From the NCBI GenBank assembly GCA_964621385.1, contig CAZUMF010000001.1, positions 1 to 54,466 on the forward strand: a DNA stretch of 54,466 nt, given 5' to 3'. Below, one piece after another: positions 1-54,466 of this stretch. The notes under the pieces are model-generated. The model saw only the letters and a program-made list of their open reading frames with translations, searched no databases and was not told where the DNA came from. The position numbers and the translations under genes were made by a program. The DNA comes from an uncultured Desulfohalobiaceae bacterium (lineage in GTDB: Bacteria; Desulfobacterota; Desulfovibrionia; Desulfovibrionales; Desulfothermaceae). Position 1 is the first letter of the stretch. Each line of letters opens with the position of its first letter.

Positions 1-345
1 CATGTTCCGCATGAGCATGAGACAGGTCGGCAGGCAGTGGTCGGTGGTCGGTAGCAATTAAGATAGTGAGGAGTAAGGAGTGAGGAGTGAGAAGTGAAAA
101 ATTGTCTTGCCTTTTGGGCAGAAAGTAAAGGATACTCACTGTGCTACAATTTCTTTTATACTGATCCAATTTTGGTTTTATCGACAGAGGCACATGATTT
201 CTCGACTTCTGACCTTGTATTCACAAAAAGTCAAGTTGGATCAGTATATCAAGGTCGGGTGGGCTTTCTTGTGCCCAGGAAAGTTTTCATTACGGCAGAT
301 AAAAAGCGCAAATAATGTCAACTTCTGGTATAAAGCGAGGGTACT

Positions 346-897
346 ATGCAAAAATCCCCGGATGAATGCAGAGATATAGTCTGGCAGGGGTATGTCCAAG
401 TCTATACCGGTAATGGAAAAGGCAAGACCACGGCCGCCCTCGGGCAGGCCCTTCGGGCCGCCGGCGCGGGCTTGAAAACCTTTATCGGCCAGTTTGTCAA
501 AGAAAAACACAGCTGTGAACTTAAAAGTTTGACACGATTTTCTGACTTGATCACCATCAGGCAATATGGCCGGGGTTTTTTTATGGATAGGGAGCCGGAC
601 GAAGCTGATTCTCAATTTGCCAGAGACGGTCTTGAAGAAGTTATAAGTATTATTAATTCAAAAAAATTTAATGTTGTTATCCTAGATGAAATAAATATAG
701 CAACTTTTTATCACCTGATTCCTATAGAAAAAATTGTAAAAATGATTGTGAATAAACCAAAAAACCTAGAGCTTATTTTAACTGGGAGATATGCCGATTC
801 ACGAGTAATTGATGCTGCCGATCTCGTCACAGAAATGACGGTAGTTAAACATTATTCTGAGAAAGGAGTTAGGTCCAGGATAGGGATTGAAGAGTAA
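346..897 (+). CDS. cobO: ATP:cob(I)alamin adenosyltransferase, CobA/CobO/BtuR family
   Basis: 183-aa ORF with the YTGNGKGKTTAALG P-loop-like motif. Length is typical of CobA-type adenosyltransferases. Ends in TAA. Confidence 0.85.
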   Translation: MQKSPDECRDIVWQGYVQVYTGNGKGKTTAALGQALRAAGAGLKTFIGQFVKEKHSCELKSLTRFSDLITIRQYGRGFFMDREPDEADSQFARDGLEEVISIINSKKFNVVILDEINIATFYHLIPIEKIVKMIVNKPKNLELILTGRYADSRVIDAADLVTEMTVVKHYSEKGVRSRIGIEE

Positions 898-965
898 TTA
901 CACCTTATATTATTTTTACCTCTGTTATTCTTTGCATTGACATAATTTTATAGCCTAGACACTTT

Positions 966-1592
966 CTACTCCAGCAAGATGATGCTGAAACACTGGTATT
1001 CCTCTGTCACTTCCTTGGCTATCTCGTAAGATTTTCCAATATTCATAACTGTTTGGAAAATATCTATAGCACATGATTCAATAGAAGGCCGTCTGTCTTT
1101 TGGAAATTTACAAGGATTTGGGTAAGAACATATCTTACAGAGTGCACATGTATCCGAAACCAGACTAAAGGCTTTGTAGTACCCCTCCAAAAAAAGAAAG
1201 CGCTCTAAAGCAACCGTCCCTTTCCATGTACTGACTTGGATTCTTCTTTTTTGATTGTTGTTTCGATAAAAGTGAGTATTTTTCATTGTTCCATGAAGCA
1301 GCAAGGCTTTGTTATACTCACTCAGAATTACTTTGGTCTGTTCAGGGCTTGGAGTTTCTGGTGGACAACACCAGCTTGTGCCAAATTTGCTGCAACCGTA
1401 TTTGCATTTAAGCCGTACCCAATGAGCAATACAGATGTCATCTGTGCTCAAGGGAATAATGTCCTGTATATTGTACTTCTGACCGACTGCTATGAGTTTA
1501 TTGATTAATTCAGTTCCACTCTTTTTAACTTCAAATACAGTATCAATATCTTTTTCAGTTAAATCACACAACGTAATCAGCTTTTCATTCAT
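966..1592 (-). CDS. DUF2284-like Cys-rich metal-binding protein (copy 1)
   Basis: 208-aa ORF with Cys clusters (CKYGCSKFGTSWCCPP, CALCKICSYPNPC) typical of the predicted metal-binding proteins found beside corrinoid methyltransferase genes. A paralogue lies at 30894..31454. Ends in TAG, followed by 5 codons and then TAA. Confidence 0.6.
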   Translation of the reverse strand: MNEKLITLCDLTEKDIDTVFEVKKSGTELINKLIAVGQKYNIQDIIPLSTDDICIAHWVRLKCKYGCSKFGTSWCCPPETPSPEQTKVILSEYNKALLLHGTMKNTHFYRNNNQKRRIQVSTWKGTVALERFLFLEGYYKAFSLVSDTCALCKICSYPNPCKFPKDRRPSIESCAIDIFQTVMNIGKSYEIAKEVTEEYQCFSIILLE

Positions 1593-1905
1593 TTTCTACA
1601 AACCTTATGGTGACGTTTTTTTTCAAGGCCAGGTCCAGTTCCACTTCAACCGCCTTGATGATACCACAAGGGACAGGGCAGCTGGTATGGAGTTGACAAT
1701 GCCCTGCCTCCACATAAATAAAATTTTCATGTATCGGACTTTTGAGCACAGAAACCATGTCCAATTCTTTCAGAGTATCACCAAGTCGTTGAATTTTTTC
1801 ACAGTCACTTTCAAATGTGAGAAGAACCTTCCTTTGCTTTCCTTTGTGGACCCGTACTGTTGTCGATAGTCCGCAAATACCAGAAGCAATGTCAACAACA
1901 GTCAT
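1585..1905 (-). CDS. small Cys/His-rich hypothetical protein
   Basis: 106-aa ORF that overlaps the downstream gene by 8 nt (translational coupling). I recognise no family. Confidence 0.4.
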   Translation of the reverse strand: MTVVDIASGICGLSTTVRVHKGKQRKVLLTFESDCEKIQRLGDTLKELDMVSVLKSPIHENFIYVEAGHCQLHTSCPVPCGIIKAVEVELDLALKKNVTIRFVENE

Positions 1906-2049
1906 ACTTGTACCCGCATGCCAACTAAATCATCAATTCATGAAGACTGGGAACATCAATCATTCCCTGTTACCCTGCAAGAACCTATCAAGATTTTTTT
2001 TCCGGGCATCAGAATGTGAATAGCACTCTTCTGTAACCCCATCACTGAG

Positions 2050-2080
2050 GCCAGCGCGGCCAGTGGCCGCGCTGGCTTTT
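2050..2080 (+). terminator. GC-rich hairpin with T-run (terminator-like)
   Basis: Stem GCCAGCGCGGC / GCCGCGCTGGC followed by TTTT on the plus strand. It lies between two minus-strand genes, so the orientation is unexpected and the function uncertain. Confidence 0.3.
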
Positions 2081-2096
2081 GATAAATCCTAAGAAG

Positions 2097-3143
2097 TTAA
2101 CAGGATTCAAGTTGCCCGTACTTCTCCACAGCAGCCATCAGAGCCTGCATGTTCTCCTTTGGGGCTGTCGGAAAGATATCGCATCCGGGCCAAACAGCGT
2201 TGGCTCCGTTCTTGATGGATTGCTCAACTGATCTCTCTACATCTTCAGGAGATCCTGCGACCACGACCCCATAGGGATCAACATTGCCTAAAATCACCGC
2301 ACTCGGACCAAGCTTCTTGCGAGATTCAGCCAGGTCGTTCATTTGATCGACACTGACGGCGTCCGCCCCGCACTCGGCCATGGCTTCCACAACTGTATTC
2401 GTGTCCCCACAGATATGCAGAATTTTGGGAGAATCCAATGCAGCAAACACTTTTTGCAGCTGAGGCTGAATAAGATTCTTAAACATTCGGGGGCTCAAAA
2501 TATCCGGTCCAGCTCCCATTTCCCGAATCGTGATATAATCAGCTCCTGCATCCCGATACATTTTACTGATCTTCACTATAGCTTCACCCAGGGCTTCCAG
2601 AATCGGGTCGACCATGGCTTTTTTCTTGGTAGCCGACTTTGCCAGATCTCCGATGTCCAAGATCTGCCCAGCCAAGGTGTAAGGCCCAAGGGTCCAGGAA
2701 CCGATGGCCAGCTCATTTCCAACGTCCTTTTTCAAACGACTGATCGCTTCACAGACCATGGGGATTCGACCCGCACCGGACAGATCGGACGGCAGTGTAC
2801 CCAGATCCAAATCCGCGACCTTATCCGACACTTTTTGCGTGATGGTGGGAAAGACGACATCATCCCGATGGCTGTAAAAATTCACACCCGCTCCCAAAGC
2901 TTCCGCCTCGACCCCCATATCAAATGGCACCACTGCGCATTCCAAGCCGAATGATCTATAGGTGGTAGCCGCAGCATCAGCCATCTTGGCGGCATCCACA
3001 TGAATGTCAGCGAAACGGTATCCAAACTCCTCCAGCCCATGAACAGTCACGTTTCCGAAACCACTGAAGAGTGGTACCCGGTCGATCTCCTGTTTGTTGA
3101 AAAAACGGAGGATTCTCTCCCTGGAATTGAGTTTATCATTCAT
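2097..3143 (-). CDS. uroporphyrinogen decarboxylase (URO-D) family methyltransferase, MtaA/MtbA-like (MT2-type), copy 1
   Basis: 348-aa ORF with URO-D/MtaA-like sequence throughout (ERILRFFNKQEIDRVP, VPFDMGVEAEALG, HICGDT). Paralogues at 15035..16048 and 34705..35760. Confidence 0.8.
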   Translation of the reverse strand: MNDKLNSRERILRFFNKQEIDRVPLFSGFGNVTVHGLEEFGYRFADIHVDAAKMADAAATTYRSFGLECAVVPFDMGVEAEALGAGVNFYSHRDDVVFPTITQKVSDKVADLDLGTLPSDLSGAGRIPMVCEAISRLKKDVGNELAIGSWTLGPYTLAGQILDIGDLAKSATKKKAMVDPILEALGEAIVKISKMYRDAGADYITIREMGAGPDILSPRMFKNLIQPQLQKVFAALDSPKILHICGDTNTVVEAMAECGADAVSVDQMNDLAESRKKLGPSAVILGNVDPYGVVVAGSPEDVERSVEQSIKNGANAVWPGCDIFPTAPKENMQALMAAVEKYGQLESC

Positions 3144-3186
3144 GTTTTTTCTCCTTTATATGTTAAAACGATCTGATGAAAGCACC

Positions 3187-6100
3187 TCAAACTTTCGGAA
3201 GAAACTTCTCCAAATTTGGAAATTTGTCGTTCATATGGGGGATCCACATGGATCTGGCAAAAATCTTCTCAAACTTGGGATTCACAGTCAGCTCAATATA
3301 CTCGACCTTCCGCGCGAACTCATTGGCCTCATTTCTCTTGTCCGTGTTGAGCAGGGCCATACGAGCCCCGTCACCCGCAGCATTCCCAACGGAGACGACT
3401 TTATCGGGTTCACAGTCCAAAAACATGCCTAGCAGGGCAGCTGAAAGTCTGTCTATGTAGCTGCCGAACCCACCGGCCAAAACTACTTTATCGACTTTTT
3501 CAACACCATAGGTATCCAGCAAAATCTTGCTCCCGGCGTACATAGCTGCCTTGCCCAGCTGAATAGCTCTGATGTCGTCCTGGGAAACCACAACTGCCTC
3601 GCCGTGGGATGTTTCCTCCGATGTGGCGAGAACGAACTCTTTCGTCCCATCGACCTCTCGAAACCTTGGCGTATCTAAATCTTTCTTGAATTTTCCGGAT
3701 TTTTCGATGACTCCGGACAGGTACATTTGGGGTATGGCATCAATGATCCCGGAACCGCAGATACCTTTGGCGCCGGGATTTTCATCCATTTCAGTGCTCC
3801 AGCGATCATCGCCGATGATTTTAAAGCTGACCTCTTTGGTCTCCGGATCGATTTTTACTTTTTCGATCGCCCCAGGTGCTGCCCGCATGCCGTGTTTCAA
3901 CTCCGCACCTTCAAAAGCCGGCCCGGTGGCGCAGGAAGCCGAGATCAGCTTGTCCTTGTTGCCAAAGATCAATTCCCCATTGGTGCCGATATCGATGATA
4001 AGCTGAATTTCATCCTTCTTATACGGCTCCTCGCAGATGAGCACCCCCACATTGTCCGCCCCGACAAAACCGGCCTCTATAGGCAGGGAATGGACATAGG
4101 CCCCCTGAGATATGAGGATGCCGTTGCCCCGGACTTCCAATGTGTCCGCGGCGTCCTTCTCGGCATATATCGAGCAGTGCAGACAGCGCTTTGCTTCCTG
4201 GTTGACCATCTCCTCGTCAAAGCCCAATTCAACTTCGTCGAAAGTCATTCTCTTTGCCGGTTCGAGTATCGGCACCACCTGTCTGTTTGTTTTTTGAACC
4301 CCTTCTTTTGGTATGTCTTCCACTGCTTTGAATTGTGGAGGCCTGGCCTCCTTCATATCCATGCCAGAAAGAAGAAGCCCTATGGAAATGGCTGCTTCCT
4401 TACCGGCCGCTGTGGAGGAGACCACGTCAGTCGGACCGGTCACCACGTCCCCACCAGCGAAGACTCCAGCAACTGAGGTCTCCAAGGTCTCACTGTCCAC
4501 TTTGATCATACCGGAAGGAGTCTTTTCCAATTCAGGAAACAGATCCGCATTCGGCTTCTGCCCAATGGCCACGATCACAGTCTCGGTTTCAATGGTCGGG
4601 GCTGGGCCGTCTCCGTACCGAGGGGCGAATATCCCTTCGGAATCAAACACGGAAACACACTCGGCTGTCTCCACCGCCGAGACCCTGCCATTGCTGCTCA
4701 CAATCTGGGCCACACCCAGGGAATCGTGTACAATGACGCCTTCTTCCTTGGCCTGTTCGATTTCCAGATCCTGGGCCGGCATCCGTATTTCACATGTCAA
4801 ATCTGAGGATTCCAGGCAGATCAGATTGACTTCCTCGGCCCCCAGACGTTTGGACAGTCTGGCCGCATCAATAGCTACACTGCCTCCTCCAATGACCACC
4901 ACCCTGTCGCCCAGCTCGACTGTTTCTCCAGAGTTGGCCTGCTCCAAAAAAGCGACAGCCGGAATGACCCCCTGGGCGTCCTCGCCAGAAACGTTCAGTT
5001 TGAGGCTTGTCCAGCATCCGGACCCGATAAAAACGGCCTTGTATCCGGTATCAAAAAGTTCTTCAACGTTTTTGATTCTTGTGTTGGTCCTAATTTCTAC
5101 CCCAAACTCTTGGATAGAGGAAATTTCATTATCCAGAATATTCCGTGGCAATCGGTACTCGGGAATACCGTAACGCATCATGCCACCCGGTTTCGGAGCC
5201 GCCTCGAAAACAGTCACCGGGTGCCCTCTTCGGATCAAATCATAGGCGCAGGCAAGCCCGGAAGGTCCGGCGCCGATGATTCCAATTTTTTCCTCCTTTG
5301 AGATATCCACAGGTGTTGATTTCACTCTGCCTGACTGAAGTTCGTAATCCGCCAGGAAGCGATGTGCAGCCCGAATCGATATAGGTTCGTCGACTTGTCC
5401 CCTCTCGCAAACCTTTTCACATGCATGGGTGCAGACACGCCCCAAGATCCCTGCAAAAGGGAAGGAAATCCGGACAAGCTCCAAGGCCTCCTTGTACTTA
5501 TGCTGCGCAATCAGGTAGAGAAAGTCATCAATACTCAGTCCGGCCGGACACTCGACCCGGCATGGAGAATAACGACCCTTGTCAGTGGCTTCGGCTTCAG
5601 GTGGGATCTTGTACCCGAAATCACGGGCCTTGACATCGATGGAGTGGTGCATGCTCGGCGGGAAAGGCGACCGGCCGATGTATTTCGGATTCATGTTGAG
5701 ATAAAGATGATTCATGCAGGTATTGCCCACAATCGTCAGGTCTACGATATCCTGGCGTTTGATACCCGCCGCCGAGGCTGCCTCCTCGACCACACCGTTG
5801 AGCCCGTCCACAATGGCCCCGTTCAAGATTTCCAGGCCCTTGGGGTTGGTCATGGTGTAGCTGATCCGGGACATGACATCTTCGCCGTAGACCACCTGAG
5901 GATTCATCATCGAGGCCGTGGAGATAACCTTGCCGTTGGCCAAGTCTGTCAAGTAGCCGGCCACAGTGGATGTTCCCACATCTATGGCCATGCCGTAAGC
6001 CTTCTCATTGCGTCCCGGCTCAACCTTAATGATCTCCCTGTCCTGCCAGACAGTTACAGTGATCTTCCATTCGCCCTCGCGAATGGTGTTTTGCAACTCC

Positions 6101-6627
6101 ATGGCCACCTGATAATCAATGCCCAGATTTTTCAGGCCGTAAACCTTCTCCAAGGCACCCTGCAACCGTTCCAAGTCTCCCTGGTTTTCCTCCAAGGTTG
6201 GCTTTACAAGCTCCACATAATACTTCTTGACCGCGGGTTTTATTTCAATATCCAGTTCCTTGTGCGCCTTTCGGACTATCTGCTTGCCCATCCGGCTCTC
6301 CTCAGGAACAAAGACCACTACATTGCCCTGGACTTTCGCCTGACAGGACAAACGGTAGCCTTCCTCCTCCTGGCGGATATTGAAAAACTTTCTCTCCGAG
6401 GCTCCCATGGGAGAGAGACTGTCTCGTGAGGAATGAATGGCGTACTTTTCGAAATCCCCTTCTTCAACACGGATCTTACACGTCCCGCATATCGCCTGTT
6501 CTCCGCAAACACCTTCAAGATCGACACCAAGAGCAACAGAGGCCTCCTTGAGGGTCTTTCCCTCGCTGATATAACCGCGGGCTCCGGATGGTTGAAAAAT
6601 AACCAGATATTGATTTTTTTCTGCCAT
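3187..6627 (-). CDS. corrinoid reductive activase (2Fe-2S ferredoxin + ASKHA ATPase, COG3894-like) with an inserted GltD-like NAD(P)H:FAD/Fe-S oxidoreductase module
   Basis: 1146-aa ORF. Plant-type ferredoxin Cys motif (CGEQAICGTC...C95). ASKHA phosphate motifs AIDVGTST and IIDIGTNGE. Residues ~346-841 are a GltD/NfnB-like module (GRVCTHACEKVCER, GIIGAGPSGLACAYDL, VVVIGGGSVAIDAA, GVFAGGDVV, RCLHC). Confidence 0.8.
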   Translation of the reverse strand: MAEKNQYLVIFQPSGARGYISEGKTLKEASVALGVDLEGVCGEQAICGTCKIRVEEGDFEKYAIHSSRDSLSPMGASERKFFNIRQEEEGYRLSCQAKVQGNVVVFVPEESRMGKQIVRKAHKELDIEIKPAVKKYYVELVKPTLEENQGDLERLQGALEKVYGLKNLGIDYQVAMELQNTIREGEWKITVTVWQDREIIKVEPGRNEKAYGMAIDVGTSTVAGYLTDLANGKVISTASMMNPQVVYGEDVMSRISYTMTNPKGLEILNGAIVDGLNGVVEEAASAAGIKRQDIVDLTIVGNTCMNHLYLNMNPKYIGRSPFPPSMHHSIDVKARDFGYKIPPEAEATDKGRYSPCRVECPAGLSIDDFLYLIAQHKYKEALELVRISFPFAGILGRVCTHACEKVCERGQVDEPISIRAAHRFLADYELQSGRVKSTPVDISKEEKIGIIGAGPSGLACAYDLIRRGHPVTVFEAAPKPGGMMRYGIPEYRLPRNILDNEISSIQEFGVEIRTNTRIKNVEELFDTGYKAVFIGSGCWTSLKLNVSGEDAQGVIPAVAFLEQANSGETVELGDRVVVIGGGSVAIDAARLSKRLGAEEVNLICLESSDLTCEIRMPAQDLEIEQAKEEGVIVHDSLGVAQIVSSNGRVSAVETAECVSVFDSEGIFAPRYGDGPAPTIETETVIVAIGQKPNADLFPELEKTPSGMIKVDSETLETSVAGVFAGGDVVTGPTDVVSSTAAGKEAAISIGLLLSGMDMKEARPPQFKAVEDIPKEGVQKTNRQVVPILEPAKRMTFDEVELGFDEEMVNQEAKRCLHCSIYAEKDAADTLEVRGNGILISQGAYVHSLPIEAGFVGADNVGVLICEEPYKKDEIQLIIDIGTNGELIFGNKDKLISASCATGPAFEGAELKHGMRAAPGAIEKVKIDPETKEVSFKIIGDDRWSTEMDENPGAKGICGSGIIDAIPQMYLSGVIEKSGKFKKDLDTPRFREVDGTKEFVLATSEETSHGEAVVVSQDDIRAIQLGKAAMYAGSKILLDTYGVEKVDKVVLAGGFGSYIDRLSAALLGMFLDCEPDKVVSVGNAAGDGARMALLNTDKRNEANEFARKVEYIELTVNPKFEKIFARSMWIPHMNDKFPNLEKFLPKV

Positions 6628-6637
6628 AGCTTCTTCC

Positions 6638-7318
6638 TTATCCTTTTGTTTCCTCTTCTTTCAACATCTTGAGCAACTTGATGGCCTCATCCAACGCGGT
6701 CCCGGCACTTTCCGCATACCCGTCGGCACCGTACTTTTCAACAAGTTCCGGCGTGATGGGCGCTCCGCCCAGCATAATGCGGACATTGGGATTTTTCTCC
6801 TTTAATTTGGCGACAATCTCGGGCATAGAGATCATGCTGGTCGTCATCAAGGCGGACAGACCGACTATGTCGGAATTCGTCTTCAGTTGCTCCTCTATGA
6901 ATTTGTCAAGAGGCACATCCTTGCCCAGATCGTGTACTGTCCATCCAGCCACATCAAACATCATTTTGATCAAATTCTTGCCGATGTCGTGGACATCGCC
7001 CTCAACCACACCCAGGATGATCGAACCTTTCACGTCTGAAGCCCGGTCTGTTTCTTTGATCGCCGGCCGCAGGATATCCAACCCGGCATACAGCGCATCC
7101 GCGCAAAGCAGCAACTCCGGAACAAAGTATTCTTTTTTATTGTAGAGATCTCCGACCTCGATCATCCCTTCTGCCAATCCCTCCATAGTGGCTTCAAAGG
7201 GATCGACGCCCTCATCAAGTATTGTCTTGGCCAACTCCGCCACCCTATCCTCATCGTAATCCACTAAAGCGGCGCGGATCTCTTTCAATAATTCCTGTTT
7301 TCTCTCCTCTGTAGCCAT
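6638..7318 (-). CDS. corrinoid (B12-binding) methyltransferase-associated protein
   Basis: 226-aa ORF with an N-terminal helical cap domain and a Rossmann B12-binding domain carrying the DxHxxG signature ([10 protein letters not shown]). Confidence 0.9.
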   Translation of the reverse strand: MATEERKQELLKEIRAALVDYDEDRVAELAKTILDEGVDPFEATMEGLAEGMIEVGDLYNKKEYFVPELLLCADALYAGLDILRPAIKETDRASDVKGSIILGVVEGDVHDIGKNLIKMMFDVAGWTVHDLGKDVPLDKFIEEQLKTNSDIVGLSALMTTSMISMPEIVAKLKEKNPNVRIMLGGAPITPELVEKYGADGYAESAGTALDEAIKLLKMLKEEETKG

Positions 7319-7385
7319 GTTCCATCTCCTTTTCTTCTGTCATTTTGATATCTTGGGTCAATACGGCACTCTGAATAGGGTATGA

Positions 7386-8339
7386 TCAGCCAATAGACTT
7401 GAGCTGATCAACAAAATCTGGAAATAATTTATACAGTGGATGATTTTGATCTTTAGGCAATCTTTTGTGCGTGGAAAAGACCGCGGTGGCCAGGTAAGCC
7501 TCGGCCATGGCCACTGCCGGCATAATCCGGTCAACACCTCCCATGGGGCCGGAAAAAATCATGTCGTGGCTGAAGAAAGAACAGAGTCCTTCTAGGGTTG
7601 CATCTACTGCGGCCCAAGCCTTGAACCCCCATTTTTCTCTGGCTTCTTTCCACATGTATGAACCATTGCTTGGAGCACTGGAAACCGCAAACCCCCATTC
7701 CTCCTTTATCATCTGGTTAGCGAGGCTGCACATGGCACAGGCCGGTGCATTCATAGTGGCAGTATCCACAATAATGGTTTCGAATTGAGCCCCGACCTTT
7801 TCGATGGCCTCTAAGAGTTTCCTGGTACCGGTCACCCGGCCGCTCGGCATCTGATCGTCCTGATCAAAGGCCACGAGTAGAACATGTTTGACCCCTAGAT
7901 TCGCAATCTCACGAATCTCGGTTTCAAGGTCCTTCTCCCAAACGGTGAGACTGTTGTAGAACATGCGGTCCAAAAGGCCTTTTTCTGCACAGTAGGCTGC
8001 TCCTTCAAGCTTGGGCTTCAGGACCCAGGCGTCAATACAAAAGGGCATATTTGAAACCGAGGTGACAAAATCAATATAGGTTTTGAATTCTTTTCCGGAA
8101 TTGGCAACGATATCCGCCATCCCCGGGACTCCGGTTTCCTCTGCAAGTTTGTCCTGTTTCTTCAAAACTTCTTCGGCTCTTTGCTCATTGAACCCCTCTT
8201 TTCGCTTTCCAGAAAAAACCCTGTCACCCTTCTGAAAAATAGAAGAGCAGACAACGGTTGGGTATTCTCCAGGCTGTCCCCCAAACCTCACACTCCCAAT
8301 TTCATAAATGTTCTGTTCCTTATCAAAGTGAAACATCAA
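7386..8339 (-). CDS. MtrH-like methyltransferase (methyl-corrinoid:pterin type)
   Basis: 317-aa ORF. The N-terminus MFHFDKEQNIYEIGSVRFGGQPGEYPTVV resembles the tetrahydromethanopterin S-methyltransferase subunit H family. Confidence 0.75.
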   Translation of the reverse strand: MMFHFDKEQNIYEIGSVRFGGQPGEYPTVVCSSIFQKGDRVFSGKRKEGFNEQRAEEVLKKQDKLAEETGVPGMADIVANSGKEFKTYIDFVTSVSNMPFCIDAWVLKPKLEGAAYCAEKGLLDRMFYNSLTVWEKDLETEIREIANLGVKHVLLVAFDQDDQMPSGRVTGTRKLLEAIEKVGAQFETIIVDTATMNAPACAMCSLANQMIKEEWGFAVSSAPSNGSYMWKEAREKWGFKAWAAVDATLEGLCSFFSHDMIFSGPMGGVDRIMPAVAMAEAYLATAVFSTHKRLPKDQNHPLYKLFPDFVDQLKSIG

Positions 8340-8548
8340 ACGTCCTCCTTTGTAAGATATTGAATCGCATATCCCCCAAGCGCTGATCTCCTCCGAAATC
8401 CCCGTAAAACGTCAAAGGAAACCAACACCAAACATGTTCTCAATGAGTTTGAAAAACTATGACACAAGTCATCTTGTGAAATCTATCGTCAATTGTATGA
8501 ATTGTGCCCGGATAAGAGGTGAGATTCATTTGGGGGGAAGTCGAACAA

Positions 8549-9217
8549 TCAGGGTCGAACCTCTACGAGACCAAGTTCAATAGCAAACTTGATCAACTGG
8601 GAAAGACTGTTCATTTGCATTTTTTCCATGATTTTTGTGCGATGCGTTTTGACTGTACTCGAACTTATGAAAAGCATTTGCGATATTTCCTTTGTCGAGT
8701 ATCCTTCGGCAATGAGCTGGAATACTTCCCGTTCCCGATTGGAGAGCTTGCTGAAAAGGGTCTCCTGCAAGGATTTGTCTTGTCTCTGGGTGAGATAGTC
8801 CCGGACAACTTTCTTCGAAATGGAGGGGCTTAAAAAGATGTCACCCTGAACGACCGCCTTGACAGCCTTAATGATATCCTCCCCCGAAGATTTTTTGAGG
8901 AGATAGCCCGAAACACCTAAGCTGAATAGCTCACTGATGTAATAATCGTGGGAGTGCATGGAAAGAATGATAATCTTTGTCTCAGGGCAAAGCTTTCTTA
9001 TCTGTCGTGTGGCCTCTATCCCGTTCAACAAGGGCATGGTGATGTCCATCAGTACCACATCGGGAGTCAACTCTTCGGTTTTTTTCACGGCATCCCTGCC
9101 GTTCTCCGCCTCCCCGATGACCTTCAGCTCGGGATCATCATCCAGGATCCTGGCAAGGCCTTGGCGGATGACGGTATGGTCATCGCAGAGTAGAATAGTA
9201 TATTTTCCTTCAATCAC
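8549..9217 (-). CDS. NarL/FixJ (LuxR) family response regulator
   Basis: Receiver domain (ILLCDDH...VVLMDITMP) plus a LuxR-type HTH (LSNREREVFQLIAEGYSTKEISQMLFISSSTVKTHR). The likely GTG start at 9217 overlaps the kinase stop (GTGATTGA). The track ORF extends to 9277. Confidence 0.85.
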   Translation of the reverse strand: MIEGKYTILLCDDHTVIRQGLARILDDDPELKVIGEAENGRDAVKKTEELTPDVVLMDITMPLLNGIEATRQIRKLCPETKIIILSMHSHDYYISELFSLGVSGYLLKKSSGEDIIKAVKAVVQGDIFLSPSISKKVVRDYLTQRQDKSLQETLFSKLSNREREVFQLIAEGYSTKEISQMLFISSSTVKTHRTKIMEKMQMNSLSQLIKFAIELGLVEVRP

Positions 9218-11246
9218 TGGCAATCTCCGGCACTTGAATTTTGATGTAAACCTGAGTTCCCCCACCCGGAGAAGCATGAAGCGAAAAGCTTCCGCCCAGC
9301 ATGGCCACCCGTTCTCTCATGGAAAGCAATCCTATACTCTGTCTGTTGTTATCTGTATTCAAATAGTCCGGATCGAAGCCCACCCCGTTGTCCTCTGCTT
9401 TGAAAATAATATGGGGATAACTCTTTATGATCGATAGCCTGAAGGAGGATGCCTGTGCATGCCTCAGTACGTTTGTCAATGCTTCTTGAGCACAGCGGTA
9501 GAGAACCGTTTCGATTTTTGAGTCTATCCGTCCGGTAAAGCCGATCATCTTGAAATCTATCTCCAGATCGCTATGCTCTGAAACATTTTCCAAATGAGAT
9601 CTCAAGGCGGGTTCAAGCCCCAAATCACTAAGGATGGAAGGATGCAGCCGGTGGGAGAGAACACGCATGCCTTCATACGTGTTTGTTATCTGTTCCTTGA
9701 CCTCTGAGAGAACTTGTAAGGCTTGGCCTGAAGAATGAGCCAGTTTCCTCTCGAGTTCCTCCAGTTGAAATTTGATTCCGGTCAGACCCTGTCCGGCTTC
9801 GTCGTGGAGCTCTTGGGCAATTCTCTTACACTCTTTTTCCTGGGATTGAAAGAGCATCGCGGTCAAATTCTTAAGTTCCTCTCTGTCCTTGCAAACAGTT
9901 TCCCAAAGCTGCGCTTTTTGTATTGCCCCTCCAAGGAAGTTGCTCAGGGAACCCAGAAGGCGTACATCTTGATGAGAAAATGATTCCATACTGTGTTCCA
10001 AGGCAATAAAACCCAAGGCCTTGTCTTTCGCAGTGATTAAAAAACAGGTGAGCTCTCTGGACTTCCTGTGGTCGTGACCTGTAATAATCCCTCTGAAAGG
10101 AGGAAAGGTGGCCTCTGGAGTAAAGACAACATTTCTTTTCAGCATGGCCTCACTTAGACCATGGTCCTTGATATTAAATTGTTCAGACCTTCTATCCTCA
10201 ATGATATCAAGCCCTTGTTCAACACGAAGTTCAAGCTCAGATTTTTCATGATTCACCAAGAAGATACCGCCGGAATTGATTTGAAATACCTTCAGAATAT
10301 TCTTCAAGGCCATGATGAGGATATCATTCAAATCGAGTGACCGGTTGATGACCAGGGCTATAGAGTTTAAAAATTCCAACTCCCTGTTGCGCCGCAACTG
10401 ATTCCGGGTGGCATCGACCCGTGCAGTGATATCTTTTGCAATACCCTCATACCCGAGAATACTTCCGTCCTCATTTTTGAGCACGTTTCCGCTGAGCAAG
10501 CAATGCACCTTGGTGTGGTCCCTCTTCTTGAATTGGGCTTCGTACTCTTTGACAAACCCGTGCTTATCGAGTTGCTTTTGAAAGACCTTCCAGTGAATTG
10601 TTGTGTGAAATATTTCCTCTATGGAGGATAGGGAAACGATCTCTTGCTTGGTCCGATACTTCAGTAAATCCACACAGGCCTGATTGACCTCCTTGACTTT
10701 TCCCTCCCTGGATGTGATGAAGATCATATCTTGAGAGCCTTCGAAAATACGGCGATATTTTCTCTCGGAAATCTGGAGTTCCTTTTCAAGCACCTTTCGA
10801 CGTGTGATATCGGTTATGATTCCTTCCAGCGCCAGAACTTTATGGCCTTCAAGTACCCCATGGCCTTGTTCCCAGACCCATTTTTCCTGACCATCGGCGG
10901 TATGAATCCGGTATTCCAGTTCAAAGCCCTTCTTCTGCGTTAAGGCTTCCTGAATACCATTCCATACTCCATCGCGATCATCCGGATGGATCAAATCATT
11001 GTAAGAAGTGATCTGGTTATGAAGCAACTCTTCAGGCTTGTAGCCCGTCAAATTATAGCAGCCGCCACTGATCCACTCCATGGTCCAGTTCCGGTCATTC
11101 AGACAACGGTAGGCCATTCCGGGGAGATTGTTGATAATTGCGGACAGCTTGGCGGTTAACTTGACCCGGCTTTCCTGAAAGGCTTCCTCAGTTTTCCCAG
11201 GCAAAGATACCCCCCGGCTTGATTCGTGGAAAGGCTGTACATCCAT
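9210..11246 (-). CDS. PAS/GAF sensor histidine kinase (HisKA_3 / NarX-type)
   Basis: 678-aa ORF with PAS-like segments, a GAF-like middle region, an H-box ELHDEAGQGLTGIK and an HATPase_c region (EDNGVGFD...GIGLLSMRERV). Confidence 0.85.
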   Translation of the reverse strand: MDVQPFHESSRGVSLPGKTEEAFQESRVKLTAKLSAIINNLPGMAYRCLNDRNWTMEWISGGCYNLTGYKPEELLHNQITSYNDLIHPDDRDGVWNGIQEALTQKKGFELEYRIHTADGQEKWVWEQGHGVLEGHKVLALEGIITDITRRKVLEKELQISERKYRRIFEGSQDMIFITSREGKVKEVNQACVDLLKYRTKQEIVSLSSIEEIFHTTIHWKVFQKQLDKHGFVKEYEAQFKKRDHTKVHCLLSGNVLKNEDGSILGYEGIAKDITARVDATRNQLRRNRELEFLNSIALVINRSLDLNDILIMALKNILKVFQINSGGIFLVNHEKSELELRVEQGLDIIEDRRSEQFNIKDHGLSEAMLKRNVVFTPEATFPPFRGIITGHDHRKSRELTCFLITAKDKALGFIALEHSMESFSHQDVRLLGSLSNFLGGAIQKAQLWETVCKDREELKNLTAMLFQSQEKECKRIAQELHDEAGQGLTGIKFQLEELERKLAHSSGQALQVLSEVKEQITNTYEGMRVLSHRLHPSILSDLGLEPALRSHLENVSEHSDLEIDFKMIGFTGRIDSKIETVLYRCAQEALTNVLRHAQASSFRLSIIKSYPHIIFKAEDNGVGFDPDYLNTDNNRQSIGLLSMRERVAMLGGSFSLHASPGGGTQVYIKIQVPEIASD

Positions 11247-11378
11247 AACGTACTGGGCTCTTTTCGTAAGCTACAATGTGTCTGGCTGTGCAATGAGCCA
11301 TTGGCTCTTGGCCTGACAGGAAACCAGGGCGTTGGCACATTTTTCAAAAGCTACTGTCTACCGCTTAAAAGCCAAAGA

Positions 11379-12044
11379 CTATGAGGTTGTATTCCGTTCA
11401 TTGTTCGTGCGCCCCAGCTGAAGCCCTACCAGGATTGTGCCCACACCTTTTTCATTGACCCCTTTGAAATACTTTGTTTTCAAGAAATTGTCCGTCAGAG
11501 TGGACGGGTTGGCAAAAATAACGGCATTGAAGTTTATTAGATGGTTTTTTCCTTCCAGCCTGCACCACTCTGCGGGCAGACAGGGGGTATCAAAATAACA
11601 GGTTTTATCCATCAATTCCTTGGGAAAAGACATTCTGTCCTTATAAATGACAAAACACTCATGCATGAACCAGACGTTTTCTTGGCTTGACAACTTCGAT
11701 CGATCCTCTTCATCCCGCACCTCCTCCCCCACAACTTCATCACCTTTTTTCAATACGAGGCTCGGTAAACGGCCCCAGTCAAAATCCATATTTGTCAAGC
11801 CAACAACGATGTGTGTACACTGGAGGACTTCTCGTAAACCGCTGTTGAAGACTTTGCCCAATCCCATGAGACTTCTCTTTTCCGATTCAGTTTCAATCTC
11901 AAGTATTTTTTGGTGGTCTTCATCCAGGAGGAAAGCAGCCCCGATAATCCCCTTGCTGTTCTGCAAGGCACGAAGTAAGATATCGCTCAAAGAATCATTA
12001 TCCATCATTCCTCCAGGCAAGGTCTTCAGAGATAAAGACCTCAC
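11379..12044 (-). CDS. hypothetical protein coupled to ramA
   Basis: 221-aa ORF whose GTG start overlaps the ramA stop (GTGA). I recognise no domain. Ends in TAG. Confidence 0.4.
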   Translation of the reverse strand: MRSLSLKTLPGGMMDNDSLSDILLRALQNSKGIIGAAFLLDEDHQKILEIETESEKRSLMGLGKVFNSGLREVLQCTHIVVGLTNMDFDWGRLPSLVLKKGDEVVGEEVRDEEDRSKLSSQENVWFMHECFVIYKDRMSFPKELMDKTCYFDTPCLPAEWCRLEGKNHLINFNAVIFANPSTLTDNFLKTKYFKGVNEKGVGTILVGLQLGRTNNERNTTS

Positions 12045-13720
12045 GCCGTGATCAAACTATTCCAGCTAAAGACTTTTTCTTCACAGATCGCCTCGCATCT
12101 CTTACAGGCAATCCCATTGCACAAACCCAACTCTATGGAAATCTCGAAAAGATTCTCTCTTTCCTCCAGTTGAAGCGCCTTTTCCGGACATTCCTCAACA
12201 CAGAGGGCACATCCGATGCATCCAGAAAAAAGAATCTGTTTCTCCTGGCCAATGTCCTCAATGATTCGTAACCCATGAATTCCGGTATCGGCTATGTCTC
12301 TTTTCACCTTTTTGAAAATTTCAACACGGTTGTCTGTTTCTTTCAATCGCGGCAGGCCGAACTTTTTCAGGAAATGCTGGTACTGTCCGTAGGTCATCCC
12401 TTCAGTCCAAAAAGATAATTCCAGGATATACACTTTCTCAAAGACCTTGGATTCGGCGAACATACAATGATGTTGCCTCAGTTGATCCGAAACCCGCTGC
12501 ATGCGGAGGAGTTCATCCTCGTTTTGCAGCAAATCCCTGGCCATGGCCAGGGAGGTGTTCCCCACCTGATAGATCTTTGTTGCTCCGGCCGGAATCAGTC
12601 CCACGTCTTTGGCCTTCAGAGCATCCACATACGTTCCTGAAGCGCCTGACATATAGACTGTCCCGATCTTCTCCAAACCGATGCCCGCTTCATGACACAA
12701 GGCCATATGACCGGCGCGCACCGCCCCAAAAGCCTTTCCGGCTTCAATCACATCTTTGGAGTGAAACCTGACGCTGTTTGGCAAATAAATGTATCCATCC
12801 CTGGTGGCAATTTTTGGAAGCTGAATGAAACCATACTCCATGCCCTGGCTCATGAGGGCGATGACCCCGGTCCCTGTGATACCAACTGCCCGTTCTCCTT
12901 TGTGAAAGAGCTCACCAGTATTCGGGTCAACCGTATCGCCAGGATAGGAAAGCATGTCCTTGCCGAGAACATAGGTTTTCAGCCAACCAGAGACGGATTG
13001 ATCATCCTGATTTTTCCCTGCCGGCCGAGTCTTGGACTCCTTGGCTTCAAAGTCGACATCCGAAATGGCTCCAGGGAGCGCCAGCAGTCCGTCCCCTATC
13101 TGTTGCCCTTCCAAGGCCGGCCCGGCCGCCGTAGACCCTGAGTAGACCCTGCCGTTTGCGATCAAAGCCATTTCAGCATTGGTCCCATAATCAGTGGCAA
13201 TCGCGATTTCATCTTTTTCCAGCATGCCGGTTTGGATCATCATGGCCAAAGCGTCGGCCCCGACCTCATGCCTCACAGCAGGAGGAATCAAGACATCGGC
13301 CTTCGCCGGCAGGTCAAGTCCGCGTATCTGTGAGGTTTTGAACAATCCTCCATCCCTGTTGGGGGGGGTGACTCCCAAGGCCTGGAGTTTGCGTTTCCCG
13401 GCATAGGCCAGATCTCGTATCTCAATTTCCTGAAACAGGGACAGCTGAATGGGGTTTCCGCATACCGCCAGTTTGACAATCGACTCTTTGGCGACACCCA
13501 TGTTTTCAATTAGCTTATTAACGGCCTCCACAACAATCTCGTGGGTCCATTGCAGCCCAACTTCAACAGCGCAATGGAGATGATCCATGACATTGGCCCC
13601 CGGCAAAGGATGACGGGGGGTAACGACGGTCGAAAGGATCAATCCATCCTGCTCGAGATCGACTGCCTGCCCCCTGAATCCACTGGTTCCCAGATCCAAA
13701 GCAATACCAATCTTTGGCAT
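12041..13720 (-). CDS. ramA: methylamine methyltransferase corrinoid protein reductive activase, RamA type
   Basis: 559-aa ORF. The N-terminus IALDLGTSGFRGQ...LAVCGNPIQLSLFQEIEIRDLAYAG...TDYGTNAEMAL closely matches my recollection of Methanosarcina RamA. The C-terminus has two ferredoxin-type Cys clusters (CIGCALCVEECP, CNGIACKRCEAICE). Confidence 0.85.
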   Translation of the reverse strand: MPKIGIALDLGTSGFRGQAVDLEQDGLILSTVVTPRHPLPGANVMDHLHCAVEVGLQWTHEIVVEAVNKLIENMGVAKESIVKLAVCGNPIQLSLFQEIEIRDLAYAGKRKLQALGVTPPNRDGGLFKTSQIRGLDLPAKADVLIPPAVRHEVGADALAMMIQTGMLEKDEIAIATDYGTNAEMALIANGRVYSGSTAAGPALEGQQIGDGLLALPGAISDVDFEAKESKTRPAGKNQDDQSVSGWLKTYVLGKDMLSYPGDTVDPNTGELFHKGERAVGITGTGVIALMSQGMEYGFIQLPKIATRDGYIYLPNSVRFHSKDVIEAGKAFGAVRAGHMALCHEAGIGLEKIGTVYMSGASGTYVDALKAKDVGLIPAGATKIYQVGNTSLAMARDLLQNEDELLRMQRVSDQLRQHHCMFAESKVFEKVYILELSFWTEGMTYGQYQHFLKKFGLPRLKETDNRVEIFKKVKRDIADTGIHGLRIIEDIGQEKQILFSGCIGCALCVEECPEKALQLEERENLFEISIELGLCNGIACKRCEAICEEKVFSWNSLITA

Positions 13721-13900
13721 GTCTGACTCCGAATACTCAGACTCGATATAGCAAGGGTGATCAAATGCCCTTTATCAGCTTTCGAGATAAGTTATAAACT
13801 CAGATTCTATTTGTATTGTTTGATAAAAAAAAGTTTATGGAATGGAACAATTACTTGTAATGATGGAAAATTTGACTAGTATATGAAAAATGGACTTCAA

Positions 13901-14236
13901 CTATTTCCGATTATGCTGTAAAAGTGAACCATAATGCCGCTTGAAACTGGTGGAAGAATATTTACTCATTTTCCAGTCCGGGACTTTGCACTTTTCACAA
14001 GGTTTCGTAAACCACTTATTTCTGAGCCACCGAGCACCACGGCTGTTTTTTGAATTGTTGACCATGAATTGCATGTTGCAATGAGTGGTGATCCAGGCCT
14101 GTTCTCCTTTCTTTTCGATAGTTCTGATTCCATGAAGGACACCTTTCCGAGAAGGCCAGAGCTTGATTTTGTCAATAAGGCTGAAGAGCTCGACCCTCTT
14201 TCTGTAATACCTCTTGGCTGGTTCACATTTAACCAT
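13901..14236 (-). CDS. pylSn: PylSn, stand-alone N-terminal (tRNA-Pyl-binding) domain of pyrrolysyl-tRNA synthetase
   Basis: LWPSRKGVLHGIRTIEKKGEQAWITTHCNMQFMVNNSKNSRGARWLRNKWFTKPCEKCKVPDW aligns with the N-terminal domain of archaeal PylS (LWMSRTGTIHKIKHH...[28 protein letters not shown]). The ATG at 14236 overlaps the pylD stop (ATGGTTAA). The track ORF start at 14413 is an out-of-context extension. Ends in TAG. Confidence 0.8.
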   Translation of the reverse strand: MVKCEPAKRYYRKRVELFSLIDKIKLWPSRKGVLHGIRTIEKKGEQAWITTHCNMQFMVNNSKNSRGARWLRNKWFTKPCEKCKVPDWKMSKYSSTSFKRHYGSLLQHNRK

Positions 14237-14881
14237 TGGCAATTCTGACCAACATGGTTGCGGTTCCGATCTGCAATGGATCGTGTAAAATCCTCGATCC
14301 TGCTTCAGTGATCCCCTTTTGATCCAGACCAAGGGGCATGCCCGGAGCAGCAATGAACATCTCCCGGGAAATAACTTTGCCAGGGATGACTCCCGCCGCA
14401 TTCGTGGCTTCAAAGACCAATCGGCTCTGCTCCAAAGCTTTTTCCAAATGCTGAGTTATTGGAACCTCCTTTGAACTGATACTGCTCAGTTGTTCAGAAG
14501 CAGTTCGACTCTTGGTCCGGTCCAGATCGTACAGGGAGACATCGGCAAAATTGGGCAATCACTTTTTTTCCTGATTGCTTCCCCCAGTCCGCCAACATCT
14601 GTCTCATGGGCTACAAAAGCCGGACAACCTAAATATGCAGCGATCGAACAGACGGCTTCTGAAAAACCTGGAAGCGAACCCTGACCACTGGTTATTGGTA
14701 TAACAGCTGTGTGTAGGGTGGTCGAAAAGAATGGTGCATGCCACCTGCAAGTACGCGATTTTTCTTTACCCGGCTCTGGATTATCAGACTGATTCCTGAG
14801 CTATTTTTCAAATTGACTAATCAATCTTTTTAATAATTCCAGAATAATACAAAGAAGGTTTTTAACACTTCTTCCTTTCAT
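14229..14881 (-). pseudogene. pylD: pylD (3-methylornithyl-N6-L-lysine dehydrogenase), apparently disrupted
   Basis: The C-terminal frame (14229..14558) reads FEATNAAGVIPGK...PLQIGTATML, like the PylD C-terminus. A different frame upstream (14561..14881) reads AVIPITSGQGSLPGFSEAV...DVGGLGEAIRKK, like the PylD N-terminal domain. The two frames need a 1-nt correction near 14545..14563. An in-frame TAG lies at 14801..14803 with no start codon after it. No GxGxxG loop is visible, and the total is ~217 codons. Confidence 0.65.
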
Positions 14882-15034
14882 AATTCTTCATAATTATTGT
14901 TTAACGGTTTCGCTCTGCTTTGTCAACACGTGGCTGAGTATCTAAAGGGACTAGCTTCAATCTGAGCATTTTGTCTCATAGGACCGAACCCTTTTTGGAG
15001 TGTTCCTTCATACTTAAGAGTTAGCGAAAGTATT

Positions 15035-16048
15035 TCAGTGTTTCTGAGCCACTTGCAACATGGCCAGAAGATTTTCCATAGGTGTTCCAGGGGAGACGGC
15101 GCATCCGGGTGCAAGGATCTGGATACCTTTGGAGATGGATTCCTCGGCCTCTTTAGTGACGACATCCGGTTCTTTGAGGAACAAGGTGTTGGTGACATCC
15201 ACCCCTCCCATCAAAACCATGTCCGGGCCACATTTTTCTCTGGCGAATTGGACATCAGCCTTTGGTTCAAGGCTCAAGGCGCTTGTTCCTGTCTGGCCCA
15301 TCTGCTCAACGATAACATCAACCTTCCCACAGATATGAAGAATAGTTGGAACAGAAATGGCTGCAAACTGCTTGCTTTCATATTCCAGCACAAGATCCCC
15401 AAAGGTTTTGGGAGCCATTAGGTCTGGAGAAGCGGTCATATCTTCGCAACTGATGATATCCGCACCGGCTTCAATCAGGGCTTTGGCCAGAGCTGTGCCC
15501 GCCTTTTCTGCCACATCGAGAAAGGGCCGCAGCTTCTCCGGCTTCTTATAGGAGGTTTTCAGCAGGGGAACGGTGTCTATGAGATGGCCGGCAATCGAGA
15601 AAGGACCGACGATTCCTGCTACAATCGGAACTTCGTCGCCGAGTTCCTTCTTCAGGATTTGAACCGCCTTCAGGAGTTCGGGAATTCGCCCTCTGGACAA
15701 AAAATCATCCGGAAAGCTCGGAGTGTCCTCCAATTTATAAGGTGGCGGATGATCGATGCCCGGTATCCCCTCTCCCTGTCTGGTCTTCCCCGGTTTGACC
15801 TTACATCCGAGCGCTTCAGCCTCAAATGTTTGACAAAAAGGGAGTCTCACCGCGTCAAATCCAAGCACGGTATGGTTGGCCAGGGCCAGTTTGGCCATGG
15901 GTTCGGCTTTTTCATGCCCTTCAGGCCAGAAGGCTTGCACCTTCTCCATCTGATCATAGGTGACCAAACTATTGGCTGCGAAGCAGGGCATACGGTCCGG
16001 TTTCTCATGCTGCATGACTGCCATTACCCGTTGTTTTGCATTCATCAT
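15035..16048 (-). CDS. URO-D family methyltransferase, MtaA/MtbA-like (MT2-type), copy 2
   Basis: 337-aa ORF that is URO-D/MtbA-like throughout (RLPFCQTFEAEALGC, ILHICGK). Confidence 0.8.
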   Translation of the reverse strand: MMNAKQRVMAVMQHEKPDRMPCFAANSLVTYDQMEKVQAFWPEGHEKAEPMAKLALANHTVLGFDAVRLPFCQTFEAEALGCKVKPGKTRQGEGIPGIDHPPPYKLEDTPSFPDDFLSRGRIPELLKAVQILKKELGDEVPIVAGIVGPFSIAGHLIDTVPLLKTSYKKPEKLRPFLDVAEKAGTALAKALIEAGADIISCEDMTASPDLMAPKTFGDLVLEYESKQFAAISVPTILHICGKVDVIVEQMGQTGTSALSLEPKADVQFAREKCGPDMVLMGGVDVTNTLFLKEPDVVTKEAEESISKGIQILAPGCAVSPGTPMENLLAMLQVAQKH

Positions 16049-16099
16049 TGCCTCCTCTGTTGAAATACGTTCATATGTTCAACCCACCACGAAAAGACC

Positions 16100-17071
16100 T
16101 CAGGCATTGTCTCGGCTTTGTAAGACACACCGTTTCAGATTTCGGGTTGTCGCCTCGCTGTCAATTCCACAGCCAATGAAAACCAGACGCGTTTCATCCC
16201 TTCCTAACCAGTTTTCCCATTCTGTCTTGTTCCCGACATGATTCACAAAAACAGTTCGGTTTTCAAAGCGCACCGTTCCTTTCACTCGAAACAGCTCCCA
16301 GGGCAGATTGCGCATGAAATCATGGAAACACGTCTCATTGAGGATCTCCGGACCTTGGAAGGAAAAAGTCACAAAGAGCCGATCAGCCCTATCGAGATCT
16401 GTTTCAATGTCAGCGGTGCTTTTCAAGGCATTGATTGGCCGTGGCAGGTTCCAGGCACTGCCGGCAAACAGCGTCTGAAAGTCTACATTGCTGTATATCG
16501 TGGGAATAACCTCTGCATCAGGGACCAACTCATTGATCTCTTTCAAAAAAAAGAGAATCTGCTTTGGGTCAACAGTGTCGCTCTTGTTGAGGAGGATGAG
16601 GTCAGCCTCTTGGATTTGCTTGCTGAAAAGTGATCCAAAACAATCTCTGACCTCCCAGTTGTCGGCATCGACGATGGTGATGACCTTTTTGACGGCCATA
16701 TGGTCATGCATTGCAGCTTCATTCAAGGTTTCAACCACGGATACAGGGTTTCCCACACCGGAAAGTTCTATCAGGATCCTGGTTGGTCTCGACCTTTTCC
16801 AGAGGGCTTGCAGCGTCAGATTCAAATCGGCTTTCATTGTGCAGCAGACGCATCCGCTCGTGAGTTCAATCACATCTGAGCCACCTTGCTTGAGCATATC
16901 GCTGTCAAGGCCCACTTTTCCGAATTCGTTCACTATCACCGCGGTATTCCGCAGATCAGCGTCCCAAGCCAGTATCCTCTTGAGAAGAGTTGTCTTACCC
17001 GATCCCAGAAATCCGGCAATGACAAAGATCTCAGTTTGTTCTGTCAATAGAGATGGGCTCCCTTCCGTCAT
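16100..17071 (-). CDS. CobW/G3E-family GTPase metallochaperone (COG0523)
   Basis: 323-aa ORF with Walker A GFLGSGKTTLLKRIL, the metal-binding GCVCCTM motif and a CobW C-terminal-like domain. Confidence 0.85.
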   Translation of the reverse strand: MTEGSPSLLTEQTEIFVIAGFLGSGKTTLLKRILAWDADLRNTAVIVNEFGKVGLDSDMLKQGGSDVIELTSGCVCCTMKADLNLTLQALWKRSRPTRILIELSGVGNPVSVVETLNEAAMHDHMAVKKVITIVDADNWEVRDCFGSLFSKQIQEADLILLNKSDTVDPKQILFFLKEINELVPDAEVIPTIYSNVDFQTLFAGSAWNLPRPINALKSTADIETDLDRADRLFVTFSFQGPEILNETCFHDFMRNLPWELFRVKGTVRFENRTVFVNHVGNKTEWENWLGRDETRLVFIGCGIDSEATTRNLKRCVLQSRDNA

Positions 17072-17482
17072 GAATCACCTTCTTTTTCTACTCAAATTGA
17101 CAATATCAAAGAAATACCTTGTGAGCCTATCAGCGAATTGATGATTTTTCCTTCGATAGCGGACCAAATACATGGACTTCCGAAGATTTTTCTTATCCAA
17201 CCCTCCCCTGTGGCGACAACCATAAAAGCAGTAATTCTCATTTTGACTTTCCTATGATTATTGGACAACCAATTCTCCAAAGATATAAAAAGCTTGGGGG
17301 GAGGGTAAAAAAAACAGACCTGTGCATGTGCAAAGGCAGGCCTTGACTGAAATAAAAAGTTATAATAGGGTTTATCTTGAAATCTAGATAAAATATCTTC
17401 AAAAACCGCTTTTTCCGGGAAAAACACATAAAACCCCGAGAGACTCGCTCGAAACCGTAAACTCTAACAAAGGAGAGAATCC

Positions 17483-18592
17483 ATGAGAAAGCAACTGTTT
17501 CCCACGAATCTCAGAATTTTGCCAGTTGTGTTGTGTCTCTGTTTCCTGATTTTGACAACAGGAACCGTTTCAAGTGCTGAAAAACCTTATGCAGGAGAAA
17601 CCCTTGTTGTGGGGATCTGGTCCGGCCCCTATGCCGACCATTTCAAGGAAGCCATCGGCCAGCCCTTTGAGGAAATGACCGGCGCCAAGCTGCAGTACAA
17701 GTACTCCTGGGACTTCACCCCTGAAATCATCGCCGCTCCCGAGGACCAGCCCCCCCTCGACGTGGCCGAAACCGCCGATGCCGACTATCTTGTCGGCGTC
17801 AAGCGAAAGCTCTGGCTGCCCCTGCGCTACGAGAACATCCCGAATATCGACAACGTCTATCCTTACGTCAAAGACGAGATGTCCCCCACCATCGAATTCG
17901 GGGTCCCCTTCGACGTCGGGGTCCACGTCCTGTTGTACAGGAAAGACCTCGTCAAGCAGGCCCCGCAGTCCTGGGAGGATCTCTTCAGGGACGAATTCAA
18001 GGGCAAGATCGGGATCGAACGCTGGTTCCCCTACTGGGTCTACGTGGGCAGCTATCTCACGGACTATTCCCCCCCGGAACAGGCCATCTACAGCCAGGAA
18101 GGCCGGGACGCCATCCTGGAGCAGATGGGCAGGCTGAGCAAGCGCTGGTTCTTCTGTTACGAAAAAGGGGCTGAATTCGTCTCCGCCCTGGATGCCGGGG
18201 AAATCCTGGTGGGCAACTACTGGAACGGCTCCGGCACCACCCTGGTCCTGGAAAACCAGGATCGCTACGGCATCGTCTTCCCCGAGGAAGGCGGGGTGGC
18301 CTACCTGGATCATTTCTGCGTGGTCCGGGGCACGGAGAAACGCGACCTGGCCGAGGCCTTCATCAACTACACCGTGAGCAAGAAGGCCCAGATCGATTTC
18401 CTGAAACGCCACTACAACATCATGGTCTACAAGGATCTGGAAGGACATATTCCCGAAGTCATGAAGAAAAACGACCTGCAGCCAACCACCGTGGAAGAGT
18501 GGAAAAAGATCACCAAGATCGACGCCGAATTCCTCGAGCCCATGCGCAAGGAACTGGAAGACCACTTCCTCAAAGAAGTTCTTTCCAGGTAA
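17483..18592 (+). CDS. ABC transporter periplasmic substrate-binding protein (PotD/PotF-like family 1)
   Basis: 369-aa ORF with a Sec-type signal peptide (LPVVLCLCFLILTTGTVSSA). It precedes an ATPase and two permeases of the Pot type. SD aaaggagag lies upstream. Confidence 0.8.
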   Translation: MRKQLFPTNLRILPVVLCLCFLILTTGTVSSAEKPYAGETLVVGIWSGPYADHFKEAIGQPFEEMTGAKLQYKYSWDFTPEIIAAPEDQPPLDVAETADADYLVGVKRKLWLPLRYENIPNIDNVYPYVKDEMSPTIEFGVPFDVGVHVLLYRKDLVKQAPQSWEDLFRDEFKGKIGIERWFPYWVYVGSYLTDYSPPEQAIYSQEGRDAILEQMGRLSKRWFFCYEKGAEFVSALDAGEILVGNYWNGSGTTLVLENQDRYGIVFPEEGGVAYLDHFCVVRGTEKRDLAEAFINYTVSKKAQIDFLKRHYNIMVYKDLEGHIPEVMKKNDLQPTTVEEWKKITKIDAEFLEPMRKELEDHFLKEVLSR

Positions 18593-18703
18593 GCCAGCTG
18601 CGAAAAATGTCCGGGCCCCCTCCTCGAGGGGGCCTTCCGGCCGGGACCCTGCCCTGCCGGCCCGTGTTCACCGAGTCGACGTCCAGCAAAAAAGGGTTGC
18701 CCT

Positions 18704-19771
18704 ATGAACACCGCTGTCAGTCTTCAGAACCTCACGAAAAAATTCAACGAAGTCACGGCCCTACACGACATCTCCCTGGACATTTACGCCCGGGACTTCT
18801 TTTTCCTGCTCGGCCCCAGCGGCTGCGGCAAAACCACCTTGTTGAAAATTATCGGCGGCCTGGAATTTCCCACCACGGGCACCATTAAGATCCTGGATAA
18901 AGATGTGACCCGGGTCCGGGCCAACAAGCGGAACACCTCCATGGTCTTTCAGGAATGGGCCCTGTTTCCGCACATGAGTGTCTACGAGAACATCGCCTTC
19001 GGCCTGAAGAAACGGAAAATCGACAAAAAGACCATCACCCGCAAGGTGGACGAACTCCTGGAGCTTTTGCATATGTCCGGGTACCAGAACCGGATGCCGT
19101 TCGAACTCAGCGGCGGCCAGCAGCAACGGGTGGCCATCGCCCGCTCCCTGGCCATCGAACCGGACGTCCTCCTCCTGGACGAGCCCCTGTCCAACCTGGA
19201 CCTGGCCCTGCGCCAGCAGATGCGGGTGGAACTGGTCAGACTGCACAAGGAGATCGACAAGACCTTTGTCTACGTCACCCACGACCAGACCGAAGCCCTG
19301 AGCATGGCCAACAGGATCGCGGTGATGAACATGGGGGTCGTGGTCCAACTGGATTCCCCGGAGACCATCTACAAGCGACCCAAGAACGAGTACGTCGCCA
19401 AATTTATCGGGGAAGCCAACGAGGTCAAAGGGACCATCGTCTCACCGACGATGTTTGTCTCCGATTCCGGACTCCAGGTCAAAATCCCCCAGCAGGACCT
19501 CCCCACGGACAGCCGGGTGCTTTTCGTGGTCCGGCCCGAGGAGATCCACCTTTTGGACCCGGAGGCCGAGCTCCCGGAGAATCATTTCCGGGCCCGGGTG
19601 GACACGGTGAGTTATTTCGGCCGGCAGCTGCGTTTTTATGTCAAACTCATCGAGAGCGGGGAGATCTTTTTCATCGATATCTTCTCGACCCAGCTGAATG
19701 CCGATTTCTACCCGAACCAGGAGATCCTGATCGGCTGGGAACGGAGCCAAACCTTTTGCTTTCAAGGCTAA
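18704..19771 (+). CDS. ABC transporter ATP-binding protein (PotA-like)
   Basis: 355-aa ORF with Walker A GPSGCGKTT, signature LSGGQQQRVAIAR, Walker B LLLDEP and a C-terminal TOBE-like region. Confidence 0.9.
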   Translation: MNTAVSLQNLTKKFNEVTALHDISLDIYARDFFFLLGPSGCGKTTLLKIIGGLEFPTTGTIKILDKDVTRVRANKRNTSMVFQEWALFPHMSVYENIAFGLKKRKIDKKTITRKVDELLELLHMSGYQNRMPFELSGGQQQRVAIARSLAIEPDVLLLDEPLSNLDLALRQQMRVELVRLHKEIDKTFVYVTHDQTEALSMANRIAVMNMGVVVQLDSPETIYKRPKNEYVAKFIGEANEVKGTIVSPTMFVSDSGLQVKIPQQDLPTDSRVLFVVRPEEIHLLDPEAELPENHFRARVDTVSYFGRQLRFYVKLIESGEIFFIDIFSTQLNADFYPNQEILIGWERSQTFCFQG

Positions 19772-19789
19772 GCCCGGAGGTATGCCCCG

Positions 19790-20662
19790 ATGAGTACCCT
19801 GACCACCTATAAACCGTCCCTGAAGTACCTCATACCGGCCATCCCCTTATTACTGTTCACGCTCTGCTTCTTTCTGTTTCCCATCCTGCTGATGGTCAAA
19901 TACAGCCTGCACCATTCCCTTCCCTATGGTGAAATTGAACCGATCTTCACCCTTGAGAATTACATCAAATTCTTCACGGACATCTTCTATGTCAAGGTTC
20001 TGATCAAAAGTTTCCTCCTGGGTCTGGCCGTCAGTGTGGTGACCATTCCCCTGGGCTATGTGGTGGCCTACGCCCTCTGGCAGTCCACCGGCCTGAAGCG
20101 CAAGATCCTCTACATCTGCATTCTGTTCCCGCTGTTCACCAACCTGGTGGTCCGGCTCTACGGCTGGCGGATCATTCTCTCCCCGGCCGGCCCCATCAGC
20201 AATTTCCTGCAACGGATCGGGCTGGTCGAGGAAAGCGTGAACATGCTCTTCACCTGGCCGACCATCGTCCTCGGCCTGTTTTCGGAATGCGCCCCCTATT
20301 ATATCCTGATCCTCTTCAGCGTGCTGACCCTCATCAACCCGCGGTACATCGACGCGGCCTTCGATCTCGGGGCCACCCGCATCGAGACCTTTTTTAAGGT
20401 CATCTGGCCCTTGAGCCTTTCCGGGGTCATCTCCGGAGGCCTCATCGTCTACATCTGGGCTTTCGGGGCCTTCGCCACCCCGACCATCCTGGGCAACGCC
20501 AAGCACTGGACCCTGGCGGTCCATGCGGAACGGCAGATCCTCAGCCTTCGGGACTGGCCTTACGGGTCCGCATTCGGGATCATCATCCTCTTTTTCACCT
20601 TGCTCATCGTCTATCTGCAGACCAAGATCCTCAAACGGAAACAGATGTACAGGGAACTCTGA
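19790..20662 (+). CDS. ABC transporter permease (PotB-like)
   Basis: 290-aa hydrophobic ORF with multiple TM segments and a binding-protein-dependent transport permease pattern. Confidence 0.85.
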   Translation: MSTLTTYKPSLKYLIPAIPLLLFTLCFFLFPILLMVKYSLHHSLPYGEIEPIFTLENYIKFFTDIFYVKVLIKSFLLGLAVSVVTIPLGYVVAYALWQSTGLKRKILYICILFPLFTNLVVRLYGWRIILSPAGPISNFLQRIGLVEESVNMLFTWPTIVLGLFSECAPYYILILFSVLTLINPRYIDAAFDLGATRIETFFKVIWPLSLSGVISGGLIVYIWAFGAFATPTILGNAKHWTLAVHAERQILSLRDWPYGSAFGIIILFFTLLIVYLQTKILKRKQMYREL

Positions 20663-20747
20663 CCAGGCGGACTTCATTCGGCCGGGGGACATAGACCCCT
20701 ATCGACATCGCCGCATGTCTGAACCTTATCGAACTTGGGGAGAAACC

Positions 20748-21557
20748 ATGAAACAGGACTGGGATTTCAAAAGCATCGCCTTCAACTGTCTGTTGGCCGT
20801 GGTCCTGATCATCCTGCTGGCGCCGCTGCTCATCGTCTTCATCAGTTCGTTCCTGGACAAGGCCCACTTGAGCTGGCCCTTCAATGACTTCACCTTCAGG
20901 TGGTACCTGGAGGTCTTCAAACGGGATATCTGGGTCAAGGCCCTGATGAACAGCCTGATCGTCGCCGGATTGACCACCCTGTTCACCCTGCTCCTCTGCA
21001 CCCCGGCCGCCTACGCCATCACCCGCAGGACCAACCGCTTCACCGAGTTCCTGCGGACCTTTTTCATGAGCCCCATCATGATTCCCCCGGTGATGATCGG
21101 GATCTCCCTGCTCATCTTTCTCAGCAACTTCGGGATTCGCGGCTCCTATCTCGATCTCGCCCTGGGGCACACCCTCTGGGCCGGTCCCATCGTGTTCATC
21201 ACCATGATCGCGGTCTTTGAACGCTTCAATCCGATTTACGCTTACGCCGCCCAGGATCTCGGGGCCAACTCCCTGGAGATCTTCTGGCAGATCACCCTGC
21301 CCATGGTCAAACCCGGACTCATCGCCTCCATTTTCCTCTCCTTTGTGCTCTCCACCCAGGAGTTCATCATCGGGCTCTTTCTCTACACCCCGAAAACCAT
21401 CATTCTCCCGGTGGAGATCTATACCGCGATCCGCTATGAGCTCAGTCCCGCGATTTCCGCCATCTCGGTCTATCTGGTGGGTATCGTGATCATCGGCCTG
21501 TTTGTCATCGACCGAATGATCGGCATTGAAAACGTTTCCTTTTCCGGCAAGGGATGA
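20748..21557 (+). CDS. ABC transporter permease (PotC-like)
   Basis: Hydrophobic ORF. The ATG at 20748 is preceded by ggggaga. The track ORF start at 20523 overlaps the previous gene and reads as low-complexity sequence. Confidence 0.85.
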   Translation: MKQDWDFKSIAFNCLLAVVLIILLAPLLIVFISSFLDKAHLSWPFNDFTFRWYLEVFKRDIWVKALMNSLIVAGLTTLFTLLLCTPAAYAITRRTNRFTEFLRTFFMSPIMIPPVMIGISLLIFLSNFGIRGSYLDLALGHTLWAGPIVFITMIAVFERFNPIYAYAAQDLGANSLEIFWQITLPMVKPGLIASIFLSFVLSTQEFIIGLFLYTPKTIILPVEIYTAIRYELSPAISAISVYLVGIVIIGLFVIDRMIGIENVSFSGKG

Positions 21558-21603
21558 ACCCGCCCTGGCCGAACCCAGCAACAGGGGCTGAACGAGGCAG
21601 ACC

Positions 21604-23049
21604 ATGATGAACATCGAAAACCTGGCAGACAGCCTGTCCTGGCAAGAAACCGTGGACGTCGTTGTCGTGGGCAGCGGTTTCGCCGGGCTGGCCGCGGCCA
21701 TCGAGGCCAGGACCGCCGGCTGTTCCGTGCTCATCCTGGAAAAAATGAAAGGATACGGGGGCAACTCGGTCATCAGCGACGGCGCGGTGGCCGCGGCGGG
21801 AACGGCTATGCAGCAGCGCCAGGGCATTACCGATTCGAAAGAACAGATGCTCCGGGACATGCTCCGGGCCGGGCTGTCTCTGAATCATCCCGAACTGGCC
21901 CGGACCGTGGCCGAACACTCCAAGGACGCCCTGGAATGGAGCATCGCCTTAGGGGCCAGATACCAGGGCCGCGTCCAGGCCTTCGGGGGACACAGCCAGC
22001 CCAGGAGCCATCTCGCCCACCGCACCAGCGGATTTTCCATCATCAAGCCCATGCTCTCCACCTGCCGGGATCTCGGCCTGGACATCGCCACCCAGCATAA
22101 ACTTCAGCGCCTGATCCGCAATGAACAGGGGCGCGTCTGCGGGGTCCGGATTCGGGAGGGCTACACCTATCCGGACCGCAACAGCGGGGTCCCCAAAAAC
22201 ATCAAGGCCAGGCTGGGCGTGATGCTGGCCGCCGGCGGCTTTGGCAACGACCTCCCTCTCCGCCGGACCCAGGTTCCGGATCTGAACGAAGCCGTGGACA
22301 GCACCAACAAGCCCTCCACCACCGGCGAGGTCCTGCGTCAGGCCATGGCCGTCGGGGCCATGCCGGTCCATCTTTCCTGGATCCAGCTCGGCCCCTGGGG
22401 CTGCCCTGATGAAAAAGGTTACGGGCTAGGTCCGGGCTTCGCCTCCTACATTGCCATGCTCTATGGAATCACCGTGAACCCGGCCACTGGCCGGCGTTTC
22501 ATGAGCGAAACAGCGGATCGCAAGACTCGAACAGAGGCCCTTTTCCAGATCGGCCGGCCCTGTGTCTGCATCGCGGACAGCATGGGAGTCAGACAATCCG
22601 GCTTCAGCCTCGACAAATGCCTGGACAAAGGGGTGGTCCGGGAGTTTACAGACCTGCCCGCACTGGCGGCGGCCTTTGATATCCCGGAATCCCAGCTGAA
22701 GGAAAGCATCCAGGCCTACAACAGCGCAGTCTCCCAGGGGACGCCAGACCCCCTGGGCAAGACCATTCACCCCAGGAGTGCTCCCCTGGAGCACCCGCCA
22801 TATTTTGCCATGCGGATCTGGCCCAAGGTGCACCACACCATGGGTGGGGTGCAGATCGACACCCTGGCCCAGGTCCTGGACACCAAGCAACGGGTCATCC
22901 CAGGACTGTTCGCCGCCGGGGAAATCACCGGGGGGATCCACGGGGCCTGCCGCCTGGGCAGCTGCGCCATCACCGACTGCCTGGTGTTCGGGCGAATCGC
23001 CGGAAAAACCGCAGCCCGGACTAAACAAGACACCCTCCGGACAGCCTGA
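21604..23049 (+). CDS. FAD-dependent oxidoreductase, soluble fumarate reductase / flavocytochrome c flavoprotein family
   Basis: 481-aa ORF with an N-terminal dinucleotide fold (VDVVVVGSGFAGLAAAIEA), the HHTMGG motif and C-terminal GLFAAGEITGGIHGACRLG. Confidence 0.8.
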   Translation: MMNIENLADSLSWQETVDVVVVGSGFAGLAAAIEARTAGCSVLILEKMKGYGGNSVISDGAVAAAGTAMQQRQGITDSKEQMLRDMLRAGLSLNHPELARTVAEHSKDALEWSIALGARYQGRVQAFGGHSQPRSHLAHRTSGFSIIKPMLSTCRDLGLDIATQHKLQRLIRNEQGRVCGVRIREGYTYPDRNSGVPKNIKARLGVMLAAGGFGNDLPLRRTQVPDLNEAVDSTNKPSTTGEVLRQAMAVGAMPVHLSWIQLGPWGCPDEKGYGLGPGFASYIAMLYGITVNPATGRRFMSETADRKTRTEALFQIGRPCVCIADSMGVRQSGFSLDKCLDKGVVREFTDLPALAAAFDIPESQLKESIQAYNSAVSQGTPDPLGKTIHPRSAPLEHPPYFAMRIWPKVHHTMGGVQIDTLAQVLDTKQRVIPGLFAAGEITGGIHGACRLGSCAITDCLVFGRIAGKTAARTKQDTLRTA

Positions 23050-23109
23050 AACGATTTTTTCACTGTATCCAAAACATAGCTCATCTTTCAATTGTACAAG
23101 GAGGCTCAG

Positions 23110-23383
23110 ATGACTGCCTACACCGCTTTGCTGGAACGACGGGCCAGAAGCATTCCCCAGGGGCCTATTGTGTGACTCCCGGCTACATCAAGAAAGCCGA
23201 AGGCGCGGTGATGACCGATGTCGACGGTTGGGAACTCATTGTTCTTGCCGGGGGCATCGGGGTGAACAATGTCAGACACTGACCTGGCCCGCCCCGGCTG
23301 ATGCCCAGGCGGCCGCTGAAAACCCGACCCCCATGGCCGAGGTGGGCAGCCGACTGAAGCCCTTTCTGCCATGGCCAAATTAA
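23110..23383 (+). pseudogene. remnant of a class-III (GABA-type) aminotransferase N-terminus
   Basis: An SD (aaggagg) precedes ATG 23110, which reads MTAYTALLERRARSIPQGPIV and then TGA. Two nt later, a second frame continues VTPGYIKKAEGAVMTDVDGWELIVLAGGIGVNNVRH and then TGA (23280..23282). The rest of the gene is absent. Confidence 0.5.
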
Positions 23384-23444
23384 GGGGGGACTGTTGAGTT
23401 CAACGCCATGTTTGACAACTGTAAATGAAAACAGGAGGAAGTGT

Positions 23445-24917
23445 ATGCGACGCAATCTGCACGCCGGGAAACGACCCAACAGGGGGCTGCGCTTTGAGGT
23501 TTTCAGTGCTGACGACCTTGAAGACATCCACTTCGCCACCCTGGAAATCCTTGAAAAGACAGGGTTGTATTTTGCGGATGACCAAGCTCTGGAGATCCTG
23601 CATGGAGCCGGGGCTGTGATCGACAAAACCAGGAAGGTGGCCAAAATTCCCCCTTACGTGGTGGAAGAGGCCATCAGGTCGGCCCCTTCAAAGCTGGTTC
23701 TGGCCGGGCGCAATCCTGAAAACGACTTTGTCATGGAGGGCGGCCGGGTCGGTTTCACCAATTTCGGGGAAGGGGTCTTCATCAATGATCCCTATAGCGG
23801 CGAACACCGCAAAACCACCAAGGCAGACGTGGCTTCTTCCGCCCTGCTGGCGGATTACCTGTCTGAAATCGATGTCTATGAACGGGCCGTGGGCGCTGAA
23901 GACACCCCGGCTGCATCCGTTCAGTTGCACAATGCCGAAGCCTGGATGCCCAATACCTCCAAACACGGGTTTATGGGGCCTGGCAACGGCTACCTGCTGC
24001 ACAAGATCGTGGACATGGCCGCGGCAGCTGCTGGGGGGAAGGACAAACTGCAAGAGCGGCCCCTGGTCAGCTTTATCACCTGCCCGGTCAGCCCCCTGAA
24101 ACTGGAAAAGGACACCTGCGAGATCATCATGGAGGCGGCCCGTTCCGGGATGGCGGTCAACATCCTGTCCATGGCCATGGCCGGTGGTTCCTCACCCGTG
24201 ACCCTGGCCGGGACCCTGGTGGACCACAACGCCGAAATCCTGGGCGGCATCGTCCTCAGCCAAGCCACCCGCAAAGGGGCCAAAGTCGTTTACGGCAGTT
24301 CGACCACAGCCATGGATCTGCGTTTTGCCGCGGCCATGGTCGGCTGCCCGGAATGCGGGGTCATCAACGCCGGCGTGGCCCAGCTGGCCCGCTACTATCT
24401 TTTGCCCAGCTGGGTCGCGGGCGGGTAGGGCGACAGCAAGGTTTGCGATGCCCAGTCCGGTCATGAAAAAACCATCACTGGCCTGTTACCGGCGTTGGCA
24501 GGTGCCAACCTGATTTACGGCCTGGGAATGATCGAAATGGGCATGACCATCGATTACGGCCAACTGGTCATGGACAATGAATTCGCCAGAATGATCAAAC
24601 ATGCGGTCCAGGGGGTCCCGGTGAGTGACGAGACCCTGGCCGTAGAGGTCATGCGGGAGATCGGCATTGGCAAGGACTACCTCAGCCATGAACACACGTA
24701 CCGCCACATGAGGTCCCAGTCCCAGTCCCAGTTGATCGATCGCAGAACCCGGGAATACTGGGAAACCAATGGGGGCATGGATATTTTCCAGCGCTCCATG
24801 GAGCAGGCCAGATACATCCTGGAACATCACCGACCCGAGCCCATTGCAGACAGCGCTTTGGCTGAAATACGCCTGATTGTCGAGGAGGCTGAAAAAGAAC
24901 TGGGGGTTGGGCAGTGA
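23445..24917 (+). CDS. mttB: trimethylamine:corrinoid methyltransferase MttB with an in-frame UAG (pyrrolysine) at 24426..24428
   Basis: Track ORFs 23394..24428 and 24495..24917 share a frame and are separated only by TAG. The joined product is 490 aa, MttB-like throughout. SD aggagga lies before ATG 23445. Terminates in TGA. Confidence 0.9.
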
Positions 24918-25042
24918 TCGTTGATCTGATTGAGATCAAGCCCTATCTTGTAGACTCTAAGTGCTCTGATTCGTAAGTTCGGTGGCGTATTCTCTATCAG
25001 TCCAATCGAACGAAGGAGGTGGGTTCTGACTTTGTAAATCCG

Positions 25043-25063
25043 AAATCCGAATATCGGATTTTT
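25043..25063 (+). terminator. weak AT-rich hairpin with T-run downstream of mttB
   Basis: AAATCCGA / TCGGATTT stem with a 3-nt loop, followed by extra T residues. The stem is short and AT-rich. Confidence 0.3.
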
Positions 25064-25194
25064 CAGCGTCGCTTCCGATTCCAATAGCGAACATGCTCTT
25101 GGCATTGCAATGTCATAGTATTTACGACTGCGTGTACTAAGTTTCAGCACAAAACAGCATTCAGGTATCAAAATCCAGGTCTTAGGAGGATAGC

Positions 25195-26589
25195 ATGGGA
25201 AAGATCCGAACCCGTTTTGGTGACGGTTTTCCGCTTGAGCTCAGCTCAAAGGAACTCCGTCAGGATTTGGAGGAAGGCACTGCCGAGGCTGCGGACAGGG
25301 GGTCCATCGCCACGCTGGCAGAAGATGAGCTGCGCCATCTCGAGGATATTTTCACCTCAGCCCACCGTTTTATCGGCGTCGAGCCTGGAAAGGAAATCAT
25401 CCTGAGCTATGACGGGGCCCCTTTGAAGATGAAACGGGCCCAGGTCAATGTGGACCGGGTTCAGGCCCTGCAGATCTATGAAAAACTTCTGGGGGCGGAC
25501 ACTCTGGAATTGGCGCATGTCGATTACAGCTATAAGCCGGTCAAGCCGATTGTCACCTTTGAACAGCCACTGCTGGAACAGGTCTTTTCCGTGACCACGG
25601 CCCCGGTTTTTTACGGAGCCATGCCCAACTTAGGCCTTTACAGCCAACCGGACGGACCCTTCCCCAATCCGGCTGAACTCCTGCCTCTGGGCAAAATCAA
25701 GGAAGCCCGGGAAGCATCCGAGGCTGCGGTGGAGAATGCGGTCAAGGATATCGTCTATATTGGCAGACGCATGATTGAATCCGGGGCTGACGGGATCAAT
25801 CTCGACACGACCGGTGCTGCTGGTGACGCGGATTTTCAGGCCGCTCTTCTGGCCACTGAACAACTCAGGGCCAAATATCCCACGGTCTGCATTGAACTGG
25901 GCATGTCCGGGGAGTTTGTCCTTGGCATGCACGGTGGGTTGACCTATAAAGGGGAGCGTCTGGCCCTGATGTATCCCCACCAGCAGGTTAAAATGGCCGA
26001 AGCGGCCGGGGCGACCATCTTCGGCCCGGTCGCCAACACTAAGCCCAGCCGGTCGGTTCCCTGGAATCTGGCCAGGACAACGACCTACATGAAGGCCTGC
26101 TGCGAAGTGGCCACGATCCCTGTTCATCCGAATATGGGCATGGGGGTCGGCGGCATGCCCCTCACCGATCATCCGCCGCTTGATGTGGCCTCCAGAGCTT
26201 CCAAGGCGATGGTGGAGATCTGCCGGCTGGATGGGTTGTAGGTAGGGGTCGGCGATCCCATGGGTATGGCCATCACACATGCCGTTGCTTCGGGAATGGG
26301 CGGAATGAGGACAGCCGGAGATCTGGTTGCCCGCATGCAGATGACCCGGGGCATGAAAATCAAGGAAGCCAAAGCGCATGTGGCCGGAAAACTGAAGTGC
26401 TCGGTCTCTGATCTGACCGACCCGATCCTCATGCAAGAGGCCAGGGACGAACTCAAACTCGGGGTTCTCCATCCCTACGCCGGTTCTCCCAAGTGCATGG
26501 AGGCCAAGTTCAACATCGCAGCCCTTTTAGATATCGACATCAATTGCGTGAACCGTTTCCGCAACAATCTCAACCCAGGCTCGCTGTAA
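25195..26589 (+). CDS. mtbB: dimethylamine:corrinoid methyltransferase MtbB with an in-frame UAG (pyrrolysine) at 26239..26241
   Basis: Track ORFs 25195..26241 and 26260..26589 share a frame and are separated only by TAG. The joined product is 464 aa. The context [20 protein letters not shown] is as in MtbB. Terminates in TAA. Confidence 0.9.
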
Positions 26590-26614
26590 CCCGCGTTATT
26601 TCAAAGGAAGAATC

Positions 26615-28051
26615 ATGCAGCCGAATCATTACGACATGCTCTCCCTTGAGGATGTGCAGCAAATCCATGATGCGTCCCTTCAGGTCCTGCAACAAACTGG
26701 ACTGGCAGTGGACCATACGGGCGCCAGACAGATTCTGGCTGATGCGGGCGCTGCGATCGAAGCCAGGGGCAATCGGGTCTTCATTCCTGCGGATCTGGTC
26801 GAATCAGCCCTAGCCAAGGCCCCGAAAAATTTCATTTGCGCCGGGCGAAGTGCGGAATACGACATGTTGGTCAGCAGCGACCAGTCCCATGCGCCTGTTG
26901 CCCGGAGCGTGGGAGGGCCTTTGAATTGTTTCGATTTTTCAAGTCATCAATCCCGCCAACTCACGATCCATGACTGTGCTGATCTGGCCCGCATGGTCGA
27001 TGCCCTGCCCAATCTGAATATCTGCGGCGGGCTATCTCCTCAGGATATTCCACAACAAACCTATGACATTGAGACCTTAAAGGTTTTATTGGAATATGGA
27101 AGAAAACACATCTGGGCCTTGACCACAGGATCCGCGAATCTCAAATATCAGCTGGAAATGATGGAAGTGGTCAGCGGCGGCAAGTTCGAACTGCAGCAAA
27201 GGCCTATCTGCAGCGGCATCGTCTGTCTCATCGAGCCCCTCCGCTTTCCCAGAGACGAAATCGAGAGGCTCCTGCTCTATGGTCGCTACAACCTCCCGGT
27301 GCGCGTTCCGCTCGTACCCATGGTCGGGGCCAATTCGCCCTACACCCTGGCTGGGACCATGGTCCAGACCAATGCCGAAGCCTTGGGAAGTCTGACTATC
27401 CTGCAAACCCTCTGTCCCGGCATTCCAACCTGGTACTACGTGATTATGGAGACCATGGAGATGCGCAAAGGATCCATGCAGTTGTTCAACCCTGAAGTCC
27501 TGCTGATTCTCAATGGCTTGTACCAGATGGCCCGCTATTATCAGCTTCCTGCGGTTGCTTCAGCCTTGATCGGCTCCAACTGCCAACCCCAGCAGATCAT
27601 GTTCGAACGCGGCACGAGCCTGTTCTTAACCGCATTGGCAGGGGTGAGCGAGATAGGCGGCGTGGGTGGTGTGGGCAATGGCATGATGATCAGTCCCCAG
27701 CTCCTGGCCATAGATAATGAAATGATCGCCTTTGTGAAACGTTTTCTCGAAGGATTTGAAATCAGTACTGACACCTTGGCTGTAGATGTCATCAATCGAG
27801 TTGGACACAGCGGGAAGTTTCTGGAAGACATACATACCCTGACCCATTTACGCAAAGAGATTCGTTTCAGGCCGAATCTGTTTGACTGGCGACCCTTTGT
27901 GGAACAGGGGACAGATGAAAAAACCATCTATCAACGCGCCCAGGAAACAATCGAGGCCATCCGTAAGGACCATGAGGTGGAGCCTCTGGAAGCGGAACAG
28001 CAAAGAGAACTCCACACCATCCTCTCAGCAGCTCAGCGAGATCTATTGTGA
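26615..28051 (+). CDS. MttB-superfamily methyltransferase without pyrrolysine (quaternary-amine-type paralogue)
   Basis: Uninterrupted 478-aa ORF that is MttB-like from the N-terminus (LSLEDVQQIHDASLQVLQQTGL) to the C-terminus, with no in-frame TAG. Confidence 0.85.
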   Translation: MQPNHYDMLSLEDVQQIHDASLQVLQQTGLAVDHTGARQILADAGAAIEARGNRVFIPADLVESALAKAPKNFICAGRSAEYDMLVSSDQSHAPVARSVGGPLNCFDFSSHQSRQLTIHDCADLARMVDALPNLNICGGLSPQDIPQQTYDIETLKVLLEYGRKHIWALTTGSANLKYQLEMMEVVSGGKFELQQRPICSGIVCLIEPLRFPRDEIERLLLYGRYNLPVRVPLVPMVGANSPYTLAGTMVQTNAEALGSLTILQTLCPGIPTWYYVIMETMEMRKGSMQLFNPEVLLILNGLYQMARYYQLPAVASALIGSNCQPQQIMFERGTSLFLTALAGVSEIGGVGGVGNGMMISPQLLAIDNEMIAFVKRFLEGFEISTDTLAVDVINRVGHSGKFLEDIHTLTHLRKEIRFRPNLFDWRPFVEQGTDEKTIYQRAQETIEAIRKDHEVEPLEAEQQRELHTILSAAQRDLL

Positions 28052-28511
28052 ATCCCTCGTATGAAACTTCATGTTAAATGACTCAAACTGGAGTTTCTTT
28101 TTGATCAAACTGGCAGTTGTGGACTTCAACCCAATAGATCAACAGCTTAGCCGTATATGACGATATATATAAACAATTATATGTCAGGCCTGCCAGAGGC
28201 AGGGCTGACACCTGATGCTGACTGCGAGTGTTCTCATGTTCAGTGTCCGCCGCCGGATTCTTCGCTCGAAGGTTGATACCGAACGTAAGATCCCTTCGTG
28301 ACTGCATCTGAAATCCCCAGTCATATTTCAACTCACGATGCTTTCGTCGTCTGAAATACGATTTTACGAGTGTAAGGGGACTATTTTTTTTTTCTCCCTT
28401 GACTCCATTGATATTTTTTGAGAATACTCAAGTAAGAGTACAATGATCAAAAGCTGTCCCTTTATGGATACATTCTCAAAAAAATGAATACCTTATCAAG
28501 GAGGTGAAACA

Positions 28512-29156
28512 ATGGACAAGAACGAGTATTTGGAGAAGGCCTCAAAAGCGATTCTAGAAGCTGATGAGGAAGAGGCCGTGAAATTAGCAGAAGCGTATTT
28601 GGAGGAGGGACTTGATCCAACGGAAATGATCGAGAACGGTCTTTCCGCCGGGATCATGAAGCTGGGAGATCTCTTTGACCGGGGAGAAGTCGTGCTTCCT
28701 CATGTCATTATTGCCTCCGAGGCTATGACAGCTGCGGTAAAAATTCTTGAAAAGGGTATGCCTGCTGAAGAAAAAGGGAAAAAAAAGGCAAAGGTCGTTT
28801 TGGGCACTGTGGAAGGGGACGTGCACGATATCGGCAAAGGCATTGTATCAACCATGTTAAAAGTCTATGGGTATGAGATTTTTGATCTGGGACGGGACGT
28901 CCCCATCGAGGAGTTTGTGGAAAAAGCCAAAGAAGTCAAGGCCGATGTGGTTGGTTCCTCGGCCTTGATGACGACCACTCAGGCCGGACAAAAAATCCTG
29001 GAAAAATCATTGAAGGAGGCTGGGATTCGAGAAAACATCAAAACCATGGTCGGTGGAGCGGCCACCACGGATCACTGGGCCGAAAAGATCGGAGCTGATT
29101 TTTGGGCTGAGAACGCAAGTGATACAGTGATGAAGCTGAATGAAATTTTTGACTAA
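28512..29156 (+). CDS. mtbC: corrinoid protein (MtbC-like by position)
   Basis: 214-aa ORF with a cap domain and a B12-binding domain carrying [10 protein letters not shown]. It lies 14 nt upstream of mtbB copy 2. The symbol is assigned from adjacency only. Confidence 0.85.
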
Positions 29157-29170
29157 CAGGAGGTGAAACT

Positions 29171-30571
29171 ATGGCCAAACACCTGACCAGACGGGGTGAC
29201 GGGGCATTCATTGAGATGAGCGCCGGCGAAATCATGAGAGACTTGGAGGAAGGGACTGCAGACGCTGCAGACAGGGGGAAAATCCCCCCTCTTTCTAAAG
29301 AAGAACTGGAAAAACTTCGAGATATCTTTTGCGATCCGGCCAAGTTTGTCAGCGTGGAACCGGGCAAAGAAGTGCCGCTGACTCATGATATCGGCACCTT
29401 GCGAGTGATGGGCGACCAGGGAAACAGTGGCGTTGGAATCCCCTTGAGCCGTGTTCAAGGCATCCAGGTGCACGAAAGGGCACTGTGCGCCGATACCATG
29501 GAGTTGGGGCATATCGACTACAGCTTCAAGCCTGTCAAACCGGTCATTGCCATGGAACAACAGGAGTTGGAAAACGCTTTGTTGTCTACGGTTCTGCCGC
29601 TCTTTTACGGAGCCATGCCCAATCTCGGGACGTACTATGAGCCCGACGGACCTTTCGGAAATCCTTCGGATTTGCTGCCAGCAGGCAAAATCAAGGAGGC
29701 TTACGCAGCTCAAGAAGGAGCAGTGGAACACGCAACACGAGACATGATCTTTGTCAGCGAAAAACTTGCAGAAGTCGGTTGCGATGGGATCAACATCGAC
29801 ACGACAGGGGCTGCCGGCGACACAGACTTTAAAGCCACCCTGCACGCTGTTGAACATCTCAAAAAGCATACGAAAATGTGCATTGAGGTTGGTATGGCGG
29901 GCGAATTTGTCCTGGGGATGCATGGAGGCCTCGAATATGACGGGAAAAAGCTCCATGGACTGTATTGCCATCAACAGGTAGAATTGGTTGAGAAATCAGG
30001 TGCGGATATTTTTGGGCCAGTGGTGAATACGAAACCGAGCAGATCCATGCCTTGGAATCTGGCCAGGGCGGTCACATTCATCAAAAAAACTGTGGAAACA
30101 TCCAATATCCCCATCCATGTGAATATGGGTATGGGGGTCGGCGGTTCACCTGTATTTGAGACCCCTCCCATTGACTCTGTGAGCAGGGCCTCCAAGGCGA
30201 TGGTGGAAATAGCCGGCGTAGACGGGTTGTAGGTAGGTGTGGGAGACCCCATGGGGATGTCTATAGCTCATGCAGTGGCAGCGGGAATGGGTGGAATCAG
30301 GACCGCCGGAGACCTGGTGGCCCGCATGCAGATGACCCGCAAGATGCGGATCAATGATGCAAAAGCCTACGTTGCCGAAAAGCTTCAGTTGTCCCCATTT
30401 GACCTGTCAGACGTCCACGTAATGAGAGAGGTCCGCGAGGAGCGAGACATCGGAATCATTACTTCAGTCCCAGGTTGTGCCAAGGGAATCGAGGCCAAGG
30501 CTCGCATCGCCGAGTTGCTCGATATCGAGATTGCAGGGGTAACGCGTCTCAAGGAAAAAATGAAACTGTAA
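29171..30571 (+). CDS. mtbB: dimethylamine:corrinoid methyltransferase MtbB (copy 2) with an in-frame UAG (pyrrolysine) at 30230..30232
   Basis: Track ORFs 29171..30232 and 30239..30571 share a frame and are separated only by TAG. The joined product is 466 aa. [45 protein letters not shown] matches my recollection of Methanosarcina MtbB. Terminates in TAA. Confidence 0.9.
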
Positions 30572-30595
30572 ACAAAACAAGACAACCCAAGTGAC

Positions 30596-30692
30596 ATACC
30601 AGCAGTTGGCACCGACAGCGCTTTTGCATGAGTCTTCACCGCAGGCTTCAACGGAGATGTATGACCTGTTGGTTTGGGCCAACTGCTGGTAT
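30596..30692. repeat. 15-bp perfect inverted repeat with a 67-nt spacer
   Basis: ATACCAGCAGTTGGC (30596..30610) and GCCAACTGCTGGTAT (30678..30692), in the noncoding gap after mtbB copy 2. Confidence 0.6.
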
Positions 30693-30893
30693 TGAATAAA
30701 ACGCCTGGGAGCGAGAGCACATTCTTCTACCTCGGTTTCTCTGAGCCTTTGTGCAGGCTCATCTTAAGCAAATCTTTCAGAAAAAATAGAGAGCGAGCCG
30801 TTGACACATTGCATCACTCCCTGAACGGACAAGATCTACTCCTTGAACTTATAAAGAGGCGCAACCACACTTCATGACGATGAACCCTACCCT

Positions 30894-31454
30894 ATGAGAA
30901 ACGATAGCTCCGAAAAAGAATTGACACACGCTCTCAAAGAGATGGCCAGCAAACACAATGTAAAGCTTTTTTCCTATGATGTGCAGCAAATAAAGCCTTC
31001 TGAGAGTATCCGGCTCAAATGTCAAGTGCCGCTTTGCGAGTACTACGGGGTCTGCAAAGTCTGTCCTCCACATATCCCGAGTGTGGAAGAATTCAGAAAA
31101 ATACTGAAAGATTACACGCAATGTTTTCTGGTTGTCTTTCAGGAAGATATAGATAATATTGCCCTCTACCGCCACGACTACCGGGCAGAATTGAAACTGG
31201 CAGAAGCAGTGTCTGAGTTGGAGAATACTGCCTTTGTGCACGGAGAATACATGGCCTTGGGTTTGACAGTTGGCGGCTGCAAATTATGCAGCGATTGCAC
31301 CGCTGCCGGTGAACCGTGCCGGCATCCTTTCAAGGCCCGTCCCAGCCCAGAAGGATTTGGCATTGACATTACCAGGATGGCACGGGAAGTTGGCGTGCCT
31401 GTGGAATGGCCCCCTCGGAAAACGGTCAATTTCATAGGTCTTGTTCTCATATGA
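30894..31454 (+). CDS. DUF2284-like Cys-rich metal-binding protein (copy 2)
   Basis: 186-aa ORF with CQVPLCEYYGVCKVCPP and CKLCSDCTAAGEPC motifs. Paralogous to 966..1592. Confidence 0.6.
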   Translation: MRNDSSEKELTHALKEMASKHNVKLFSYDVQQIKPSESIRLKCQVPLCEYYGVCKVCPPHIPSVEEFRKILKDYTQCFLVVFQEDIDNIALYRHDYRAELKLAEAVSELENTAFVHGEYMALGLTVGGCKLCSDCTAAGEPCRHPFKARPSPEGFGIDITRMAREVGVPVEWPPRKTVNFIGLVLI

Positions 31455-31584
31455 TCAATCTCTCAGATCATTTACCCCACAACTGATATCAGCAATTCAC
31501 TCAGATATGATCCCTGTTTATTGTTTCAGCAGAACCTTATCATCTCCCCTCTGAAGTGGGAAGTTCCTGAAAGGAGACCCATAC

Positions 31585-32568
31585 ATGGCTCGGCATTCAG
31601 CTTTTTCATCAGATATGAACACGATACACAGCAACGTGTCTCAGGAGGTTGTTGGCAGAAAAACTGAAATTCAATTGATACTGACTGCTCTGCACGCTGG
31701 AAAACACATCCTGCTTGAAGGGCCTCCAGGCACATCCAAATCTACTTTACTCCGGGCAATCGCCAAGGAAACAGGCATGCCTTTCTATATCGTAGAGGGG
31801 AATATCGATCTGACACCCGCCAAAGTTGTTGGTCATTTCAACCCATCAGGGGTCTTGAAAGACAGCTACCAAATGGAACACTTTGAACAGGGCCCCCTGA
31901 CCAAAGCCATGCTGGAAGGGGGAATCCTTTACATTGAAGAGTTCAACCGTATGCCGGCTGATGTTTCCAACGTGCTCATTTCACCCATGGAAGAAGGAGA
32001 AATTTCCATCCCCAGATATGGAAGCATCACAGCGGTTCCTTCATTCACCGTTATTGCAGCTCAAAACCCCTATGATGACGTTGGAACCGTCAGGGTCAGC
32101 AAAGCCTTCATGGACCGAGTTTGCTTAATCAAAATGGAATACCAGAACAAGGAGGAGGAACAGGAGATTGTTAAACGCCGAACCGGGGTGCTGCATCCTG
32201 ATATCACTGGTTTGGCCGTTGACATGGTCCGCAGGACAAGAGAGCATTCTGATCTTAAGGTCGGCGCATCAGTTCGGGGAGCCATTGACATGGTTGATCT
32301 CCTGACCGGCCTCCTGCAAATGGACAACCGGATCGAGCACAACCTTCTCCTGGCGGCCCGTATGGCTTTATCCAATAAGATTTGGCTGAGTGAAATGACC
32401 GAAAAAAATACAGACGAGATCGTTGAGGAAATCCTCGAAAGTCTCAAGCTTCAATTTACTGATTTGATCAAAAGCAATGAACCACTTCCCCCTGAATCAC
32501 TCCAAACGGACACCGATGATGACCTCCCTTCTGAAACAGGACAGGCAAAAAAAAAAGCAGCCATGTAG
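31585..32568 (+). CDS. MoxR-like AAA+ ATPase
   Basis: 327-aa ORF with Walker A LLEGPPGTSKST, Walker B-like ILYIEEFNR and MoxR/CbbQ/CobS-like architecture. Ends in TAG immediately after an A10 run. Confidence 0.8.
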   Translation: MARHSAFSSDMNTIHSNVSQEVVGRKTEIQLILTALHAGKHILLEGPPGTSKSTLLRAIAKETGMPFYIVEGNIDLTPAKVVGHFNPSGVLKDSYQMEHFEQGPLTKAMLEGGILYIEEFNRMPADVSNVLISPMEEGEISIPRYGSITAVPSFTVIAAQNPYDDVGTVRVSKAFMDRVCLIKMEYQNKEEEQEIVKRRTGVLHPDITGLAVDMVRRTREHSDLKVGASVRGAIDMVDLLTGLLQMDNRIEHNLLLAARMALSNKIWLSEMTEKNTDEIVEEILESLKLQFTDLIKSNEPLPPESLQTDTDDDLPSETGQAKKKAAM

Positions 32569-32621
32569 GAGAACAATTTCTTGATCCCAAACAGGACACC
32601 CAGTACTCTTACTTCTACCGT

Positions 32622-33425
32622 ATGGCCTCCTACCTGAATGCTCATCCTGAAAAGCTCCCGGATTTTTTTGAGCAGCAAGATGCTCTTGAGATGTTCGCAA
32701 ATGTGTATGGCATGCTGAAACAGAATGTCCGGAATCTTGCTGTCAAACTTGCCAGTCGGCTCATCATCAAAATTGCAAAGCAGATTGCTGATACTGGATA
32801 CCGTTCCGGCAAACTGAAACTGGTCAAGGGTTGTGCAGATGGAGCCGAATTGGAATTGGACAGGAGTCTGGAACGATATACTGAGGAACCGGAAATGGGT
32901 ATTGCTGACTGTTTAATGTCACTTACCAGGTATAAGGAACGTGAAGCTTTTGTCATGATATTTGACCGCAGCTATTCAATGAGAGGTATGAAAATCATCC
33001 TTGCCGCTATTACCGCAGCCTCAATTGCCAGACATTTCAGAAGAAATTATGCGATCCTTGCCTTCAGCAATGATGTCTCCGTTATCAAGGGGATCGATTC
33101 CACAGACGGACCCGAGACCATTCTTGAACGATTGTTTGCCTTGACGCTACAAGGAGATACGGACATTCACCAGGCTCTGGAAAAAGGCCTGGCCCATATC
33201 AGAAAATTTGAACGAAAACGTGGTCTTATCCTCACGGATGGGGCTTGGAACCGAGGAAAGAACCCTCTCTCAGTCGCTGGTCGCTTTGACAAGCTCAGTG
33301 TGATCGGTTTTCCACCGGCCAACATGGATAAAATCAGACCATTAGCCTTGAAAGGTCAGGGTGAACTCTCCTTTGTTGAAGATGAAACCACAATCGGCGG
33401 AGCCATCCTCAAGTCACTAAATTAA
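32622..33425 (+). CDS. von Willebrand factor A (VWA) domain protein, partner of the MoxR ATPase
   Basis: 267-aa ORF with a MIDAS-like DRSYSMRG motif. There is no SD before ATG 32622, and its frame stays open for 29 codons upstream, into the end of the ATPase gene. Confidence 0.7.
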   Translation: MASYLNAHPEKLPDFFEQQDALEMFANVYGMLKQNVRNLAVKLASRLIIKIAKQIADTGYRSGKLKLVKGCADGAELELDRSLERYTEEPEMGIADCLMSLTRYKEREAFVMIFDRSYSMRGMKIILAAITAASIARHFRRNYAILAFSNDVSVIKGIDSTDGPETILERLFALTLQGDTDIHQALEKGLAHIRKFERKRGLILTDGAWNRGKNPLSVAGRFDKLSVIGFPPANMDKIRPLALKGQGELSFVEDETTIGGAILKSLN

Positions 33426-33460
33426 CGTATCACACGATAGTTCGAATCGCAGGGGGAACG

Positions 33461-34555
33461 ATGCACACAACCTCAACATATCTTTCTACCATTCTTGAAA
33501 AGGCAACAAAAGGTTCAAGAATTTCCCGTAAGGAGACGACGTATCTGTTGTCGCTGAGAGACCCCGAAGCCATCCAACGAGTGATATCGACCGCCCGTGA
33601 CGTTTGCCGGCAGAACTTTGGGAACAGTGTTTTTTTATACGGGTTCATCTATTTTTCAACATATTGCCGCAATCAATGTGCTTTTTGCTTTTATCGGCAA
33701 TCCAATACCCGCAGTCCGCGGTATCGGAAAAACCTGGACGAAGTGGTGCGTACAGCCTGTTATCTGGTTGATTCCGGGGTTCATCTGGTTGACCTGACCA
33801 TGGGTGAAGATCCCCTGCTTCATGAATCGGGTTTTCAAAGGCTTCTCCAGATTATAGCCCGGATAAAACAGAAAACAGGCATTCCCATCATGGTTTCCCC
33901 GGGTGTCGTGCCCGACGATCTGTTCAAGGAGTTTACGAAGCTTGAGGTTGACTGGTATGCATTGTATCAGGAGACGCACAACCCGACACTTTTTCAGAAG
34001 CTGCGGATCAATCAGGACTATGAGATCCGGAACAAGAAAAGAATCACAGCTCAGCAGGCCGGCATGCTCGTCGAAGACGGGATACTGATAGGAATCGGGG
34101 AGAGTGTTGCTGATCGAGCAGATTCAATCATGACCATGAAACGCAGCCTTTTGGATCAGGTTCGAGTCATGAGCTTTGTGCCCCAACCTGAAACTCCCTT
34201 GGCCAGAACACATACCTTACCCAGAATCAATGAAATCTTGTGTATAGCCGCGATGCGTCTGGCTATGCCGGATCAACTGATCCCAGCTTCCTTAGATGTA
34301 GACGGATTGGAAGGACTCAAGATGCGCTTGGAAGCAGGAGCGAACGTGGTCACTTCGATCATTCCTCCCAGCAATACGTTAGCCGGTGTCGCCCAAACTT
34401 CTCTGGATGTGGAAGAAGGCCGACGCTCGGTGCGTGAAGTGACGAAAATTCTGTCTCAGATGGATCTGGTCCCTGCCAGCAGAGAGGACTATGAATACTG
34501 GATCAAAGAGAGGAAAAAAACACAGCCCACGTCCTTGGAGGTGATCATGACCTAA
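33461..34555 (+). CDS. pylB: PylB, radical-SAM 3-methylornithine synthase
   Basis: 364-aa ORF. FGNSVFLYGFIYFSTYCRNQCAFCFY, VDLTMGEDP, ALYQETHNPTLFQKLR, VEDGILIGIGES, VRVMSFVPQPETPL and LIPASLDVDGLEGLKMRLEAGANVVTSIIPP track my recollection of Methanosarcina PylB block by block. Confidence 0.85.
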   Translation: MHTTSTYLSTILEKATKGSRISRKETTYLLSLRDPEAIQRVISTARDVCRQNFGNSVFLYGFIYFSTYCRNQCAFCFYRQSNTRSPRYRKNLDEVVRTACYLVDSGVHLVDLTMGEDPLLHESGFQRLLQIIARIKQKTGIPIMVSPGVVPDDLFKEFTKLEVDWYALYQETHNPTLFQKLRINQDYEIRNKKRITAQQAGMLVEDGILIGIGESVADRADSIMTMKRSLLDQVRVMSFVPQPETPLARTHTLPRINEILCIAAMRLAMPDQLIPASLDVDGLEGLKMRLEAGANVVTSIIPPSNTLAGVAQTSLDVEEGRRSVREVTKILSQMDLVPASREDYEYWIKERKKTQPTSLEVIMT

Positions 34556-34704
34556 AACAGAACATGAGCCATATAGATATAGCAGCCCTGCTTGAGGAAC
34601 CAATGTCAGGACTGGAGGAGGTACCTTCCCGGAACCAGGATCACCCTGCTGAAAAAGAGATCTCCTTGAGGATCTTATCCTCTGCATAGGCGAAATTAAT
34701 GACT

Positions 34705-35760
34705 TCAAGCCGAACGGCTTCTTTCATGATCGTATTCTCGAACCGCCTCGACCATGGCTCGAATGTTGACCGTGGGAGTCTCCGGTGGAACACCGCAGCT
34801 TGGCTCGATGAAATCAGCGCCATCTTCGATCGATTTTTTAACTTCTGCCTTGACTTCTTCCAGAGATCCCGAGACGAGTGTTCTTTTGGAACTGATGGTT
34901 CCCAATATTTTGACATCACCGACGATGGGCTTTATCCTGCGGATATTGACCGATTCGTCAACGCTGATGGCATCATAGCCGCAACTTACTAAAAACGGAA
35001 CCATCGACTCAACTTTTCCCCCGATATACAACATGCGCAGACCACCAAGGCTCTCTGATATTGTTATAAGAGCCGGTTTTATAATCTCATTCAAAGATTC
35101 TTTCGTTGTCAACACAGGTGTTAAGGCACCATCAGCGACCGTCACGATGTCTGAGCCGCTTCTATATTGCGCTTTTGCGAATTGAATGATAATAGAAGTT
35201 GCAAAGTCGATGAGTTTCTTGAAGGCTGCGGGATCCTTCAAGGTCATCATGGACAGGGACTCAAGACCGATCAATTCGCCAGCCAGGGTGAAAGGCCCGA
35301 CGACGTGGCTCGAAATTGGCAGATAGTCACCCACCTCATCTCTCGCCCTTCTAATCGCTTCGAGTACAACAGGAACACGGCCCATCTTCAAAAAGCCTTC
35401 CGGTTCTTTCATTTCCCCTGGGTCTTTATAAGGATGCTCGATGACTACCGGATAGAAATGCATCTTTTCCTGATAATGGACAGGGCATCCCAGGGCCTCG
35501 GCCTCGATCACGTTGTCAAAGGGAATCTTGACGTTCTCAATCCCTCCGATTTCGTAGGCCGCGATGGCTAGCTTGGCCATCTGCCGAGTATCCCTGAGAG
35601 CATCCGGCCAGGTTAACCCTGTCTCACGCTGCATCTCGACATTCACAGCCCCGCAGCAGCCAGTCAGGGAGGTAACCGGGGGAGTCTTTCTCTGTTTTCC
35701 CAACAACGCTTGAAAAACTCTCTGTTTTGGGCTCAATTCCATAATCTGTTCCGGGTGCAT
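34705..35760 (-). CDS. URO-D family methyltransferase, MtaA/MtbA-like (MT2-type), copy 3
   Basis: 351-aa ORF that is URO-D/MtbA-like (IPFDNVIEAEALGC, MLYIGGK). Confidence 0.8.
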   Translation of the reverse strand: MHPEQIMELSPKQRVFQALLGKQRKTPPVTSLTGCCGAVNVEMQRETGLTWPDALRDTRQMAKLAIAAYEIGGIENVKIPFDNVIEAEALGCPVHYQEKMHFYPVVIEHPYKDPGEMKEPEGFLKMGRVPVVLEAIRRARDEVGDYLPISSHVVGPFTLAGELIGLESLSMMTLKDPAAFKKLIDFATSIIIQFAKAQYRSGSDIVTVADGALTPVLTTKESLNEIIKPALITISESLGGLRMLYIGGKVESMVPFLVSCGYDAISVDESVNIRRIKPIVGDVKILGTISSKRTLVSGSLEEVKAEVKKSIEDGADFIEPSCGVPPETPTVNIRAMVEAVREYDHERSRSA

Positions 35761-36034
35761 CTAAACATTATACTGCCCGACTGGATCTATCGCGTCTCTC
35801 TGTTTGCCAGGGTCGAGACAAGTCATCATGTCCTCAGGGTGGACATCACTCCCGTTATGGCCTTCGGATCCATTCTGAAAACAAGAGCCCAGACAAGCAC
35901 AAGAATACCACAATGATCTTCTGATGCAGGAGGAGCGCCTCAGGTATTTCCGGAATCATGCGGCGTTATGCCTCCAGTGGGAATAAAACAACAAAGTCAA
36001 ACTTCTCTGATCCTACGAACCGGACATGAAAACG

Positions 36035-36769
36035 TTAGATTGGGGAATGCCCATTTCCATTCTTCTTGGCAATCACCAGGGTCCAATAGTCCGGAGGCAT
36101 CATCTCCAGATCACGAACATTGGTGATAATTTGCTCCTTGTCTCGACCGCACCTGGATATGGCCATGCTGTATTCCAAAAATCCGGTTTCCTCCATGGCA
36201 TCATTGATATCTTTGGTGTTCCGATAGGCTTTGAACAACACCACATTCTCGACACACTGCGAAATATTTCGCAATCTCTCTCCACCAAGAGCCCCGGAGG
36301 TGATGACGAGGGACTCCTCGTCCTCAACCAGAACCGTATTCAAACGTGCCGCCACCGCCTGTGGAGTACAAATTCCCGGAATGGTTCTGATCCTGGCTAA
36401 TGGATCCAAGTCCTGCAACTGCTTCAATATATACCCATAGGTAGAATACGTCATTGGGTCCCCTAAGGTCAAGAAGGCGACATCCAGGCCTTGGTCCATT
36501 TCGCGCTTCAAGGCCCTGGCATTTTCCCGCCAGGCTGGGTACGTCACTCGCTTGTCTTTGGTCATGGGAAAATCAAGGAGTCTGACTTCAGTGTCTCCAT
36601 CAATGTATGGTTTGGCAATGGTCACCGCCAGGCTGTGCTGATTTTTACTCGAAGAAGCCGCGAAAATGACGTGAACGATCTCTAACGCCTTGACGGCCTT
36701 CAAGGTGATCAGCTCAGGATCACCCGGCCCCACCCCTATGCCGTAAAGGGTGCCCTTTTTCATGTTCAT
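36035..36769 (-). CDS. cbiL: precorrin-2 / cobalt-factor II C20-methyltransferase
   Basis: Tetrapyrrole methylase signature GTLYGIGVGPGDPELITLKA and FLTLGDPMTYSTY. The start is taken at the MNMKKG ATG after gaggtga. The track ORF extension to 36943 runs into the terminator and riboswitch. Confidence 0.85.
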   Translation of the reverse strand: MNMKKGTLYGIGVGPGDPELITLKAVKALEIVHVIFAASSSKNQHSLAVTIAKPYIDGDTEVRLLDFPMTKDKRVTYPAWRENARALKREMDQGLDVAFLTLGDPMTYSTYGYILKQLQDLDPLARIRTIPGICTPQAVAARLNTVLVEDEESLVITSGALGGERLRNISQCVENVVLFKAYRNTKDINDAMEETGFLEYSMAISRCGRDKEQIITNVRDLEMMPPDYWTLVIAKKNGNGHSPI

Positions 36770-36842
36770 AATCACCTCGTCCTGAATTAAACATTGACCG
36801 CAGTTACGACAATATTTGATCTTCCCTTTTCCTATCACCCCC

Positions 36843-36880
36843 AAAAAAAAACCGGATCGAATAGCGCTTATTCGATCCGG
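36843..36880 (-). terminator. intrinsic terminator (riboswitch expression platform)
   Basis: On the minus strand, CCGGATCGAATA-loop-TATTCGATCCGG (12-bp perfect stem) is followed by T9. It lies between the riboswitch and cbiL. Confidence 0.75.
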
Positions 36881-36944
36881 GGATTTCCCTTTTTTATCCA
36901 CCATGATCAAATGAGTTTCCAACCTCGGGAAACCATCATCCATG

Positions 36945-37140
36945 TTCAGGCAGGTCTTCTGACTTACGGATCGCCCTACTTGCCCGGTTGAAAAGATTCT
37001 TCAGAGAAATATCAACCAGGCTCACCGCCCCTTCCCATCGGATGTTTTCCAACAGTGGTTCTTTGCGGTTTTCGTCACCGATTACAGCCGCGGGCCGGTC
37101 CCTGAGTCGCACAGGGTTCCCTTTTTCGCTCCTATCGAGC
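36945..37140 (-). promoter_or_regulatory. cobalamin (B12) riboswitch
   Basis: The minus strand reads AAAAGGGAACCCTGTGCGACTCAGGGACCGGCCCGCGGCTGTAATCGG ... GAACCACTGTTGG ... GATGGGAAGG ... AGAAGACCTGCC. This parallels the E. coli btuB leader blocks (AGGGAA-UCCAGUGCGAAUCUGGA-GC..CGCAGCGGUAAGG, B12 box CACUG, GGGAAG, GAAGACCUGCC). Confidence 0.8.
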
Positions 37141-37187
37141 ACCTGAACACATCACATATCAATGAATCGCCTTATTCCTCCAAAGAT

Positions 37188-37961
37188 TCAACCCGGAAAA
37201 CATCCGACACACGTATGACCATCAACAAGACAGGTCAACAGGATAGCGGACATGAGTCTTCCAACATCGGTAAATCGTGGTGGAAGATCAATCACCCAGC
37301 CTTTTTGCCGGGCCAGAAGACTGAATGGCTTGGCAACTCGAGAATCATTCCTGTCCTTCGCTCTCTGGCTATCGCTGAGAGGCTTCTTAAAAATATGACT
37401 CGAAATATCTCTCTGAAAGGGGTTGCGGTCCGAATCATCATCGCTTAGGGCCTGCAAACGATTTTGCCGAGATTCCTCATACAGTCCACTCGCCTCGTTC
37501 TTGCGTCCACTCACCTGGCAAACTTCGGCCAGGTTGGCCATGGTCCCTGCATAGCCCACCCTTAAAATCTTTTGATACTGCAACCTTGCAAAATGATCAT
37601 ACTGTACCCTGTGCTTCTGTTCCAGGCGGAGATGAAACAAGGAACTCCTGGCCCGCCGTTGCACCTCCATATCGGCAATCCAATCCACCGCTTTACTCCA
37701 GAGATGCTTTGCCCTGCGATACCCTTGCTCAGCTTTTTTCAATTCTTCGATGAAACGAAATCCTACAGAACGGTTGTTGAGACTGCAGGCCAGTCTGGGA
37801 TCGTCATGCTCAAAGTTTCTAGTCAAGGCATGGGCCTTGTCCCAGAGTTCAATGGCCATCACATGGCGGCCCTGGAAAAAAGCAGACAGAGCCTCTTCAT
37901 TGTAAGAGACCCACAATGCATCCAAATCACTGCTGGCCGTCGGAGAATCTTGTCCACTCAT
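37188..37961 (-). CDS. hypothetical protein (possibly TPR-like helical repeats)
   Basis: 257-aa ORF with no confidently recognised family. Confidence 0.4.
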   Translation of the reverse strand: MSGQDSPTASSDLDALWVSYNEEALSAFFQGRHVMAIELWDKAHALTRNFEHDDPRLACSLNNRSVGFRFIEELKKAEQGYRRAKHLWSKAVDWIADMEVQRRARSSLFHLRLEQKHRVQYDHFARLQYQKILRVGYAGTMANLAEVCQVSGRKNEASGLYEESRQNRLQALSDDDSDRNPFQRDISSHIFKKPLSDSQRAKDRNDSRVAKPFSLLARQKGWVIDLPPRFTDVGRLMSAILLTCLVDGHTCVGCFPG

Positions 37962-38018
37962 GCCCTATCCCTTCACACCATAGCAGGACGAATTCTACAC
38001 ATTGCAAGACCAATGCCA

Positions 38019-38729
38019 TCAGATACCCAAATAGGCTTTCCGGACATGTTGATTATCCATTAGGCCATGCGTTTCACCCTCAAGCGCCATCTTCCCAACT
38101 TCCAACACATACCCATATTCAGCCAATTGAAGAGCCAATTCAGCATTTTGTTCCACAAGAATAATCGACACACCTCTTTTGTTTATCTCAACAAGAATAT
38201 CCGCTATTTCTTTGACCACAAGCGGGGCCAGACCCAGAGAGGGCTCATCCAGCATGAGGAGTTGTGGATCTGACATTAAAGCCCGCCCAATGGCCAGCAT
38301 CTGCTGCTCACCGCCACTCATGGTGTGGGCCACCTGGCTGGTTCGTTCGGCAAGTCTTGGAAAATGATGAAACACTTTCTCCATATCCCGTTGCACGCCT
38401 TTTTTCTCTGATCGGGTGAAAGCGCCGAGTAAGAGATTCTCCCTTACAGTAAGCTCCGGGAAAACCCGTCTGCCCTCTGGGACATGGGCGATGCCAAGCT
38501 TGAGAACCCTGTCAGGAGATAAGCCTGTTATCGGTTGGCCCTTATAGACAATTTTCCCATGACTGGGACGAACCAGACCGGAAATAGCACGCAATGTCGT
38601 GCTCTTGCCGGCCCCGTTCGATCCGATGATTGTGATCATTTGCCTGTCTTTCAGCTGCAAGGAAATTCCCTGAAGCGCTGCAACCATCTGATAATGGACA
38701 ACAATGTCCTGAAGTTCTAGTAGTGGCAT
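38019..38729 (-). CDS. livF: branched-chain-amino-acid-type ABC transporter ATP-binding protein (LivF-like)
   Basis: 236-aa ORF with Walker A GSNGAGKSTT, signature MSGGEQQMLAIGRAL and Walker B LLMLDEPS. Confidence 0.9.
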   Translation of the reverse strand: MPLLELQDIVVHYQMVAALQGISLQLKDRQMITIIGSNGAGKSTTLRAISGLVRPSHGKIVYKGQPITGLSPDRVLKLGIAHVPEGRRVFPELTVRENLLLGAFTRSEKKGVQRDMEKVFHHFPRLAERTSQVAHTMSGGEQQMLAIGRALMSDPQLLMLDEPSLGLAPLVVKEIADILVEINKRGVSIILVEQNAELALQLAEYGYVLEVGKMALEGETHGLMDNQHVRKAYLGI

Positions 38730-38730
38730 G

Positions 38731-39483
38731 TCATTTTACCCCGAGATACGCTTCAATGACCTGATCATTGGCCTGAATCTCCTCAGGCGATCCATTTGCC
38801 AGGAGCTTGCCGAAATTGAGCACGAAAATTTTCTCGCACAGTCCCATGACTGCCTTCATGTCATGTTCGACAAGAAAAATGGTCGTCCCATTGTTCTGAA
38901 TTTTCTTGACCAAATCCATCATGTGAGAGGTCTCCTCCGGATTCATCCCGGCAAAAGGCTCATCCAAGAGAAGTAGCTCTGGTTCTGCAGCCAGAGCTAC
39001 GGCTACAGCCAGTGTCCGTTGCGATCCCAAGGGCAGATTGAGGGCCAACTGGTCCTTTCTCTTGGTTAAGCCCATAAATTCTATAATATCTAAGGTTTTG
39101 GCCTCGGCTTCCTCTTGTTTTTTTCTATCCGTTCGAAACAAGGCTGAAAAAAAATTCGATCTGGCTTTGATATGGCAACCCATCAAGACATTTTCAAATA
39201 CAGTGAATTCTTGAAACAATGTCGTTTCCTGAAATGTTCGAACCAATCGTTTTTCAGCTATGGCGCTGGGCCCTAAACCGGTGATTTCCTCGCCGAGGAA
39301 CAAAATCTTTCCCTGATTGGGACTATGAAAACCAGTGATCGTCTTGAACAATACACTTTTCCCTGCTCCGTTCGGTCCGATCAGTCCCTGTATCATTCCT
39401 TGATCTACAGAAAAATTCACATCATGAACAGCAATCAATCCTCCAAATCGTTTGAACAATCCCTGAACTTGCAGTAAGGTCAT
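38731..39483 (-). CDS. livG: ABC transporter ATP-binding protein (LivG-like)
   Basis: 250-aa ORF with Walker A GPNGAGKS, KRFGGLIAVHDVNF and LLLLDEPFAGMNPEE. Confidence 0.9.
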   Translation of the reverse strand: MTLLQVQGLFKRFGGLIAVHDVNFSVDQGMIQGLIGPNGAGKSVLFKTITGFHSPNQGKILFLGEEITGLGPSAIAEKRLVRTFQETTLFQEFTVFENVLMGCHIKARSNFFSALFRTDRKKQEEAEAKTLDIIEFMGLTKRKDQLALNLPLGSQRTLAVAVALAAEPELLLLDEPFAGMNPEETSHMMDLVKKIQNNGTTIFLVEHDMKAVMGLCEKIFVLNFGKLLANGSPEEIQANDQVIEAYLGVK

Positions 39484-39546
39484 CCCTCGCTCCTCAATGT
39501 AGGCAATATCTCATCAACAATGTCCCGCGTTTCGAATACCTGGGAC

Positions 39547-40530
39547 TCATGTTCCTTCCTTTTCCTCAACTTCGGACGGACGGTGCAGAAGGCTGGATAT
39601 CTTAGCGGGCAGGCTTTCCAGTCCGTTGGGCAGGAACATGATGGTCATGATTAAAATGACTCCGTAGATGAGGGGTCGGAGTTCCTCGAATCCCCGGAAC
39701 CAGGTATTAAGCAAGGACAGGACAACGACTCCGATGATCGGTCCCTGAAAGGTCTGTATGCCACCGACGATCACCCAGATTAGTACGTAAATCATAATCC
39801 CCACGCCGAATTGGTGCGGATTGAGCGATCCCAGATAGTGAACGAACAGGACCCCGGCTATCCCGACGAAAAAAGAAGCCAGCACAAAAGCTGTTGTCTT
39901 GTAGCGCCAGGTATTGACACCTATCGATTCAGCCAGGACATCATTCCAATGAATCGAATGCAGGGTCAGCCCGATTCGCGAATTTTCTATCCGGTACAGG
40001 ATGCACAAGGAGATGGTCACAATGACAATGGTTAGAAAATAATAGGGAATCGGCTCCCAGATCTCAATGTTTCCCAGAATCGGCAGCGTGATATGGGGGG
40101 ATGGGATCAGGCTGATACCCTTGGGGCCTCCAAGGTCTTTAAAATAGACCCAGCACAAGCGAATAGCCTCACCGGCTGCAAATGAACCGATCAAGAAATA
40201 GAATCCCTTCATCCGAAACAATGAAAAACTGAGAAGAAAGGCCAAAAAACCCGTCAGCATCCCAGCTAAAGGCATGCTCAGCCAGAACGAGATTCCCAGT
40301 TCTTTGGTGATCAGGCCGCTTGCATAGGCACCCACTCCCATCAGAACGACGTGGATCAGCGAGAACTCACCGGTCAGGGTCATAAGCCTGTAGCTGACCA
40401 CGACCAGAATATTGATCAAAAGAAAAATCATGAAATCCTGGTATTGGTATGGCAGGAAAAAAGGTAGGGCCGAAAGAAATGCAAAGAGGCCCAACAACCC
40501 CAGTATGTATGAGAATCGATTCATAAACAT
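39547..40530 (-). CDS. livM: ABC transporter permease (LivM-like)
   Basis: 327-aa polytopic membrane ORF within the Liv-type operon. Confidence 0.85.
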   Translation of the reverse strand: MFMNRFSYILGLLGLFAFLSALPFFLPYQYQDFMIFLLINILVVVSYRLMTLTGEFSLIHVVLMGVGAYASGLITKELGISFWLSMPLAGMLTGFLAFLLSFSLFRMKGFYFLIGSFAAGEAIRLCWVYFKDLGGPKGISLIPSPHITLPILGNIEIWEPIPYYFLTIVIVTISLCILYRIENSRIGLTLHSIHWNDVLAESIGVNTWRYKTTAFVLASFFVGIAGVLFVHYLGSLNPHQFGVGIMIYVLIWVIVGGIQTFQGPIIGVVVLSLLNTWFRGFEELRPLIYGVILIMTIMFLPNGLESLPAKISSLLHRPSEVEEKEGT

Positions 40531-41417
40531 TATTCCGTCTTCCTGGCTCCTAAAATTCCTGTTGGTTTGGCCACTAAAACCAGCAGCATAATCACAAGGC
40601 CCAAGATTGTGGCCAAACTGCCGGAGAAATAGGTACTTATAAACGTGTAGAAAAAGGCGTACAGCACTGCGGCCATAACCGCTCCTGTCAGACTGCCCAG
40701 CCCGCCCACCAAAGTCACGATCAAGGCGGTGATAATGACAGCGTGGCCCATATAGGGCTCCACCCGGGTCAGGGGTGCCATCATGGCCCCGGCTGCTCCG
40801 GCTGAAAAGGCACTGATGATCATGGCCAGGATGGAAATCTGGTTGATATTGATTCCTTGAAGCTCTGCTGCCTCTCGATCCTGGGCTACGGCCCTGAGGG
40901 CCCAGCCCAGTTTGGTCTTGGTCAGTAAAAAACCGATCAGAAAAAGCAAGACAGCTGACACCACAAGGGCCAGGAGGCGTTGGGCCGATACGGTCACTCC
41001 GCTCACGATCTCTATCGTCCCCCGAACCGATGGGGGGATATGCTTCATAAGACCAAGCCCCCCGATTTCCACGGCCAGAACCTGGAGTATAAACAAGGCC
41101 CCGATGGAATTGATCAGACCTCCAAGCGGATTGTCACGCATGGGGCGGAACAGTCCCAGTTCCATGATCAAGCCGATAAGAGTGACGATGAGGCAGGCCG
41201 CTATTCCAGCCAGGAAAAACGGCCAGCCGGATACGGAATACAGGTACCAAACCCCGTAAGCCCCAGCCATGTATAATTCTCCATGGGCCAGGTTGATGAC
41301 GCCCATAACCCCGAAGATGAGCACCAAGCCCACGGCTACCAGGGCAAAAAAACTACTGGCAACTAAGCTGTTGACGCAGGTCTGCAAAAAGACTTCCACG
41401 GTCCAGATCCTCCTCAA
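40530..41417 (-). CDS. livH: ABC transporter permease (LivH-like)
   Basis: 295-aa polytopic membrane ORF with VINLAHGELYMAGAY typical of LivH. The exact start is uncertain. Confidence 0.85.
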   Translation of the reverse strand: MRRIWTVEVFLQTCVNSLVASSFFALVAVGLVLIFGVMGVINLAHGELYMAGAYGVWYLYSVSGWPFFLAGIAACLIVTLIGLIMELGLFRPMRDNPLGGLINSIGALFILQVLAVEIGGLGLMKHIPPSVRGTIEIVSGVTVSAQRLLALVVSAVLLFLIGFLLTKTKLGWALRAVAQDREAAELQGININQISILAMIISAFSAGAAGAMMAPLTRVEPYMGHAVIITALIVTLVGGLGSLTGAVMAAVLYAFFYTFISTYFSGSLATILGLVIMLLVLVAKPTGILGARKTE

Positions 41418-41462
41418 AAAGAGACCAGGAGTTCCTCCTCCCGGTCTCTTGTCTTGTCAAGG

Positions 41463-42740
41463 CTATTTCTGATAGTACATGAGGTTCATTTTTTCCTGAT
41501 GCTTGATGTAGACATCCTTGTGCTTGGCCCACCAATCCGGGATGCTTCTGTATTCCATGATCTTGGCCTTCCCGTCGTTGATGACCACAACCGGCCAGTT
41601 GCCCACCAGGGCATTGTCGATCCCCCAGAGTTCCTTACCCCACCATTTTGCCTTTCCAAAGGCGTGAGGGGCTTTACCACCGGCTTTCATGGCCTTGAAG
41701 ACATCCATGGATTCGATGCTGCCTGCCTGTTGTGCACCCGCCATCCAGAGGTCCATGATAGATGCGTACTCCCAGGCCACAGCCGACCATGTTCCTGGGT
41801 GCCGCTTGACGAACTCGGCATAAAACTTATTGGGATTTCTGAAGTTGATCTGAGGTTCATTGAGGGCCGGGTCATCGAAGTCCGGAAACTGAAAGATCGT
41901 GCCTTCCATGAATTCCTTGCTCGTTTTTTCAATGATCTCGGGATAATTGTCATAGGTGCAGGAAATGATCTTACCCTTGAAACCCTTATGATAGGCCTGA
42001 ACCGAAATCAAATTGACGAAATCGGCATAGGCGGTGTCTAAGCAGAGAATATCAGGGTCTTTGGCCAGTAGTGAGGTCACCACCGGGGCAAAGTCCGTCG
42101 TGGAGATATCGAAAATGTTCTCCTTGATGACTTCCATCCCGGACACTTCGAAGGCGGCCCGATAGGTGGCGATTGAAGGGTTGCCCAGGGCATCGTCCTG
42201 GGCACACATGGCCACGGTCTTCAAGTTTGGAAAATTCTCCGACAACCACTCTACTCCGGTGACGTTGTAAATCGGGTGCACCTCGCAAGGAGCCACATGG
42301 TAGGGAGCATCCGGATTCAAATCACTGGGCAGCAAGGTGGTGGTCAGCATCCGACTCTTTGTGGCGAAACGCTGCACTGCCGGCCAGGTGCTTCCCCCCA
42401 GCATCATGATCATCTTGACATCGTTTTCCATGACCAGCTTCTTGGCACCACGAAGCGCCTTATCCGGCTGGTATTCATTGTCATAGGAGACAAATTCGAC
42501 TAAGTAATTGGTGTCACCCACCTTGATGCCGCCTTTAGCGTTGATCCATTCCGCCCAGATCTCACAGCCGTACAATCCGGGCAGACCCCAGGCCGCCACC
42601 TCACCGGTCAGCGGAGCCAGAAAACCGATCTTGACTGTTTCTGTTTTTCCACTGCCAAAAGAGACACCCGGCAGCCCAATCCCGGCTAGGGCCGCCCCAG
42701 CGGCACTCGCCTGCAAAAATTGTCTTCGTGTAATACCCAT
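41463..42740 (-). CDS. Liv/AmiC-type periplasmic substrate-binding protein with a twin-arginine signal
   Basis: 425-aa ORF. The N-terminus MGITRRQFLQASAAGAALAGIG is a Tat-type motif. Type-I periplasmic binding fold pattern (VKIGFLAPLTGEVAAWG). Ends in TAG, followed by 1 codon and then TGA. Confidence 0.85.
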   Translation of the reverse strand: MGITRRQFLQASAAGAALAGIGLPGVSFGSGKTETVKIGFLAPLTGEVAAWGLPGLYGCEIWAEWINAKGGIKVGDTNYLVEFVSYDNEYQPDKALRGAKKLVMENDVKMIMMLGGSTWPAVQRFATKSRMLTTTLLPSDLNPDAPYHVAPCEVHPIYNVTGVEWLSENFPNLKTVAMCAQDDALGNPSIATYRAAFEVSGMEVIKENIFDISTTDFAPVVTSLLAKDPDILCLDTAYADFVNLISVQAYHKGFKGKIISCTYDNYPEIIEKTSKEFMEGTIFQFPDFDDPALNEPQINFRNPNKFYAEFVKRHPGTWSAVAWEYASIMDLWMAGAQQAGSIESMDVFKAMKAGGKAPHAFGKAKWWGKELWGIDNALVGNWPVVVINDGKAKIMEYRSIPDWWAKHKDVYIKHQEKMNLMYYQK

Positions 42741-42971
42741 AATACCCCCCGAATAAAGATTTGTTCTTCCATTTTGTTGGGGAATGCTCAGGAAAATGTT
42801 CGTTTCCAGAAGTCAGCGCAACTCTGATCAACCGAAACAAAAACAGTGCATCCGACGGTGGGGGAGCGGAACCAAGCGCAGCAAACCGCTCCCTTCACAG
42901 CTCCAATACTCAAAACACCTCCTCAGCGCTTTGATTCAAGGAACCGTTCCACCGCCTAAAAACCATCAGCC

Positions 42972-44450
42972 TCAAGCCGCTGCCTCCCGTTCTTTGGCCT
43001 CGGCCTCCTCGACAATCGACCTCAATTTCGACAGGACTTCAGCCGGCAGTTCAGTGACCTTGTGTTTTTCCAGAATCTCTCGGGCCCTCTCACCGGCCAC
43101 CTCGGCCAGATCCTTGCCTCCGCGTTTCTGCCACGCACCCCGCATCCTGCGGTCAATCAACTTCACTTTTGACTGCTCCGTTCCCATATACTGTCTGGTG
43201 TGTTTCTGGGCCAGAAAGTCCTTACCCGAGCCTACCTTCTTGATCAGTTCAACCGCCAAGGTGTCATCTGACACATTGACTCCTTGAACCACTCGCTTGA
43301 CCATGGCGGCAATCTCATTATCCATGACGAGCTGGGCAAAACTGAAGGTCACCCCCAGTTCCAGCATGCCCATCCCATAGATCAGATTCGCCCCGGCCAA
43401 GGCAGGCAACAGGGAAGTGATGGTTTTTTCGTGTCCGGCCTGAGCATCGGACACTTTGCTGTCTGCCTAATTCCCCGCCACATAACTTGGCAACCGGTAG
43501 TAACGGGCCAGTCCCGCCACACCCGCACTGAGCATGCCCAGCTCCGGAGCGCCGACTGGAGCCGTGGCATAGGTCAGGTCAAAGGTTGTTGTGGAACTGC
43601 CGTAAATCAGCGGGGCCCCTTTGGCCGTCAGCTGACTCAAGACGACACCAGCCAAGACCTCAGCATTGTGCGTGACCAGAGTACCGGCCACAGAAACCGG
43701 TGAGGAACCCCCTGACATGGCCATGGACAATACATTGCAAGGCATCCCGGCCCGGGCGCATTCGATGATGATCTCCGCATTGGCAGCGTGGAGCTCCAAG
43801 GGACTTGTCGGACAGATAAGGGCCGAAACGAGCGGTCTTTCCCTGAGCTTATCAGGGCCTCCCACAATCTCGGCCGCCATTTCAAAGAACTTTTTCGCCC
43901 CTTCACCGCCCGAGAGATCGATGTGCTGGCAATGCTTGCAGGTGTTGGTCAAGAAAGCCTCGGCCTCATTGAGGTCCGTGGCCAAATCCTTATCCCTGGC
44001 CACGACAGCACTGGAATACACATCAACATGTTCCAGGGCATCACAGGCCAGGGCTGTCCAGCCCACGTCCTTTTTGTTGGATTCTCGAAGTTCACCGTTA
44101 TACGGGTCCACCATCATTACTCCGGCCCCGAAGCTGGTAAAGCCCACCCGGCCCCCTTGCAGGGTCACGTCGTATTCAGGGGTTCTGCCTGCCATCAAAA
44201 TAGTGCTGGGGGCTGAAGAAATGGCATCCTCCACCAGGTAAGACGGAATCTTCACATGTTTGTTCTCCCAGTCAACAATCGCTCCACCACCATCGAATAT
44301 TTTCAGGGCTTCTTCACTATAAACCCCGACCCCGTAATTCTGAAGAACATCCAGGGTCGCCAGATGGATTTCGTTGAGCTGGTCGTCCGTGAACATGCTC
44401 AGACCCCAACCTTCCTGAGTGCTTATGCCAGGTTGAAGTCCTCGAATCAT
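42972..44450 (-). CDS. mttB: trimethylamine:corrinoid methyltransferase MttB (copy 2) with an in-frame UAG (pyrrolysine) at 43467..43469
   Basis: Track ORFs 43467..44528 and 42972..43454 share a frame and are separated only by TAG. The start is taken at MIRGLQ (44450), preceded by aaaggaggtg-N5. The joined product is 492 aa. Terminates in TGA. Confidence 0.9.
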
Positions 44451-44585
44451 TTTCACACCTCCTTTTCTTTTGAGATTGACTGTTTTGTCTTGTAATGTTT
44501 GTTCCTGATCTGTCATCACCTCCTTCATGAGTCAGGTTGTGCCAGCATACAGCCAAGCAAGAGACTCAGGAATCGAATGTTCCTT

Positions 44586-45230
44586 TTACTTGATGAGTTC
44601 TTTGGCCTTGGGCACCGCATCATTTGCATCTTCTGCATAGCAGTCCGCGCCGATCTTGTCGGCCCAGTCCTGAGTTGCTGCCGCACCGCCGATCATGGTT
44701 TTGACTTTGTCTCGTATCCCGGCCTTTTTCAGTTCTTCCTCAACCTGTTTCTGACCAATCATGGTCGTGGTCATCAGAGCCGAGGAGCCGACAATGTCGG
44801 CGTTTAACTCCTTGGCCTTCTCCACAAAGACATTGATCGGCACATCCCTGCCGAGATCCGTCACTTCGAAACCATAGACCCGAAGGATGGTGCACAGAAT
44901 CCGCTTGCCGATATCGTGTATGTCTCCTTCGACCGTTCCGATCACGGCTCTGGCAAGGGGTTCGACAACCTCGTCCTTGGGTATGTGGGGCTCTAAGATC
45001 TCGATGGCCTTGGTCATGGCCTCTGCTGCCACCAGAACCCCGGGAAGTGGAATTTCTTCGTTGGCAAAACCTTCCCCGACTTCCGTCATCCCTGCAGAAA
45101 AGCCTTCATTGATGATTTCAAGTGGGCTTATGCCTTCTGCAAGGACCTGGTTGGCCACTGCTGCAGCCATGTCTTCGTCACCATCCAACAAAGCCTGTTT
45201 GCTTTTTTTCAACAAATCTTCTTTGCTCAC
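44586..45230 (-). CDS. mttC: corrinoid protein (MttC-like by position)
   Basis: 214-aa ORF with a cap domain and a B12-binding domain carrying GDIHDIGKRI. It lies directly upstream of mttB copy 2. The symbol is assigned from adjacency only. Confidence 0.85.
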   Translation of the reverse strand: MSKEDLLKKSKQALLDGDEDMAAAVANQVLAEGISPLEIINEGFSAGMTEVGEGFANEEIPLPGVLVAAEAMTKAIEILEPHIPKDEVVEPLARAVIGTVEGDIHDIGKRILCTILRVYGFEVTDLGRDVPINVFVEKAKELNADIVGSSALMTTTMIGQKQVEEELKKAGIRDKVKTMIGGAAATQDWADKIGADCYAEDANDAVPKAKELIK

Positions 45231-45342
45231 GTCGTCACCTCCTTTCTTTCCAGTATTCTCATCAGCAAATTCAATGAAATATCCAAATAATGAAACTCGA
45301 CCACCTCCTTTTGTATTAACCCCAAGAGTTAGATCAGGACTT

Positions 45343-45783
45343 TCAAAAAACTGTTTTTTCCGGTTCTACGAAACATTTCCGGATGACGTCCGGAACTTCC
45401 CATAATAACGAGGGCCAGGTATGCCGGGTTGGCTGCATGAGATGAAGAGCCTGCGTTAGAGGTTCAATCCGATCAAGAACTCGTTTAGCAAAGAAATATC
45501 CTTTTTTTCCAAAAATGACCGTCTCTGTGCTCTGCCCTGTGAGAGAGGGATCAAGAATTTTCAAGGCATTATTCATGGCTGTAACGGCCATCAGGACCGT
45601 TGGAAGAGCCGTTTTTTCCTGGGCAAACAAGTCAATGATCTCCAACATACCCGGGACAAGCCCGCGGTCGATGAACTGTACTGGATCAAGTCCATGTTCG
45701 ATGGTCATTCTGGCTGCGACAACCGCCTTATCGGTATCTCCTTCATAAACAGCCGCTGCTGCCTTCTCCACAAGTCTTTCCAT
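45343..45783 (-). CDS. corrinoid-protein cap (B12-binding_2) domain only; truncated or degenerate corrinoid protein
   Basis: 146-aa ORF. The first ~90 aa resemble the helical cap of the neighbouring corrinoid proteins (GLDPVQFIDRGLVPGMLEIIDLF...LPTVLMAVTAM). No DxHxxG or Rossmann part follows in any frame. Confidence 0.5.
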   Translation of the reverse strand: MERLVEKAAAAVYEGDTDKAVVAARMTIEHGLDPVQFIDRGLVPGMLEIIDLFAQEKTALPTVLMAVTAMNNALKILDPSLTGQSTETVIFGKKGYFFAKRVLDRIEPLTQALHLMQPTRHTWPSLLWEVPDVIRKCFVEPEKTVF

Positions 45784-45842
45784 ACCTGATTGTTATCCCG
45801 TCTGAGCCTTTGGATATCTGGTCCAAAGGCCCAGACAAAATA

Positions 45843-47240
45843 TTAGAGTTTGAATTCAAAGCCGATGCCTTCCATGGTCTTAATAGCCTGATCCAAAACA
45901 TCGAAGTGTTCTTTCGTGGGCATCAATGACTTCACGTCATAACACTCCTGAAAGGTCTTGCCCTTGGGGGCCTCTCTGAACTTGGTCTCGTAGAGGCTGA
46001 CCAGTTTGTCCAGCATGGAGTTTACTTTATCTGTTTCAACCCCGGCCACTGCTCTGGCGGCATAAGCCATAAAACGGGCTTCAATGGCTGTCGTCTTGTC
46101 GCGGGCAACACCCTTGGCTGAGGCACAGCCGCTCATTATTTCCATGCCGCTGGCCGTATCCGTGATGGCCTGGGCTGCTGCCTCCAAAAGGCACATCTCA
46201 GTGCAGGGTCCGGCAGAAGTGTAGTACTGATTTCCTAAAAGCAGATGTGTATGCTTATCAACGGCCCGGCAGGCATGTCCGGCGACCATCAACGGCTCCC
46301 TGGCCGTTGTATTGCCCCAGCGCACATGAATAGGACCGTCCAGATGCCAGTCGGCGCCGACCATGATGAATGCGGCGAGGTGGGTGGCCACGTTCACGAT
46401 TGAGGTCTCCTCGACCCCACCGGCCCAGCCACCGATAATCGGCATCTGTTCGCTCATGATGATGTTGCCTGCCAGTTTGTAATGGGCCGTAAAAGCGAGC
46501 GCGTTGATGTCAATCTTGAGTTCATTCAACTGGCTCACCTCGTGGCTGTCACACGGTCTCATGCCCTCTGGGAAATCGGCGGCGATCACTCCTGCGGCAG
46601 TCAGAGAAGTTTCGCTCCCCTACATGGCCATGCCGGGCCGACCGGCCCGGGTCATTGCAGCCCGAATCTGGGAGACCTCGCCTTTGACAGCGGCTATTTC
46701 CCATGGAGATCCGGGTTTGGGCTCTCTCCCGTTGATGGTGGCCAAGACCCCGTTAACGATGGTATCCACCAGGGGCTCCCGGGCAAAAGCTTCATGCATG
46801 GCGATGAAGCAGTCCTCGGAAACAGGCGCTCCGGTGGGTCCACCTTGGCACAGGGGTGGTATTGGGCTGTCGAACCTTCTGGGCGCCAACCGCCGTGCAT
46901 CACGACCCTCACCAAGGGTCAATTCTTTGGGGGCGCCGGCAACGGCCAGCAGGACCTCCTCTTCGGTGTACTTGATGATCCTGCCTGTATCCATGCAGTA
47001 GACACCCATCTCTACAAGCATCTCCAGACCGGCCTGAAACAGGCGATCAAGCATGTCCTCATCAGTGGGGATGATCTTGGTCCGGTCGAATTGCAGTTTG
47101 TACTTCTTTTTCAACTTGTTGGCGGTTTGGAACGTCACCTTTTGATCCCATTCCTTTTCGTCCATCCGTGGTCCGGTGCGTGCTCGATCATAGGTCTCGA
47201 ACACGCCCACTTTGTCTCTGAAGCGAGTAAAGCCCATCAT
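45843..47240 (-). CDS. mtmB: monomethylamine:corrinoid methyltransferase MtmB with an in-frame UAG (pyrrolysine) at 46620..46622
   Basis: Track ORFs 46620..47240 and 45843..46589 share a frame and are separated only by TAG. RAGRPGMAM-O-GSETSLTAAG and DSHEVSQLNELKID, HLDGPIHVRWG, GPCTEMCLLEAAAQAITDTASG and GKTFQECYDVK match my recollection of Methanosarcina MtmB. The joined product is 465 aa. Terminates in TAA. Confidence 0.9.
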
Positions 47241-47250
47241 TCACCTCCTT

Positions 47251-47892
47251 TTATTTACTGATCAATTCCGTAATGAGTTCCACTCCGGCGGCGGCGTTTT
47301 CTCCCCAGCCATCCCCGCCGATCATGTCCACCCAGTCCTGAGTTGTCGGGGCCCCGCCAAAGACGCACTTGAATCTGTCCCGCAGACCGCGTTCCTTCAG
47401 GGCATCGATGATGTCCCTCTGTCCCGGCATGGTCGTCGTCATCAGGGCCGATCCTGTGATACAATCCACATCGTTGTCCACGGCCGCATCGATCACTTGA
47501 TCCGCAGGCACATCCCGCCCCAGATCGATGGCATCGTATCCATTGGCCTGCAGGAGAATGGTGAAAATACCCTTGCCGATATCGTGGATATCACCCTCCA
47601 CCGTATGGACCACGACCTTGCCTTTGGCTGAATATCCACCCTTGATTTGCGCCGCCAGGACATCCACCGCCGCTGTGAAGGCTTCGGCCGACAGGACAAT
47701 CTGCGGCACATAGATCTCGGCCCGGTCGAATCGGTCGCTGATTTCCTTCATGGCCGCGGAAAGTCCGTTTTCTATGCACTCAAGGGGATCAAGTCCTTGG
47801 GCCAGTGCCTCGTTCGCCGCCGCAACGGCTGCATCTGTGTCCATATCCAAGACACAACTCTTCAAACGCTCGAACATTTCTTGTGAACTCAT
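47251..47892 (-). CDS. mtmC: corrinoid protein (MtmC-like by position)
   Basis: 213-aa ORF with a cap domain and a B12-binding domain carrying GDIHDIGKGI. It lies 10 nt upstream of mtmB. The symbol is assigned from adjacency only. Confidence 0.85.
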   Translation of the reverse strand: MSSQEMFERLKSCVLDMDTDAAVAAANEALAQGLDPLECIENGLSAAMKEISDRFDRAEIYVPQIVLSAEAFTAAVDVLAAQIKGGYSAKGKVVVHTVEGDIHDIGKGIFTILLQANGYDAIDLGRDVPADQVIDAAVDNDVDCITGSALMTTTMPGQRDIIDALKERGLRDRFKCVFGGAPTTQDWVDMIGGDGWGENAAAGVELITELISK

Positions 47893-47947
47893 TTCCCTCT
47901 CACCTCCTTATAGAATTCGAGATGTTGTTGAAACAAATACTTCCATT

Positions 47948-48655
47948 TCAAGCACCCAGGTACGCTTTCTTGACCTCCTCATTTTCTCTCAAGTCCTTGG
48001 CTTCACCTTCCAAGACAATGCTGCCAGTCTCAAAAACATAGCCTTTCTCAGCCAAAGCCAAAGCGAGACGGGCATTTTGCTCCACCAGGACAATGGTCCT
48101 GCCCTCTGCATGGATGCTTCTGATGATTTTCGCTATTTCAAAGCACAAAAGTGGCGACAATCCCAGTGATGGTTCATCCAGGATAAGTAATTTCGGGTTG
48201 GACATCAGAGCCCGACCCATGGCCAGCATCTGCTGCTCGCCACCGCTCATGGTCCCGGCTGGTTGCTTCGTTCGATCTTTCAAGACCGGAAAATGATGAA
48301 AGACATTCTCGTAGTCACGGCTCAAGTTCTGAGCCCCTTTTCGCAGGAAGGCGCCCATCTCCAAATTTTCCATGACGGTCATCTCAGGAAACACCCTTCT
48401 GTTTTCAGGAACTTGAGCGATACCAATCTTGTTGATTTTTTCAGGCGGATGTTTGTCGATCCTCGTGCCTTCAAACCAGATTTCCCCTGAAGAGGGGTGA
48501 TTCAGTCCTGAAATGGCCCGTAAAGTTGTAGATTTTCCTGCGCCGTTGGAACCGATAAGTGTGACGATCTGTCCTTCTTCAACGTCGATGGTGATGTTTC
48601 CAATCGCCTGTACTTTCTGATAACAGACTGTAATCTCTTTCAGTTGGAGCATCAT
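47948..48655 (-). CDS. livF: ABC transporter ATP-binding protein (LivF-like, second system)
   Basis: 235-aa ORF with GSNGAGKSTT, MSGGEQQMLAMGRAL and LLILDEPS. Confidence 0.9.
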   Translation of the reverse strand: MMLQLKEITVCYQKVQAIGNITIDVEEGQIVTLIGSNGAGKSTTLRAISGLNHPSSGEIWFEGTRIDKHPPEKINKIGIAQVPENRRVFPEMTVMENLEMGAFLRKGAQNLSRDYENVFHHFPVLKDRTKQPAGTMSGGEQQMLAMGRALMSNPKLLILDEPSLGLSPLLCFEIAKIIRSIHAEGRTIVLVEQNARLALALAEKGYVFETGSIVLEGEAKDLRENEEVKKAYLGA

Positions 48656-48739
48656 GGCGGTGTCCTTATTCTTGATGGTTCAAATCCAACCTTCAGCGCA
48701 GAAGCAAGCAGGAAGCATTGCAGCAATGAGGATCGTGCA

Positions 48740-49561
48740 TCACCTCGCCTGTTCGCCGATGAAGCCTTCTTCCCCGCTCAACAAAGCCACAACCTCTTCC
48801 CCGCCCAAGTAAGCTTCAATCACCTCAGGATTATTTTGAACCGCCTCAGGCACCCCTTCAGCCAGTTTTTTGCCAAAGCTCAGCACGCTGACGTTATCAC
48901 AAAGCCCCATAACCACTTTCATATCATGTTCCACCAACAAGATCGTGACCTGCCATTCATCCCGCACCCGATTGATCAGATCCGTCATGTGTCTGGTCTC
49001 AATTGGATTCATTCCTGCTGTTGGCTCATCAATCATGAGCAGTTTTGGTTTCGTAGCCAGAGCAACGGCCAGACCCAAGGATCTTTGATGCCCGTGTGGA
49101 AGGTTAATCGAAAGTTCGTCCTTGTATTGATTCAGTCCCAGGAGGTCGATGATTTGATGGACACTCTCCTCTTCGTCTTTTCTGTGCCACTGGTCTATTC
49201 CAAAGAGTATCTGAAGAAAATTTTTGTCAACATGAAGATGCTGGGCCAGTTGAATATTTTTAAAGACAGAGAACTCTTGAAACAGAGCATTTCTCTGAAA
49301 CGTCCTGATAACCCGTTTTTTGGCAATCTTGCTTGTCGAAAGACCCGATATGAGCTCGTCTTGAAACCTTATTTCCCCGCTTGTCGGGGCGTAAAAACCG
49401 CTGATGAGATTGAACAGCGTTGTCTTTCCAGAACCATTCGGGCCGATGATGCCCCGAATTTCACCTTCGTCGATTTCCAGATCCAGATCCTTGATAGCGG
49501 CGAGTCCTCCGAAATACTTCGTCAGGGATTTGACGGCAAAGAAATTCATTTTCCTCTCCAT
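48740..49561 (-). CDS. livG: ABC transporter ATP-binding protein (LivG-like, second system)
   Basis: GPNGSGKTT, TKYFGGLAAIKDLD and LLMIDEPTAGMNPIE. The start is taken at MERKMNFF (49561; an alternative is 49549). The track start at 49651 overlaps the usp gene. Confidence 0.85.
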   Translation of the reverse strand: MERKMNFFAVKSLTKYFGGLAAIKDLDLEIDEGEIRGIIGPNGSGKTTLFNLISGFYAPTSGEIRFQDELISGLSTSKIAKKRVIRTFQRNALFQEFSVFKNIQLAQHLHVDKNFLQILFGIDQWHRKDEEESVHQIIDLLGLNQYKDELSINLPHGHQRSLGLAVALATKPKLLMIDEPTAGMNPIETRHMTDLINRVRDEWQVTILLVEHDMKVVMGLCDNVSVLSFGKKLAEGVPEAVQNNPEVIEAYLGGEEVVALLSGEEGFIGEQAR

Positions 49562-49575
49562 TGTAACTGTAAGAA

Positions 49576-50025
49576 CTAAACGTCCATGGAAGTACTTCCT
49601 AAAAAGACATCTGGGGCCTCTTCTGCCGCCTTGACAGCAAGGACCGGGCACTGGGCTTGGAGAATCACATCCTGGGCCAAGGAGCCAAGCAGCAATTTGC
49701 CAAGCTTCGATTTTTTCTCAATACCAACGATGATCTCGTCAATATCCTTTTCTCGGGCGAAGAGGACAATATCCTCCCCTGGCGGGTATCCCCTGATGAG
49801 CAAGTGGGAAGAACAGGGAATGCCCTCCTCTTCAAACTCTTGGACCACTTCAGACAGGGCCTTCTCCGCATCTTCCTTGGATGGCACATCCTTCTCGCTG
49901 ATCGTCGTATCGGCCGAGGTCGCAACCAGCACCTCCGCCTTGAAAGCCCTGGCGTGGACCCTGGCCAGTTCGAGGGCTTTCCTGGATGACTTGGAGCGGT
50001 GGTTGAAAGCCACAAGAATCTTCAT
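49576..50025 (-). CDS. universal stress protein (UspA family)
   Basis: 149-aa ORF with a USP pattern (MKILVAFNHRSKSS...IIVGIEKKSKLGKLLLGSLAQDVILQAQCPVLAV). Ends in TAG. Confidence 0.8.
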   Translation of the reverse strand: MKILVAFNHRSKSSRKALELARVHARAFKAEVLVATSADTTISEKDVPSKEDAEKALSEVVQEFEEEGIPCSSHLLIRGYPPGEDIVLFAREKDIDEIIVGIEKKSKLGKLLLGSLAQDVILQAQCPVLAVKAAEEAPDVFLGSTSMDV

Positions 50026-50057
50026 ACTTGTGTCCCTTGCTGTTATGGCTTATGATT

Positions 50058-51026
50058 TTATTCAGAGCCTGCCGGTTTCAAGAGGGTTCTGACATTTTTC
50101 CTGAATTTTAGGATCAGGCTCTCCAACCCACCTGGCATGAAGATCAAAGTCAGGATTAATATGACGCCAAAGAGCAAAGGACGCCATTCCTGCAGGGGCC
50201 TGGAGACCTCAAAGACAACCGTCATGACGGTGACCCCCAGAATCGGACCCCAAAAGGTGGCCGATCCCCCGACCACCACCCAGATGATGAGATAGACCAT
50301 GGTGTTGACCTCGAAATTATGGGGATCTATAGCTTGAAGCCTGTGCGCTAGCAAGGAGCCGGCTATTCCGGCAAAGAAAGCTCCGATGACCACGGCGTAA
50401 ATCCTGTAATTGGTTACGTTGATGCCGATGCTTTTGGCCAGATCTTCATCATCATGGATGCCTTTGAAGGCGTCGCCTATGCGCGACCGGTCGACTCGAA
50501 ACATGACATACAGGCAGATCAAGGTCACACACAGTGTTAAAAAGTAGTAGGGCATGGCAAAAAAGAAATCTATCTCGTACATCTCGGGCAGAGGAATTCC
50601 GATCATCCCCCTGGCCCCACCAAAAGGGTACCGGACCTTGACCCAGGTAAGACGCAAAAACTCACCGATGGCAAAGGAGCCGATCAAAAAGCCGAAGACT
50701 TTTGTCCGATGCAGTGGAATCATGAAAACAAACCCGACCACTCCTGCTGTGATACCGGAAACAGGCAGGCATAACCAAAAAGGCCAGCCCAGGAATTTGG
50801 CCGCTAAGGCGCTGGCATAGGCGCCTGATCCCATAAAGACGACATGGAAGAGTGACCAGTCCCCGGTTGTGGCCACCAGGCGGTAGCTGACCACCAGAAT
50901 GACATTGATCAAATAAAGGATGACGATTTCCAAATGATATTCATGGATGAGAAAGGGCAGTACACCCAGCAAAGCCAGTAAAACGAACACCCCAGTCCCA
51001 TTGAAGAATGAATCTCTTTTAAGCAC
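50058..51026 (-). CDS. livM: ABC transporter permease (LivM-like, second system)
   Basis: 322-aa polytopic membrane ORF. Overlaps the upstream livH-like gene by 8 nt. Confidence 0.85.
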   Translation of the reverse strand: MLKRDSFFNGTGVFVLLALLGVLPFLIHEYHLEIVILYLINVILVVSYRLVATTGDWSLFHVVFMGSGAYASALAAKFLGWPFWLCLPVSGITAGVVGFVFMIPLHRTKVFGFLIGSFAIGEFLRLTWVKVRYPFGGARGMIGIPLPEMYEIDFFFAMPYYFLTLCVTLICLYVMFRVDRSRIGDAFKGIHDDEDLAKSIGINVTNYRIYAVVIGAFFAGIAGSLLAHRLQAIDPHNFEVNTMVYLIIWVVVGGSATFWGPILGVTVMTVVFEVSRPLQEWRPLLFGVILILTLIFMPGGLESLILKFRKNVRTLLKPAGSE

Positions 51027-51882
51027 GGCCCATCAGCCCCTTTGGTTTAAGGACTAAGACGATGACCATGACCCCGACCCCGGCCATGGTGCCAATGACG
51101 GCATCAAAAAAGGTGGTCGCAAATGTGTGAATAAAACCGAGAATAACGGCAGCCAGCATCGCCCCTTCAATACTCTCCATCCCCCCGACAATGACCACAA
51201 TAAAGGCTGTGATGATCACTGAATGCCCCATGTAGGGAGTCACGGCATGAATCGGAGACATGAGAGCCCCGGCCACACCGGCGAAACCACCGGCTATGGC
51301 CATGGCCAGGATGGTCATCTTGTCGATGCTGATTCCCTGCAAAGAGGCGGCTTCCGGGTCCTGGGCGCAGGCCCGCAGGGCCTTCCCCAATCTGGCTTTT
51401 CGAAGGAAGATCCAGAGGGCAGCGACCATGGCGAACGCACCCGGAATGACCAGGATTCTTTGCAAACCGATCTTCGCTCCCATGATGTTGGCTGTTTCCA
51501 TGAACGGCGTGGGGATGTACCGCATCAACCCCACGCCCCAGATCTGTCCCACGAGGACTTGCAAAACCAGGGTCAATCCGGCTGTGGCCATAAATCCGGC
51601 CAGGACGTTTCCCCGGGTGGGTTTGAAAATCGTCCGCTCAGTGACGACTCCCAGGGTCCCGACAATAAAAAAGGCTGCAATCACAGCCACTGGAAAGGGC
51701 AAGCCGCCTAAGGCATACAAGACATAGACCACATAGGCTCCCACCATGAAAAACTCACCGTGCGCGAAATTGGCCATCTGCATCACACCGAAGCCCAGGG
51801 CGAGTCCAACGGCGACAGACGCATCAATCCCGCTGGCCACGATGGAATTGGCTATGGTTTGGACAAGTGTCGCAGTATTCAT
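51019..51882 (-). CDS. livH: ABC transporter permease (LivH-like, second system)
   Basis: 287-aa polytopic membrane ORF with MQMANFAHGEFFMVGAY. Confidence 0.85.
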   Translation of the reverse strand: MNTATLVQTIANSIVASGIDASVAVGLALGFGVMQMANFAHGEFFMVGAYVVYVLYALGGLPFPVAVIAAFFIVGTLGVVTERTIFKPTRGNVLAGFMATAGLTLVLQVLVGQIWGVGLMRYIPTPFMETANIMGAKIGLQRILVIPGAFAMVAALWIFLRKARLGKALRACAQDPEAASLQGISIDKMTILAMAIAGGFAGVAGALMSPIHAVTPYMGHSVIITAFIVVIVGGMESIEGAMLAAVILGFIHTFATTFFDAVIGTMAGVGVMVIVLVLKPKGLMGRA

Positions 51883-51952
51883 CCGGTTGACTCCTTTGGC
51901 TGAACAAGCACTAGGGGGGCAACATCACTCGCCCCCCTGGACCGCATGGATT

Positions 51953-53251
51953 CTATCTTTGATCCCAGTACTGCTTTTTGTCCCTGACCACCTTGATGAT
52001 CTCATCCTTTCTTGCTGCAAACCAATCTTCGAAGCGGACCTGGGCCTGAATCCGTTTTGTGCCCTCTACGACTTGATTGATAGGTATTGGGGGTGATACC
52101 ATGTTGTCGATTCCCCACATCTCCTTCCCGGTCATAACCGCAGGTCCGAGAATGGTGGGGAATGATTTTTGGGATCGAAGTGCTTCAAGGATTTCATCGG
52201 GATCAAAGCTTCCCGCGAGCTGTGCCCCGTAGGCCCAGACCTTCAACATGATGACGTGGTCCCAATCAATCCCGGTAATGTGCCTGTGCACATCATCCGG
52301 AGCCCCGGGCCCGTAACGTTTTAGCCATCTTTTGATGAAATTATGTTGGAAGGATGGCTCGCCCCACCAGGGATCATCAAAGAGAGGGAAGCTATCCGTG
52401 GCCCCTTCCAGGTACTCCTCGGGAACCTTCTGGAGAACAGCCTCCACGTCACAGTAGTTCATTGAGATGATACCCTGATAGTCCTGCTGATAGAGCTGGG
52501 CAATAATCTGGGCCACAAAGGTTGGATAGCTCAGATTCAGACTGACCACATCCGGATTTTTGCTCAATATTGAGGTCACGACCGGAGCAAAGTCAGTGGT
52601 CTCAATGGCGAAATGCTTATCGTACACGACATCCCAGCCCATGGACTTGGCTGCTCCCACTTCCCAGGCCTGGCAGGTCTGCCCGATCGTATCGTCCTGC
52701 GAGGTCACCGCCCACCGTTTCAAATCCGGGTTTTCGAACTTGTGGAACCATGGACGCAGCATATCGATCCTGGGAGTGACGTCACCCCCGGCTATGCAGT
52801 ACGGCCTGTCCGGCTTGATATCTGTAGCAATAAGACTGGCGTAGATCACCTTTCGCTTGGTCAGGAAAGGATGCACCGCATCAGCAGGGTTCCCGCCGAT
52901 GGCGTTGATGAACTTGACGTTGTGGCGCATCACCAGCTGCCTCGCCCCTTGGAGGGCCTTACTGGCCACAGCTTCATCGTCAAAGGTGTGCAGCTCCAGA
53001 GGATAGCGCACCCCGTCCACAAGAAGTCCGCCCTCTGCATTCACCTTGTCGATGTACATCTCGACCCCGGTCAGTCCAGGGAGACCCCATCCCGCATCAG
53101 GACCGGACAATGCGGCCAAAAACCCGACGTGTACCGTCTCTCCCTGTTTCTCAGTTGCGAAAAGCGGTGAATGCAAAATGAAAAAACAAAGAACTGTCAG
53201 TATCAGGATGGCCCTTGGCGTTGAGCCATGCTTCCGAAAATTCTTTTCCAT
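51953..53251 (-). CDS. Liv/AmiC-type periplasmic substrate-binding protein (second system, Sec-type signal)
   Basis: The start is taken at MEKNFRKHG (53251), preceded by gggaggg-N8. Signal peptide AILILTVLCFFILHSPLFA. VHVGFLAALSGPDAGWG is typical of the type-I binding fold. Ends in TAG. Confidence 0.85.
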   Translation of the reverse strand: MEKNFRKHGSTPRAILILTVLCFFILHSPLFATEKQGETVHVGFLAALSGPDAGWGLPGLTGVEMYIDKVNAEGGLLVDGVRYPLELHTFDDEAVASKALQGARQLVMRHNVKFINAIGGNPADAVHPFLTKRKVIYASLIATDIKPDRPYCIAGGDVTPRIDMLRPWFHKFENPDLKRWAVTSQDDTIGQTCQAWEVGAAKSMGWDVVYDKHFAIETTDFAPVVTSILSKNPDVVSLNLSYPTFVAQIIAQLYQQDYQGIISMNYCDVEAVLQKVPEEYLEGATDSFPLFDDPWWGEPSFQHNFIKRWLKRYGPGAPDDVHRHITGIDWDHVIMLKVWAYGAQLAGSFDPDEILEALRSQKSFPTILGPAVMTGKEMWGIDNMVSPPIPINQVVEGTKRIQAQVRFEDWFAARKDEIIKVVRDKKQYWDQR

Positions 53252-53891
53252 GCTCGTATCCCTCCCTTTTGAAAATATTCCAGAAACAAGTCTGGAGCAA
53301 AAATCAGCCTGAGAAGAGTGCCATGTGTTACGATTTCCGAGCAAAAATTCTTCATCATGTCTTTAGAGTTGTTGTCAGATTCCGATTCTTTTCCTGAATG
53401 ACTCAGAGCCACTTCCCACCCAGAGGTTCATCACCGATTCCAACCTCCCGGGCCTCATTCTGTTTTTTTATTGTCGCCCTCCTTGTGTTTACCATGTCAT
53501 ATTCCTTCAAAGACAAGAGGTTGCTCGATGCTAAATAAAGTTTATAGTTACAAATACATTTCTTTTTTTAAAATGATATCATCATCGGGTCTATTTTTTT
53601 CGCATTTCAGGTCTATTTTGACCACTCTCGAAAACTCGCATGGGTTTGCTCTGCAGGAAGGGATGCATCATTGAACGGATTCTCCCTTTAGACCCGACAC
53701 TGTTTATTTTGTATTAACAGCCGTCATTCAGATAGAAGGGTTGAAAAAAATCAGGAGGCGTGGAGGTAGAGAATGAGGGATTCCCTGAACAAGCTAGCCT
53801 TCCATGGCCTGGACCTGAGCAGACTGGCCGTGGAAAACCTTCTCAAAAGATCAGGCAGGCCATTCACTTCTTGATCTGGCGGTTTTTCTTT

Positions 53892-54466
53892 TCATTGAGA
53901 ATGAGGAACGTTTCTCAGGGCGGTCACTACCCCATGGCACCTGCAGGCCGTGCTGAGCAGCATGTTCCCTTGGGAATGGAGGACTGACGACAACAGCTGC
54001 AGCAATTGGTCTGATCTGTAACCCCCTACTCCTGGGGCCAATTGTTGGCTGCGAAGCACCAGGGATTCGAATGACGGCAAACGAATCTGAGCCAGGTACG
54101 CAAACATGCTCTGTTTCCGTTTGCATCCACTCACTGTACAGTACCCTCGTGGTTCGGGACAATCTTCAGGACACAGAAAATCTGCATAACTCACGAAAAG
54201 GTCCCCTCTGGAGCCCTGCATCGGATGAGGCACACGATATTCCAATCCAGCAGGTATGGGAATTCGAAATAAAGACTTCGTATCGCTCGAGGCCAAACAC
54301 CATTCAGCCGCAAAGTGGATCGGCAGAGCAGGGACAATCCAATCCGGTGCCCTGCCTGCTTTCATTTCCTCTCTGAGGATTTGAACCCCGTCTGCTTGCC
54401 TTTTGATTCTCTGAGGGGCTGAAACCCGATCAAGTTTCTTGGGGACAGGTTCGATCAACAGAAAGT
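53892..54466 (-). CDS. Cys-rich hypothetical protein, N-terminus beyond the window edge
   Basis: The frame stays open to the window end. It contains IVPALPIHFAAEW and a CPEDCPEPRGYCTVSGCKR motif. I cannot confidently name the family. Confidence 0.4.
   Translation of the reverse strand, partial: FLLIEPVPKKLDRVSAPQRIKRQADGVQILREEMKAGRAPDWIVPALPIHFAAEWCLASSDTKSLFRIPIPAGLEYRVPHPMQGSRGDLFVSYADFLCPEDCPEPRGYCTVSGCKRKQSMFAYLAQIRLPSFESLVLRSQQLAPGVGGYRSDQLLQLLSSVLHSQGNMLLSTACRCHGVVTALRNVPHSQ

Follow-up and report, generated by a model that had tools for sequence, protein, structure and literature searches.

A second, probably pyrrolysine-encoding mtbB paralogue in a bacterial methylamine island and the nucleotide context of its in-frame UAG codon

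Multiple pyrrolysine (Pyl)-containing MtbB and MttB genes have been described previously in the deltaproteobacterial delta1 symbiont of Olavius algarvensis, in a study that found no RNA structure common to all methyltransferase mRNAs (Zhang and Gladyshev 2007, PMC1976440). In the case of mtmB1, a structure located 3' of the Pyl UAG codon (PYLIS) enhances read-through but is not essential for it, as summarised from Longstaff et al. 2007 in PMC2933860. Have et al. 2013 (PMC3639795) put forward a consensus structure for mtbB that is comparable to PYLIS_2. Reviews nevertheless describe mtbB as devoid of a PYLIS-like element and Pyl insertion as independent of mRNA context. The corresponding Rfam family, RF02509, presumably derives from the 2013 proposal, and in the literature searched we found no experiment on mtbB that addresses its effect on UAG read-through.

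The two mtbB genes and their neighbourhood

The stretch of DNA analysed here (54,466 nucleotides, referred to as the window) encodes two mtbB homologs, designated copy 1 and copy 2, each with an in-frame TAG (Table 1). In copy 2, the ORFs 29171..30232 and 30239..30571 were described in the initial annotation as sharing a frame interrupted only by a TAG, and this proved correct, as the distance between their first positions (30239-29171) is divisible by 3. The sequence reads from an ATG at 29171 through the TAG at 30230..30232 to a TAA at 30569..30571, and its translation yields the anticipated 466 residues with one internal stop and neither frameshifts nor further stops. The product matches the MtbB family over its full length. 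Its alignment with Pfam PF09505 (731 bits) runs unbroken across the UAG, from residue 5 to 462 (profile positions 4-462 of 463), and the score against TIGR02368 is 647 bits (cutoff 369.1), much higher than that of copy 1 (484.5 bits). On the basis of this equivalog HMM we infer that dimethylamine would be the substrate. A sequence search of the PDB found no MtbB relative of solved structure. The nearest relatives of copy 2 are genes in Desulfobacterales metagenome-assembled genomes (L001-L010, 82-86% amino acid identity), whereas those of copy 1 are L057 (74%) and the metagenome loci L081-L160 (66-74%). Copy 2 is thus an ordinary member of a known Pyl gene family, within a Desulfobacterales methylamine island. 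It has escaped annotation because gene callers stop at TAG; the public calls consist of nameless products of 353 (copy 2) and 348 (copy 1) amino acids.

As had been noted initially, a non-Pyl MttB paralogue and a corrinoid protein gene lie between the two copies. The latter scores 248.8 bits against the MtbC equivalog NF041607, below the cutoff of 350, so that the match holds at subfamily level only. Its TAA stop is separated by 14 nt from the ATG of copy 2, and this short gap, together with the strong Shine-Dalgarno sequence AGGAGGTG, suggests that the two genes may be co-transcribed. The adjacency of corrinoid and mtbB genes is retained in L001-L014, and the order DUF2284-AAA-VWA downstream of clade A mtbB recurs in L001-L003, L006, L007, L010 and L014. 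Genes for RamA, MtaA-like methyltransferases and pyl functions are also found in the neighbourhood of copy 2.

Table 1. Positions of the mtbB genes, their UAG contexts and associated features in the window
Feature	Position	Strand	Evidence or remarks
pylSn (small subunit of split bacterial pyrrolysyl-tRNA synthetase)	13901..14413	-	TIGR03912 127.9 bits, cutoff 51.15
mtbB copy 1 (clade B), 464 aa	25195..26589	+	UAG 26239..26241; 14-mer 26233..26246; PF09505 636 bits; TIGR02368 484.5 bits, cutoff 369.1
PYLIS_2 (RF02509) match, copy 1	26239..26338	+	86.4 bits, gathering score 36, model 1-100
Hairpin 2/conserved motif, copy 1	26309..26332	+	core 26312-26318/26323-26329
Non-Pyl MttB-superfamily methyltransferase	26615..28051	+	uninterrupted 478-aa ORF; PF06253 258.5 bits; TIGR02369 360.6 bits, below cutoff 525
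Cognate corrinoid protein gene (MtbC-like)	28512..29156	+	directly upstream of copy 2; TIGR02370 246.3 bits, cutoff 215.3
Shine-Dalgarno sequence of copy 2	29158..29165	+	5 nt before ATG; read from sequence
mtbB copy 2 (clade A), dimethylamine:corrinoid methyltransferase (predicted), 466 aa incl. pyrrolysine	29171..30571	+	PF09505, TIGR02368
14-mer, copy 2 (Gly-Leu-Pyl-Val-Gl(y))	30224..30237	+	exact match at both mtbB UAGs
-1 codon UUG, copy 2	30227..30229	+	sole part of 14-mer with family-wide synonymous constraint
In-frame UAG, predicted to be read as pyrrolysine, residue 354	30230..30232	+	homologous TAG column; downstream purifying selection
PYLIS_2 (RF02509) match, copy 2	30230..30329	+	85.5 bits, gathering score 36, model 1-100/100
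Hairpin 2/conserved bacterial motif, copy 2 (GG-A-CCGCCGG AGAC CUGGUGG-C-CC)	30300..30323	+	core stem 30303-30309/30314-30320
DUF2284, AAA (MoxR/GvpN-like) and VWA genes	30894..33425	+	Pfam matches
pylB (methylornithine synthase)	33461..34555	+	TIGR03910 457.1 bits, cutoff 348.2, profile 3-347/347

The two mtbB copies have diverged, as the initial annotation stated, and share about 56-57% amino acid and 60% nucleotide identity. Copy 2 falls among sequences from Desulfobacterales and Firmicutes, in a lineage that is sister to the archaeal genes, while copy 1 clusters with L057, L066 and sequences from Dehalococcoidia. These groupings show the copies, at the level of sequence comparison, to be ancient paralogues of different deep clades rather than recent duplicates. 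The island is made up of two independent modules, mttB-mtbB(B)-nonPyl-mttB and mtbC-mtbB(A)-DUF2284-AAA-VWA-pylB.

At the UAG at 30230..30232, Pyl-tRNA(CUA) aminoacylated by the split PylSn/PylSc synthetase would insert the active-site pyrrolysine, presumably in competition with release factor 1. The true start of pylSn is probably internal to its ORF, the domain corresponding to ORF residues 71-159. We did not find pylT, pylSc, pylC or an intact pylD in the 54-kb window, so the decoding machinery is documented only in part; PylD is represented by a C-terminal remnant. No tRNA-Pyl was detected in the whole window by ARAGORN or at the Rfam gathering threshold, nor beside pylSn at Rfam E<=1.

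Nucleotide context of the UAG and the sequence downstream

The string GGGTTGTAGGTAGG is indeed present at both mtbB UAGs, as originally reported, and occurs nowhere else in the window with two or fewer mismatches. It is the fifth-longest identical run between the copies (the longer runs measure 20, 20, 17 and 15 nt), and two other identical runs of 14 nt exist. Within 10 codons on either side of the UAG the copies share 75% of nucleotides, compared with 60% gene-wide, in step with amino acid identity (81% versus 56%). The suggestion that the 14-mer is a specially conserved recoding context did not hold up: at synonymous codons the copies agree less often near the UAG (5/13) than over the whole gene (119/249), and the -2 and +1 codons are free to vary among the 162 sites homologous to this UAG. 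In the homologs tallied for these codons the former is GGG (9), GGT (8), GGA (4) or GGC (3) and the latter GTG (7), GTA (5), GTT (5), ATA (4) or ATT (3). Even the nearest relatives of each copy differ at these codons (GGT TTG TAG GTT/ATT/ATA), and the identical 14-mer is also found in unrelated genes from Firmicutes (L014) and Thermodesulfovibrionales (L068). A chance coincidence at the GGG and GUA four-fold sites has a probability of roughly 0.06, given how often each codon occurs in homologs. The 14-mer therefore combines invariant residues (Gly-Leu-Pyl-Val-Gly) and a fixed -1 codon with chance agreement at two four-fold sites, and the homologs show that it is not, taken as a whole, a conserved recoding signal. 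Recent duplication or gene conversion was rejected as its source, given the different deep clades and ordinary flanking identity. A second, out-of-frame TAG in TAGGTAGG is likewise not conserved, since it needs GTA at +1, which is present in 5 of 24 bacterial genes.

The -1 codon behaves differently from the -2 and +1 codons. It is TTG in 90 of 93 unique bacterial sites and CTG in the other 3, compared with a gene-wide Leu usage of about 0.2, and its column requires 3 Fitch changes, whereas the median for the other Leu columns is 29.5. In archaea the corresponding codon is AUA (54/54). UUG in bacteria and AUA in archaea are each a minority codon for their own amino acid. The homologs identify UUG at -1 as the only real nucleotide-level constraint in the 14-mer.

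The possibility, raised initially, that a PYLIS-like structure follows the TAG was borne out in part: PYLIS_2 matches both copies and there is a small conserved hairpin or motif some 70 nt further along, but no selected structure is present directly after the UAG. The window contains four PYLIS-family matches, which coincide with its four in-frame TAGs; the mtmB PYLIS (RF01982) has no match in the window at the gathering threshold. In the PYLIS_2 model, hairpin 1 comprises nt 7-38 after the U of UAG and hairpin 2 nt 73-92. Hairpin 1 of the window copies is no more stable than dinucleotide shuffles (z -0.09 and -0.24) or synonymous recodings (z +0.27 and +0.30) of the same sequence, and a hairpin adjoining the UAG is, by the recoding analysis, selected only in archaea.

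Hairpin 2 presents a different picture. Its predicted stability is -14.1 kcal/mol in copy 2 (z -2.5 versus dinucleotide shuffles, -3.16 versus synonymous recoding) and -12.1 kcal/mol in copy 1 (z -2.7 and -1.17, respectively). Bacterial genes, including both copies, preserve synonymous sites 51-87 nt downstream of the UAG (GCCGGAGAUCUGG, a 7-bp hairpin). Both window copies carry the small hairpin CCGCCGG-AGAY-CUGGUGG within codons +17 to +28, and hairpin 2 overlies the most synonymously constrained codons of bacterial mtbB, +25 to +28. Covariation is thin, as most pairs are invariant. Pair 75-90 is A-U in copy 1 and C-G in copy 2; it was rejected as evidence of covariation (paired fraction 0.59 versus 0.555 under independence), as were pair 72-93 (0.77 versus 0.66 expected, a modest excess that may reflect a subclade) and an extended bacterial stem (55-108). 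Constrained sites that are unpaired include GGA at +26, GAT at +27 and TCG at +17. A conserved antisense or overlapping ORF was also rejected as the cause of the synonymous constraint, since the antisense ORFs differ between the copies. These alignments show that selection does act at the nucleotide level near the mtbB UAG, on the -1 codon and, in bacterial genes, on codons +17 to +28; these elements may tune UAG decoding.

Alternative readings of the UAG and its context

If copy 2 were a pseudogene or split gene, its UAG would be a genuine stop and 30239..30571 an untranslated remnant or separate ORF. Such a reading could appeal to the public calls that end at the TAG with nameless products, to the 6 of 44 window genes in which UAG is the normal stop and to the fragmentary appearance of the pyl cluster in the window. 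However, TAG occupies the same column at 162 of 162 homologous sites in bacteria and archaea, a single HMM alignment crosses it in an intact frame, and over the 112 codons downstream copy 2 differs from L002 by 31 synonymous and 12 non-synonymous changes, indicating purifying selection. We consider a genuine stop scarcely credible; the universal TAG column, the downstream selection, the full-length profile matches and the presence of pylB and pylSn uphold the earlier proposal that copy 2 is a further intact mtbB whose UAG encodes Pyl. It is also very unlikely that selection has kept the shared 14 nt in the two paralogues as a cis-acting context for Pyl insertion. In favour of such a role, the string is exactly the same at the two UAGs although the copies share 60% of nucleotides overall, the UUG inside it is under strong synonymous constraint, and a purine follows the UAG in all but one of 79 homologs. 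Yet a Val or Ile residue dictates the purine at +4, the run is unexceptional in this pair of genes with synonymous identity below the gene average, and at the GGG and GTA codons even the sequences closest to each copy vary freely. Moreover, the UAG contexts of the two mttB genes in the window (GGG TAG GGC and AAT TAG GCA) are unrelated, and no motif common to mtbB and mttB contexts was found there. The homolog survey largely refutes a signalling role for the 14-mer. The best explanation as a whole, which we hold to be very probable from the comparative data, is that copy 2 is a functional mtbB with UAG encoding Pyl, that the two copies are ancient paralogues and that the 14-mer as a whole is no signal.

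It remains to ask whether the entire PYLIS_2 structure, hairpin 1 with hairpin 2, acts as a Pyl insertion element in both window genes, as it may in archaea. Full-length covariance model matches well above the gathering score are consistent with this, 91.6% of cells are paired over 79 sequences, and in archaea hairpin 1 is far more stable than its synonymous recodings (mean z -2.9), the lowest-entropy archaeal codons (+3, +4, +5, +8 and +10) falling within it. In bacteria, by contrast, hairpin 1 is not more stable than recoded nulls (mean z +0.18) and synonymous entropy there is close to the gene average (0.80 versus 0.83). Each window copy has two non-canonical pairs, those of copy 2 being in hairpin 1. 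RNAalifold gives -1.4 kcal/mol and no covariation for all 79 sequences; for bacteria alone it places two pairs in the hairpin 1 stretch, and none when -30..+50 is folded. The bit scores are expected from the conserved active-site peptide (VGVGDPMGM...AGDLVARM) without any structure, and a functional PYLIS_2 in these genes seems improbable. A less improbable, though still doubtful, proposal is that bacterial mtbB has a translation-modulating element of its own at or after the UAG, one that differs from the archaeal hairpin and combines the -1 UUG with the motif at about +51 to +90 and its GCCGGAGAUCUGG hairpin. In 85 bacterial genes, which represent several phyla and two deep clades, every one of the seven columns with the lowest synonymous entropy (of 279) falls between -1 and +28; the five most constrained show 0-3.6 Fitch changes, +25 shows 7.8 and +21 shows 9.0, against a median of 21.5. 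Bacterial hairpin 2 is more stable than its synonymous recodings (mean z -1.96), pair 78-87 is C-G in 79 genes, U-G in 12, A-U in 1 and unpaired in 1, and no conserved antisense ORF accounts for the constraint. This is nonetheless conservation and not covariation. That loop and unpaired bases are constrained as well points to a sequence motif (GGAG near +79, Shine-Dalgarno-like) serving a different purpose, for example pausing or an internal start at GUG +29; the hairpin, about 70 nt from the UAG, is too far away to touch the decoding ribosome, and the prevailing view in the literature is that Pyl insertion can do without a cis element (PMC8211752, PMC2933860, PMC1976440).

Implications and comparison with known systems

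There is little new in the gene itself, as multiple Pyl-containing mtbB paralogues have been known in deltaproteobacteria of the sulfate-reducer type since 2007; the practical value lies in annotation, since the public calls cut both genes at the TAG. The family-wide synonymous constraints are potentially the only new point. The most constrained mtbB codons cluster at or just after the UAG in both domains, in a pattern that differs between bacteria and archaea. We tentatively raise the possibility, with less than even confidence, that mtbB mRNAs carry lineage-specific recoding contexts at the nucleotide level that were missed earlier, comprising a fixed P-site codon and a downstream element that differs between domains: a 12-bp hairpin 6 nt after the UAG in archaea (Methanosarcinales-type) and, in bacteria including both window copies, the +51 to +90 motif with its hairpin. 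Should these contexts tune the competition between Pyl-tRNA and release factor, UAG decoding would not be purely context-free, at least in mtbB. The survey bears on how enough full-length methyltransferase is made in organisms where UAG also remains a stop codon, and it offers concrete and cheap targets for mutagenesis, namely the -1 codon and codons +3 to +10 or +17 to +28.

Copy 2 resembles MtbB of Methanosarcina and of Pyl-using bacteria (PF09505 Dimeth_Pyl; TIGR02368) in its full-length match above the equivalog cutoff, in possessing one in-frame UAG, placed at the conserved active-site position (…DGL-O-VGVGDP…), and in adjoining a cognate corrinoid gene. It differs from archaeal mtbB in being bacterial, in encoding Leu (UUG) before Pyl where the archaeal genes encode Ile (AUA), and in having no selected hairpin beside the UAG. 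As in the O. algarvensis delta1 symbiont, several mtbB and mttB paralogues are clustered with pyl genes in a deltaproteobacterium. The present survey, in contrast to the manual analysis of 2007, is confined to mtbB, covers 85-93 bacterial genes and starts from a different organism; the constraint found here is family-specific and could not have been seen in the earlier analysis. The concept of a structure 3' of the Pyl UAG is shared with the mtmB1 PYLIS (RF01982), but the gene family and sequence are different and the bacterial element is located about 70 nt downstream as opposed to 5-6 nt. Both copies match RF02509 from end to end, starting at the UAG, and contain a stable hairpin 2 core, whereas hairpin 1 of the model is unsupported in the window copies and in bacteria generally, the score being explained by coding conservation.

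The second mtbB gene and its relationship to the first

The open reading frames 29171..30232 and 30239..30571 lie in one frame, as the initial annotation had it, and their joined translation gives the proposed 466 residues with a single internal stop. Pfam PF09505 (Dimeth_Pyl) aligns to this product (copy 2) over residues 5-462 with 731 bits, in one stretch that runs through the UAG, and NCBIfam TIGR02368 reaches 647 bits (cutoff 369); for the other dimethylamine:corrinoid methyltransferase gene of the window (copy 1) the scores are 636 and 484.5 bits, respectively. Among homologues from 80 loci of species-representative genomes and 80 loci of metagenomes, TAG occupies the homologous column in 162/162 sites. 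Codons 3' of the UAG differ between copy 2 and one of these loci (L002) by 31 synonymous and 12 non-synonymous changes, an excess which argues that the C-terminal 112 residues are translated. Profile matches, invariant TAG and synonymous excess together support the call of a second mtbB with a recoded UAG, and copy 2 adds one more gene to a type already known. In public gene calls (NCBI/Logan) both genes stop at the TAG and are left nameless (25195..26241, 348 aa; 29171..30232, 353 aa), an artefact of annotation that Pyl genes commonly suffer.

Features of the methylamine island, with profile scores where available
Feature	Coordinates	Strand	Basis
mtbB copy 1, TAG at 26239	25195..26589	+	sequence
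mtbB copy 2, ATG 29171, in-frame TAG 30230..30232, TAA 30569..30571	29171..30571	+	sequence
MttB-superfamily ORF, uninterrupted, between the copies	26615..28051		profile match
Corrinoid protein gene, between the copies	28512..29156		profile match
Pyl-type mttB, TAG 24426	23394..24917	+	in-frame TAG
Pyl-type mttB, TAG about 43467-43469	42972..44528	-	in-frame TAG
pylB	33461..34555		457 bits (cutoff 348)
pylSn	13901..14413	-	127.9 bits (cutoff 51)
Cobalamin riboswitch	36932..37161	-	98.6 bits

The copies have indeed diverged elsewhere (56-57% aa and 60% nt identity). In a neighbour-joining tree of MtbB, copy 2 falls in a bacterial clade (clade A: Desulfobacterales, Firmicutes, Thermodesulfovibrionales) that is sister to archaeal MtbB, its nearest relatives being Desulfobacterales MAG genes with 82-86% aa identity. 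Copy 1 belongs to a separate, deep clade (clade B) together with a Desulfobacterales MAG that has two copies (L057), a deltaproteobacterial MAG and Dehalococcoidia sequences. Clade-A genes are embedded in a conserved cassette, [RamA]-mtbC-mtbB-DUF2284-AAA-VWA, also present in Thermincola-like Firmicutes, and clade-B genes are often located 3' of a Pyl-type mttB, as is copy 1. Since identity, tree position and synteny all differ to this extent, recent duplication is ruled out and the genes are ancient paralogues that have been brought together.

Downstream of copy 2, genes for DUF2284, a MoxR/GvpN-like AAA ATPase and a VWA-domain protein occupy 30894..33425 (+). This order 3' of clade-A mtbB is kept in L001-L003, L006, L007, L010 and L014; the hosts are Desulfobacterales and at least one of the Firmicutes (L014), and L008 has DUF2284 only, in the stretch fetched. 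DUF2284 is a predicted metal-binding domain, and the gene may serve methylamine metabolism in corrinoid or metal handling. A second DUF2284 gene is found at 966..1592 (-). A perfect 15-nt inverted repeat (ATACCAGCAGTTGGC / GCCAACTGCTGGTAT, 67-nt spacer, 30596..30692, +) is located 25 nt past the copy 2 stop. The 149-nt stretch containing it (30572..30720) folds into an extended hairpin at -52 kcal/mol (z -3.4), which is not a classic intrinsic terminator as it has no T-run.

Codon conservation around the UAG

The 14-mer GGGTTGTAGGTAGG, reported at both mtbB UAGs, is present exactly twice in 54 kb (starts 26233 and 30224), each time over the in-frame TAG. In the pairwise codon alignment of the copies, four identical runs are longer (20, 20, 17 and 15 nt) and the 14-mer ties fifth. 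Within 10 codons either side of the UAG, nt identity is 75% (gene-wide 60%) and aa identity 81% (gene-wide 56%), but identical residues share a codon in 5/13 cases, compared with 119/249 gene-wide, so that the suggested comparison of dS near the TAG with the rest of the gene is negative. Codon usage at the neighbouring positions is mixed in 24 bacterial genes, both for the -2 Gly codon (GGG 9, GGT 8, GGA 4, GGC 3) and at +1 (GTG 7, GTA 5, GTT 5, ATA 4, ATT 3), and the genes closest to copy 2 have GGT TTG TAG GTT/ATT. From the homologue codon frequencies, two genes would match at both four-fold sites with a probability of about 0.3 x 0.2, or ~0.06; the identical 14-mer in one Firmicutes and one Thermodesulfovibrionales gene is a chance recurrence. 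The supposedly special context is therefore mostly coincidence atop conserved residues, and UUG at -1 is its one genuinely constrained element.

At this -1 position, 93 unique bacterial sites comprise 90 TTG and 3 CTG, although TTG accounts for only ~20% of the Leu codons across the genes concerned, and all archaeal sites (54/54) have ATA, which represents 14-17% of Ile codons. Synonymous changes on the tree number 3 in bacteria (median 29.5 at other Leu columns) and 0 in archaea (13.5 at other Ile columns). Of the 279 columns that could be scored in 85 full-length bacterial genes, the seven with the lowest entropy fall without exception in the stretch from -1 to +28: +26 GGA (100%), +28 CTG (99%), -1 TTG (96%), +17 TCG (96%), +27 GAT (95%), +21 GGA (89%) and +25 GCC (84%). 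The constrained codon is the gene-wide majority only for GAT, CTG and GCC (shares 37-56%). Fitch counts are 0-3.6 at +26, +28, -1, +27 and +17, 7.8 at +25 and 9.0 at +21, against 21.5 for the median column. Among the lowest columns of 55 archaeal genes are -1 ATA, +5 GAC, +8 GGT, +3 GTC, +4 GGC and +10 CCG, which correspond to hairpin 1 (see below). Codons near the UAG are free of ascertainment bias because loci were gathered by N-terminal peptide patterns and sites placed by a protein-level motif. This family-wide, domain-specific synonymous constraint is a property of mtbB generally rather than of the window, and is the sole potentially new material here. A second mtbB-like copy on the metagenome contig L139 (5702..5772), probably decaying, has lost 1 nt and exchanged a G for a T within the motif GCCGGAGATCTGG, invariant elsewhere, so that it reads GC-GCCGTAGATCTGG.

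RNA structure downstream of the UAG

A consensus structure of the PYLIS_2 kind has been proposed for mtbB (Have et al. 2013, PMC3639795), and Rfam RF02509 PYLIS_2 matches both genes end to end from the UAG, with 85.5 bits for copy 2 and 86.4 bits for copy 1 (gathering score 36). A high score is expected even without any structure, because the encoded peptide (VGVGDPMGM…AGDLVARM) is almost invariant, and folding was therefore compared with a null in which synonymous codons were recoded from each gene's own usage. Hairpin 1 (nt 7-38, counted from the U of UAG) is more stable than this null in archaea, with a mean z of -2.9 and 86% of the genes under -1.64, and not in bacteria (mean z +0.18) or the window copies (z +0.27 and +0.30). 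The 38 nt 3' of the UAG in both copies fold no better than shuffles (z -0.09, -0.24). Likewise, RNAalifold predicts hairpin 1, with 12 bp and -14 kcal/mol, for the archaeal sequences and no structure at this position for the bacterial ones. In archaeal mtbB (L016-L080) the 12-bp hairpin, starting 6 nt past the UAG, occupies the part of the gene that varies least at synonymous sites. For the two bacterial genes of the window, the PYLIS_2 match is thus no sign of selection for a structure adjoining the UAG.

Of the PYLIS-like element that was to be sought, what stands is a conserved motif or hairpin further downstream in bacterial mtbB. Hairpin 2 (nt 73-92) has a mean z of -1.96 in bacteria and +0.36 in archaea (copy 2 -3.16, copy 1 -1.17), and RNAalifold recovers its core in bacteria. 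At 30300..30323 (-14.1 kcal/mol, z -2.5) and 26309..26332 (-12.1 kcal/mol, z -2.7) it folds into a 7-bp stem capped by a tetraloop, plus two outer pairs. Across 93 bacterial sequences the proposed pairing is present in 97% of cases, although most pairs are invariant; pair 78-87 is C-G in 79, U-G in 12 and A-U in 1, and pairs 75-90 and 72-93 are formed at 0.59 and 0.77, compared with 0.555 and 0.66 expected under independence. The A of GGA +26, the T of GAT +27 and the G of TCG +17, which rank among the most constrained bases, have no pairing partner in any model. As pairs rarely vary and constrained bases are unpaired, the most fitting description of the element is a conserved nucleotide motif able to form a small hairpin. 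At a distance of ~70 nt downstream, it is out of contact with a ribosome positioned on the UAG, so a direct PYLIS-like role is not an obvious mechanism. It might instead act by pausing, by mRNA processing or stability, or by internal initiation; the motif contains GGAG, and an in-frame GUG comes 5 nt after it.

UAG decoding in the methylamine island and comparison with known systems

The window is a methylamine-utilisation island. Profile matches place both the non-Pyl MttB paralogue and the corrinoid protein gene between the mtbB copies, as initially described, and RamA, three MtaA/CmuA-type methyltransferases and four methyltransferase-type corrinoid protein genes are also encoded. Corrinoid supply is co-located with the methyltransferases, as a cbiL-like precorrin-2 C20-methyltransferase gene (36035..36943) has the cobalamin riboswitch upstream and the island includes a cobA-like adenosyltransferase (346..897) and a CobW-like GTPase (16100..17071). 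Two Liv/Urt-type ABC transporter sets (38019..42740 and 47948..53344, both -), each adjoining an mttB or corrinoid module, and a Pot-type set (17483..21557) upstream of the first mttB are candidate importers of methylamine or quaternary amine.

A PylD remnant (14229..14558, -) directly upstream of pylSn covers only profile positions 170-265 of 266 (71 bits, below the cutoff of 150), and the frame upstream of it is full of stops. pylB is 19 kb away, behind the AAA/VWA pair, and pylT, pylSc and pylC were not found in the 54-kb window; the cluster usual in bacteria, pylTScBCDSn, thus appears to have been split up or to have decayed in part. UAG is the stop codon of 6/44 window genes, including pylSn itself and the AAA gene of the same cassette. 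In the standard model, an ordinary elongation factor delivers Pyl-tRNA(CUA) and release factor competes at every UAG (PMC8211752, PMC2933860, PMC12626013). Such competition, which would operate at every UAG here, is the best-supported model, and the pyl machinery is probably made only conditionally. Conservation of the -1 codon suggests that P-site codon or tRNA identity may bias Pyl-tRNA against release factor in mtbB. Both Pyl-type mttB genes match Rfam PYLIS_3 (77 and 81 bits). The codons flanking the UAG in each (GGG TAG GGC and AAT TAG GCA) are unlike each other and unlike those of mtbB, and neither the -1 codon nor the downstream motif of mtbB was found in them.

The Olavius delta1 symbiont, described in 2007, is likewise a deltaproteobacterium with several Pyl-type mtbB and mttB paralogues, clustered with pyl genes, and an RNA structure common to its methyltransferase genes was not found (PMC1976440). 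Reviews state that mtbB shows no PYLIS-like feature (PMC2933860), contrary to which hairpin 1 is found here in archaeal mtbB.

Follow-up and report, generated by a model that had tools for sequence, protein, structure and literature searches.

Why does a single pyrrolysine gene, pylB, stand behind genes for a DUF2284 protein, a MoxR-type ATPase and a VWA/MIDAS protein, and what do these genes do next to a dimethylamine methyltransferase? The question arises in the window, by which we mean the whole stretch of 54,466 nucleotides from an uncultured Desulfohalobiaceae bacterium. A first-pass annotation had proposed a maturation or cofactor-loading module for corrinoid or methyltransferase proteins, coupled for unexplained reasons to an orphan pylB. 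Open reading frames and profile searches place all four genes downstream of mtbC-mtbB on the plus strand, with the positions and identities given in that annotation. The parts of the region are:

28512..29156, plus strand: mtbC, dimethylamine-type corrinoid protein, which opens the conserved cassette
29171..30571, plus strand: mtbB copy 2, pyrrolysine-type dimethylamine:corrinoid methyltransferase
30596..30692, plus strand: long hairpin within the 322-nt mtbB-DUF2284 spacer
30894..31454, plus strand: DUF2284 protein, 186 aa, PF10050 146.7 bits
31585..32568, plus strand: AAA_5/MoxR-type ATPase, 327 aa, the short product of a putatively recoded gene
32547..32556, plus strand: A10 slippery run, proposed site of -1 frameshifting or transcriptional slippage
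32535..33425, plus strand: VWA/MIDAS frame, open from 32535, nominal ATG at 32622
33461..34555, plus strand: pylB, methylornithine synthase (radical SAM), TIGR03910 457 bits
34705..35760, minus strand: MtaA/MtbA-like URO-D methylcobamide methyltransferase, convergent with pylB
36035..37161 including its riboswitch, minus strand: cbiL, precorrin-2 C20-methyltransferase, TIGR01467 206 bits
36932-37161, minus strand: cobalamin riboswitch preceding cbiL, RF00174 98.6 bits

MtbC carries B12-binding and B12-binding_2 domains and scores 246 bits against TIGR02370 (cut-off 215). MtbB copy 2 contains an in-frame TAG (30230-30232) and, with this one TAG, scores 646.6 bits against TIGR02368; both of its halves match Dimeth_Pyl, and a PYLIS_2 match extends over 30230-30329. 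The four genes do follow mtbC-mtbB on the same strand and in the described order, but not directly: the DUF2284-ATPase-VWA-pylB gaps are 130, 53 and 35 nt, whereas mtbB and DUF2284 are 322 nt apart. The predicted fold of this spacer (30572-30893) contains a stem of some 21 bp and reaches -89.9 kcal/mol (z = -2.5). A terminator scan found none with a T-tract there; the hairpin may act as a partial terminator or stabilise the RNA. Downstream, the ORF positions confirm a convergent URO-D-type gene whose stop lies 149 nt after pylB (URO-D 222 bits; NF004889 294 bits, cut-off 244), and cbiL lies upstream of it on the same strand. The genome bin that contains the window is 7% contaminated, and the join at 28.1 kb crosses a high-copy repeat that is not bridged by independent contigs. 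A search among RNA runs found none that includes the locus.

The genes of the supposed DUF2284/MoxR/VWA trio are all present, but "MoxR" and "VWA" most likely belong to a single gene whose two frames are joined by a frameshift, since an A9-A12 run, a conserved peptide upstream of the annotated ATG and nine in-frame fusions all point to recoding. In 29 loci with the VWA frame at -1, the poly-A run occupies the same site. Orthologues conserve the peptide VGEQFL...YSYFYR 5' of the nominal VWA start, and the aligned "start" residue in them is Val or Ile. The ATPase and VWA parts are fused in frame in nine loci, six of which retain the poly-A run. The ATPase matches AAA_5 (84.6 bits) and bpMoxR (38.6 bits), matches Mg_chelatase only partially (residues 111-163) and reaches 86.6 bits with the GvpN equivalog, far under its cut-off of 266.8; its PDB matches are midasin AAA (118 bits), MoxR 2R44 (68 bits), NorQ (58 bits) and CbbQ (45 bits). 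The VWA protein (32622-33425) exceeds the cut-offs of VWA_2, VWA_CoxE and VWA. The VWA_CoxE match (PF05762) is weak here (28.4 bits) and recurs in every homologue, and matches to the modelled fold include Rea1-MIDAS and the NorD of the NorQD complex. The ATPase has complete Walker A (GPPGTSKS), Walker B-like (YIEEFNR) and sensor (AAQNP) motifs and also carries GASVRGA; the MIDAS motif of the VWA part is complete too, its residues D115xS117xS119, T180 and D206 being invariant. Standard decoding would yield the 327-aa MoxR-type ATPase, while -1 slippage on the A10 run would extend this to an ATPase-linker-VWA protein of some 610 aa whose MIDAS site is complete. Experimental efficiencies of -1 shifting on poly-A in Mg-chelatase genes are 63% for A11, 40% for A9 and 10% for A7 (PMC3711429). 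The short and long forms could together build a mixed AAA+ ring of the kind known from ChlI/ChlD, CobS/CobT and NorQ/NorD.

The company that this pair keeps in other genomes is informative about its role. Within a set gathered through VWA searches, and hence biased towards pair-bearing loci, the order mtbC-mtbB-(DUF2284)-MoxR-VWA recurs in 15 of the 17 informative loci of the VWA clade with at least 61% identity. Since this order is repeated across three phyla (Thermodesulfobacteriota, Bacillota and Nitrospirota), the arrangement goes beyond chance. Gene mtbC lies immediately 5' of mtbB in 15 related loci. In Actinomycetota, too, the pair neighbours mtbB: in four loci the two are convergent and either adjoin or are separated by about 1 kb, and in two more the distance is 7-9 kb. 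Pair-linked MtbBs form two adjacent groups in the MtbB tree, apart from the MtbBs of genomes without the pair (two label changes are needed, against 11.6 in shuffles), and mtbB copy 2 falls in the MtbB clade that always adjoins the AAA+/VWA pair. The pair is thus co-inherited with one MtbB lineage. A search for Cys/His or acidic sites that set the pair-linked MtbB clade apart found none. In at least five genomes (G067, G099, G119, G478 and G691), three of them of the same genus, MtbB works without the pair, as do four other MtbB copies of this genome, so the pair is not generally required. A sister VWA subclade (support 100/100) adjoins methanol clusters of the order hyp201-RACo-MtaB-CobW-MtaC-MtaA, and eight of its ten genomes lack both MtbB and PylB; what the loci have in common is therefore an association with corrinoid methyltransferases, not with pyrrolysine. 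Some pairs stand alone (for example L040 and L055), and a distant clade adjoins a Zn alcohol dehydrogenase. The expected co-conservation with corrinoid methyltransferase genes was thus recovered in the survey, with the pair, usually together with DUF2284, at mtbB or mtaB loci.

PylB itself is full length against M. barkeri PylB (3T7V, 277 bits) and, at 457 bits, stands well over the TIGR03910 cut-off of 348. Its PylB-like identity also withstood a phylogenetic check: it groups with other pair-linked PylBs and with those of complete pyl operons (support 96/94). It shares 47.6% identity with the other PylB of this genome (contig C46) and is a second copy, acquired horizontally. The term orphan therefore fits only in part. 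No pylC or pylD follows it, but a second pylB, pylT, pylS, pylSn, pylC and pylD lie elsewhere, the pyl genes being spread over at least four places with pylB duplicated and one pylD decayed. In three other genomes (G301, G303 and G305), no pylB besides the pair-linked copy was found, and pylC lies elsewhere. The coupling to the VWA gene, previously left unexplained, now has a historical account. The cassette adjoins entire pyl operons in L032, where the order is MoxR-VWA-pylB-pylS-pylC-pylD, and in L033, and pylB is retained in several relatives. It would have been kept from a time when the cassette adjoined a whole pyl operon, before moving. This PylB would be a normal methylornithine synthase that supplies pyrrolysine for MtbB, and not part of a chaperone.

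We judge it somewhat better than an even chance that the locus is a mobile cassette whose AAA+/VWA motor remodels the dimethylamine methyltransferase system, with DUF2284 as an optional partner and pylB as a historical passenger. Gene identities, intact motifs, conserved synteny, co-inheritance with one lineage of MtbB, the signal for recoding and the scattering of the pyl genes are direct observations, and from them we infer the client, the mixed ring, corrinoid binding by DUF2284 and the assisted reaction. The horizontally mobile unit would comprise mtbC, mtbB, DUF2284, the recoded AAA+/VWA gene and pylB. The motor might dock through its MIDAS domain on MtbB or an MtbB-MtbC complex, and ATP-driven remodelling could then allow insertion, exchange or rescue of the corrinoid cofactor. 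The helper set probably assists in loading or repairing the B12 methyl-transfer system. A maturation or cofactor-loading module, as originally suggested, is reasonable given its co-conservation with corrinoid methyltransferases, though its biochemical role is one that we infer. The literature searched yielded no published description of such a module, and the first-pass annotation likewise knew of none for methylamine systems.

DUF2284 is a facultative part of the cassette: three cassettes (L027, L033 and L054) and the Actinomycetota loci do without it. This genome has two DUF2284 genes, and both lie within corrinoid methyltransferase operons. The protein has seven invariant cysteines (C43, C48, C57-PP and C129xxC132xxC135x6C142) and is probably an Fe-S protein. 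One orthologue (L023), in which a TGA occupies the C132 position, has selenocysteine at an invariant Cys position. The predicted fold is nitroreductase-like with weak likeness to the B12-binding domains of QueG, RdhA and CblC, which are the best named matches of the model in three libraries. All of these are low-scoring hits (Foldseek E-values 0.08-0.3; VIA Z 6-8, a range common for unmatched models), and profile-profile comparison with QueG detected no similarity (probability 0.7%). DUF2284 might serve as an optional corrinoid-handling or electron-carrying partner.

Could the module instead be an alternative ATP-dependent reductive activase, in which DUF2284 delivers the electron and the AAA+ protein the energy for reducing Co(II) to Co(I) on MtbC, replacing RamA/RACo? 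Corrinoid proteins require ATP-coupled reactivation, as is established for RamA/RACo, the DUF2284 cysteines have Fe-S-like spacing with selenocysteine at one such position, the ATPase follows DUF2284 in the cassette, and no RACo gene lies inside it. Nevertheless, we regard this as unlikely: the genome holds six RACo-type genes, two of them within the window, the sister subclade directly adjoins RACo in its MtaB clusters, and DUF2284 terminates operons that already have RACo yet is missing from several cassettes. We also know of no MoxR/VWA system that drives electron transfer. Somewhat less plausible still is the absence of any functional link, with the genes hitch-hiking on a mobile island. 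The block from 28.2 kb onwards begins at a repeat and has no DNA counterpart in genus relatives, and the cassette is distributed across phyla. Yet order and strand are preserved in three phyla at only 56-73% protein identity, Actinomycetota show an independent mtbB-adjacent arrangement and MtaB clusters a parallel link, and gene scans of the window gave no sign of an integrase or transposase.

The layout of a short ATPase and a long ATPase-VWA form made by a -1 poly-A shift might also suggest the I/D motor of a class I chelatase, serving a CobN/ChlH-type subunit elsewhere and placed by mtbB incidentally. This genome (G000) does have a CobN-like gene (contig C93), and three genus relatives without the pair lack CobN. 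We consider the idea very improbable, since CobN-like genes were found in only three of 14 pair-bearing genomes, the one on C93 sits away from the pair in a CbiK/ExbB/ExbD/TonB uptake-type cluster, the ATPase is of AAA_5 type with a partial Mg_chelatase match, and the pair is syntenic with mtbB or mtaB. Equally remote is a service to pyrrolysine itself, for example through help to PylB or to the synthesis or decoding of the residue. Such a service would agree with the single clade of pair-linked PylBs and with their placement: in the window and six other loci pylB lies 3' of the VWA frame in the same orientation, in a seventh locus the two are neighbours on opposite strands, and pylSBCD lies less than 10 kb from the pair in three Actinomycetota loci. 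Bacterial pyl operons adjoin methylamine genes anyway, however, which confounds this adjacency; most sister-subclade genomes lack PylB and MtbB, an MttB-family gene and not pylB follows the pair in Bacillota and Nitrospirota cassettes, and the five genomes with mtbB but no pair use pyrrolysine without it.

Among known systems, the recoded gene of the remodelling cassette that we favour is built like the frameshifted chlD-type genes of class I chelatases (ChlI/ChlD, BchI/BchD, CobS/CobT; Antonov et al. 2013, PMC3711429). Both have a 5' AAA+ ORF and a 3' VWA ORF joined by a -1 poly-A shift, annotation as two genes of about 1 kb, in-frame fused homologues in other genomes, an acidic linker before the VWA part and a tetrapyrrole-related context. 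The ATPase here, in contrast, is AAA_5/MoxR-like without a full Mg_chelatase domain, a CobN/ChlH partner was not found in 11 of 14 pair-bearing genomes, and the neighbours are corrinoid-dependent methyltransferases instead of cobalamin or chlorophyll synthesis genes. NorQ/NorD and CbbQ/CbbO, of the CbbQ/GvpN/NorQ MoxR group, likewise set an AAA_5 ATPase and a MIDAS VWA protein beside the enzyme that is matured or reactivated. NorD and CbbO are roughly 600-750 aa long, whereas the VWA part here is short (about 270 aa) and would be made by recoding, and it stands next to MtbB or MtaB in place of NO reductase or Rubisco. CoxD/CoxE, which mature Mo-Cu CO dehydrogenase, share the pairing of a MoxR ATPase with a small VWA protein of the VWA_CoxE family, but that family match is the weak one noted above and CODH genes are absent nearby. 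RamA and RACo are also ATP-using accessory proteins of corrinoid methyltransferase clusters and carry Fe-S; they differ in fold (ASKHA ATPase), and RACo genes are separate both in the window and beside the sister subclade. QueG and the reductive dehalogenases carry Fe-S clusters and, like CblC/MMACHC, are nitroreductase-like and cobalamin-binding; DUF2284 scores weakly against all of them, is far smaller and has its own Cys pattern. Finally, relative to bacterial pyl operons (pylT-pylSc-pylB-pylC-pylD-pylSn), pylB here is full-length and the genome owns every other pyl gene, but these are scattered, and pylB follows an AAA+/VWA gene, an arrangement shared by several relatives.

The helper genes that lie 3' of mtbC and mtbB are best read, from sequence comparison across genomes, as encoding a machine that uses ATP to remodel corrinoid methyltransferase systems and is dedicated to them. 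The four open reading frames named in the first-pass annotation, for a DUF2284 protein, a MoxR-type ATPase, a VWA protein and PylB, were all located where it had placed them, as was the convergent MtaA/MtbA-like URO-D gene that ends 149 nt 3' of pylB. The features concerned are the following:

966-1592, minus strand: second DUF2284 gene, the last gene of an MtrH-corrinoid protein-RACo-URO-D operon
5' of the helper genes: mtbC and mtbB, the latter with an in-frame TAG at 30230-30232 and a PYLIS_2 match
30894-31454: DUF2284 protein (PF10050, 146.7 bits, cut-off 25)
31585-32568: MoxR-type ATPase (AAA_5, 84.6 bits, cut-off 22; AAA_3 and bpMoxR also matched)
32622-33425 (nominal): VWA protein (VWA_2, VWA_CoxE and VWA matches)
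33461-34555: pylB, radical SAM (TIGR03910 equivalog, 457.1 bits, or 456.9 bits when the whole genome is searched; cut-off 348.2)
36932-37161, minus strand: cobalamin riboswitch (98.6 bits), upstream of cbiL and an MtaA-like URO-D gene on the same strand

Overall, the window is a methylamine island. Its methyltransferase genes comprise two Pyl-type mttB, two mtbB, one mtmB and one Pyl-free MttB homologue, and it also encodes five corrinoid proteins, three URO-D methyltransferases, two RACo activases and two ABC importers. The cobalamin riboswitch and cbiL lie behind the URO-D gene that converges on pylB; at one related locus (L034), cbiL also adjoins a pylB linked to the ATPase-VWA pair. The spacer between mtbB and DUF2284 contains a hairpin (30596-30692; stem of about 21 bp, z = -2.5, T-tract absent) that may give the enzyme and the helper genes different expression levels. 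A 1146-aa RACo-type corrinoid activase (3187-6627, minus strand), fused to 2Fe-2S, DPD-type 4Fe-4S and FAD/NAD(P) oxidoreductase parts, belongs to the MtrH-corrinoid protein-RACo-URO-D-DUF2284 operon and might work as a stand-alone activase driven by NAD(P)H.

DUF2284, MoxR and VWA had been described as a trio. All three reading frames are present, but the latter two most likely form one recoded gene with two products: a predicted ChlI-like short ATPase and a predicted ChlD-like protein composed of ATPase, acidic linker and VWA domain. An A10 run occupies the ATPase/VWA junction (window 32547-32556). In 29 loci, which represent all three subclades, the ATPase frame has an A9-A12 run at its 3' end, and the VWA frame, which is the -1 frame, opens at or just before this run. 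Nine loci have a single in-frame ATPase-VWA reading frame, six of which retain an A9-A10 run. Since the stretch from the run to the nominal VWA start encodes a conserved peptide (KKK..R[YF]VG[DN].FL....SY[FY][FY]R[VI]A[ST]), and the codon opposite the window's VWA ATG is Val or Ile in most orthologues, this stretch is probably translated as a continuation of the ATPase. In "magnesium chelatase" frameshift genes, -1 frameshifting on poly-A was demonstrated by experiment, at 63% on A11, 40% on A9 and 10% on A7 (PMC3711429). These frameshifted chlD-type genes have the same poly-A junction, -1 downstream frame and fused homologues as the gene described here. One Desulfatiglandales genome carries two tandem MoxR ATPase frames (65% and 64% identical to that of the window) before one VWA frame (L038, 7754-9820). 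The motifs of both domains are intact: GPPGTSKS (Walker A), YIEEFNR, AAQNP, FMDRV and GASVRGA supply the Walker A, Walker B, sensor and Arg elements of the ATPase, and a complete MIDAS (DxSxS with D115, S117 and S119, then T180 and D206) is invariant in 20 VWA sequences. A structure model of the VWA protein matches Rea1-MIDAS and NorD.

A profile-guided VWA scan with one genome per species returned 79 loci, which were searched by tblastn; the queries were the proteins of the window and the Pyl proteins of its genome. VWA orthologues occur at 55-75% identity across several phyla, and the close ones are bacterial as far as these 79 returned loci go. Within the clade of at least 61% identity, 15 of the 17 loci with enough upstream DNA have the order mtbC-mtbB-(DUF2284)-MoxR-VWA on one strand, DUF2284 being present in 12 of the 15; the two exceptions (L019, L020) come from genomes that have mtbB elsewhere. 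The co-conservation survey proposed in the first-pass annotation thus finds the pair kept beside corrinoid methyltransferase genes. In Actinomycetota, the pair lies on the strand opposite to Pyl-type mtbB and mttB, and the two sets run towards each other. At one such Actinomycetes locus, where the pair faces these two genes, divergent genes for a 292-aa non-PylB radical-SAM protein and a DUF8230 protein lie upstream of it (L100, 6715-8641, minus strand). A distant clade of the pair is conserved in Actinomycetospora (L066-L088; ATPase about 42% and VWA about 29% identical). At one of these loci (L069, 7676-10792) the pair stands directly 3' of a Zn-dependent alcohol dehydrogenase and no corrinoid gene was recognised in this high-GC DNA, for which the choice of reading frames is probably poor.

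Mere hitch-hiking of the pair beside its neighbours is an alternative, but unlikely, reading of this arrangement. The pair is not generally needed, since the three relatives from the same genus have two to four mtbB matches each, and two further genomes of the phylum have mtbB, all without it. In the MtbB tree, pair-linked MtbBs stand apart from those of pair-lacking genomes: they form a 16-row clade with members from four phyla, 71-86% identical to the MtbB of the window, with four Actinomycetota rows nearby, and the labels change 2 times compared with 11.6 in shuffles, in a sample biased by the collection of linked loci through the VWA search. MtbB is rare (4 of 301 genomes at order level, 3 of 401 at phylum level), too few for phyletic statistics. 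A clade-specific metal site in the pair-linked MtbBs was considered and rejected, there being no Cys, His or acidic cluster among the 11 discriminating columns. A Pyl-specific role is a further alternative, and a very unlikely one. Against it, neither MtbB nor PylB was found in 8 of the 10 genomes with a sister VWA subclade (support 100/100), which adjoins hyp201-RACo-MtaB-CobW-MtaC-MtaA clusters (L038, L042, L044). What these systems share is therefore corrinoid-dependent methyl transfer, not pyrrolysine. The same neighbours recur at L059, whose partial VWA match lies outside the tree. The 201-aa protein hyp201 (for example L098, 6111-6716, minus strand; also L038, L044 and L059) is always found between the AAA+/VWA pair and RACo-MtaB; it has no family match and no similarity to DUF2284.

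Two other alternatives concern the kind of machine. A CobN-dependent chelatase would place the pair in class I (ChlI/ChlD/ChlH, CobS/CobT/CobN), and the ATPase does match PF01078, at 39.8 bits and over residues 111-163 only; AAA_5 is the better match, and the scores for the BchD, CobS and Cob-chelatase equivalogs fall far below their cut-offs. A CobN/ChlH-type third subunit was rejected as a partner because PF02514 occurs in only 3 of 14 pair-carrying genomes. The CobN-like gene of the window's own genome sits in a CbiK/ExbBD/TonB cluster on another contig (C93; L130, 1-11035), where the gene is truncated by the end of the contig and the genes after it encode CbiK, a TPR protein, DUF3450, ExbB, ExbD and TonB; this cluster looks like one for tetrapyrrole uptake or salvage and was found in none of the three genus relatives. 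An alternative reductive activase would take the place of RamA or RACo. The RACo domain (ASKHA, RACo_C_ter) is absent from DUF2284, ATPase and VWA alike, and RACo genes occur elsewhere in the window. The pair also differs from the NorQ/CbbQ/GvpN group, both in score (GvpN, 86.6 bits against a cut-off of 266.8) and in neighbourhood, which is mtbB or mtaB in place of NOR, Rubisco or gas vesicle genes.

The radical-SAM gene is a genuine PylB, as had been proposed. Besides scoring well above the equivalog cut-off, it groups with other PylBs in the tree and aligns over its full length with Methanosarcina barkeri PylB 3T7V (277 bits, residues 11-346), its CX3CX2C motif CRNQCAFC matching CKNQCSFC. 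No pylC, pylD, pylS or pylT is adjacent to it, but the gene is no orphan at genome level: a second pylB, pylS, tRNA-Pyl, pylC, pylD and pylSn all occur in the same genome. The second pylB (478 bits) is on contig C46 with an EamA transporter adjacent, pylS and tRNA-Pyl are on C232, pylC forms the end of C232 and pylD the start of C355. Within the window, the stretch 13901-14713 (minus strand) has an intact pylSn (PylS N-terminal subunit, 128 bits) and, ahead of it, a decayed pylD that survives as two fragments in different frames (model positions 50-101 and 169-265). Together these look like what is left of the 3' part of an earlier pyl operon, and the region is kept at 70-74% in one genus relative (G119).

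Adjacency of pylB to the pair, first noted as unexplained, is real and can now be read as an inherited layout that does not point to a new function. At L018, L023, L025, L028, L032 and L035, a pylB comes after the VWA frame in the same orientation; the order at L032 is MoxR-VWA-pylB-pylS-pylC-pylD, and at L033 pylBCD lies a few kb upstream. Pair-linked PylBs and those of L032 and L033 form one group in the PylB tree (support 96/94), the C46 copy falls with the PylB of a canonical pylBC operon, and the two PylBs of the genome are only 47.6% identical. From these related layouts and the tree, the window's pylB appears to be an ordinary PylB brought in with the cassette. The pair-linked PylB is the sole one found in the genomes of L018, L025 and L035 (G301, G303, G305), where pylC is on another contig or far off, which lends indirect support to the view that the pair-linked orthologues make 3-methylornithine from lysine. 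As this split layout shows, inheritance of pylB need not include pylC and pylD.

Comparison with the three genus relatives suggests that the cassette is foreign to the genus. DNA synteny holds at 77-85% over 17.4-28.0 kb of the window, breaks at a roughly 135-nt, genus-wide repeat (28079-28215), and no DNA match to these relatives was found over 28.2-37 kb, so that the repeat lies where genus-native DNA gives way to the acquired cassette. Short repeats at 28079-28215, 157-333 and 24956-25144 occur dozens of times, at 75-99% identity, in this genome and in its genus relatives and look like MITE- or REP-type elements. Depth is about 1000-fold at the 28.1-kb repeat versus 11-fold in its flanks. 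Logan contigs from the source-lake metagenome break at the repeat and give no independent bridge of the junction; flank depths are equal in two samples (10.5 versus 11.1; 4.1 versus 4.2), which fits a single genome and does not prove the join. The public sequencing runs that contain the locus are DNA metagenomes only. The assembly (646 contigs, 96% completeness) has 7% contamination and measures 5.4 Mb versus 3.0-3.8 Mb for the genus relatives, and some of its contigs may therefore be foreign.

Both DUF2284 genes of the genome lie inside the window. Seven cysteines are invariant (C43, C48, C57-PP and C129xxC132xxC135x6C142). In an orthologue from an uncultured Desulfobacterales bacterium (L023, 8365-8916), an in-frame TGA (8752-8754) falls at the invariant Cys132 of CxxCxxC and probably encodes selenocysteine, which would make this cysteine redox- or metal-active. 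An AlphaFold model (pLDDT 78) has a nitroreductase-like fold. Its best named PDB matches are weak (FMN nitroreductases up to Z = 8.2, NpRdhA 8.0, QueG 7.5, MMACHC 6.6, PceA 6.3), as are the top eleven Swiss-Prot models in Foldseek (ten QueG and one MMACHC, E-values 0.08-0.3) and the nearest non-self ESM Atlas clusters (QueG_DUF1730, TM 0.55-0.57). A profile-profile comparison gave no sequence-level link to QueG (hhalign probability 0.7%), Pfam scans at high E-values gave nothing relevant, a sequence-feature search of the ESM protein atlas gave no usable match, and no solved relative was found. QueG as a profile source was seen in 1 of 21 relatives' genomes, below cut-off. We treat the idea of a corrinoid-binding Fe-S protein as a lead only.

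To our knowledge, reductive reactivation by RamA or RACo is the sole accessory step known for corrinoid proteins, and how they receive and retain B12 is poorly understood. The remodelling machine proposed here would consist of a mixed ring of short and long AAA+ forms that grips its client, in this locus the MtbB/MtbC system, through the MIDAS, with DUF2284 as an optional cofactor- or electron-handling partner. We favour loading or exchange of the corrinoid cofactor as the assisted step, because the motor is chelatase-like, the MtbB and MtaB systems have a homologous corrinoid protein in common, and canonical reductive activases are present separately. A bolder version, which we regard as rather unlikely, is that the recoded AAA+/VWA gene and DUF2284 constitute a dedicated loading or exchange machine for anaerobic B12 carrier proteins, in which a CobN-less ChlI/ChlD-like motor would act on protein-bound corrinoid and a CblC/QueG-like Fe-S protein would be the carrier. 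If true, anaerobic methyltransferases would have their first known system of B12 delivery, a bacterial equivalent of the CblC/CblD route that serves methionine synthase.

Besides being conserved and horizontally mobile, the helper set tracks one lineage of the pyrrolysine enzyme MtbB; its sister set tracks the methanol enzyme MtaB. The two sets point to a step of assembly or repair, dependent on ATP and so far undescribed, which may account for the difficulty of making some such enzymes active in foreign hosts, and a defined gene set is now available for co-expression. For annotation, the consequence is that what dozens of genomes list as two "genes" is most likely a single recoded gene. We found no paper that ties MoxR/VWA or DUF2284 to mtbB, pyrrolysine or corrinoid methyltransferases, in keeping with the impression in the first-pass annotation that such a module was undescribed for methylamine systems. 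Among its parts, MoxR/VWA chaperones, frameshifted chlD genes and PylB are of known kinds; the client system, the absence of CobN and the company of DUF2284 appear to be new, and the principle of the frameshifted chlD genes would be extended beyond CobN-dependent chelatases.

Follow-up and report, generated by a model that had tools for sequence, protein, structure and literature searches.

The segment 44450..42972 on the minus strand most probably constitutes one gene, which, in a Desulfobacterales-like bacterium, would encode the trimethylamine:corrinoid methyltransferase MttB in its pyrrolysine-dependent form, and judging from the sequence comparisons presented below we assign a probability of about 0.88 to this reading. 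The gene, here called mttB copy 2, is one of two mttB genes in the window, i.e., the whole stretch of 54,466 nucleotides that was analysed. Its product, a trimethylamine:corrinoid Co-methyltransferase, comprises 492 amino acids, including pyrrolysine (Pyl) predicted at codon 328, where the frame contains an in-frame TAG (43467..43469, minus strand). The gene is otherwise intact and belongs to the MttB family, its TAG lies in the Pyl column, both the TAG and the frame downstream of it are conserved, and a gene for the corrinoid protein MttC is adjacent.

Inspection of the reading frame bore out the description given in the earlier note. The ORFs 43467..44528 and 42972..43454 lie in one minus-strand frame, the TAG at 43467..43469 is the only stop between them, and the peptide quoted as following this codon matches the translation. 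The frame counts 493 codons including the terminal TGA (42972..42974), which agrees with the proposed length of 492 residues with TAG as codon 328. The ATG at 44450, proposed as the best start, is preceded by the Shine-Dalgarno sequence AAAGGAGGTG (44456..44465, minus strand) with the claimed spacer of 5 nt (TGAAA), and both the start and the ribosome-binding site are conserved across orthologues. Eight Desulfobacterales orthologues start with M(I/Y)RGLQPGI behind an AAAGGAG-type ribosome-binding site, which takes the form AAAGGAGGTGA in seven of them and AAAGGAGAGGA in the remaining one (locus L009). A public gene call for this contig (P0001, 327 aa, 100% identical) also begins at ATG 44450. 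A longer version of the gene starting from ATG 44528 was considered and rejected, as the extension is not conserved and the upstream frames of the orthologues are closed by stops. By our own arithmetic, 164 consecutive codons of a random frame would remain free of stops with a probability of approximately (61/64)^164 = 4e-4. Since, in addition, TAG occupies the same column in 18/18 related loci despite near-saturated synonymous sites, the TAG-interrupted open frame of mttB copy 2 is more than a chance pattern.

The read-through product matches the equivalog profile TIGR02369 (trimeth_pyl) over all of its positions (1-469/469) with 728.9 bits against a cutoff of 525, and the Pfam family PF06253 (MTTB) with 298.9 bits. 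In a PDB search, residues 8-485 aligned with the MttB of Methanosarcina barkeri (7xcl/7xcm/7xcn; E = 1.8e-140), and the TAG (X328) fell exactly on X334, which is Pyl334 of 7xcl_A. The claim that this is a pyrrolysine-type mttB with UAG in the MttB Pyl column is thereby upheld. In structural work on the M. barkeri enzyme, the activation of pyrrolysine was ascribed to two fully conserved residues, Gly110 and Tyr364; Met249 was described as moving to let trimethylamine (TMA) in, Gly372 and Thr111 as contacting the corrinoid, and Glu225 as forming a salt bridge with MttC (PMC9842639). The counterparts of Gly110, Met249, Tyr364, Gly372, and Glu225 are all conserved in MttB copy 2, as G108, M243, Y358, G366, and E219, respectively. 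The sole non-conserved residue among those compared is Thr111, which is replaced by Ala109; for the peptide bond between Gly110 and Thr111 the structural study details main-chain roles, and it reports in addition that Thr111 makes a hydrogen bond to the corrinoid (PMC9842639). Membership in the non-Pyl part of the MttB superfamily (MtgB/MtcB/MtpB-like proteins) was rejected, because TAG occupies the Pyl column and TIGR02369 is matched above its cutoff. The window's own non-Pyl MttB-family gene (26615..28051) reaches 360.6 bits, which is below that cutoff of 525.

A scan of species-representative genomes returned 18 related loci, the best of which is 84% identical to the window gene. Eight of them belong to Desulfobacterales, Desulfobacteraceae, Desulfobacula or Thermodesulfobacteriota metagenome-assembled genomes (MAGs), with 78-84% identity, and ten to Firmicutes, Syntrophomonadaceae, Thermincola, and Thermodesulfovibrionales, with 61-69% identity. 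The Pyl column holds TAG in every one of the 18, and in the 17 loci whose sequence is long enough, approximately 156-173 further open codons follow. Compared with the window, the segment downstream of the TAG shows pN of ~0.10-0.25 and pS of ~0.6-0.87 (pN ~0.10 and pS ~0.6-0.8 in the closest orthologues), values that are indistinguishable from those of the upstream segment. Where dN/dS could be computed, it amounted to 0.06-0.08 downstream and 0.03-0.13 upstream of the TAG. Such values indicate that the 164 codons after the TAG are under strong purifying selection equal to that on the upstream part, which agrees with the earlier claim that these codons belong to the gene and supports the view that they are translated as part of the same MttB protein.

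The region starting at the UAG (43370..43469, minus strand) also matches the Rfam family RF02510 (PYLIS_3), the proposed pyrrolysine insertion sequence of mttB, with 80.8 bits against a gathering score of 38. The Rfam PYLIS matches on mttB copy 1 and on both mtbB copies likewise begin exactly on their TAGs. However, the PYLIS_3 model is built on no more than about eight base pairs, four of which are non-canonical in the window mttB, and RNAalifold found no covarying structure in 21 homologous 100-nt segments, where four invariant pairs were accompanied by a covariation term of 0. A PYLIS-like hairpin of 7 bp (43454..43431), located 12 nt after the UAG, was rejected as a candidate, as 69% of cells were paired and 89/500 shuffles gave an equal result. 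On the basis of the non-canonical model pairs, the zero covariation, and the non-conserved hairpin, the RF02510 match is read as protein-coding conservation with no supported RNA structure; in comparison with the proposed element, the sequence match is present, but the conserved secondary structure is unsupported. A dedicated cis-acting insertion element for the mttB UAG is neither needed nor evident. According to the literature, no mechanism of targeted Pyl insertion is known, and UAG is ambiguous between Pyl-tRNA and release factor (PMC12626013).

The window was examined for 42 genes that have family support or a clear ORF, and in-frame TAGs are confined to five of these, all of them methylamine methyltransferase genes (mttB x2, mtbB x2, and mtmB). 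The first mttB copy (23445..24917, plus strand) is 53% identical to copy 2 and has its in-frame TAG at 24426..24428, and the TAGs of the two mtbB copies lie at 26239 and 30230. The mtmB gene, which encodes a monomethylamine methyltransferase (45843..47240, minus strand), is matched by PF05369 on both halves, and its TAG (46620..46622, codon 207) aligns with position 202 (Pyl202) of M. barkeri MtmB1. The terminal stops of the 42 genes are TGA in 22, TAA in 14, and TAG in six cases. Therefore, UAG is ambiguous and not reassigned. Back-up stops were seen 1-22 codons behind the six TAG-terminated genes and are not used as evidence. The window is a methylamine-utilisation island, which in addition to the corrinoid proteins encodes activases of the RamA/RACo type, four further methyltransferases (three MtaA/URO-D-like and one MtrH-like), the non-Pyl MttB-family protein, and three ABC transporters, two of the liv type and one of the polyamine type.

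Part of the pyrrolysine machinery, on which the earlier note is silent, is also encoded in the window. The pylB gene for methylornithine synthase (33461..34555, plus strand) is intact and scores 457.1 bits against TIGR03910 (cutoff 348.2), with a product 56% identical to the PylB of locus L014. The pylSn gene for the small subunit of pyrrolysyl-tRNA synthetase (13901..14236, minus strand), also recovered by tblastn, is likewise intact and scores 129.3 bits against TIGR03912 (cutoff 51.15). Directly upstream of pylSn lies a pylD pseudogene (14229..14722, minus strand), consisting of two fragments in different frames. The reference for this gene was locus L022, the closest relative with respect to pylSn, where an intact pylD is followed by pylSn and RamA. 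The fragments correspond to residues 52-109 and 173-277 of the L022 PylD, which is intact and 277 aa long, while residues 1-51 and 110-172 are missing; the gene has thus lost its N-terminal and central NAD-binding portions, and stops are visible. Against TIGR03911 the fragments score 71.2 and 46.6 bits, below the cutoff of 150. The 33-nt sequence of the deletion junction had no exact match (0) in JGI metagenome contigs, and a protein search with the C-terminal fragment was uninformative, with 11 weak matches, none above 61% identity over half of the query. No pylT, pylSc or pylC, and no tRNA of any kind, was found within the 54-kb window. Among related genomes, a Desulfobacteraceae MAG carries the canonical order pylSc-(thioesterase)-pylB-pylC-pylD-pylSn, L014 has a complete pylT-pylSn-pylSc-pylB-pylC-pylD cassette beside its mttB orthologue, and another tRNA-Pyl is present in L019. 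The window pylB stands alone, 19 kb from pylD/pylSn, in a MoxR-VWA-pylB module that is kept in L002, L004, and L005. As pylD is a pseudogene and pylT, pylSc, and pylC are missing from the 54-kb window, pyrrolysine decoding in this genome is strongly inferred rather than demonstrated. The Pyl system of this genome may conceivably be in the course of being dismantled or reorganised while the five UAG methyltransferase genes are still intact, although we consider this improbable. If dismantling were true and a second pylD were missing, the cell would depend on external pyrrolysine or an intermediate, or the genome would represent a snapshot taken just after the loss of code expansion. Homologues with Trp in place of Pyl, such as the TGG-bearing paralogue in L001, may represent a later outcome of such a loss.

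The state of the pyl genes could also mean that UAG is now read only as a stop, so that a decaying Pyl system would leave a recently orphaned Pyl gene with a truncated, inactive product of 327 residues. The loss of large parts of pylD beside pylSn in comparison with the intact relative, the scattering of the pyl genes, and the missing pylT, pylSc, and pylC in the window are consistent with it, as is other decay or rearrangement on the contig, represented by the truncated corrinoid-protein gene 45343..45783, and public gene callers do end mttB copy 2 at 327 aa. However, the five UAG methyltransferase genes show no other defect, pylB and pylSn are likewise intact, with scores exceeding their equivalog cutoffs, and the downstream frame of mttB copy 2 is as constrained as the upstream one. 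In bacteria, pyl genes can be distributed over more than one locus, and the window is only part of the genome. Moreover, a cut at residue 327 would break the TIM barrel, which in the M. barkeri enzyme spans residues 82-395 (PMC9842639). Taken together, these observations make exclusive termination at the UAG unlikely. It is less probable still that two genes are present, one for a 327-aa protein ending at the TAG and another for a 160-aa protein initiated at GTG 43454, even though the ORF list contains such a GTG-initiated ORF (42972..43454) and many database entries are split in the same way. The codons for ADSK between the TAG and the GTG are conserved family-wide, non-Pyl homologues included, and the MttB profile and structure are matched without a break across both parts. 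The GTG itself is not conserved as a start, as the corresponding column in relatives holds GTT, ATT, CTG, CTT, GTA, CTC, TTG or ATA, with GTG only in L002, L003, and the L001 paralogue, and no Shine-Dalgarno sequence was found before GTG 43454.

A nonsense-mutation pseudogene or a one-base sequencing error would require only one base change between TAG and a sense codon, and some homologues, among them the L001 paralogue, do carry TGG (Trp) in the Pyl column. Such an event can hardly account for the occurrence of TAG in the same column of 18/18 independent assemblies and of the paralogous mttB copy 1, or for a downstream dN/dS of ~0.06-0.08 where it is computable, and this explanation receives practically no weight. 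Therefore, considering the conservation of the TAG, the constraint on the downstream segment, and the non-conserved GTG start, the pseudogene, two-gene, and sequencing-error explanations were rejected. The last alternative accepts read-through and differs in the inserted residue, assuming that a standard near-cognate or suppressor tRNA delivers, e.g., Gln, Tyr, Trp or Lys in place of Pyl. Close homologues with W, H, V, S, Q, A, L or N in the column show that other residues occur there. On the other hand, the window lacks any tRNA, the strict use of TAG over a sense codon in the clade argues that Pyl itself is required, and the O334A and O334K variants of MttB fail to support growth of M. acetivorans on TMA (PMC12626013), which indicates that Pyl is catalytically required in MttB. 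Insertion of another amino acid is thus very improbable, and a single gene read through its UAG with pyrrolysine is the reading that we prefer.

The genes surrounding mttB copy 2 fit a role in methylamine metabolism. The earlier note described a tight minus-strand series of a liv-type transporter, mtmC, mtmB, a cap fragment, mttC, and mttB. This order is correct, but the tightness holds only in part, as the gaps between livF, mtmC, mtmB, the cap fragment, mttC, and mttB are 55, 10, 59, 112, and 135 nt, so that the spacing loosens toward mttB. The mtmC-like corrinoid protein (47251..47892, minus strand) was assigned by profile matches. The cap fragment is a truncated corrinoid-protein gene (45343..45783, minus strand) that encodes the cap domain only, being matched by PF02607 at residues 5-77 of 146 and by TIGR02370 at positions 2-83/197; it is devoid of the B12-binding Rossmann domain, and there is no space for one ahead of mttC. 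The mttC gene (44586..45230, minus strand) encodes a corrinoid protein with cap and B12-binding domains (PF02607, PF02310) and the GDIHDIGK motif, and scores 254.7 bits against TIGR02370 (cutoff 215.3). It is found directly upstream of mttB in every Desulfobacterales locus with sequence extending upstream of that gene (L002-L005, L007, and L009), which leaves aside L008, the sequence of which begins 14 nt before its mttB. The statement that mttB is the last gene of the series did not stand, because genes on the same strand continue after 231 nt with a Tat-signal substrate-binding protein (SBP; 42740..41463) and livHMGF-like ABC transporter genes (41417..38019), which together occupy 38019..42740 downstream of mttB copy 2. 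The gene order mttC-mttB-SBP-livHMGF is kept in four related MAGs (L002, L003, L007, L008), and because of this conservation the transporter is probably functionally linked to mttB and may be regarded as a candidate methylamine uptake system. A scan of 41300..48800 for promoters and terminators remained at the level of shuffled sequences, with 4 promoter-like elements against 3.9 expected and 10 terminator-like elements against 8.1 expected. Therefore, operon boundaries and transcription units cannot be drawn from it.

In the mechanism that we propose, codon 328 UAG would be read by the amber-suppressor Pyl-tRNA(CUA) in competition with the release factor, which would place pyrrolysine in the active site of the TIM-barrel MttB. 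Trimethylamine would be bound and activated by the pyrroline imine and would give up a methyl group to the Co(I) corrinoid of MttC, whose gene immediately precedes mttB. From there a second methyltransferase would move the methyl group, presumably onto tetrahydrofolate, where it would be oxidised; for this transfer the MtaA/URO-D-like and MtrH-like genes of the window may be considered. What we infer is that this organism makes Pyl-tRNA, together with its substrate and the fate of the methyl group after MttC.

The presented gene adds a well-supported case in which UAG would be decoded as pyrrolysine by code expansion in a sulfate-reducer-like member of Desulfobacterales, and it is in line with a competition between these bacteria and methanogens for the trimethylamine of anoxic sediments, as proposed in the literature. 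Standard gene callers split it into parts of 327 aa and 160 aa, which in the annotation should be joined with a transl_except for Pyl at codon 328. The linkage of mttC-mttB with SBP-livHMGF nominates an uncharacterised system that may serve in methylamine uptake, and the broken pylD raises the checkable question of how complete the Pyl machinery of this genome is.

In comparison with the M. barkeri MttB (7XCL/7XCM/7XCN), the window protein shares a full-length alignment, an identical UAG/Pyl column, and an adjacent cognate corrinoid gene. It differs in its bacterial, Desulfobacterales-like host, in the alanine found instead of Thr111, and in the liv-type ABC transporter located behind the gene. 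Moreover, in a non-methanogen coenzyme M cannot take over the methyl group from MttC, and the acceptor would presumably be tetrahydrofolate, in line with PMC8318568. The non-Pyl members of the MttB superfamily, e.g., the glycine betaine methyltransferase MtgB (PDB 2QNE/9YCE), share the fold, PF06253, and an ADSK-like motif after the column, but MtgB has a sense codon for Leu in the Pyl column and reached 222 bits in the PDB search with the window protein, compared with 472 bits for MttB.

Desulfobacterales MAGs with Pyl-MttB have been reported in which the amber codon lies at position 327 of 485 and a pyl_corrinoid protein is encoded nearby, and environmental transcripts have been found to span the amber site (Kivenson 2021, PMC8318568); an earlier description of Pyl-MttB concerns the delta-1 symbiont of Olavius algarvensis (PMC1976440). 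The window resembles the marine Deltaproteobacteria-bbl-16/-31 MAGs (PMC8318568) and Olavius delta-1 in having an amber codon near 327, a nearby pyl_corrinoid protein, and RamA-like activase genes, and it represents the same lineage level, since the nearest loci come from Desulfobacterales, Desulfobacteraceae, and Desulfobacula MAGs with 78-84% identity. The differences concern the GC content, which is 51% in the window contig and 41% in the bbl MAGs, as well as the presence of five UAG methyltransferase genes on one contig and of a degraded pylD beside pylSn. Summarizing, mttB copy 2 is a further example of the Pyl-MttB already described in Desulfobacterales, and this central finding leaves existing knowledge unchanged.

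An intact pylSn gene (13901..14236, minus strand) is located directly downstream of, and adjoins, a pylD pseudogene (14229..14722, minus strand), which is composed of two fragments lying in different frames. When the intact 277-aa PylD of L022, the locus with the closest pylSn relative, was used as the reference, residues 1-51 and 110-172 were found to be deleted in the pseudogene. None of pylT, pylSc and pylC was detected within the 54-kb window. The pylB gene (33461..34555, plus strand) is intact and placed away from the other pyl genes, and it is directly preceded by two genes (31585..33425, plus strand), one for a MoxR-like AAA ATPase and the other for a VWA-domain protein. This MoxR-VWA-pylB module is also kept near mttB in the related Desulfobacterales MAG loci L002, L004 and L005.

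The methylamine island also contains a cobalamin riboswitch (36932..37161, minus strand; RF00174, 98.6 bits), immediately downstream of which a tetrapyrrole methylase gene (36035..36943) is found. Two genes for DUF2284 metal-binding proteins (966..1592, minus strand; 30894..31454, plus strand) and one for a CobW-like GTPase (16100..17071, minus strand) gave weak matches to the NCBIfam selenoprotein models MbdU, ArsM_DUF2284_UU and CobW_rel_Se. In an unusually large fusion protein of 1146 aa (3187..6627, minus strand), a 2Fe-2S domain and the linker and middle domains of RACo are joined to a pyridine-nucleotide-disulphide oxidoreductase and to the C-terminal ASKHA domain of RACo. A RamA-like activase of 559 aa (12041..13720) is encoded separately from this RACo-type fusion.

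Directly downstream of mttB copy 2, a Tat-signal substrate-binding protein and a livHMGF-like ABC transporter are encoded (38019..42740, minus strand), and four Desulfobacterales MAGs (L002, L003, L007, L008) share the mttC-mttB-SBP-livHMGF linkage. Upstream of mtmC lies another liv-type set (47948..53344), and both sets are candidate methylamine uptake systems. Between mtmB and mttC, a truncated corrinoid-protein gene (45343..45783, minus strand) encodes the cap domain (B12-binding_2) only; the Rossmann B12-binding domain is absent, and there is no space for one. In the relatives L004 and L009, mtmCB and mttCB are oriented divergently, and therefore the truncated gene may mark the scar of an inversion or another rearrangement.

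Between the two mtbB copies, a non-Pyl member of the MttB superfamily (26615..28051, plus strand) encodes 478 aa with no in-frame stops. On TIGR02369 the product scored 360.6 bits, which falls short of the 525-bit cutoff, and it shares 30% identity with MttB copy 2; its substrate is probably a quaternary amine or something else. Sense codons at the Pyl column also occur in close MttB homologues, 45-62% identical (P0004, P0014, P0022, P0024-P0027, P0030, P0032, P0033, P0067, P0138). Among about 150 proteins, comprising the fetched MttB matches and members of their clusters, 90 stop at this column and 30 read through it, with W in 13, H in 4, V and S in 3 each, Q, A and L in 2 each and N in 1. 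In L001 (JGI metagenome 3300032172), a paralogue with a real TGG (Trp) at the column (L001 3502..3504) lies 3 kb from a TAG paralogue, mtbB and pylS. The sense-codon homologues may act on another substrate or be inactive, since the O334A and O334K variants of MttB are inactive on TMA in Methanosarcina (PMC12626013).

Follow-up and report, generated by a model that had tools for sequence, protein, structure and literature searches.

The DNA analysed here (the window, 54,466 nucleotides in its full length) raises a question of decoding. A gene for a monomethylamine methyltransferase, mtmB, is interrupted by a single TAG. Does this codon end the protein, or is it read as pyrrolysine (Pyl)? MtmB1 of Methanosarcina barkeri is the founding pyrrolysine protein, and an earlier note on this DNA had proposed the same recoding for the gene in the window. 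The gene and the elements immediately around it are:

45843..47240, minus strand: mtmB, monomethylamine:corrinoid methyltransferase, 465 codons, one open reading frame (ORF) through a single UAG
46620..46622, minus strand: the UAG, most probably a pyrrolysine codon, number 207 (or 206, counted from the second ATG), aligned with Pyl202 of M. barkeri MtmB1
47243..47251, minus strand: Shine-Dalgarno sequence AAGGAGGTG, read off the sequence, between the mtmC stop and the ATGATG of mtmB
46523..46619, minus strand: purely coding sequence 3' of the UAG; a PYLIS structure is not supported here
45794..45842, minus strand: perfect 21-bp hairpin with no U tract, directly past the TAA stop of mtmB

Translation of the frame from 47240 to 45843 on the minus strand gave exactly one internal stop, the TAG at 46622..46620. 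The frame opens with its first ATG at 47240 and terminates with TAA at 45845..45843. The earlier note had described two ORFs, at 46620..47240 and 45843..46589, that share a frame with only this TAG, codon 207, between them; translation agrees, and the two ORFs, of 206 and 248 aa, are the two halves of the mtmB frame. Its joined length of 465 aa, closed by TAA, holds if the first ATG is used and becomes 464 aa from the second. The start reads ATGATG, and AAGGAGGTG, which begins one base past the TAA stop of the upstream gene, lies ahead of both ATGs, by 3 nt for the first and by 6 nt for the second. Because the latter spacing is the more usual, the second ATG (47237) is a candidate start and may be the real one, in which case Pyl would be codon 206 of a 464-aa protein. 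The automatic gene caller also picked the second ATG, which gave it a 205-aa N-terminal piece.

At the other end of the gene, the hairpin at 45794..45842 folds at -31.3 kcal/mol (z -6.38), and 0 of 200 shuffles folded equally well. It is a possible mRNA 3'-end or stability element; the idea that it might be a repeated REP-like element was ruled out, as it is unique within the window. Scans for promoters and terminators around the mtmB operon gave counts no higher than those in shuffles.

The product, with X at the TAG, matched the Pfam family MtmB (PF05369) at 692.9 bits, against a curated cutoff of 25 bits, over profile positions 2-449 of 450, well above what chance would give. The domain spans both halves of the frame, and neither half alone covers it. 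A search of NCBIfam with the same product returned no family. In the comparison with structures of M. barkeri MtmB1 (1L2Q, 1NTH, 1TV2-4), residues 7-463 aligned with residues 3-458 (E 5e-168), and the two proteins are about 55% identical over their full length. Within an ungapped block (AGRPGMAM-X-GSETSL versus AGRPGMGV-K-GPETSL), query position 207 is aligned with chain position 202, the pyrrolysine that appears as K in the deposited sequence. The earlier note had set the context RAGRPGMAM-stop-GSETSLTAAG beside MAGRPGMGV-Pyl-GPETSLSAQG of MtmB1, with Pyl near residue 202; this parallel is present without gaps, and the TAG column coincides with the MtmB pyrrolysine. The five blocks quoted there as near-identical are likewise all present and align to MtmB1 without gaps, DSHEVSQLNELKID and GKTFQECYDVK being identical. 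The alignment also keeps Glu at MtmB1 positions 205, 229 and 259, residues that Hao and co-workers are said to have placed, in 2002, in the lining of the active site.

How consistently the codon is kept was seen in a scan of relatives that took one genome per GTDB species and gave 79 genome loci from bacteria and archaea. In 80 of 80 close homologues at these loci, drawn from Desulfobacterales, Dehalococcoidales, Firmicutes and methanogens, the aligned codon was TAG. The sole exception in the column was a paralogue at one locus (L005), which has ATG (Met) there and is 32% identical; it is a non-Pyl MtmB homologue that sits upstream of that locus's own mtmC-mtmB, and the window holds no such paralogue. 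Among the four nearest bacterial homologues, which formed the comparison set for selection, pN past the TAG was 0.070-0.147 and pS was 0.71-0.75, with dN/dS about 0.03-0.06 where computable. Purifying selection on the 250 codons past the TAG is comparable to that on the 180 codons before it.

These observations bear directly on the reading in which the TAG is a true stop and the locus is a pseudogene or two genes, with a 206-aa product and a 248-aa ORF that is either untranslated or started from GTG 46589. Automatic callers produce just such a split, into 205 aa and 228 aa, and TAG is the genuine terminator of 7 of the 46 genes in the window. We nevertheless consider this reading very improbable, since the TAG column is kept across two domains of life, dN/dS past the TAG (about 0.03) is like that upstream, and neither half alone makes up an MtmB domain. 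Moreover, GTG 46589 is the first possible restart past the TAG, and no Shine-Dalgarno sequence was found before it; the stretch GSETSLTAAG, which lies between the TAG and this GTG, is conserved among homologues.

An error of sequencing or assembly, in which AAG, CAG or another sense codon had been misread as TAG, has a still smaller chance of being correct. Over 10.7 kb, an independent assembly, of run SRR12088347, agrees with the window at 99.99% identity and has the gene split at the same point. This Logan contig and the window probably come from the same sample, but the TAG is there in every close homologue, and in four further methyltransferase genes of the window the known Pyl position of each is likewise a TAG. 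Taken together, the conservation of the TAG in 80 of 80 homologues, the selection downstream of it, the conserved GSETSLTAAG and the restart codon without a Shine-Dalgarno sequence leave very little probability for a pseudogene, for a split gene or for a sequencing error. Our preferred reading, which we hold with high confidence, is that mtmB is a functional gene whose UAG would be decoded as pyrrolysine to give one protein of about 50 kDa. The pyrrolysine reading put forward in the earlier note is borne out by the same conservation and selection, and also by the presence of pylB and pylSn in the window.

The surroundings of the gene were then annotated, and the features on which the rest of the argument draws are:

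47251..47892, minus strand: mtmC, gene of the 213-aa cognate corrinoid protein, whose DxHxxG motif reads EGDIHDIGK
42972..44528, minus strand: mttB-2, trimethylamine methyltransferase gene with in-frame TAG that forms part of one co-directional cluster with mtmB
23394..24917, plus strand: mttB-1, with in-frame TAG; read-through ORF, Rfam PYLIS_3 at 77.2 bits
25195..26589, plus strand: mtbB-1, dimethylamine methyltransferase with in-frame TAG; read-through ORF, Rfam PYLIS_2 at 86.4 bits
29171..30571, plus strand: mtbB-2, dimethylamine methyltransferase with in-frame TAG; read-through ORF, Rfam PYLIS_2 at 85.5 bits
33461..34555, plus strand: pylB, methylornithine synthase; TIGR03910 at 457.1 bits, above the cutoff of 348.2
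13901..14413, minus strand: pylSn, small subunit (N-terminal domain protein) of a split pyrrolysyl-tRNA synthetase; TIGR03912 at 127.9 bits, above 51.15
12041..13720, minus strand: ramA, reductive activase of methylamine corrinoid proteins; TIGR04270 at 732 bits, above the cutoff of 500
7386..8339, minus strand: MtrH/MtgA-like protein, candidate methyl-corrinoid:tetrahydrofolate methyltransferase; Pfam MtrH at 156 bits

mtmB is the second gene of a pair, mtmC ending 8 nt before its start. MtmC carries the Pfam domains B12-binding and B12-binding_2 and scored 234.9 bits against TIGR02370 (pyl_corrinoid), above the cutoff of 215.3. Of 15 bacterial loci, 12 share the mtmC-mtmB pair, and in four bacterial loci (L003, L008, L009 and L011) pylB comes next after mtmB. 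In the window, the pair belongs to a 17-kb co-directional run on the minus strand that is flanked by two LIV-type ABC transporters. Past mtmB come a corrinoid-protein remnant, mttC (44586..45230) and then mttB-2, which has Pfam MTTB domains on both sides of its TAG and a Rfam PYLIS_3 match of 80.8 bits. The ORF at 45343..45783 was considered as a frameshifted full corrinoid gene and rejected, as the other downstream frames hold no B12-binding domain; the same 146-aa ORF was called in the independent assembly.

Judged from its genes, the window is a methylamine island of about 50 kb. On mtbB-2, the Pfam domain Dimeth_Pyl was found on both called pieces. The MtrH/MtgA-like protein scored 276.9 bits with PRK00979 and 153.9 bits with the MtgA model, both below cutoffs, and three MtaA/CmuA-family methyltransferases fall below the equivalog cutoffs; two different MT2 families (MtrH/MtgA-like and MtaA/CmuA-like) are thus present. 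The window also contains a non-Pyl MttB homologue, further corrinoid proteins, a two-component system, cobA, cobW and cbiL, the last preceded by a cobalamin riboswitch. In one protein of 1146 aa, a RACo/AcsV-like reactivase is fused to a GltD-like oxidoreductase.

The machinery for pyrrolysine itself is present in part. PylB carries out the first step of Pyl biosynthesis, and pylSn encodes a small subunit of the kind that characterises split synthetases in bacteria; as the PylSn domain occupies residues 72-160 of its ORF, the true pylSn start is probably internal. No pylT was found within the window by ARAGORN, by Rfam at E<=0.1, or by a manual search for the anticodon arm (loop YUCUAAR, stem of 6 bp), and Pfam and NCBIfam searches of essentially all window ORFs of at least 120 aa returned no pylSc, pylC or pylD. 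These four genes would therefore lie elsewhere in the genome, beyond the 54-kb window, if the system is complete, and the capacity to make and charge pyrrolysine is only partly documented here.

We wondered whether the UAG of mtmB is accompanied by the PYLIS-type mRNA structure that has been proposed to direct or enhance read-through in Methanosarcina mtmB1. The earlier note had suggested looking for a stem-loop of this kind 3' of the TAG. The Rfam model PYLIS_1 (RF01982) did match exactly at 46622..46523, with 53.2 bits and E 1.4e-10. This is below the gathering score of 70, however, so that the match is missing from the Rfam scan at gathering threshold, and 6 of the 15 PYLIS_1 pairs are non-standard in the window gene. 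Nor did folding disclose an unusually stable structure: the 123 nt from the codon before the TAG had a minimum free energy of -31.7 kcal/mol, compared with a mean of -33.35 kcal/mol for shuffles (z +0.46), and 135 of 200 shuffles folded as well.

The comparison of homologues points the same way. When 15 bacterial homologues were fitted to the PYLIS_1 structure over their 100-nt flanks, 62.7% of the cells were paired with 0 compensatory changes, and 481 of 500 shuffles did as well. The positive control consisted of 59 distinct archaeal flanks; here 87.9% of the cells were paired (94.7% in helix 1), 21 cells showed double changes, and only 3 of 500 shuffles matched this. Since the structure was detected in archaea, where the element is known, its absence from the window mtmB can be taken as such. 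The sub-threshold match reflects conserved coding sequence.

Read-through driven by a PYLIS-type structure is therefore unlikely for this gene. The match at the right place and the well-paired methanogen homologues (88% paired, with 21 double-change cells) speak for it, but the score is too low, the pairs are broken, the flank folds no better than chance, the bacterial set lacks compensatory changes, and no common structure was found among bacterial Pyl genes (PMC1976440). Nor has any sequence motif proved essential for Pyl insertion, UAG remaining an ambiguous codon (PMC12626013). Because neither study needs an element, its absence from the window leaves the pyrrolysine reading unweakened. 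Methanogen mtmB keeps the helices and bacterial mtmB is without them, although the same codon is recoded. This is a clean comparative data point which indicates that the structure is a lineage-specific enhancer and no requirement.

How, then, would the codon be read? Starting from an intact gene, a kept pyrrolysine column, selection on both halves, an operon partner, a partial Pyl machinery and the absence of PYLIS, we infer the actual insertion of Pyl, the substrate, the methyl acceptor and the physiology of the host. In the most likely mechanism, the UAG at 46622..46620 would be decoded by Pyl-tRNA(CUA) in plain competition with release factor 1, with no dedicated downstream RNA element. This is suggested by the use of TAG elsewhere in the window, where it ends 7 of 46 genes (about 15%), pylSn among them, each with TAA or TGA 1-22 codons further on. 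As TAG still serves as a terminator, read-through of mtmB must compete with termination, and its level may be set by the supply of Pyl-tRNA.

In the full-length enzyme, pyrrolysine in the TIM-barrel active site would bind and activate monomethylamine, and the methyl group would pass to the corrinoid of MtmC in its Co(I) state, mtmC being the gene just before mtmB. RamA would re-reduce corrinoid that has become inactivated. The methyl group would then move to a second methyltransferase, for which the MtrH/MtgA-like protein and the MtaA/CmuA-like proteins are the candidates, and from there presumably to tetrahydrofolate, to be oxidised or assimilated. With two mttB and two mtbB genes beside mtmB, the island would suffice to demethylate trimethylamine completely, step by step by way of di- and monomethylamine.

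The enzyme might also be read through and act on a substrate other than monomethylamine. The MtmB superfamily does have members with other substrates, among them non-Pyl homologues associated with tetramethylammonium and choline (PMC13044021, PMC9768040). Those divergent enzymes, however, are without Pyl and only about 25-30% identical to Pyl-MtmB, whereas the window MtmB has retained Pyl and shows about 55% identity with M. barkeri MtmB1. In addition, the neighbouring mtbB and mttB genes would yield monomethylamine as a product. We consider another substrate improbable and retain monomethylamine as the predicted one.

The closest relatives give some indication of the host. The best matches to MtmB were in uncultured Desulfobacteraceae and Desulfobacterales metagenome-assembled genomes (MAGs; 87-92% identity) and Ca. 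Desulfobacula maris (81%), followed by Dehalococcoidales MAGs (64-74%). Identities of 61-66% were found in Desulfosporosinus, Desulfitobacteriaceae, Desulfotomaculaceae and Clostridium, and of 53-57% in Methanosarcinales. MtmC and a neighbouring binding protein have the same nearest relatives as MtmB. These few genes suggest that the host probably belongs to the Desulfobacterales, and a sulfate-reducing bacterium is the probable host.

Four loci are particularly close: L001, L005, L015 and L002, from Desulfobacteraceae and Desulfobacterales MAGs and Ca. Desulfobacula maris. They share with the window 81-92% MtmB identity, the TAG column and the order mtmC-mtmB, and L001 and L005 also have the same periplasmic binding-protein gene nearby. 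The window differs in what comes after mtmB, which here is the corrinoid-protein remnant and mttC-mttB and not, directly, the binding-protein gene. The protein difference of 8-19% indicates that the window does not represent the same species as any of them.

The codon also has consequences for annotation. In NCBI, the mtmB of this contig is entered as one protein of 205 aa and another of 228 aa. The best 120 database matches to the C-terminal half of MtmB were all fragments of 204-255 aa, which argues that bacterial Pyl-MtmB is systematically under-called.

A broader claim can be built on these findings, to which we give an even chance. It holds that a Desulfobacterales-type sulfate reducer would carry on one island a full Pyl-dependent set for the stepwise demethylation of trimethylamine, dimethylamine and monomethylamine (two mttB, two mtbB, mtmB, RamA, the RACo-oxidoreductase fusion, corrinoid proteins and MT2 enzymes), and that its five UAGs would be read without PYLIS while UAG also serves as a stop. 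If the island is active, methylamines, usually regarded as 'non-competitive' substrates of methanogens, would be fully oxidised by sulfate reducers, and monomethylamine use, which is unreported in PMC1976440 and PMC8318568, would be added to the deltaproteobacterial Pyl repertoire. Finding methyltransferases for all three methylamines together in a probable sulfate reducer lends support to the view that methylamines are not exclusive to methanogens in sediments.

Among known systems, M. barkeri MtmB1 is the natural reference. The two genes are collinear over their full length, with the UAG at Pyl202, the flanking blocks kept and the gene following mtmC. They differ in that the window comes from a bacterial host and not from a methanogen, that the PYLIS_1 stem-loops are not formed in its mtmB, and that coenzyme M cannot be assumed as the downstream methyl acceptor. 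Unlike M. barkeri, the window host would also have a synthetase of the split PylSn/PylSc type, of which pylSn is seen in the window.

Pyl systems in Deltaproteobacteria have already been described, in the delta1 symbiont of Olavius algarvensis (PMC1976440) and in marine Desulfobacterales (PMC8318568). The window resembles them in the pylSn of a split synthetase (pylSn/pylSc), in its multiple UAG-bearing mttB and mtbB genes, in UAG still being a stop, and in having no shared PYLIS structure. For the delta1 symbiont, however, the number of Pyl-containing MtmB proteins is given as 0 (Table 3, PMC1976440), whereas the window holds all three methyltransferase classes. In PMC8318568, mtmB and mtbB are never mentioned, and monomethylamine is named only in the reference list. 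At a greater distance stand MtqB of Methanococcoides methylutens (PMC13044021) and the protein of strain DCMF (PMC9768040), which share with the window MtmB the PF05369 family and the pairing with a corrinoid protein but are without UAG or Pyl and only about 25-32% identical.

Bacterial Pyl-MtmBs are already present in a published phylogeny (PMC13044021), and our scan of relatives found them in many public genomes. No point that reaches beyond the cited papers is surprising to a specialist. The locus extends them slightly, with a Pyl-MtmB in a Desulfobacterales lineage, with three methyltransferase classes on one island, and with the contrast in PYLIS between archaeal and bacterial mtmB.

Besides mtmB (45843..47240, minus strand), four further methyltransferase genes in the window are interrupted by TAG. 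Each contains one in-frame TAG and needs read-through of it:

23394..24917, plus strand, mttB (trimethylamine methyltransferase)
25195..26589, plus strand, mtbB (dimethylamine methyltransferase)
29171..30571, plus strand, mtbB (dimethylamine methyltransferase)
42972..44528, minus strand, mttB (trimethylamine methyltransferase)

All four carry an Rfam match to a pyrrolysine (Pyl) insertion sequence model, PYLIS_2 or PYLIS_3, above the gathering score (77–86 bits); these matches begin at the TAG and may reflect either structure or conserved coding sequence. In public protein collections the mtmB of the window is entered as two separate proteins, 205 and 228 aa long. When the C-terminal half was searched, the best 120 database matches were all 204–255 aa long (120/120), and the gene calls of these bacterial Pyl-MtmB relatives are therefore split at the UAG.

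TAG also serves as a terminator in the window, ending 7 of 46 genes (15%), compared to 22 for TGA and 17 for TAA. In all seven, a TAA or TGA follows 1–22 codons further 3', a backup that would reduce the cost of accidental Pyl read-through. The stop codon of pylSn is itself TAG. The pyl genes have an unusual, scattered layout: pylB is isolated from the others, preceded by an ATPase gene and a VWA-domain gene, and neither pylC nor pylD adjoins it, while pylSn lies 20 kb away and adjoins ramA:

13901..14413, minus strand, pylSn
31585..32568, MoxR-type AAA+ ATPase gene
32622..33425, VWA-domain gene
33461..34555, plus strand, pylB

Two features occupy the interval between mtmB and mttC:

45343..45783, minus strand, 146-aa ORF with a B12-binding_2 domain
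45794..45842, minus strand, perfect 21-bp hairpin, directly 3' of the mtmB stop codon

The ORF, which was also called in the independent assembly (run SRR12088347), retains the N-terminal cap domain (B12-binding_2) of a methyltransferase corrinoid protein and nothing else of that protein: the DxHxxG motif and the Rossmann domain that binds B12 are both missing. Two readings fit this ORF, the remnant of a former gene or a cap-domain protein that stands on its own. The hairpin (−31.3 kcal/mol, z about −6.4; none of 200 shuffles equally stable) has no U tract and occurs once within the window; it may act in forming the 3' end of the mRNA, in its stability or in its processing.

Genes for corrinoid supply, reactivation and methyl transfer are also present:

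346..897, cobA, within the island
16100..17071, cobW-like GTPase gene, within the island
36932..37161, minus strand, cobalamin riboswitch (98.6 bits)
36035..36943, minus strand, cbiL (precorrin-2/cobalt-factor II C20-methyltransferase), directly downstream of the riboswitch
3187..6627, minus strand, 1146-aa fusion protein
2097..3143, 15035..16048 and 34705..35760, all minus strand, MtaA/CmuA-family genes (URO-D fold)
7386..8339, minus strand, MtrH/MtgA-like gene

The fusion protein joins a 2Fe-2S ferredoxin domain to RACo/AcsV-type corrinoid reactivase domains, and between them sits an oxidoreductase module that is GltD-like and NAD(P)H-dependent. This domain make-up suggests pyridine-nucleotide-driven corrinoid reactivation beside the separate RamA. 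The three MtaA/CmuA-family genes of this probable bacterium most resemble those for methylcobamide:CoM methyltransferases, and none of them reaches the equivalog cutoffs; tetrahydrofolate or a thiol are candidate methyl acceptors of the pathway.

There are also homologues without Pyl. One is flanked by the two mtbB genes:

26615..28051, plus strand, MttB-superfamily protein without Pyl, 478 aa (TIGR02369)

It has no in-frame stop and scores 360 bits against TIGR02369, short of the cutoff of 525; it is a candidate quaternary-amine methyltransferase of the glycine betaine type. In a Desulfobacterales MAG relative, an MtmB paralogue without Pyl (L005:521-1792, 32% identity) lies just upstream of an mtmC-mtmB(TAG) pair and has ATG/Met in the Pyl column. 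This paralogue is comparable to MtqB, a recently characterised non-Pyl MtmB homologue whose substrates are tetramethylammonium and choline (PMC13044021).
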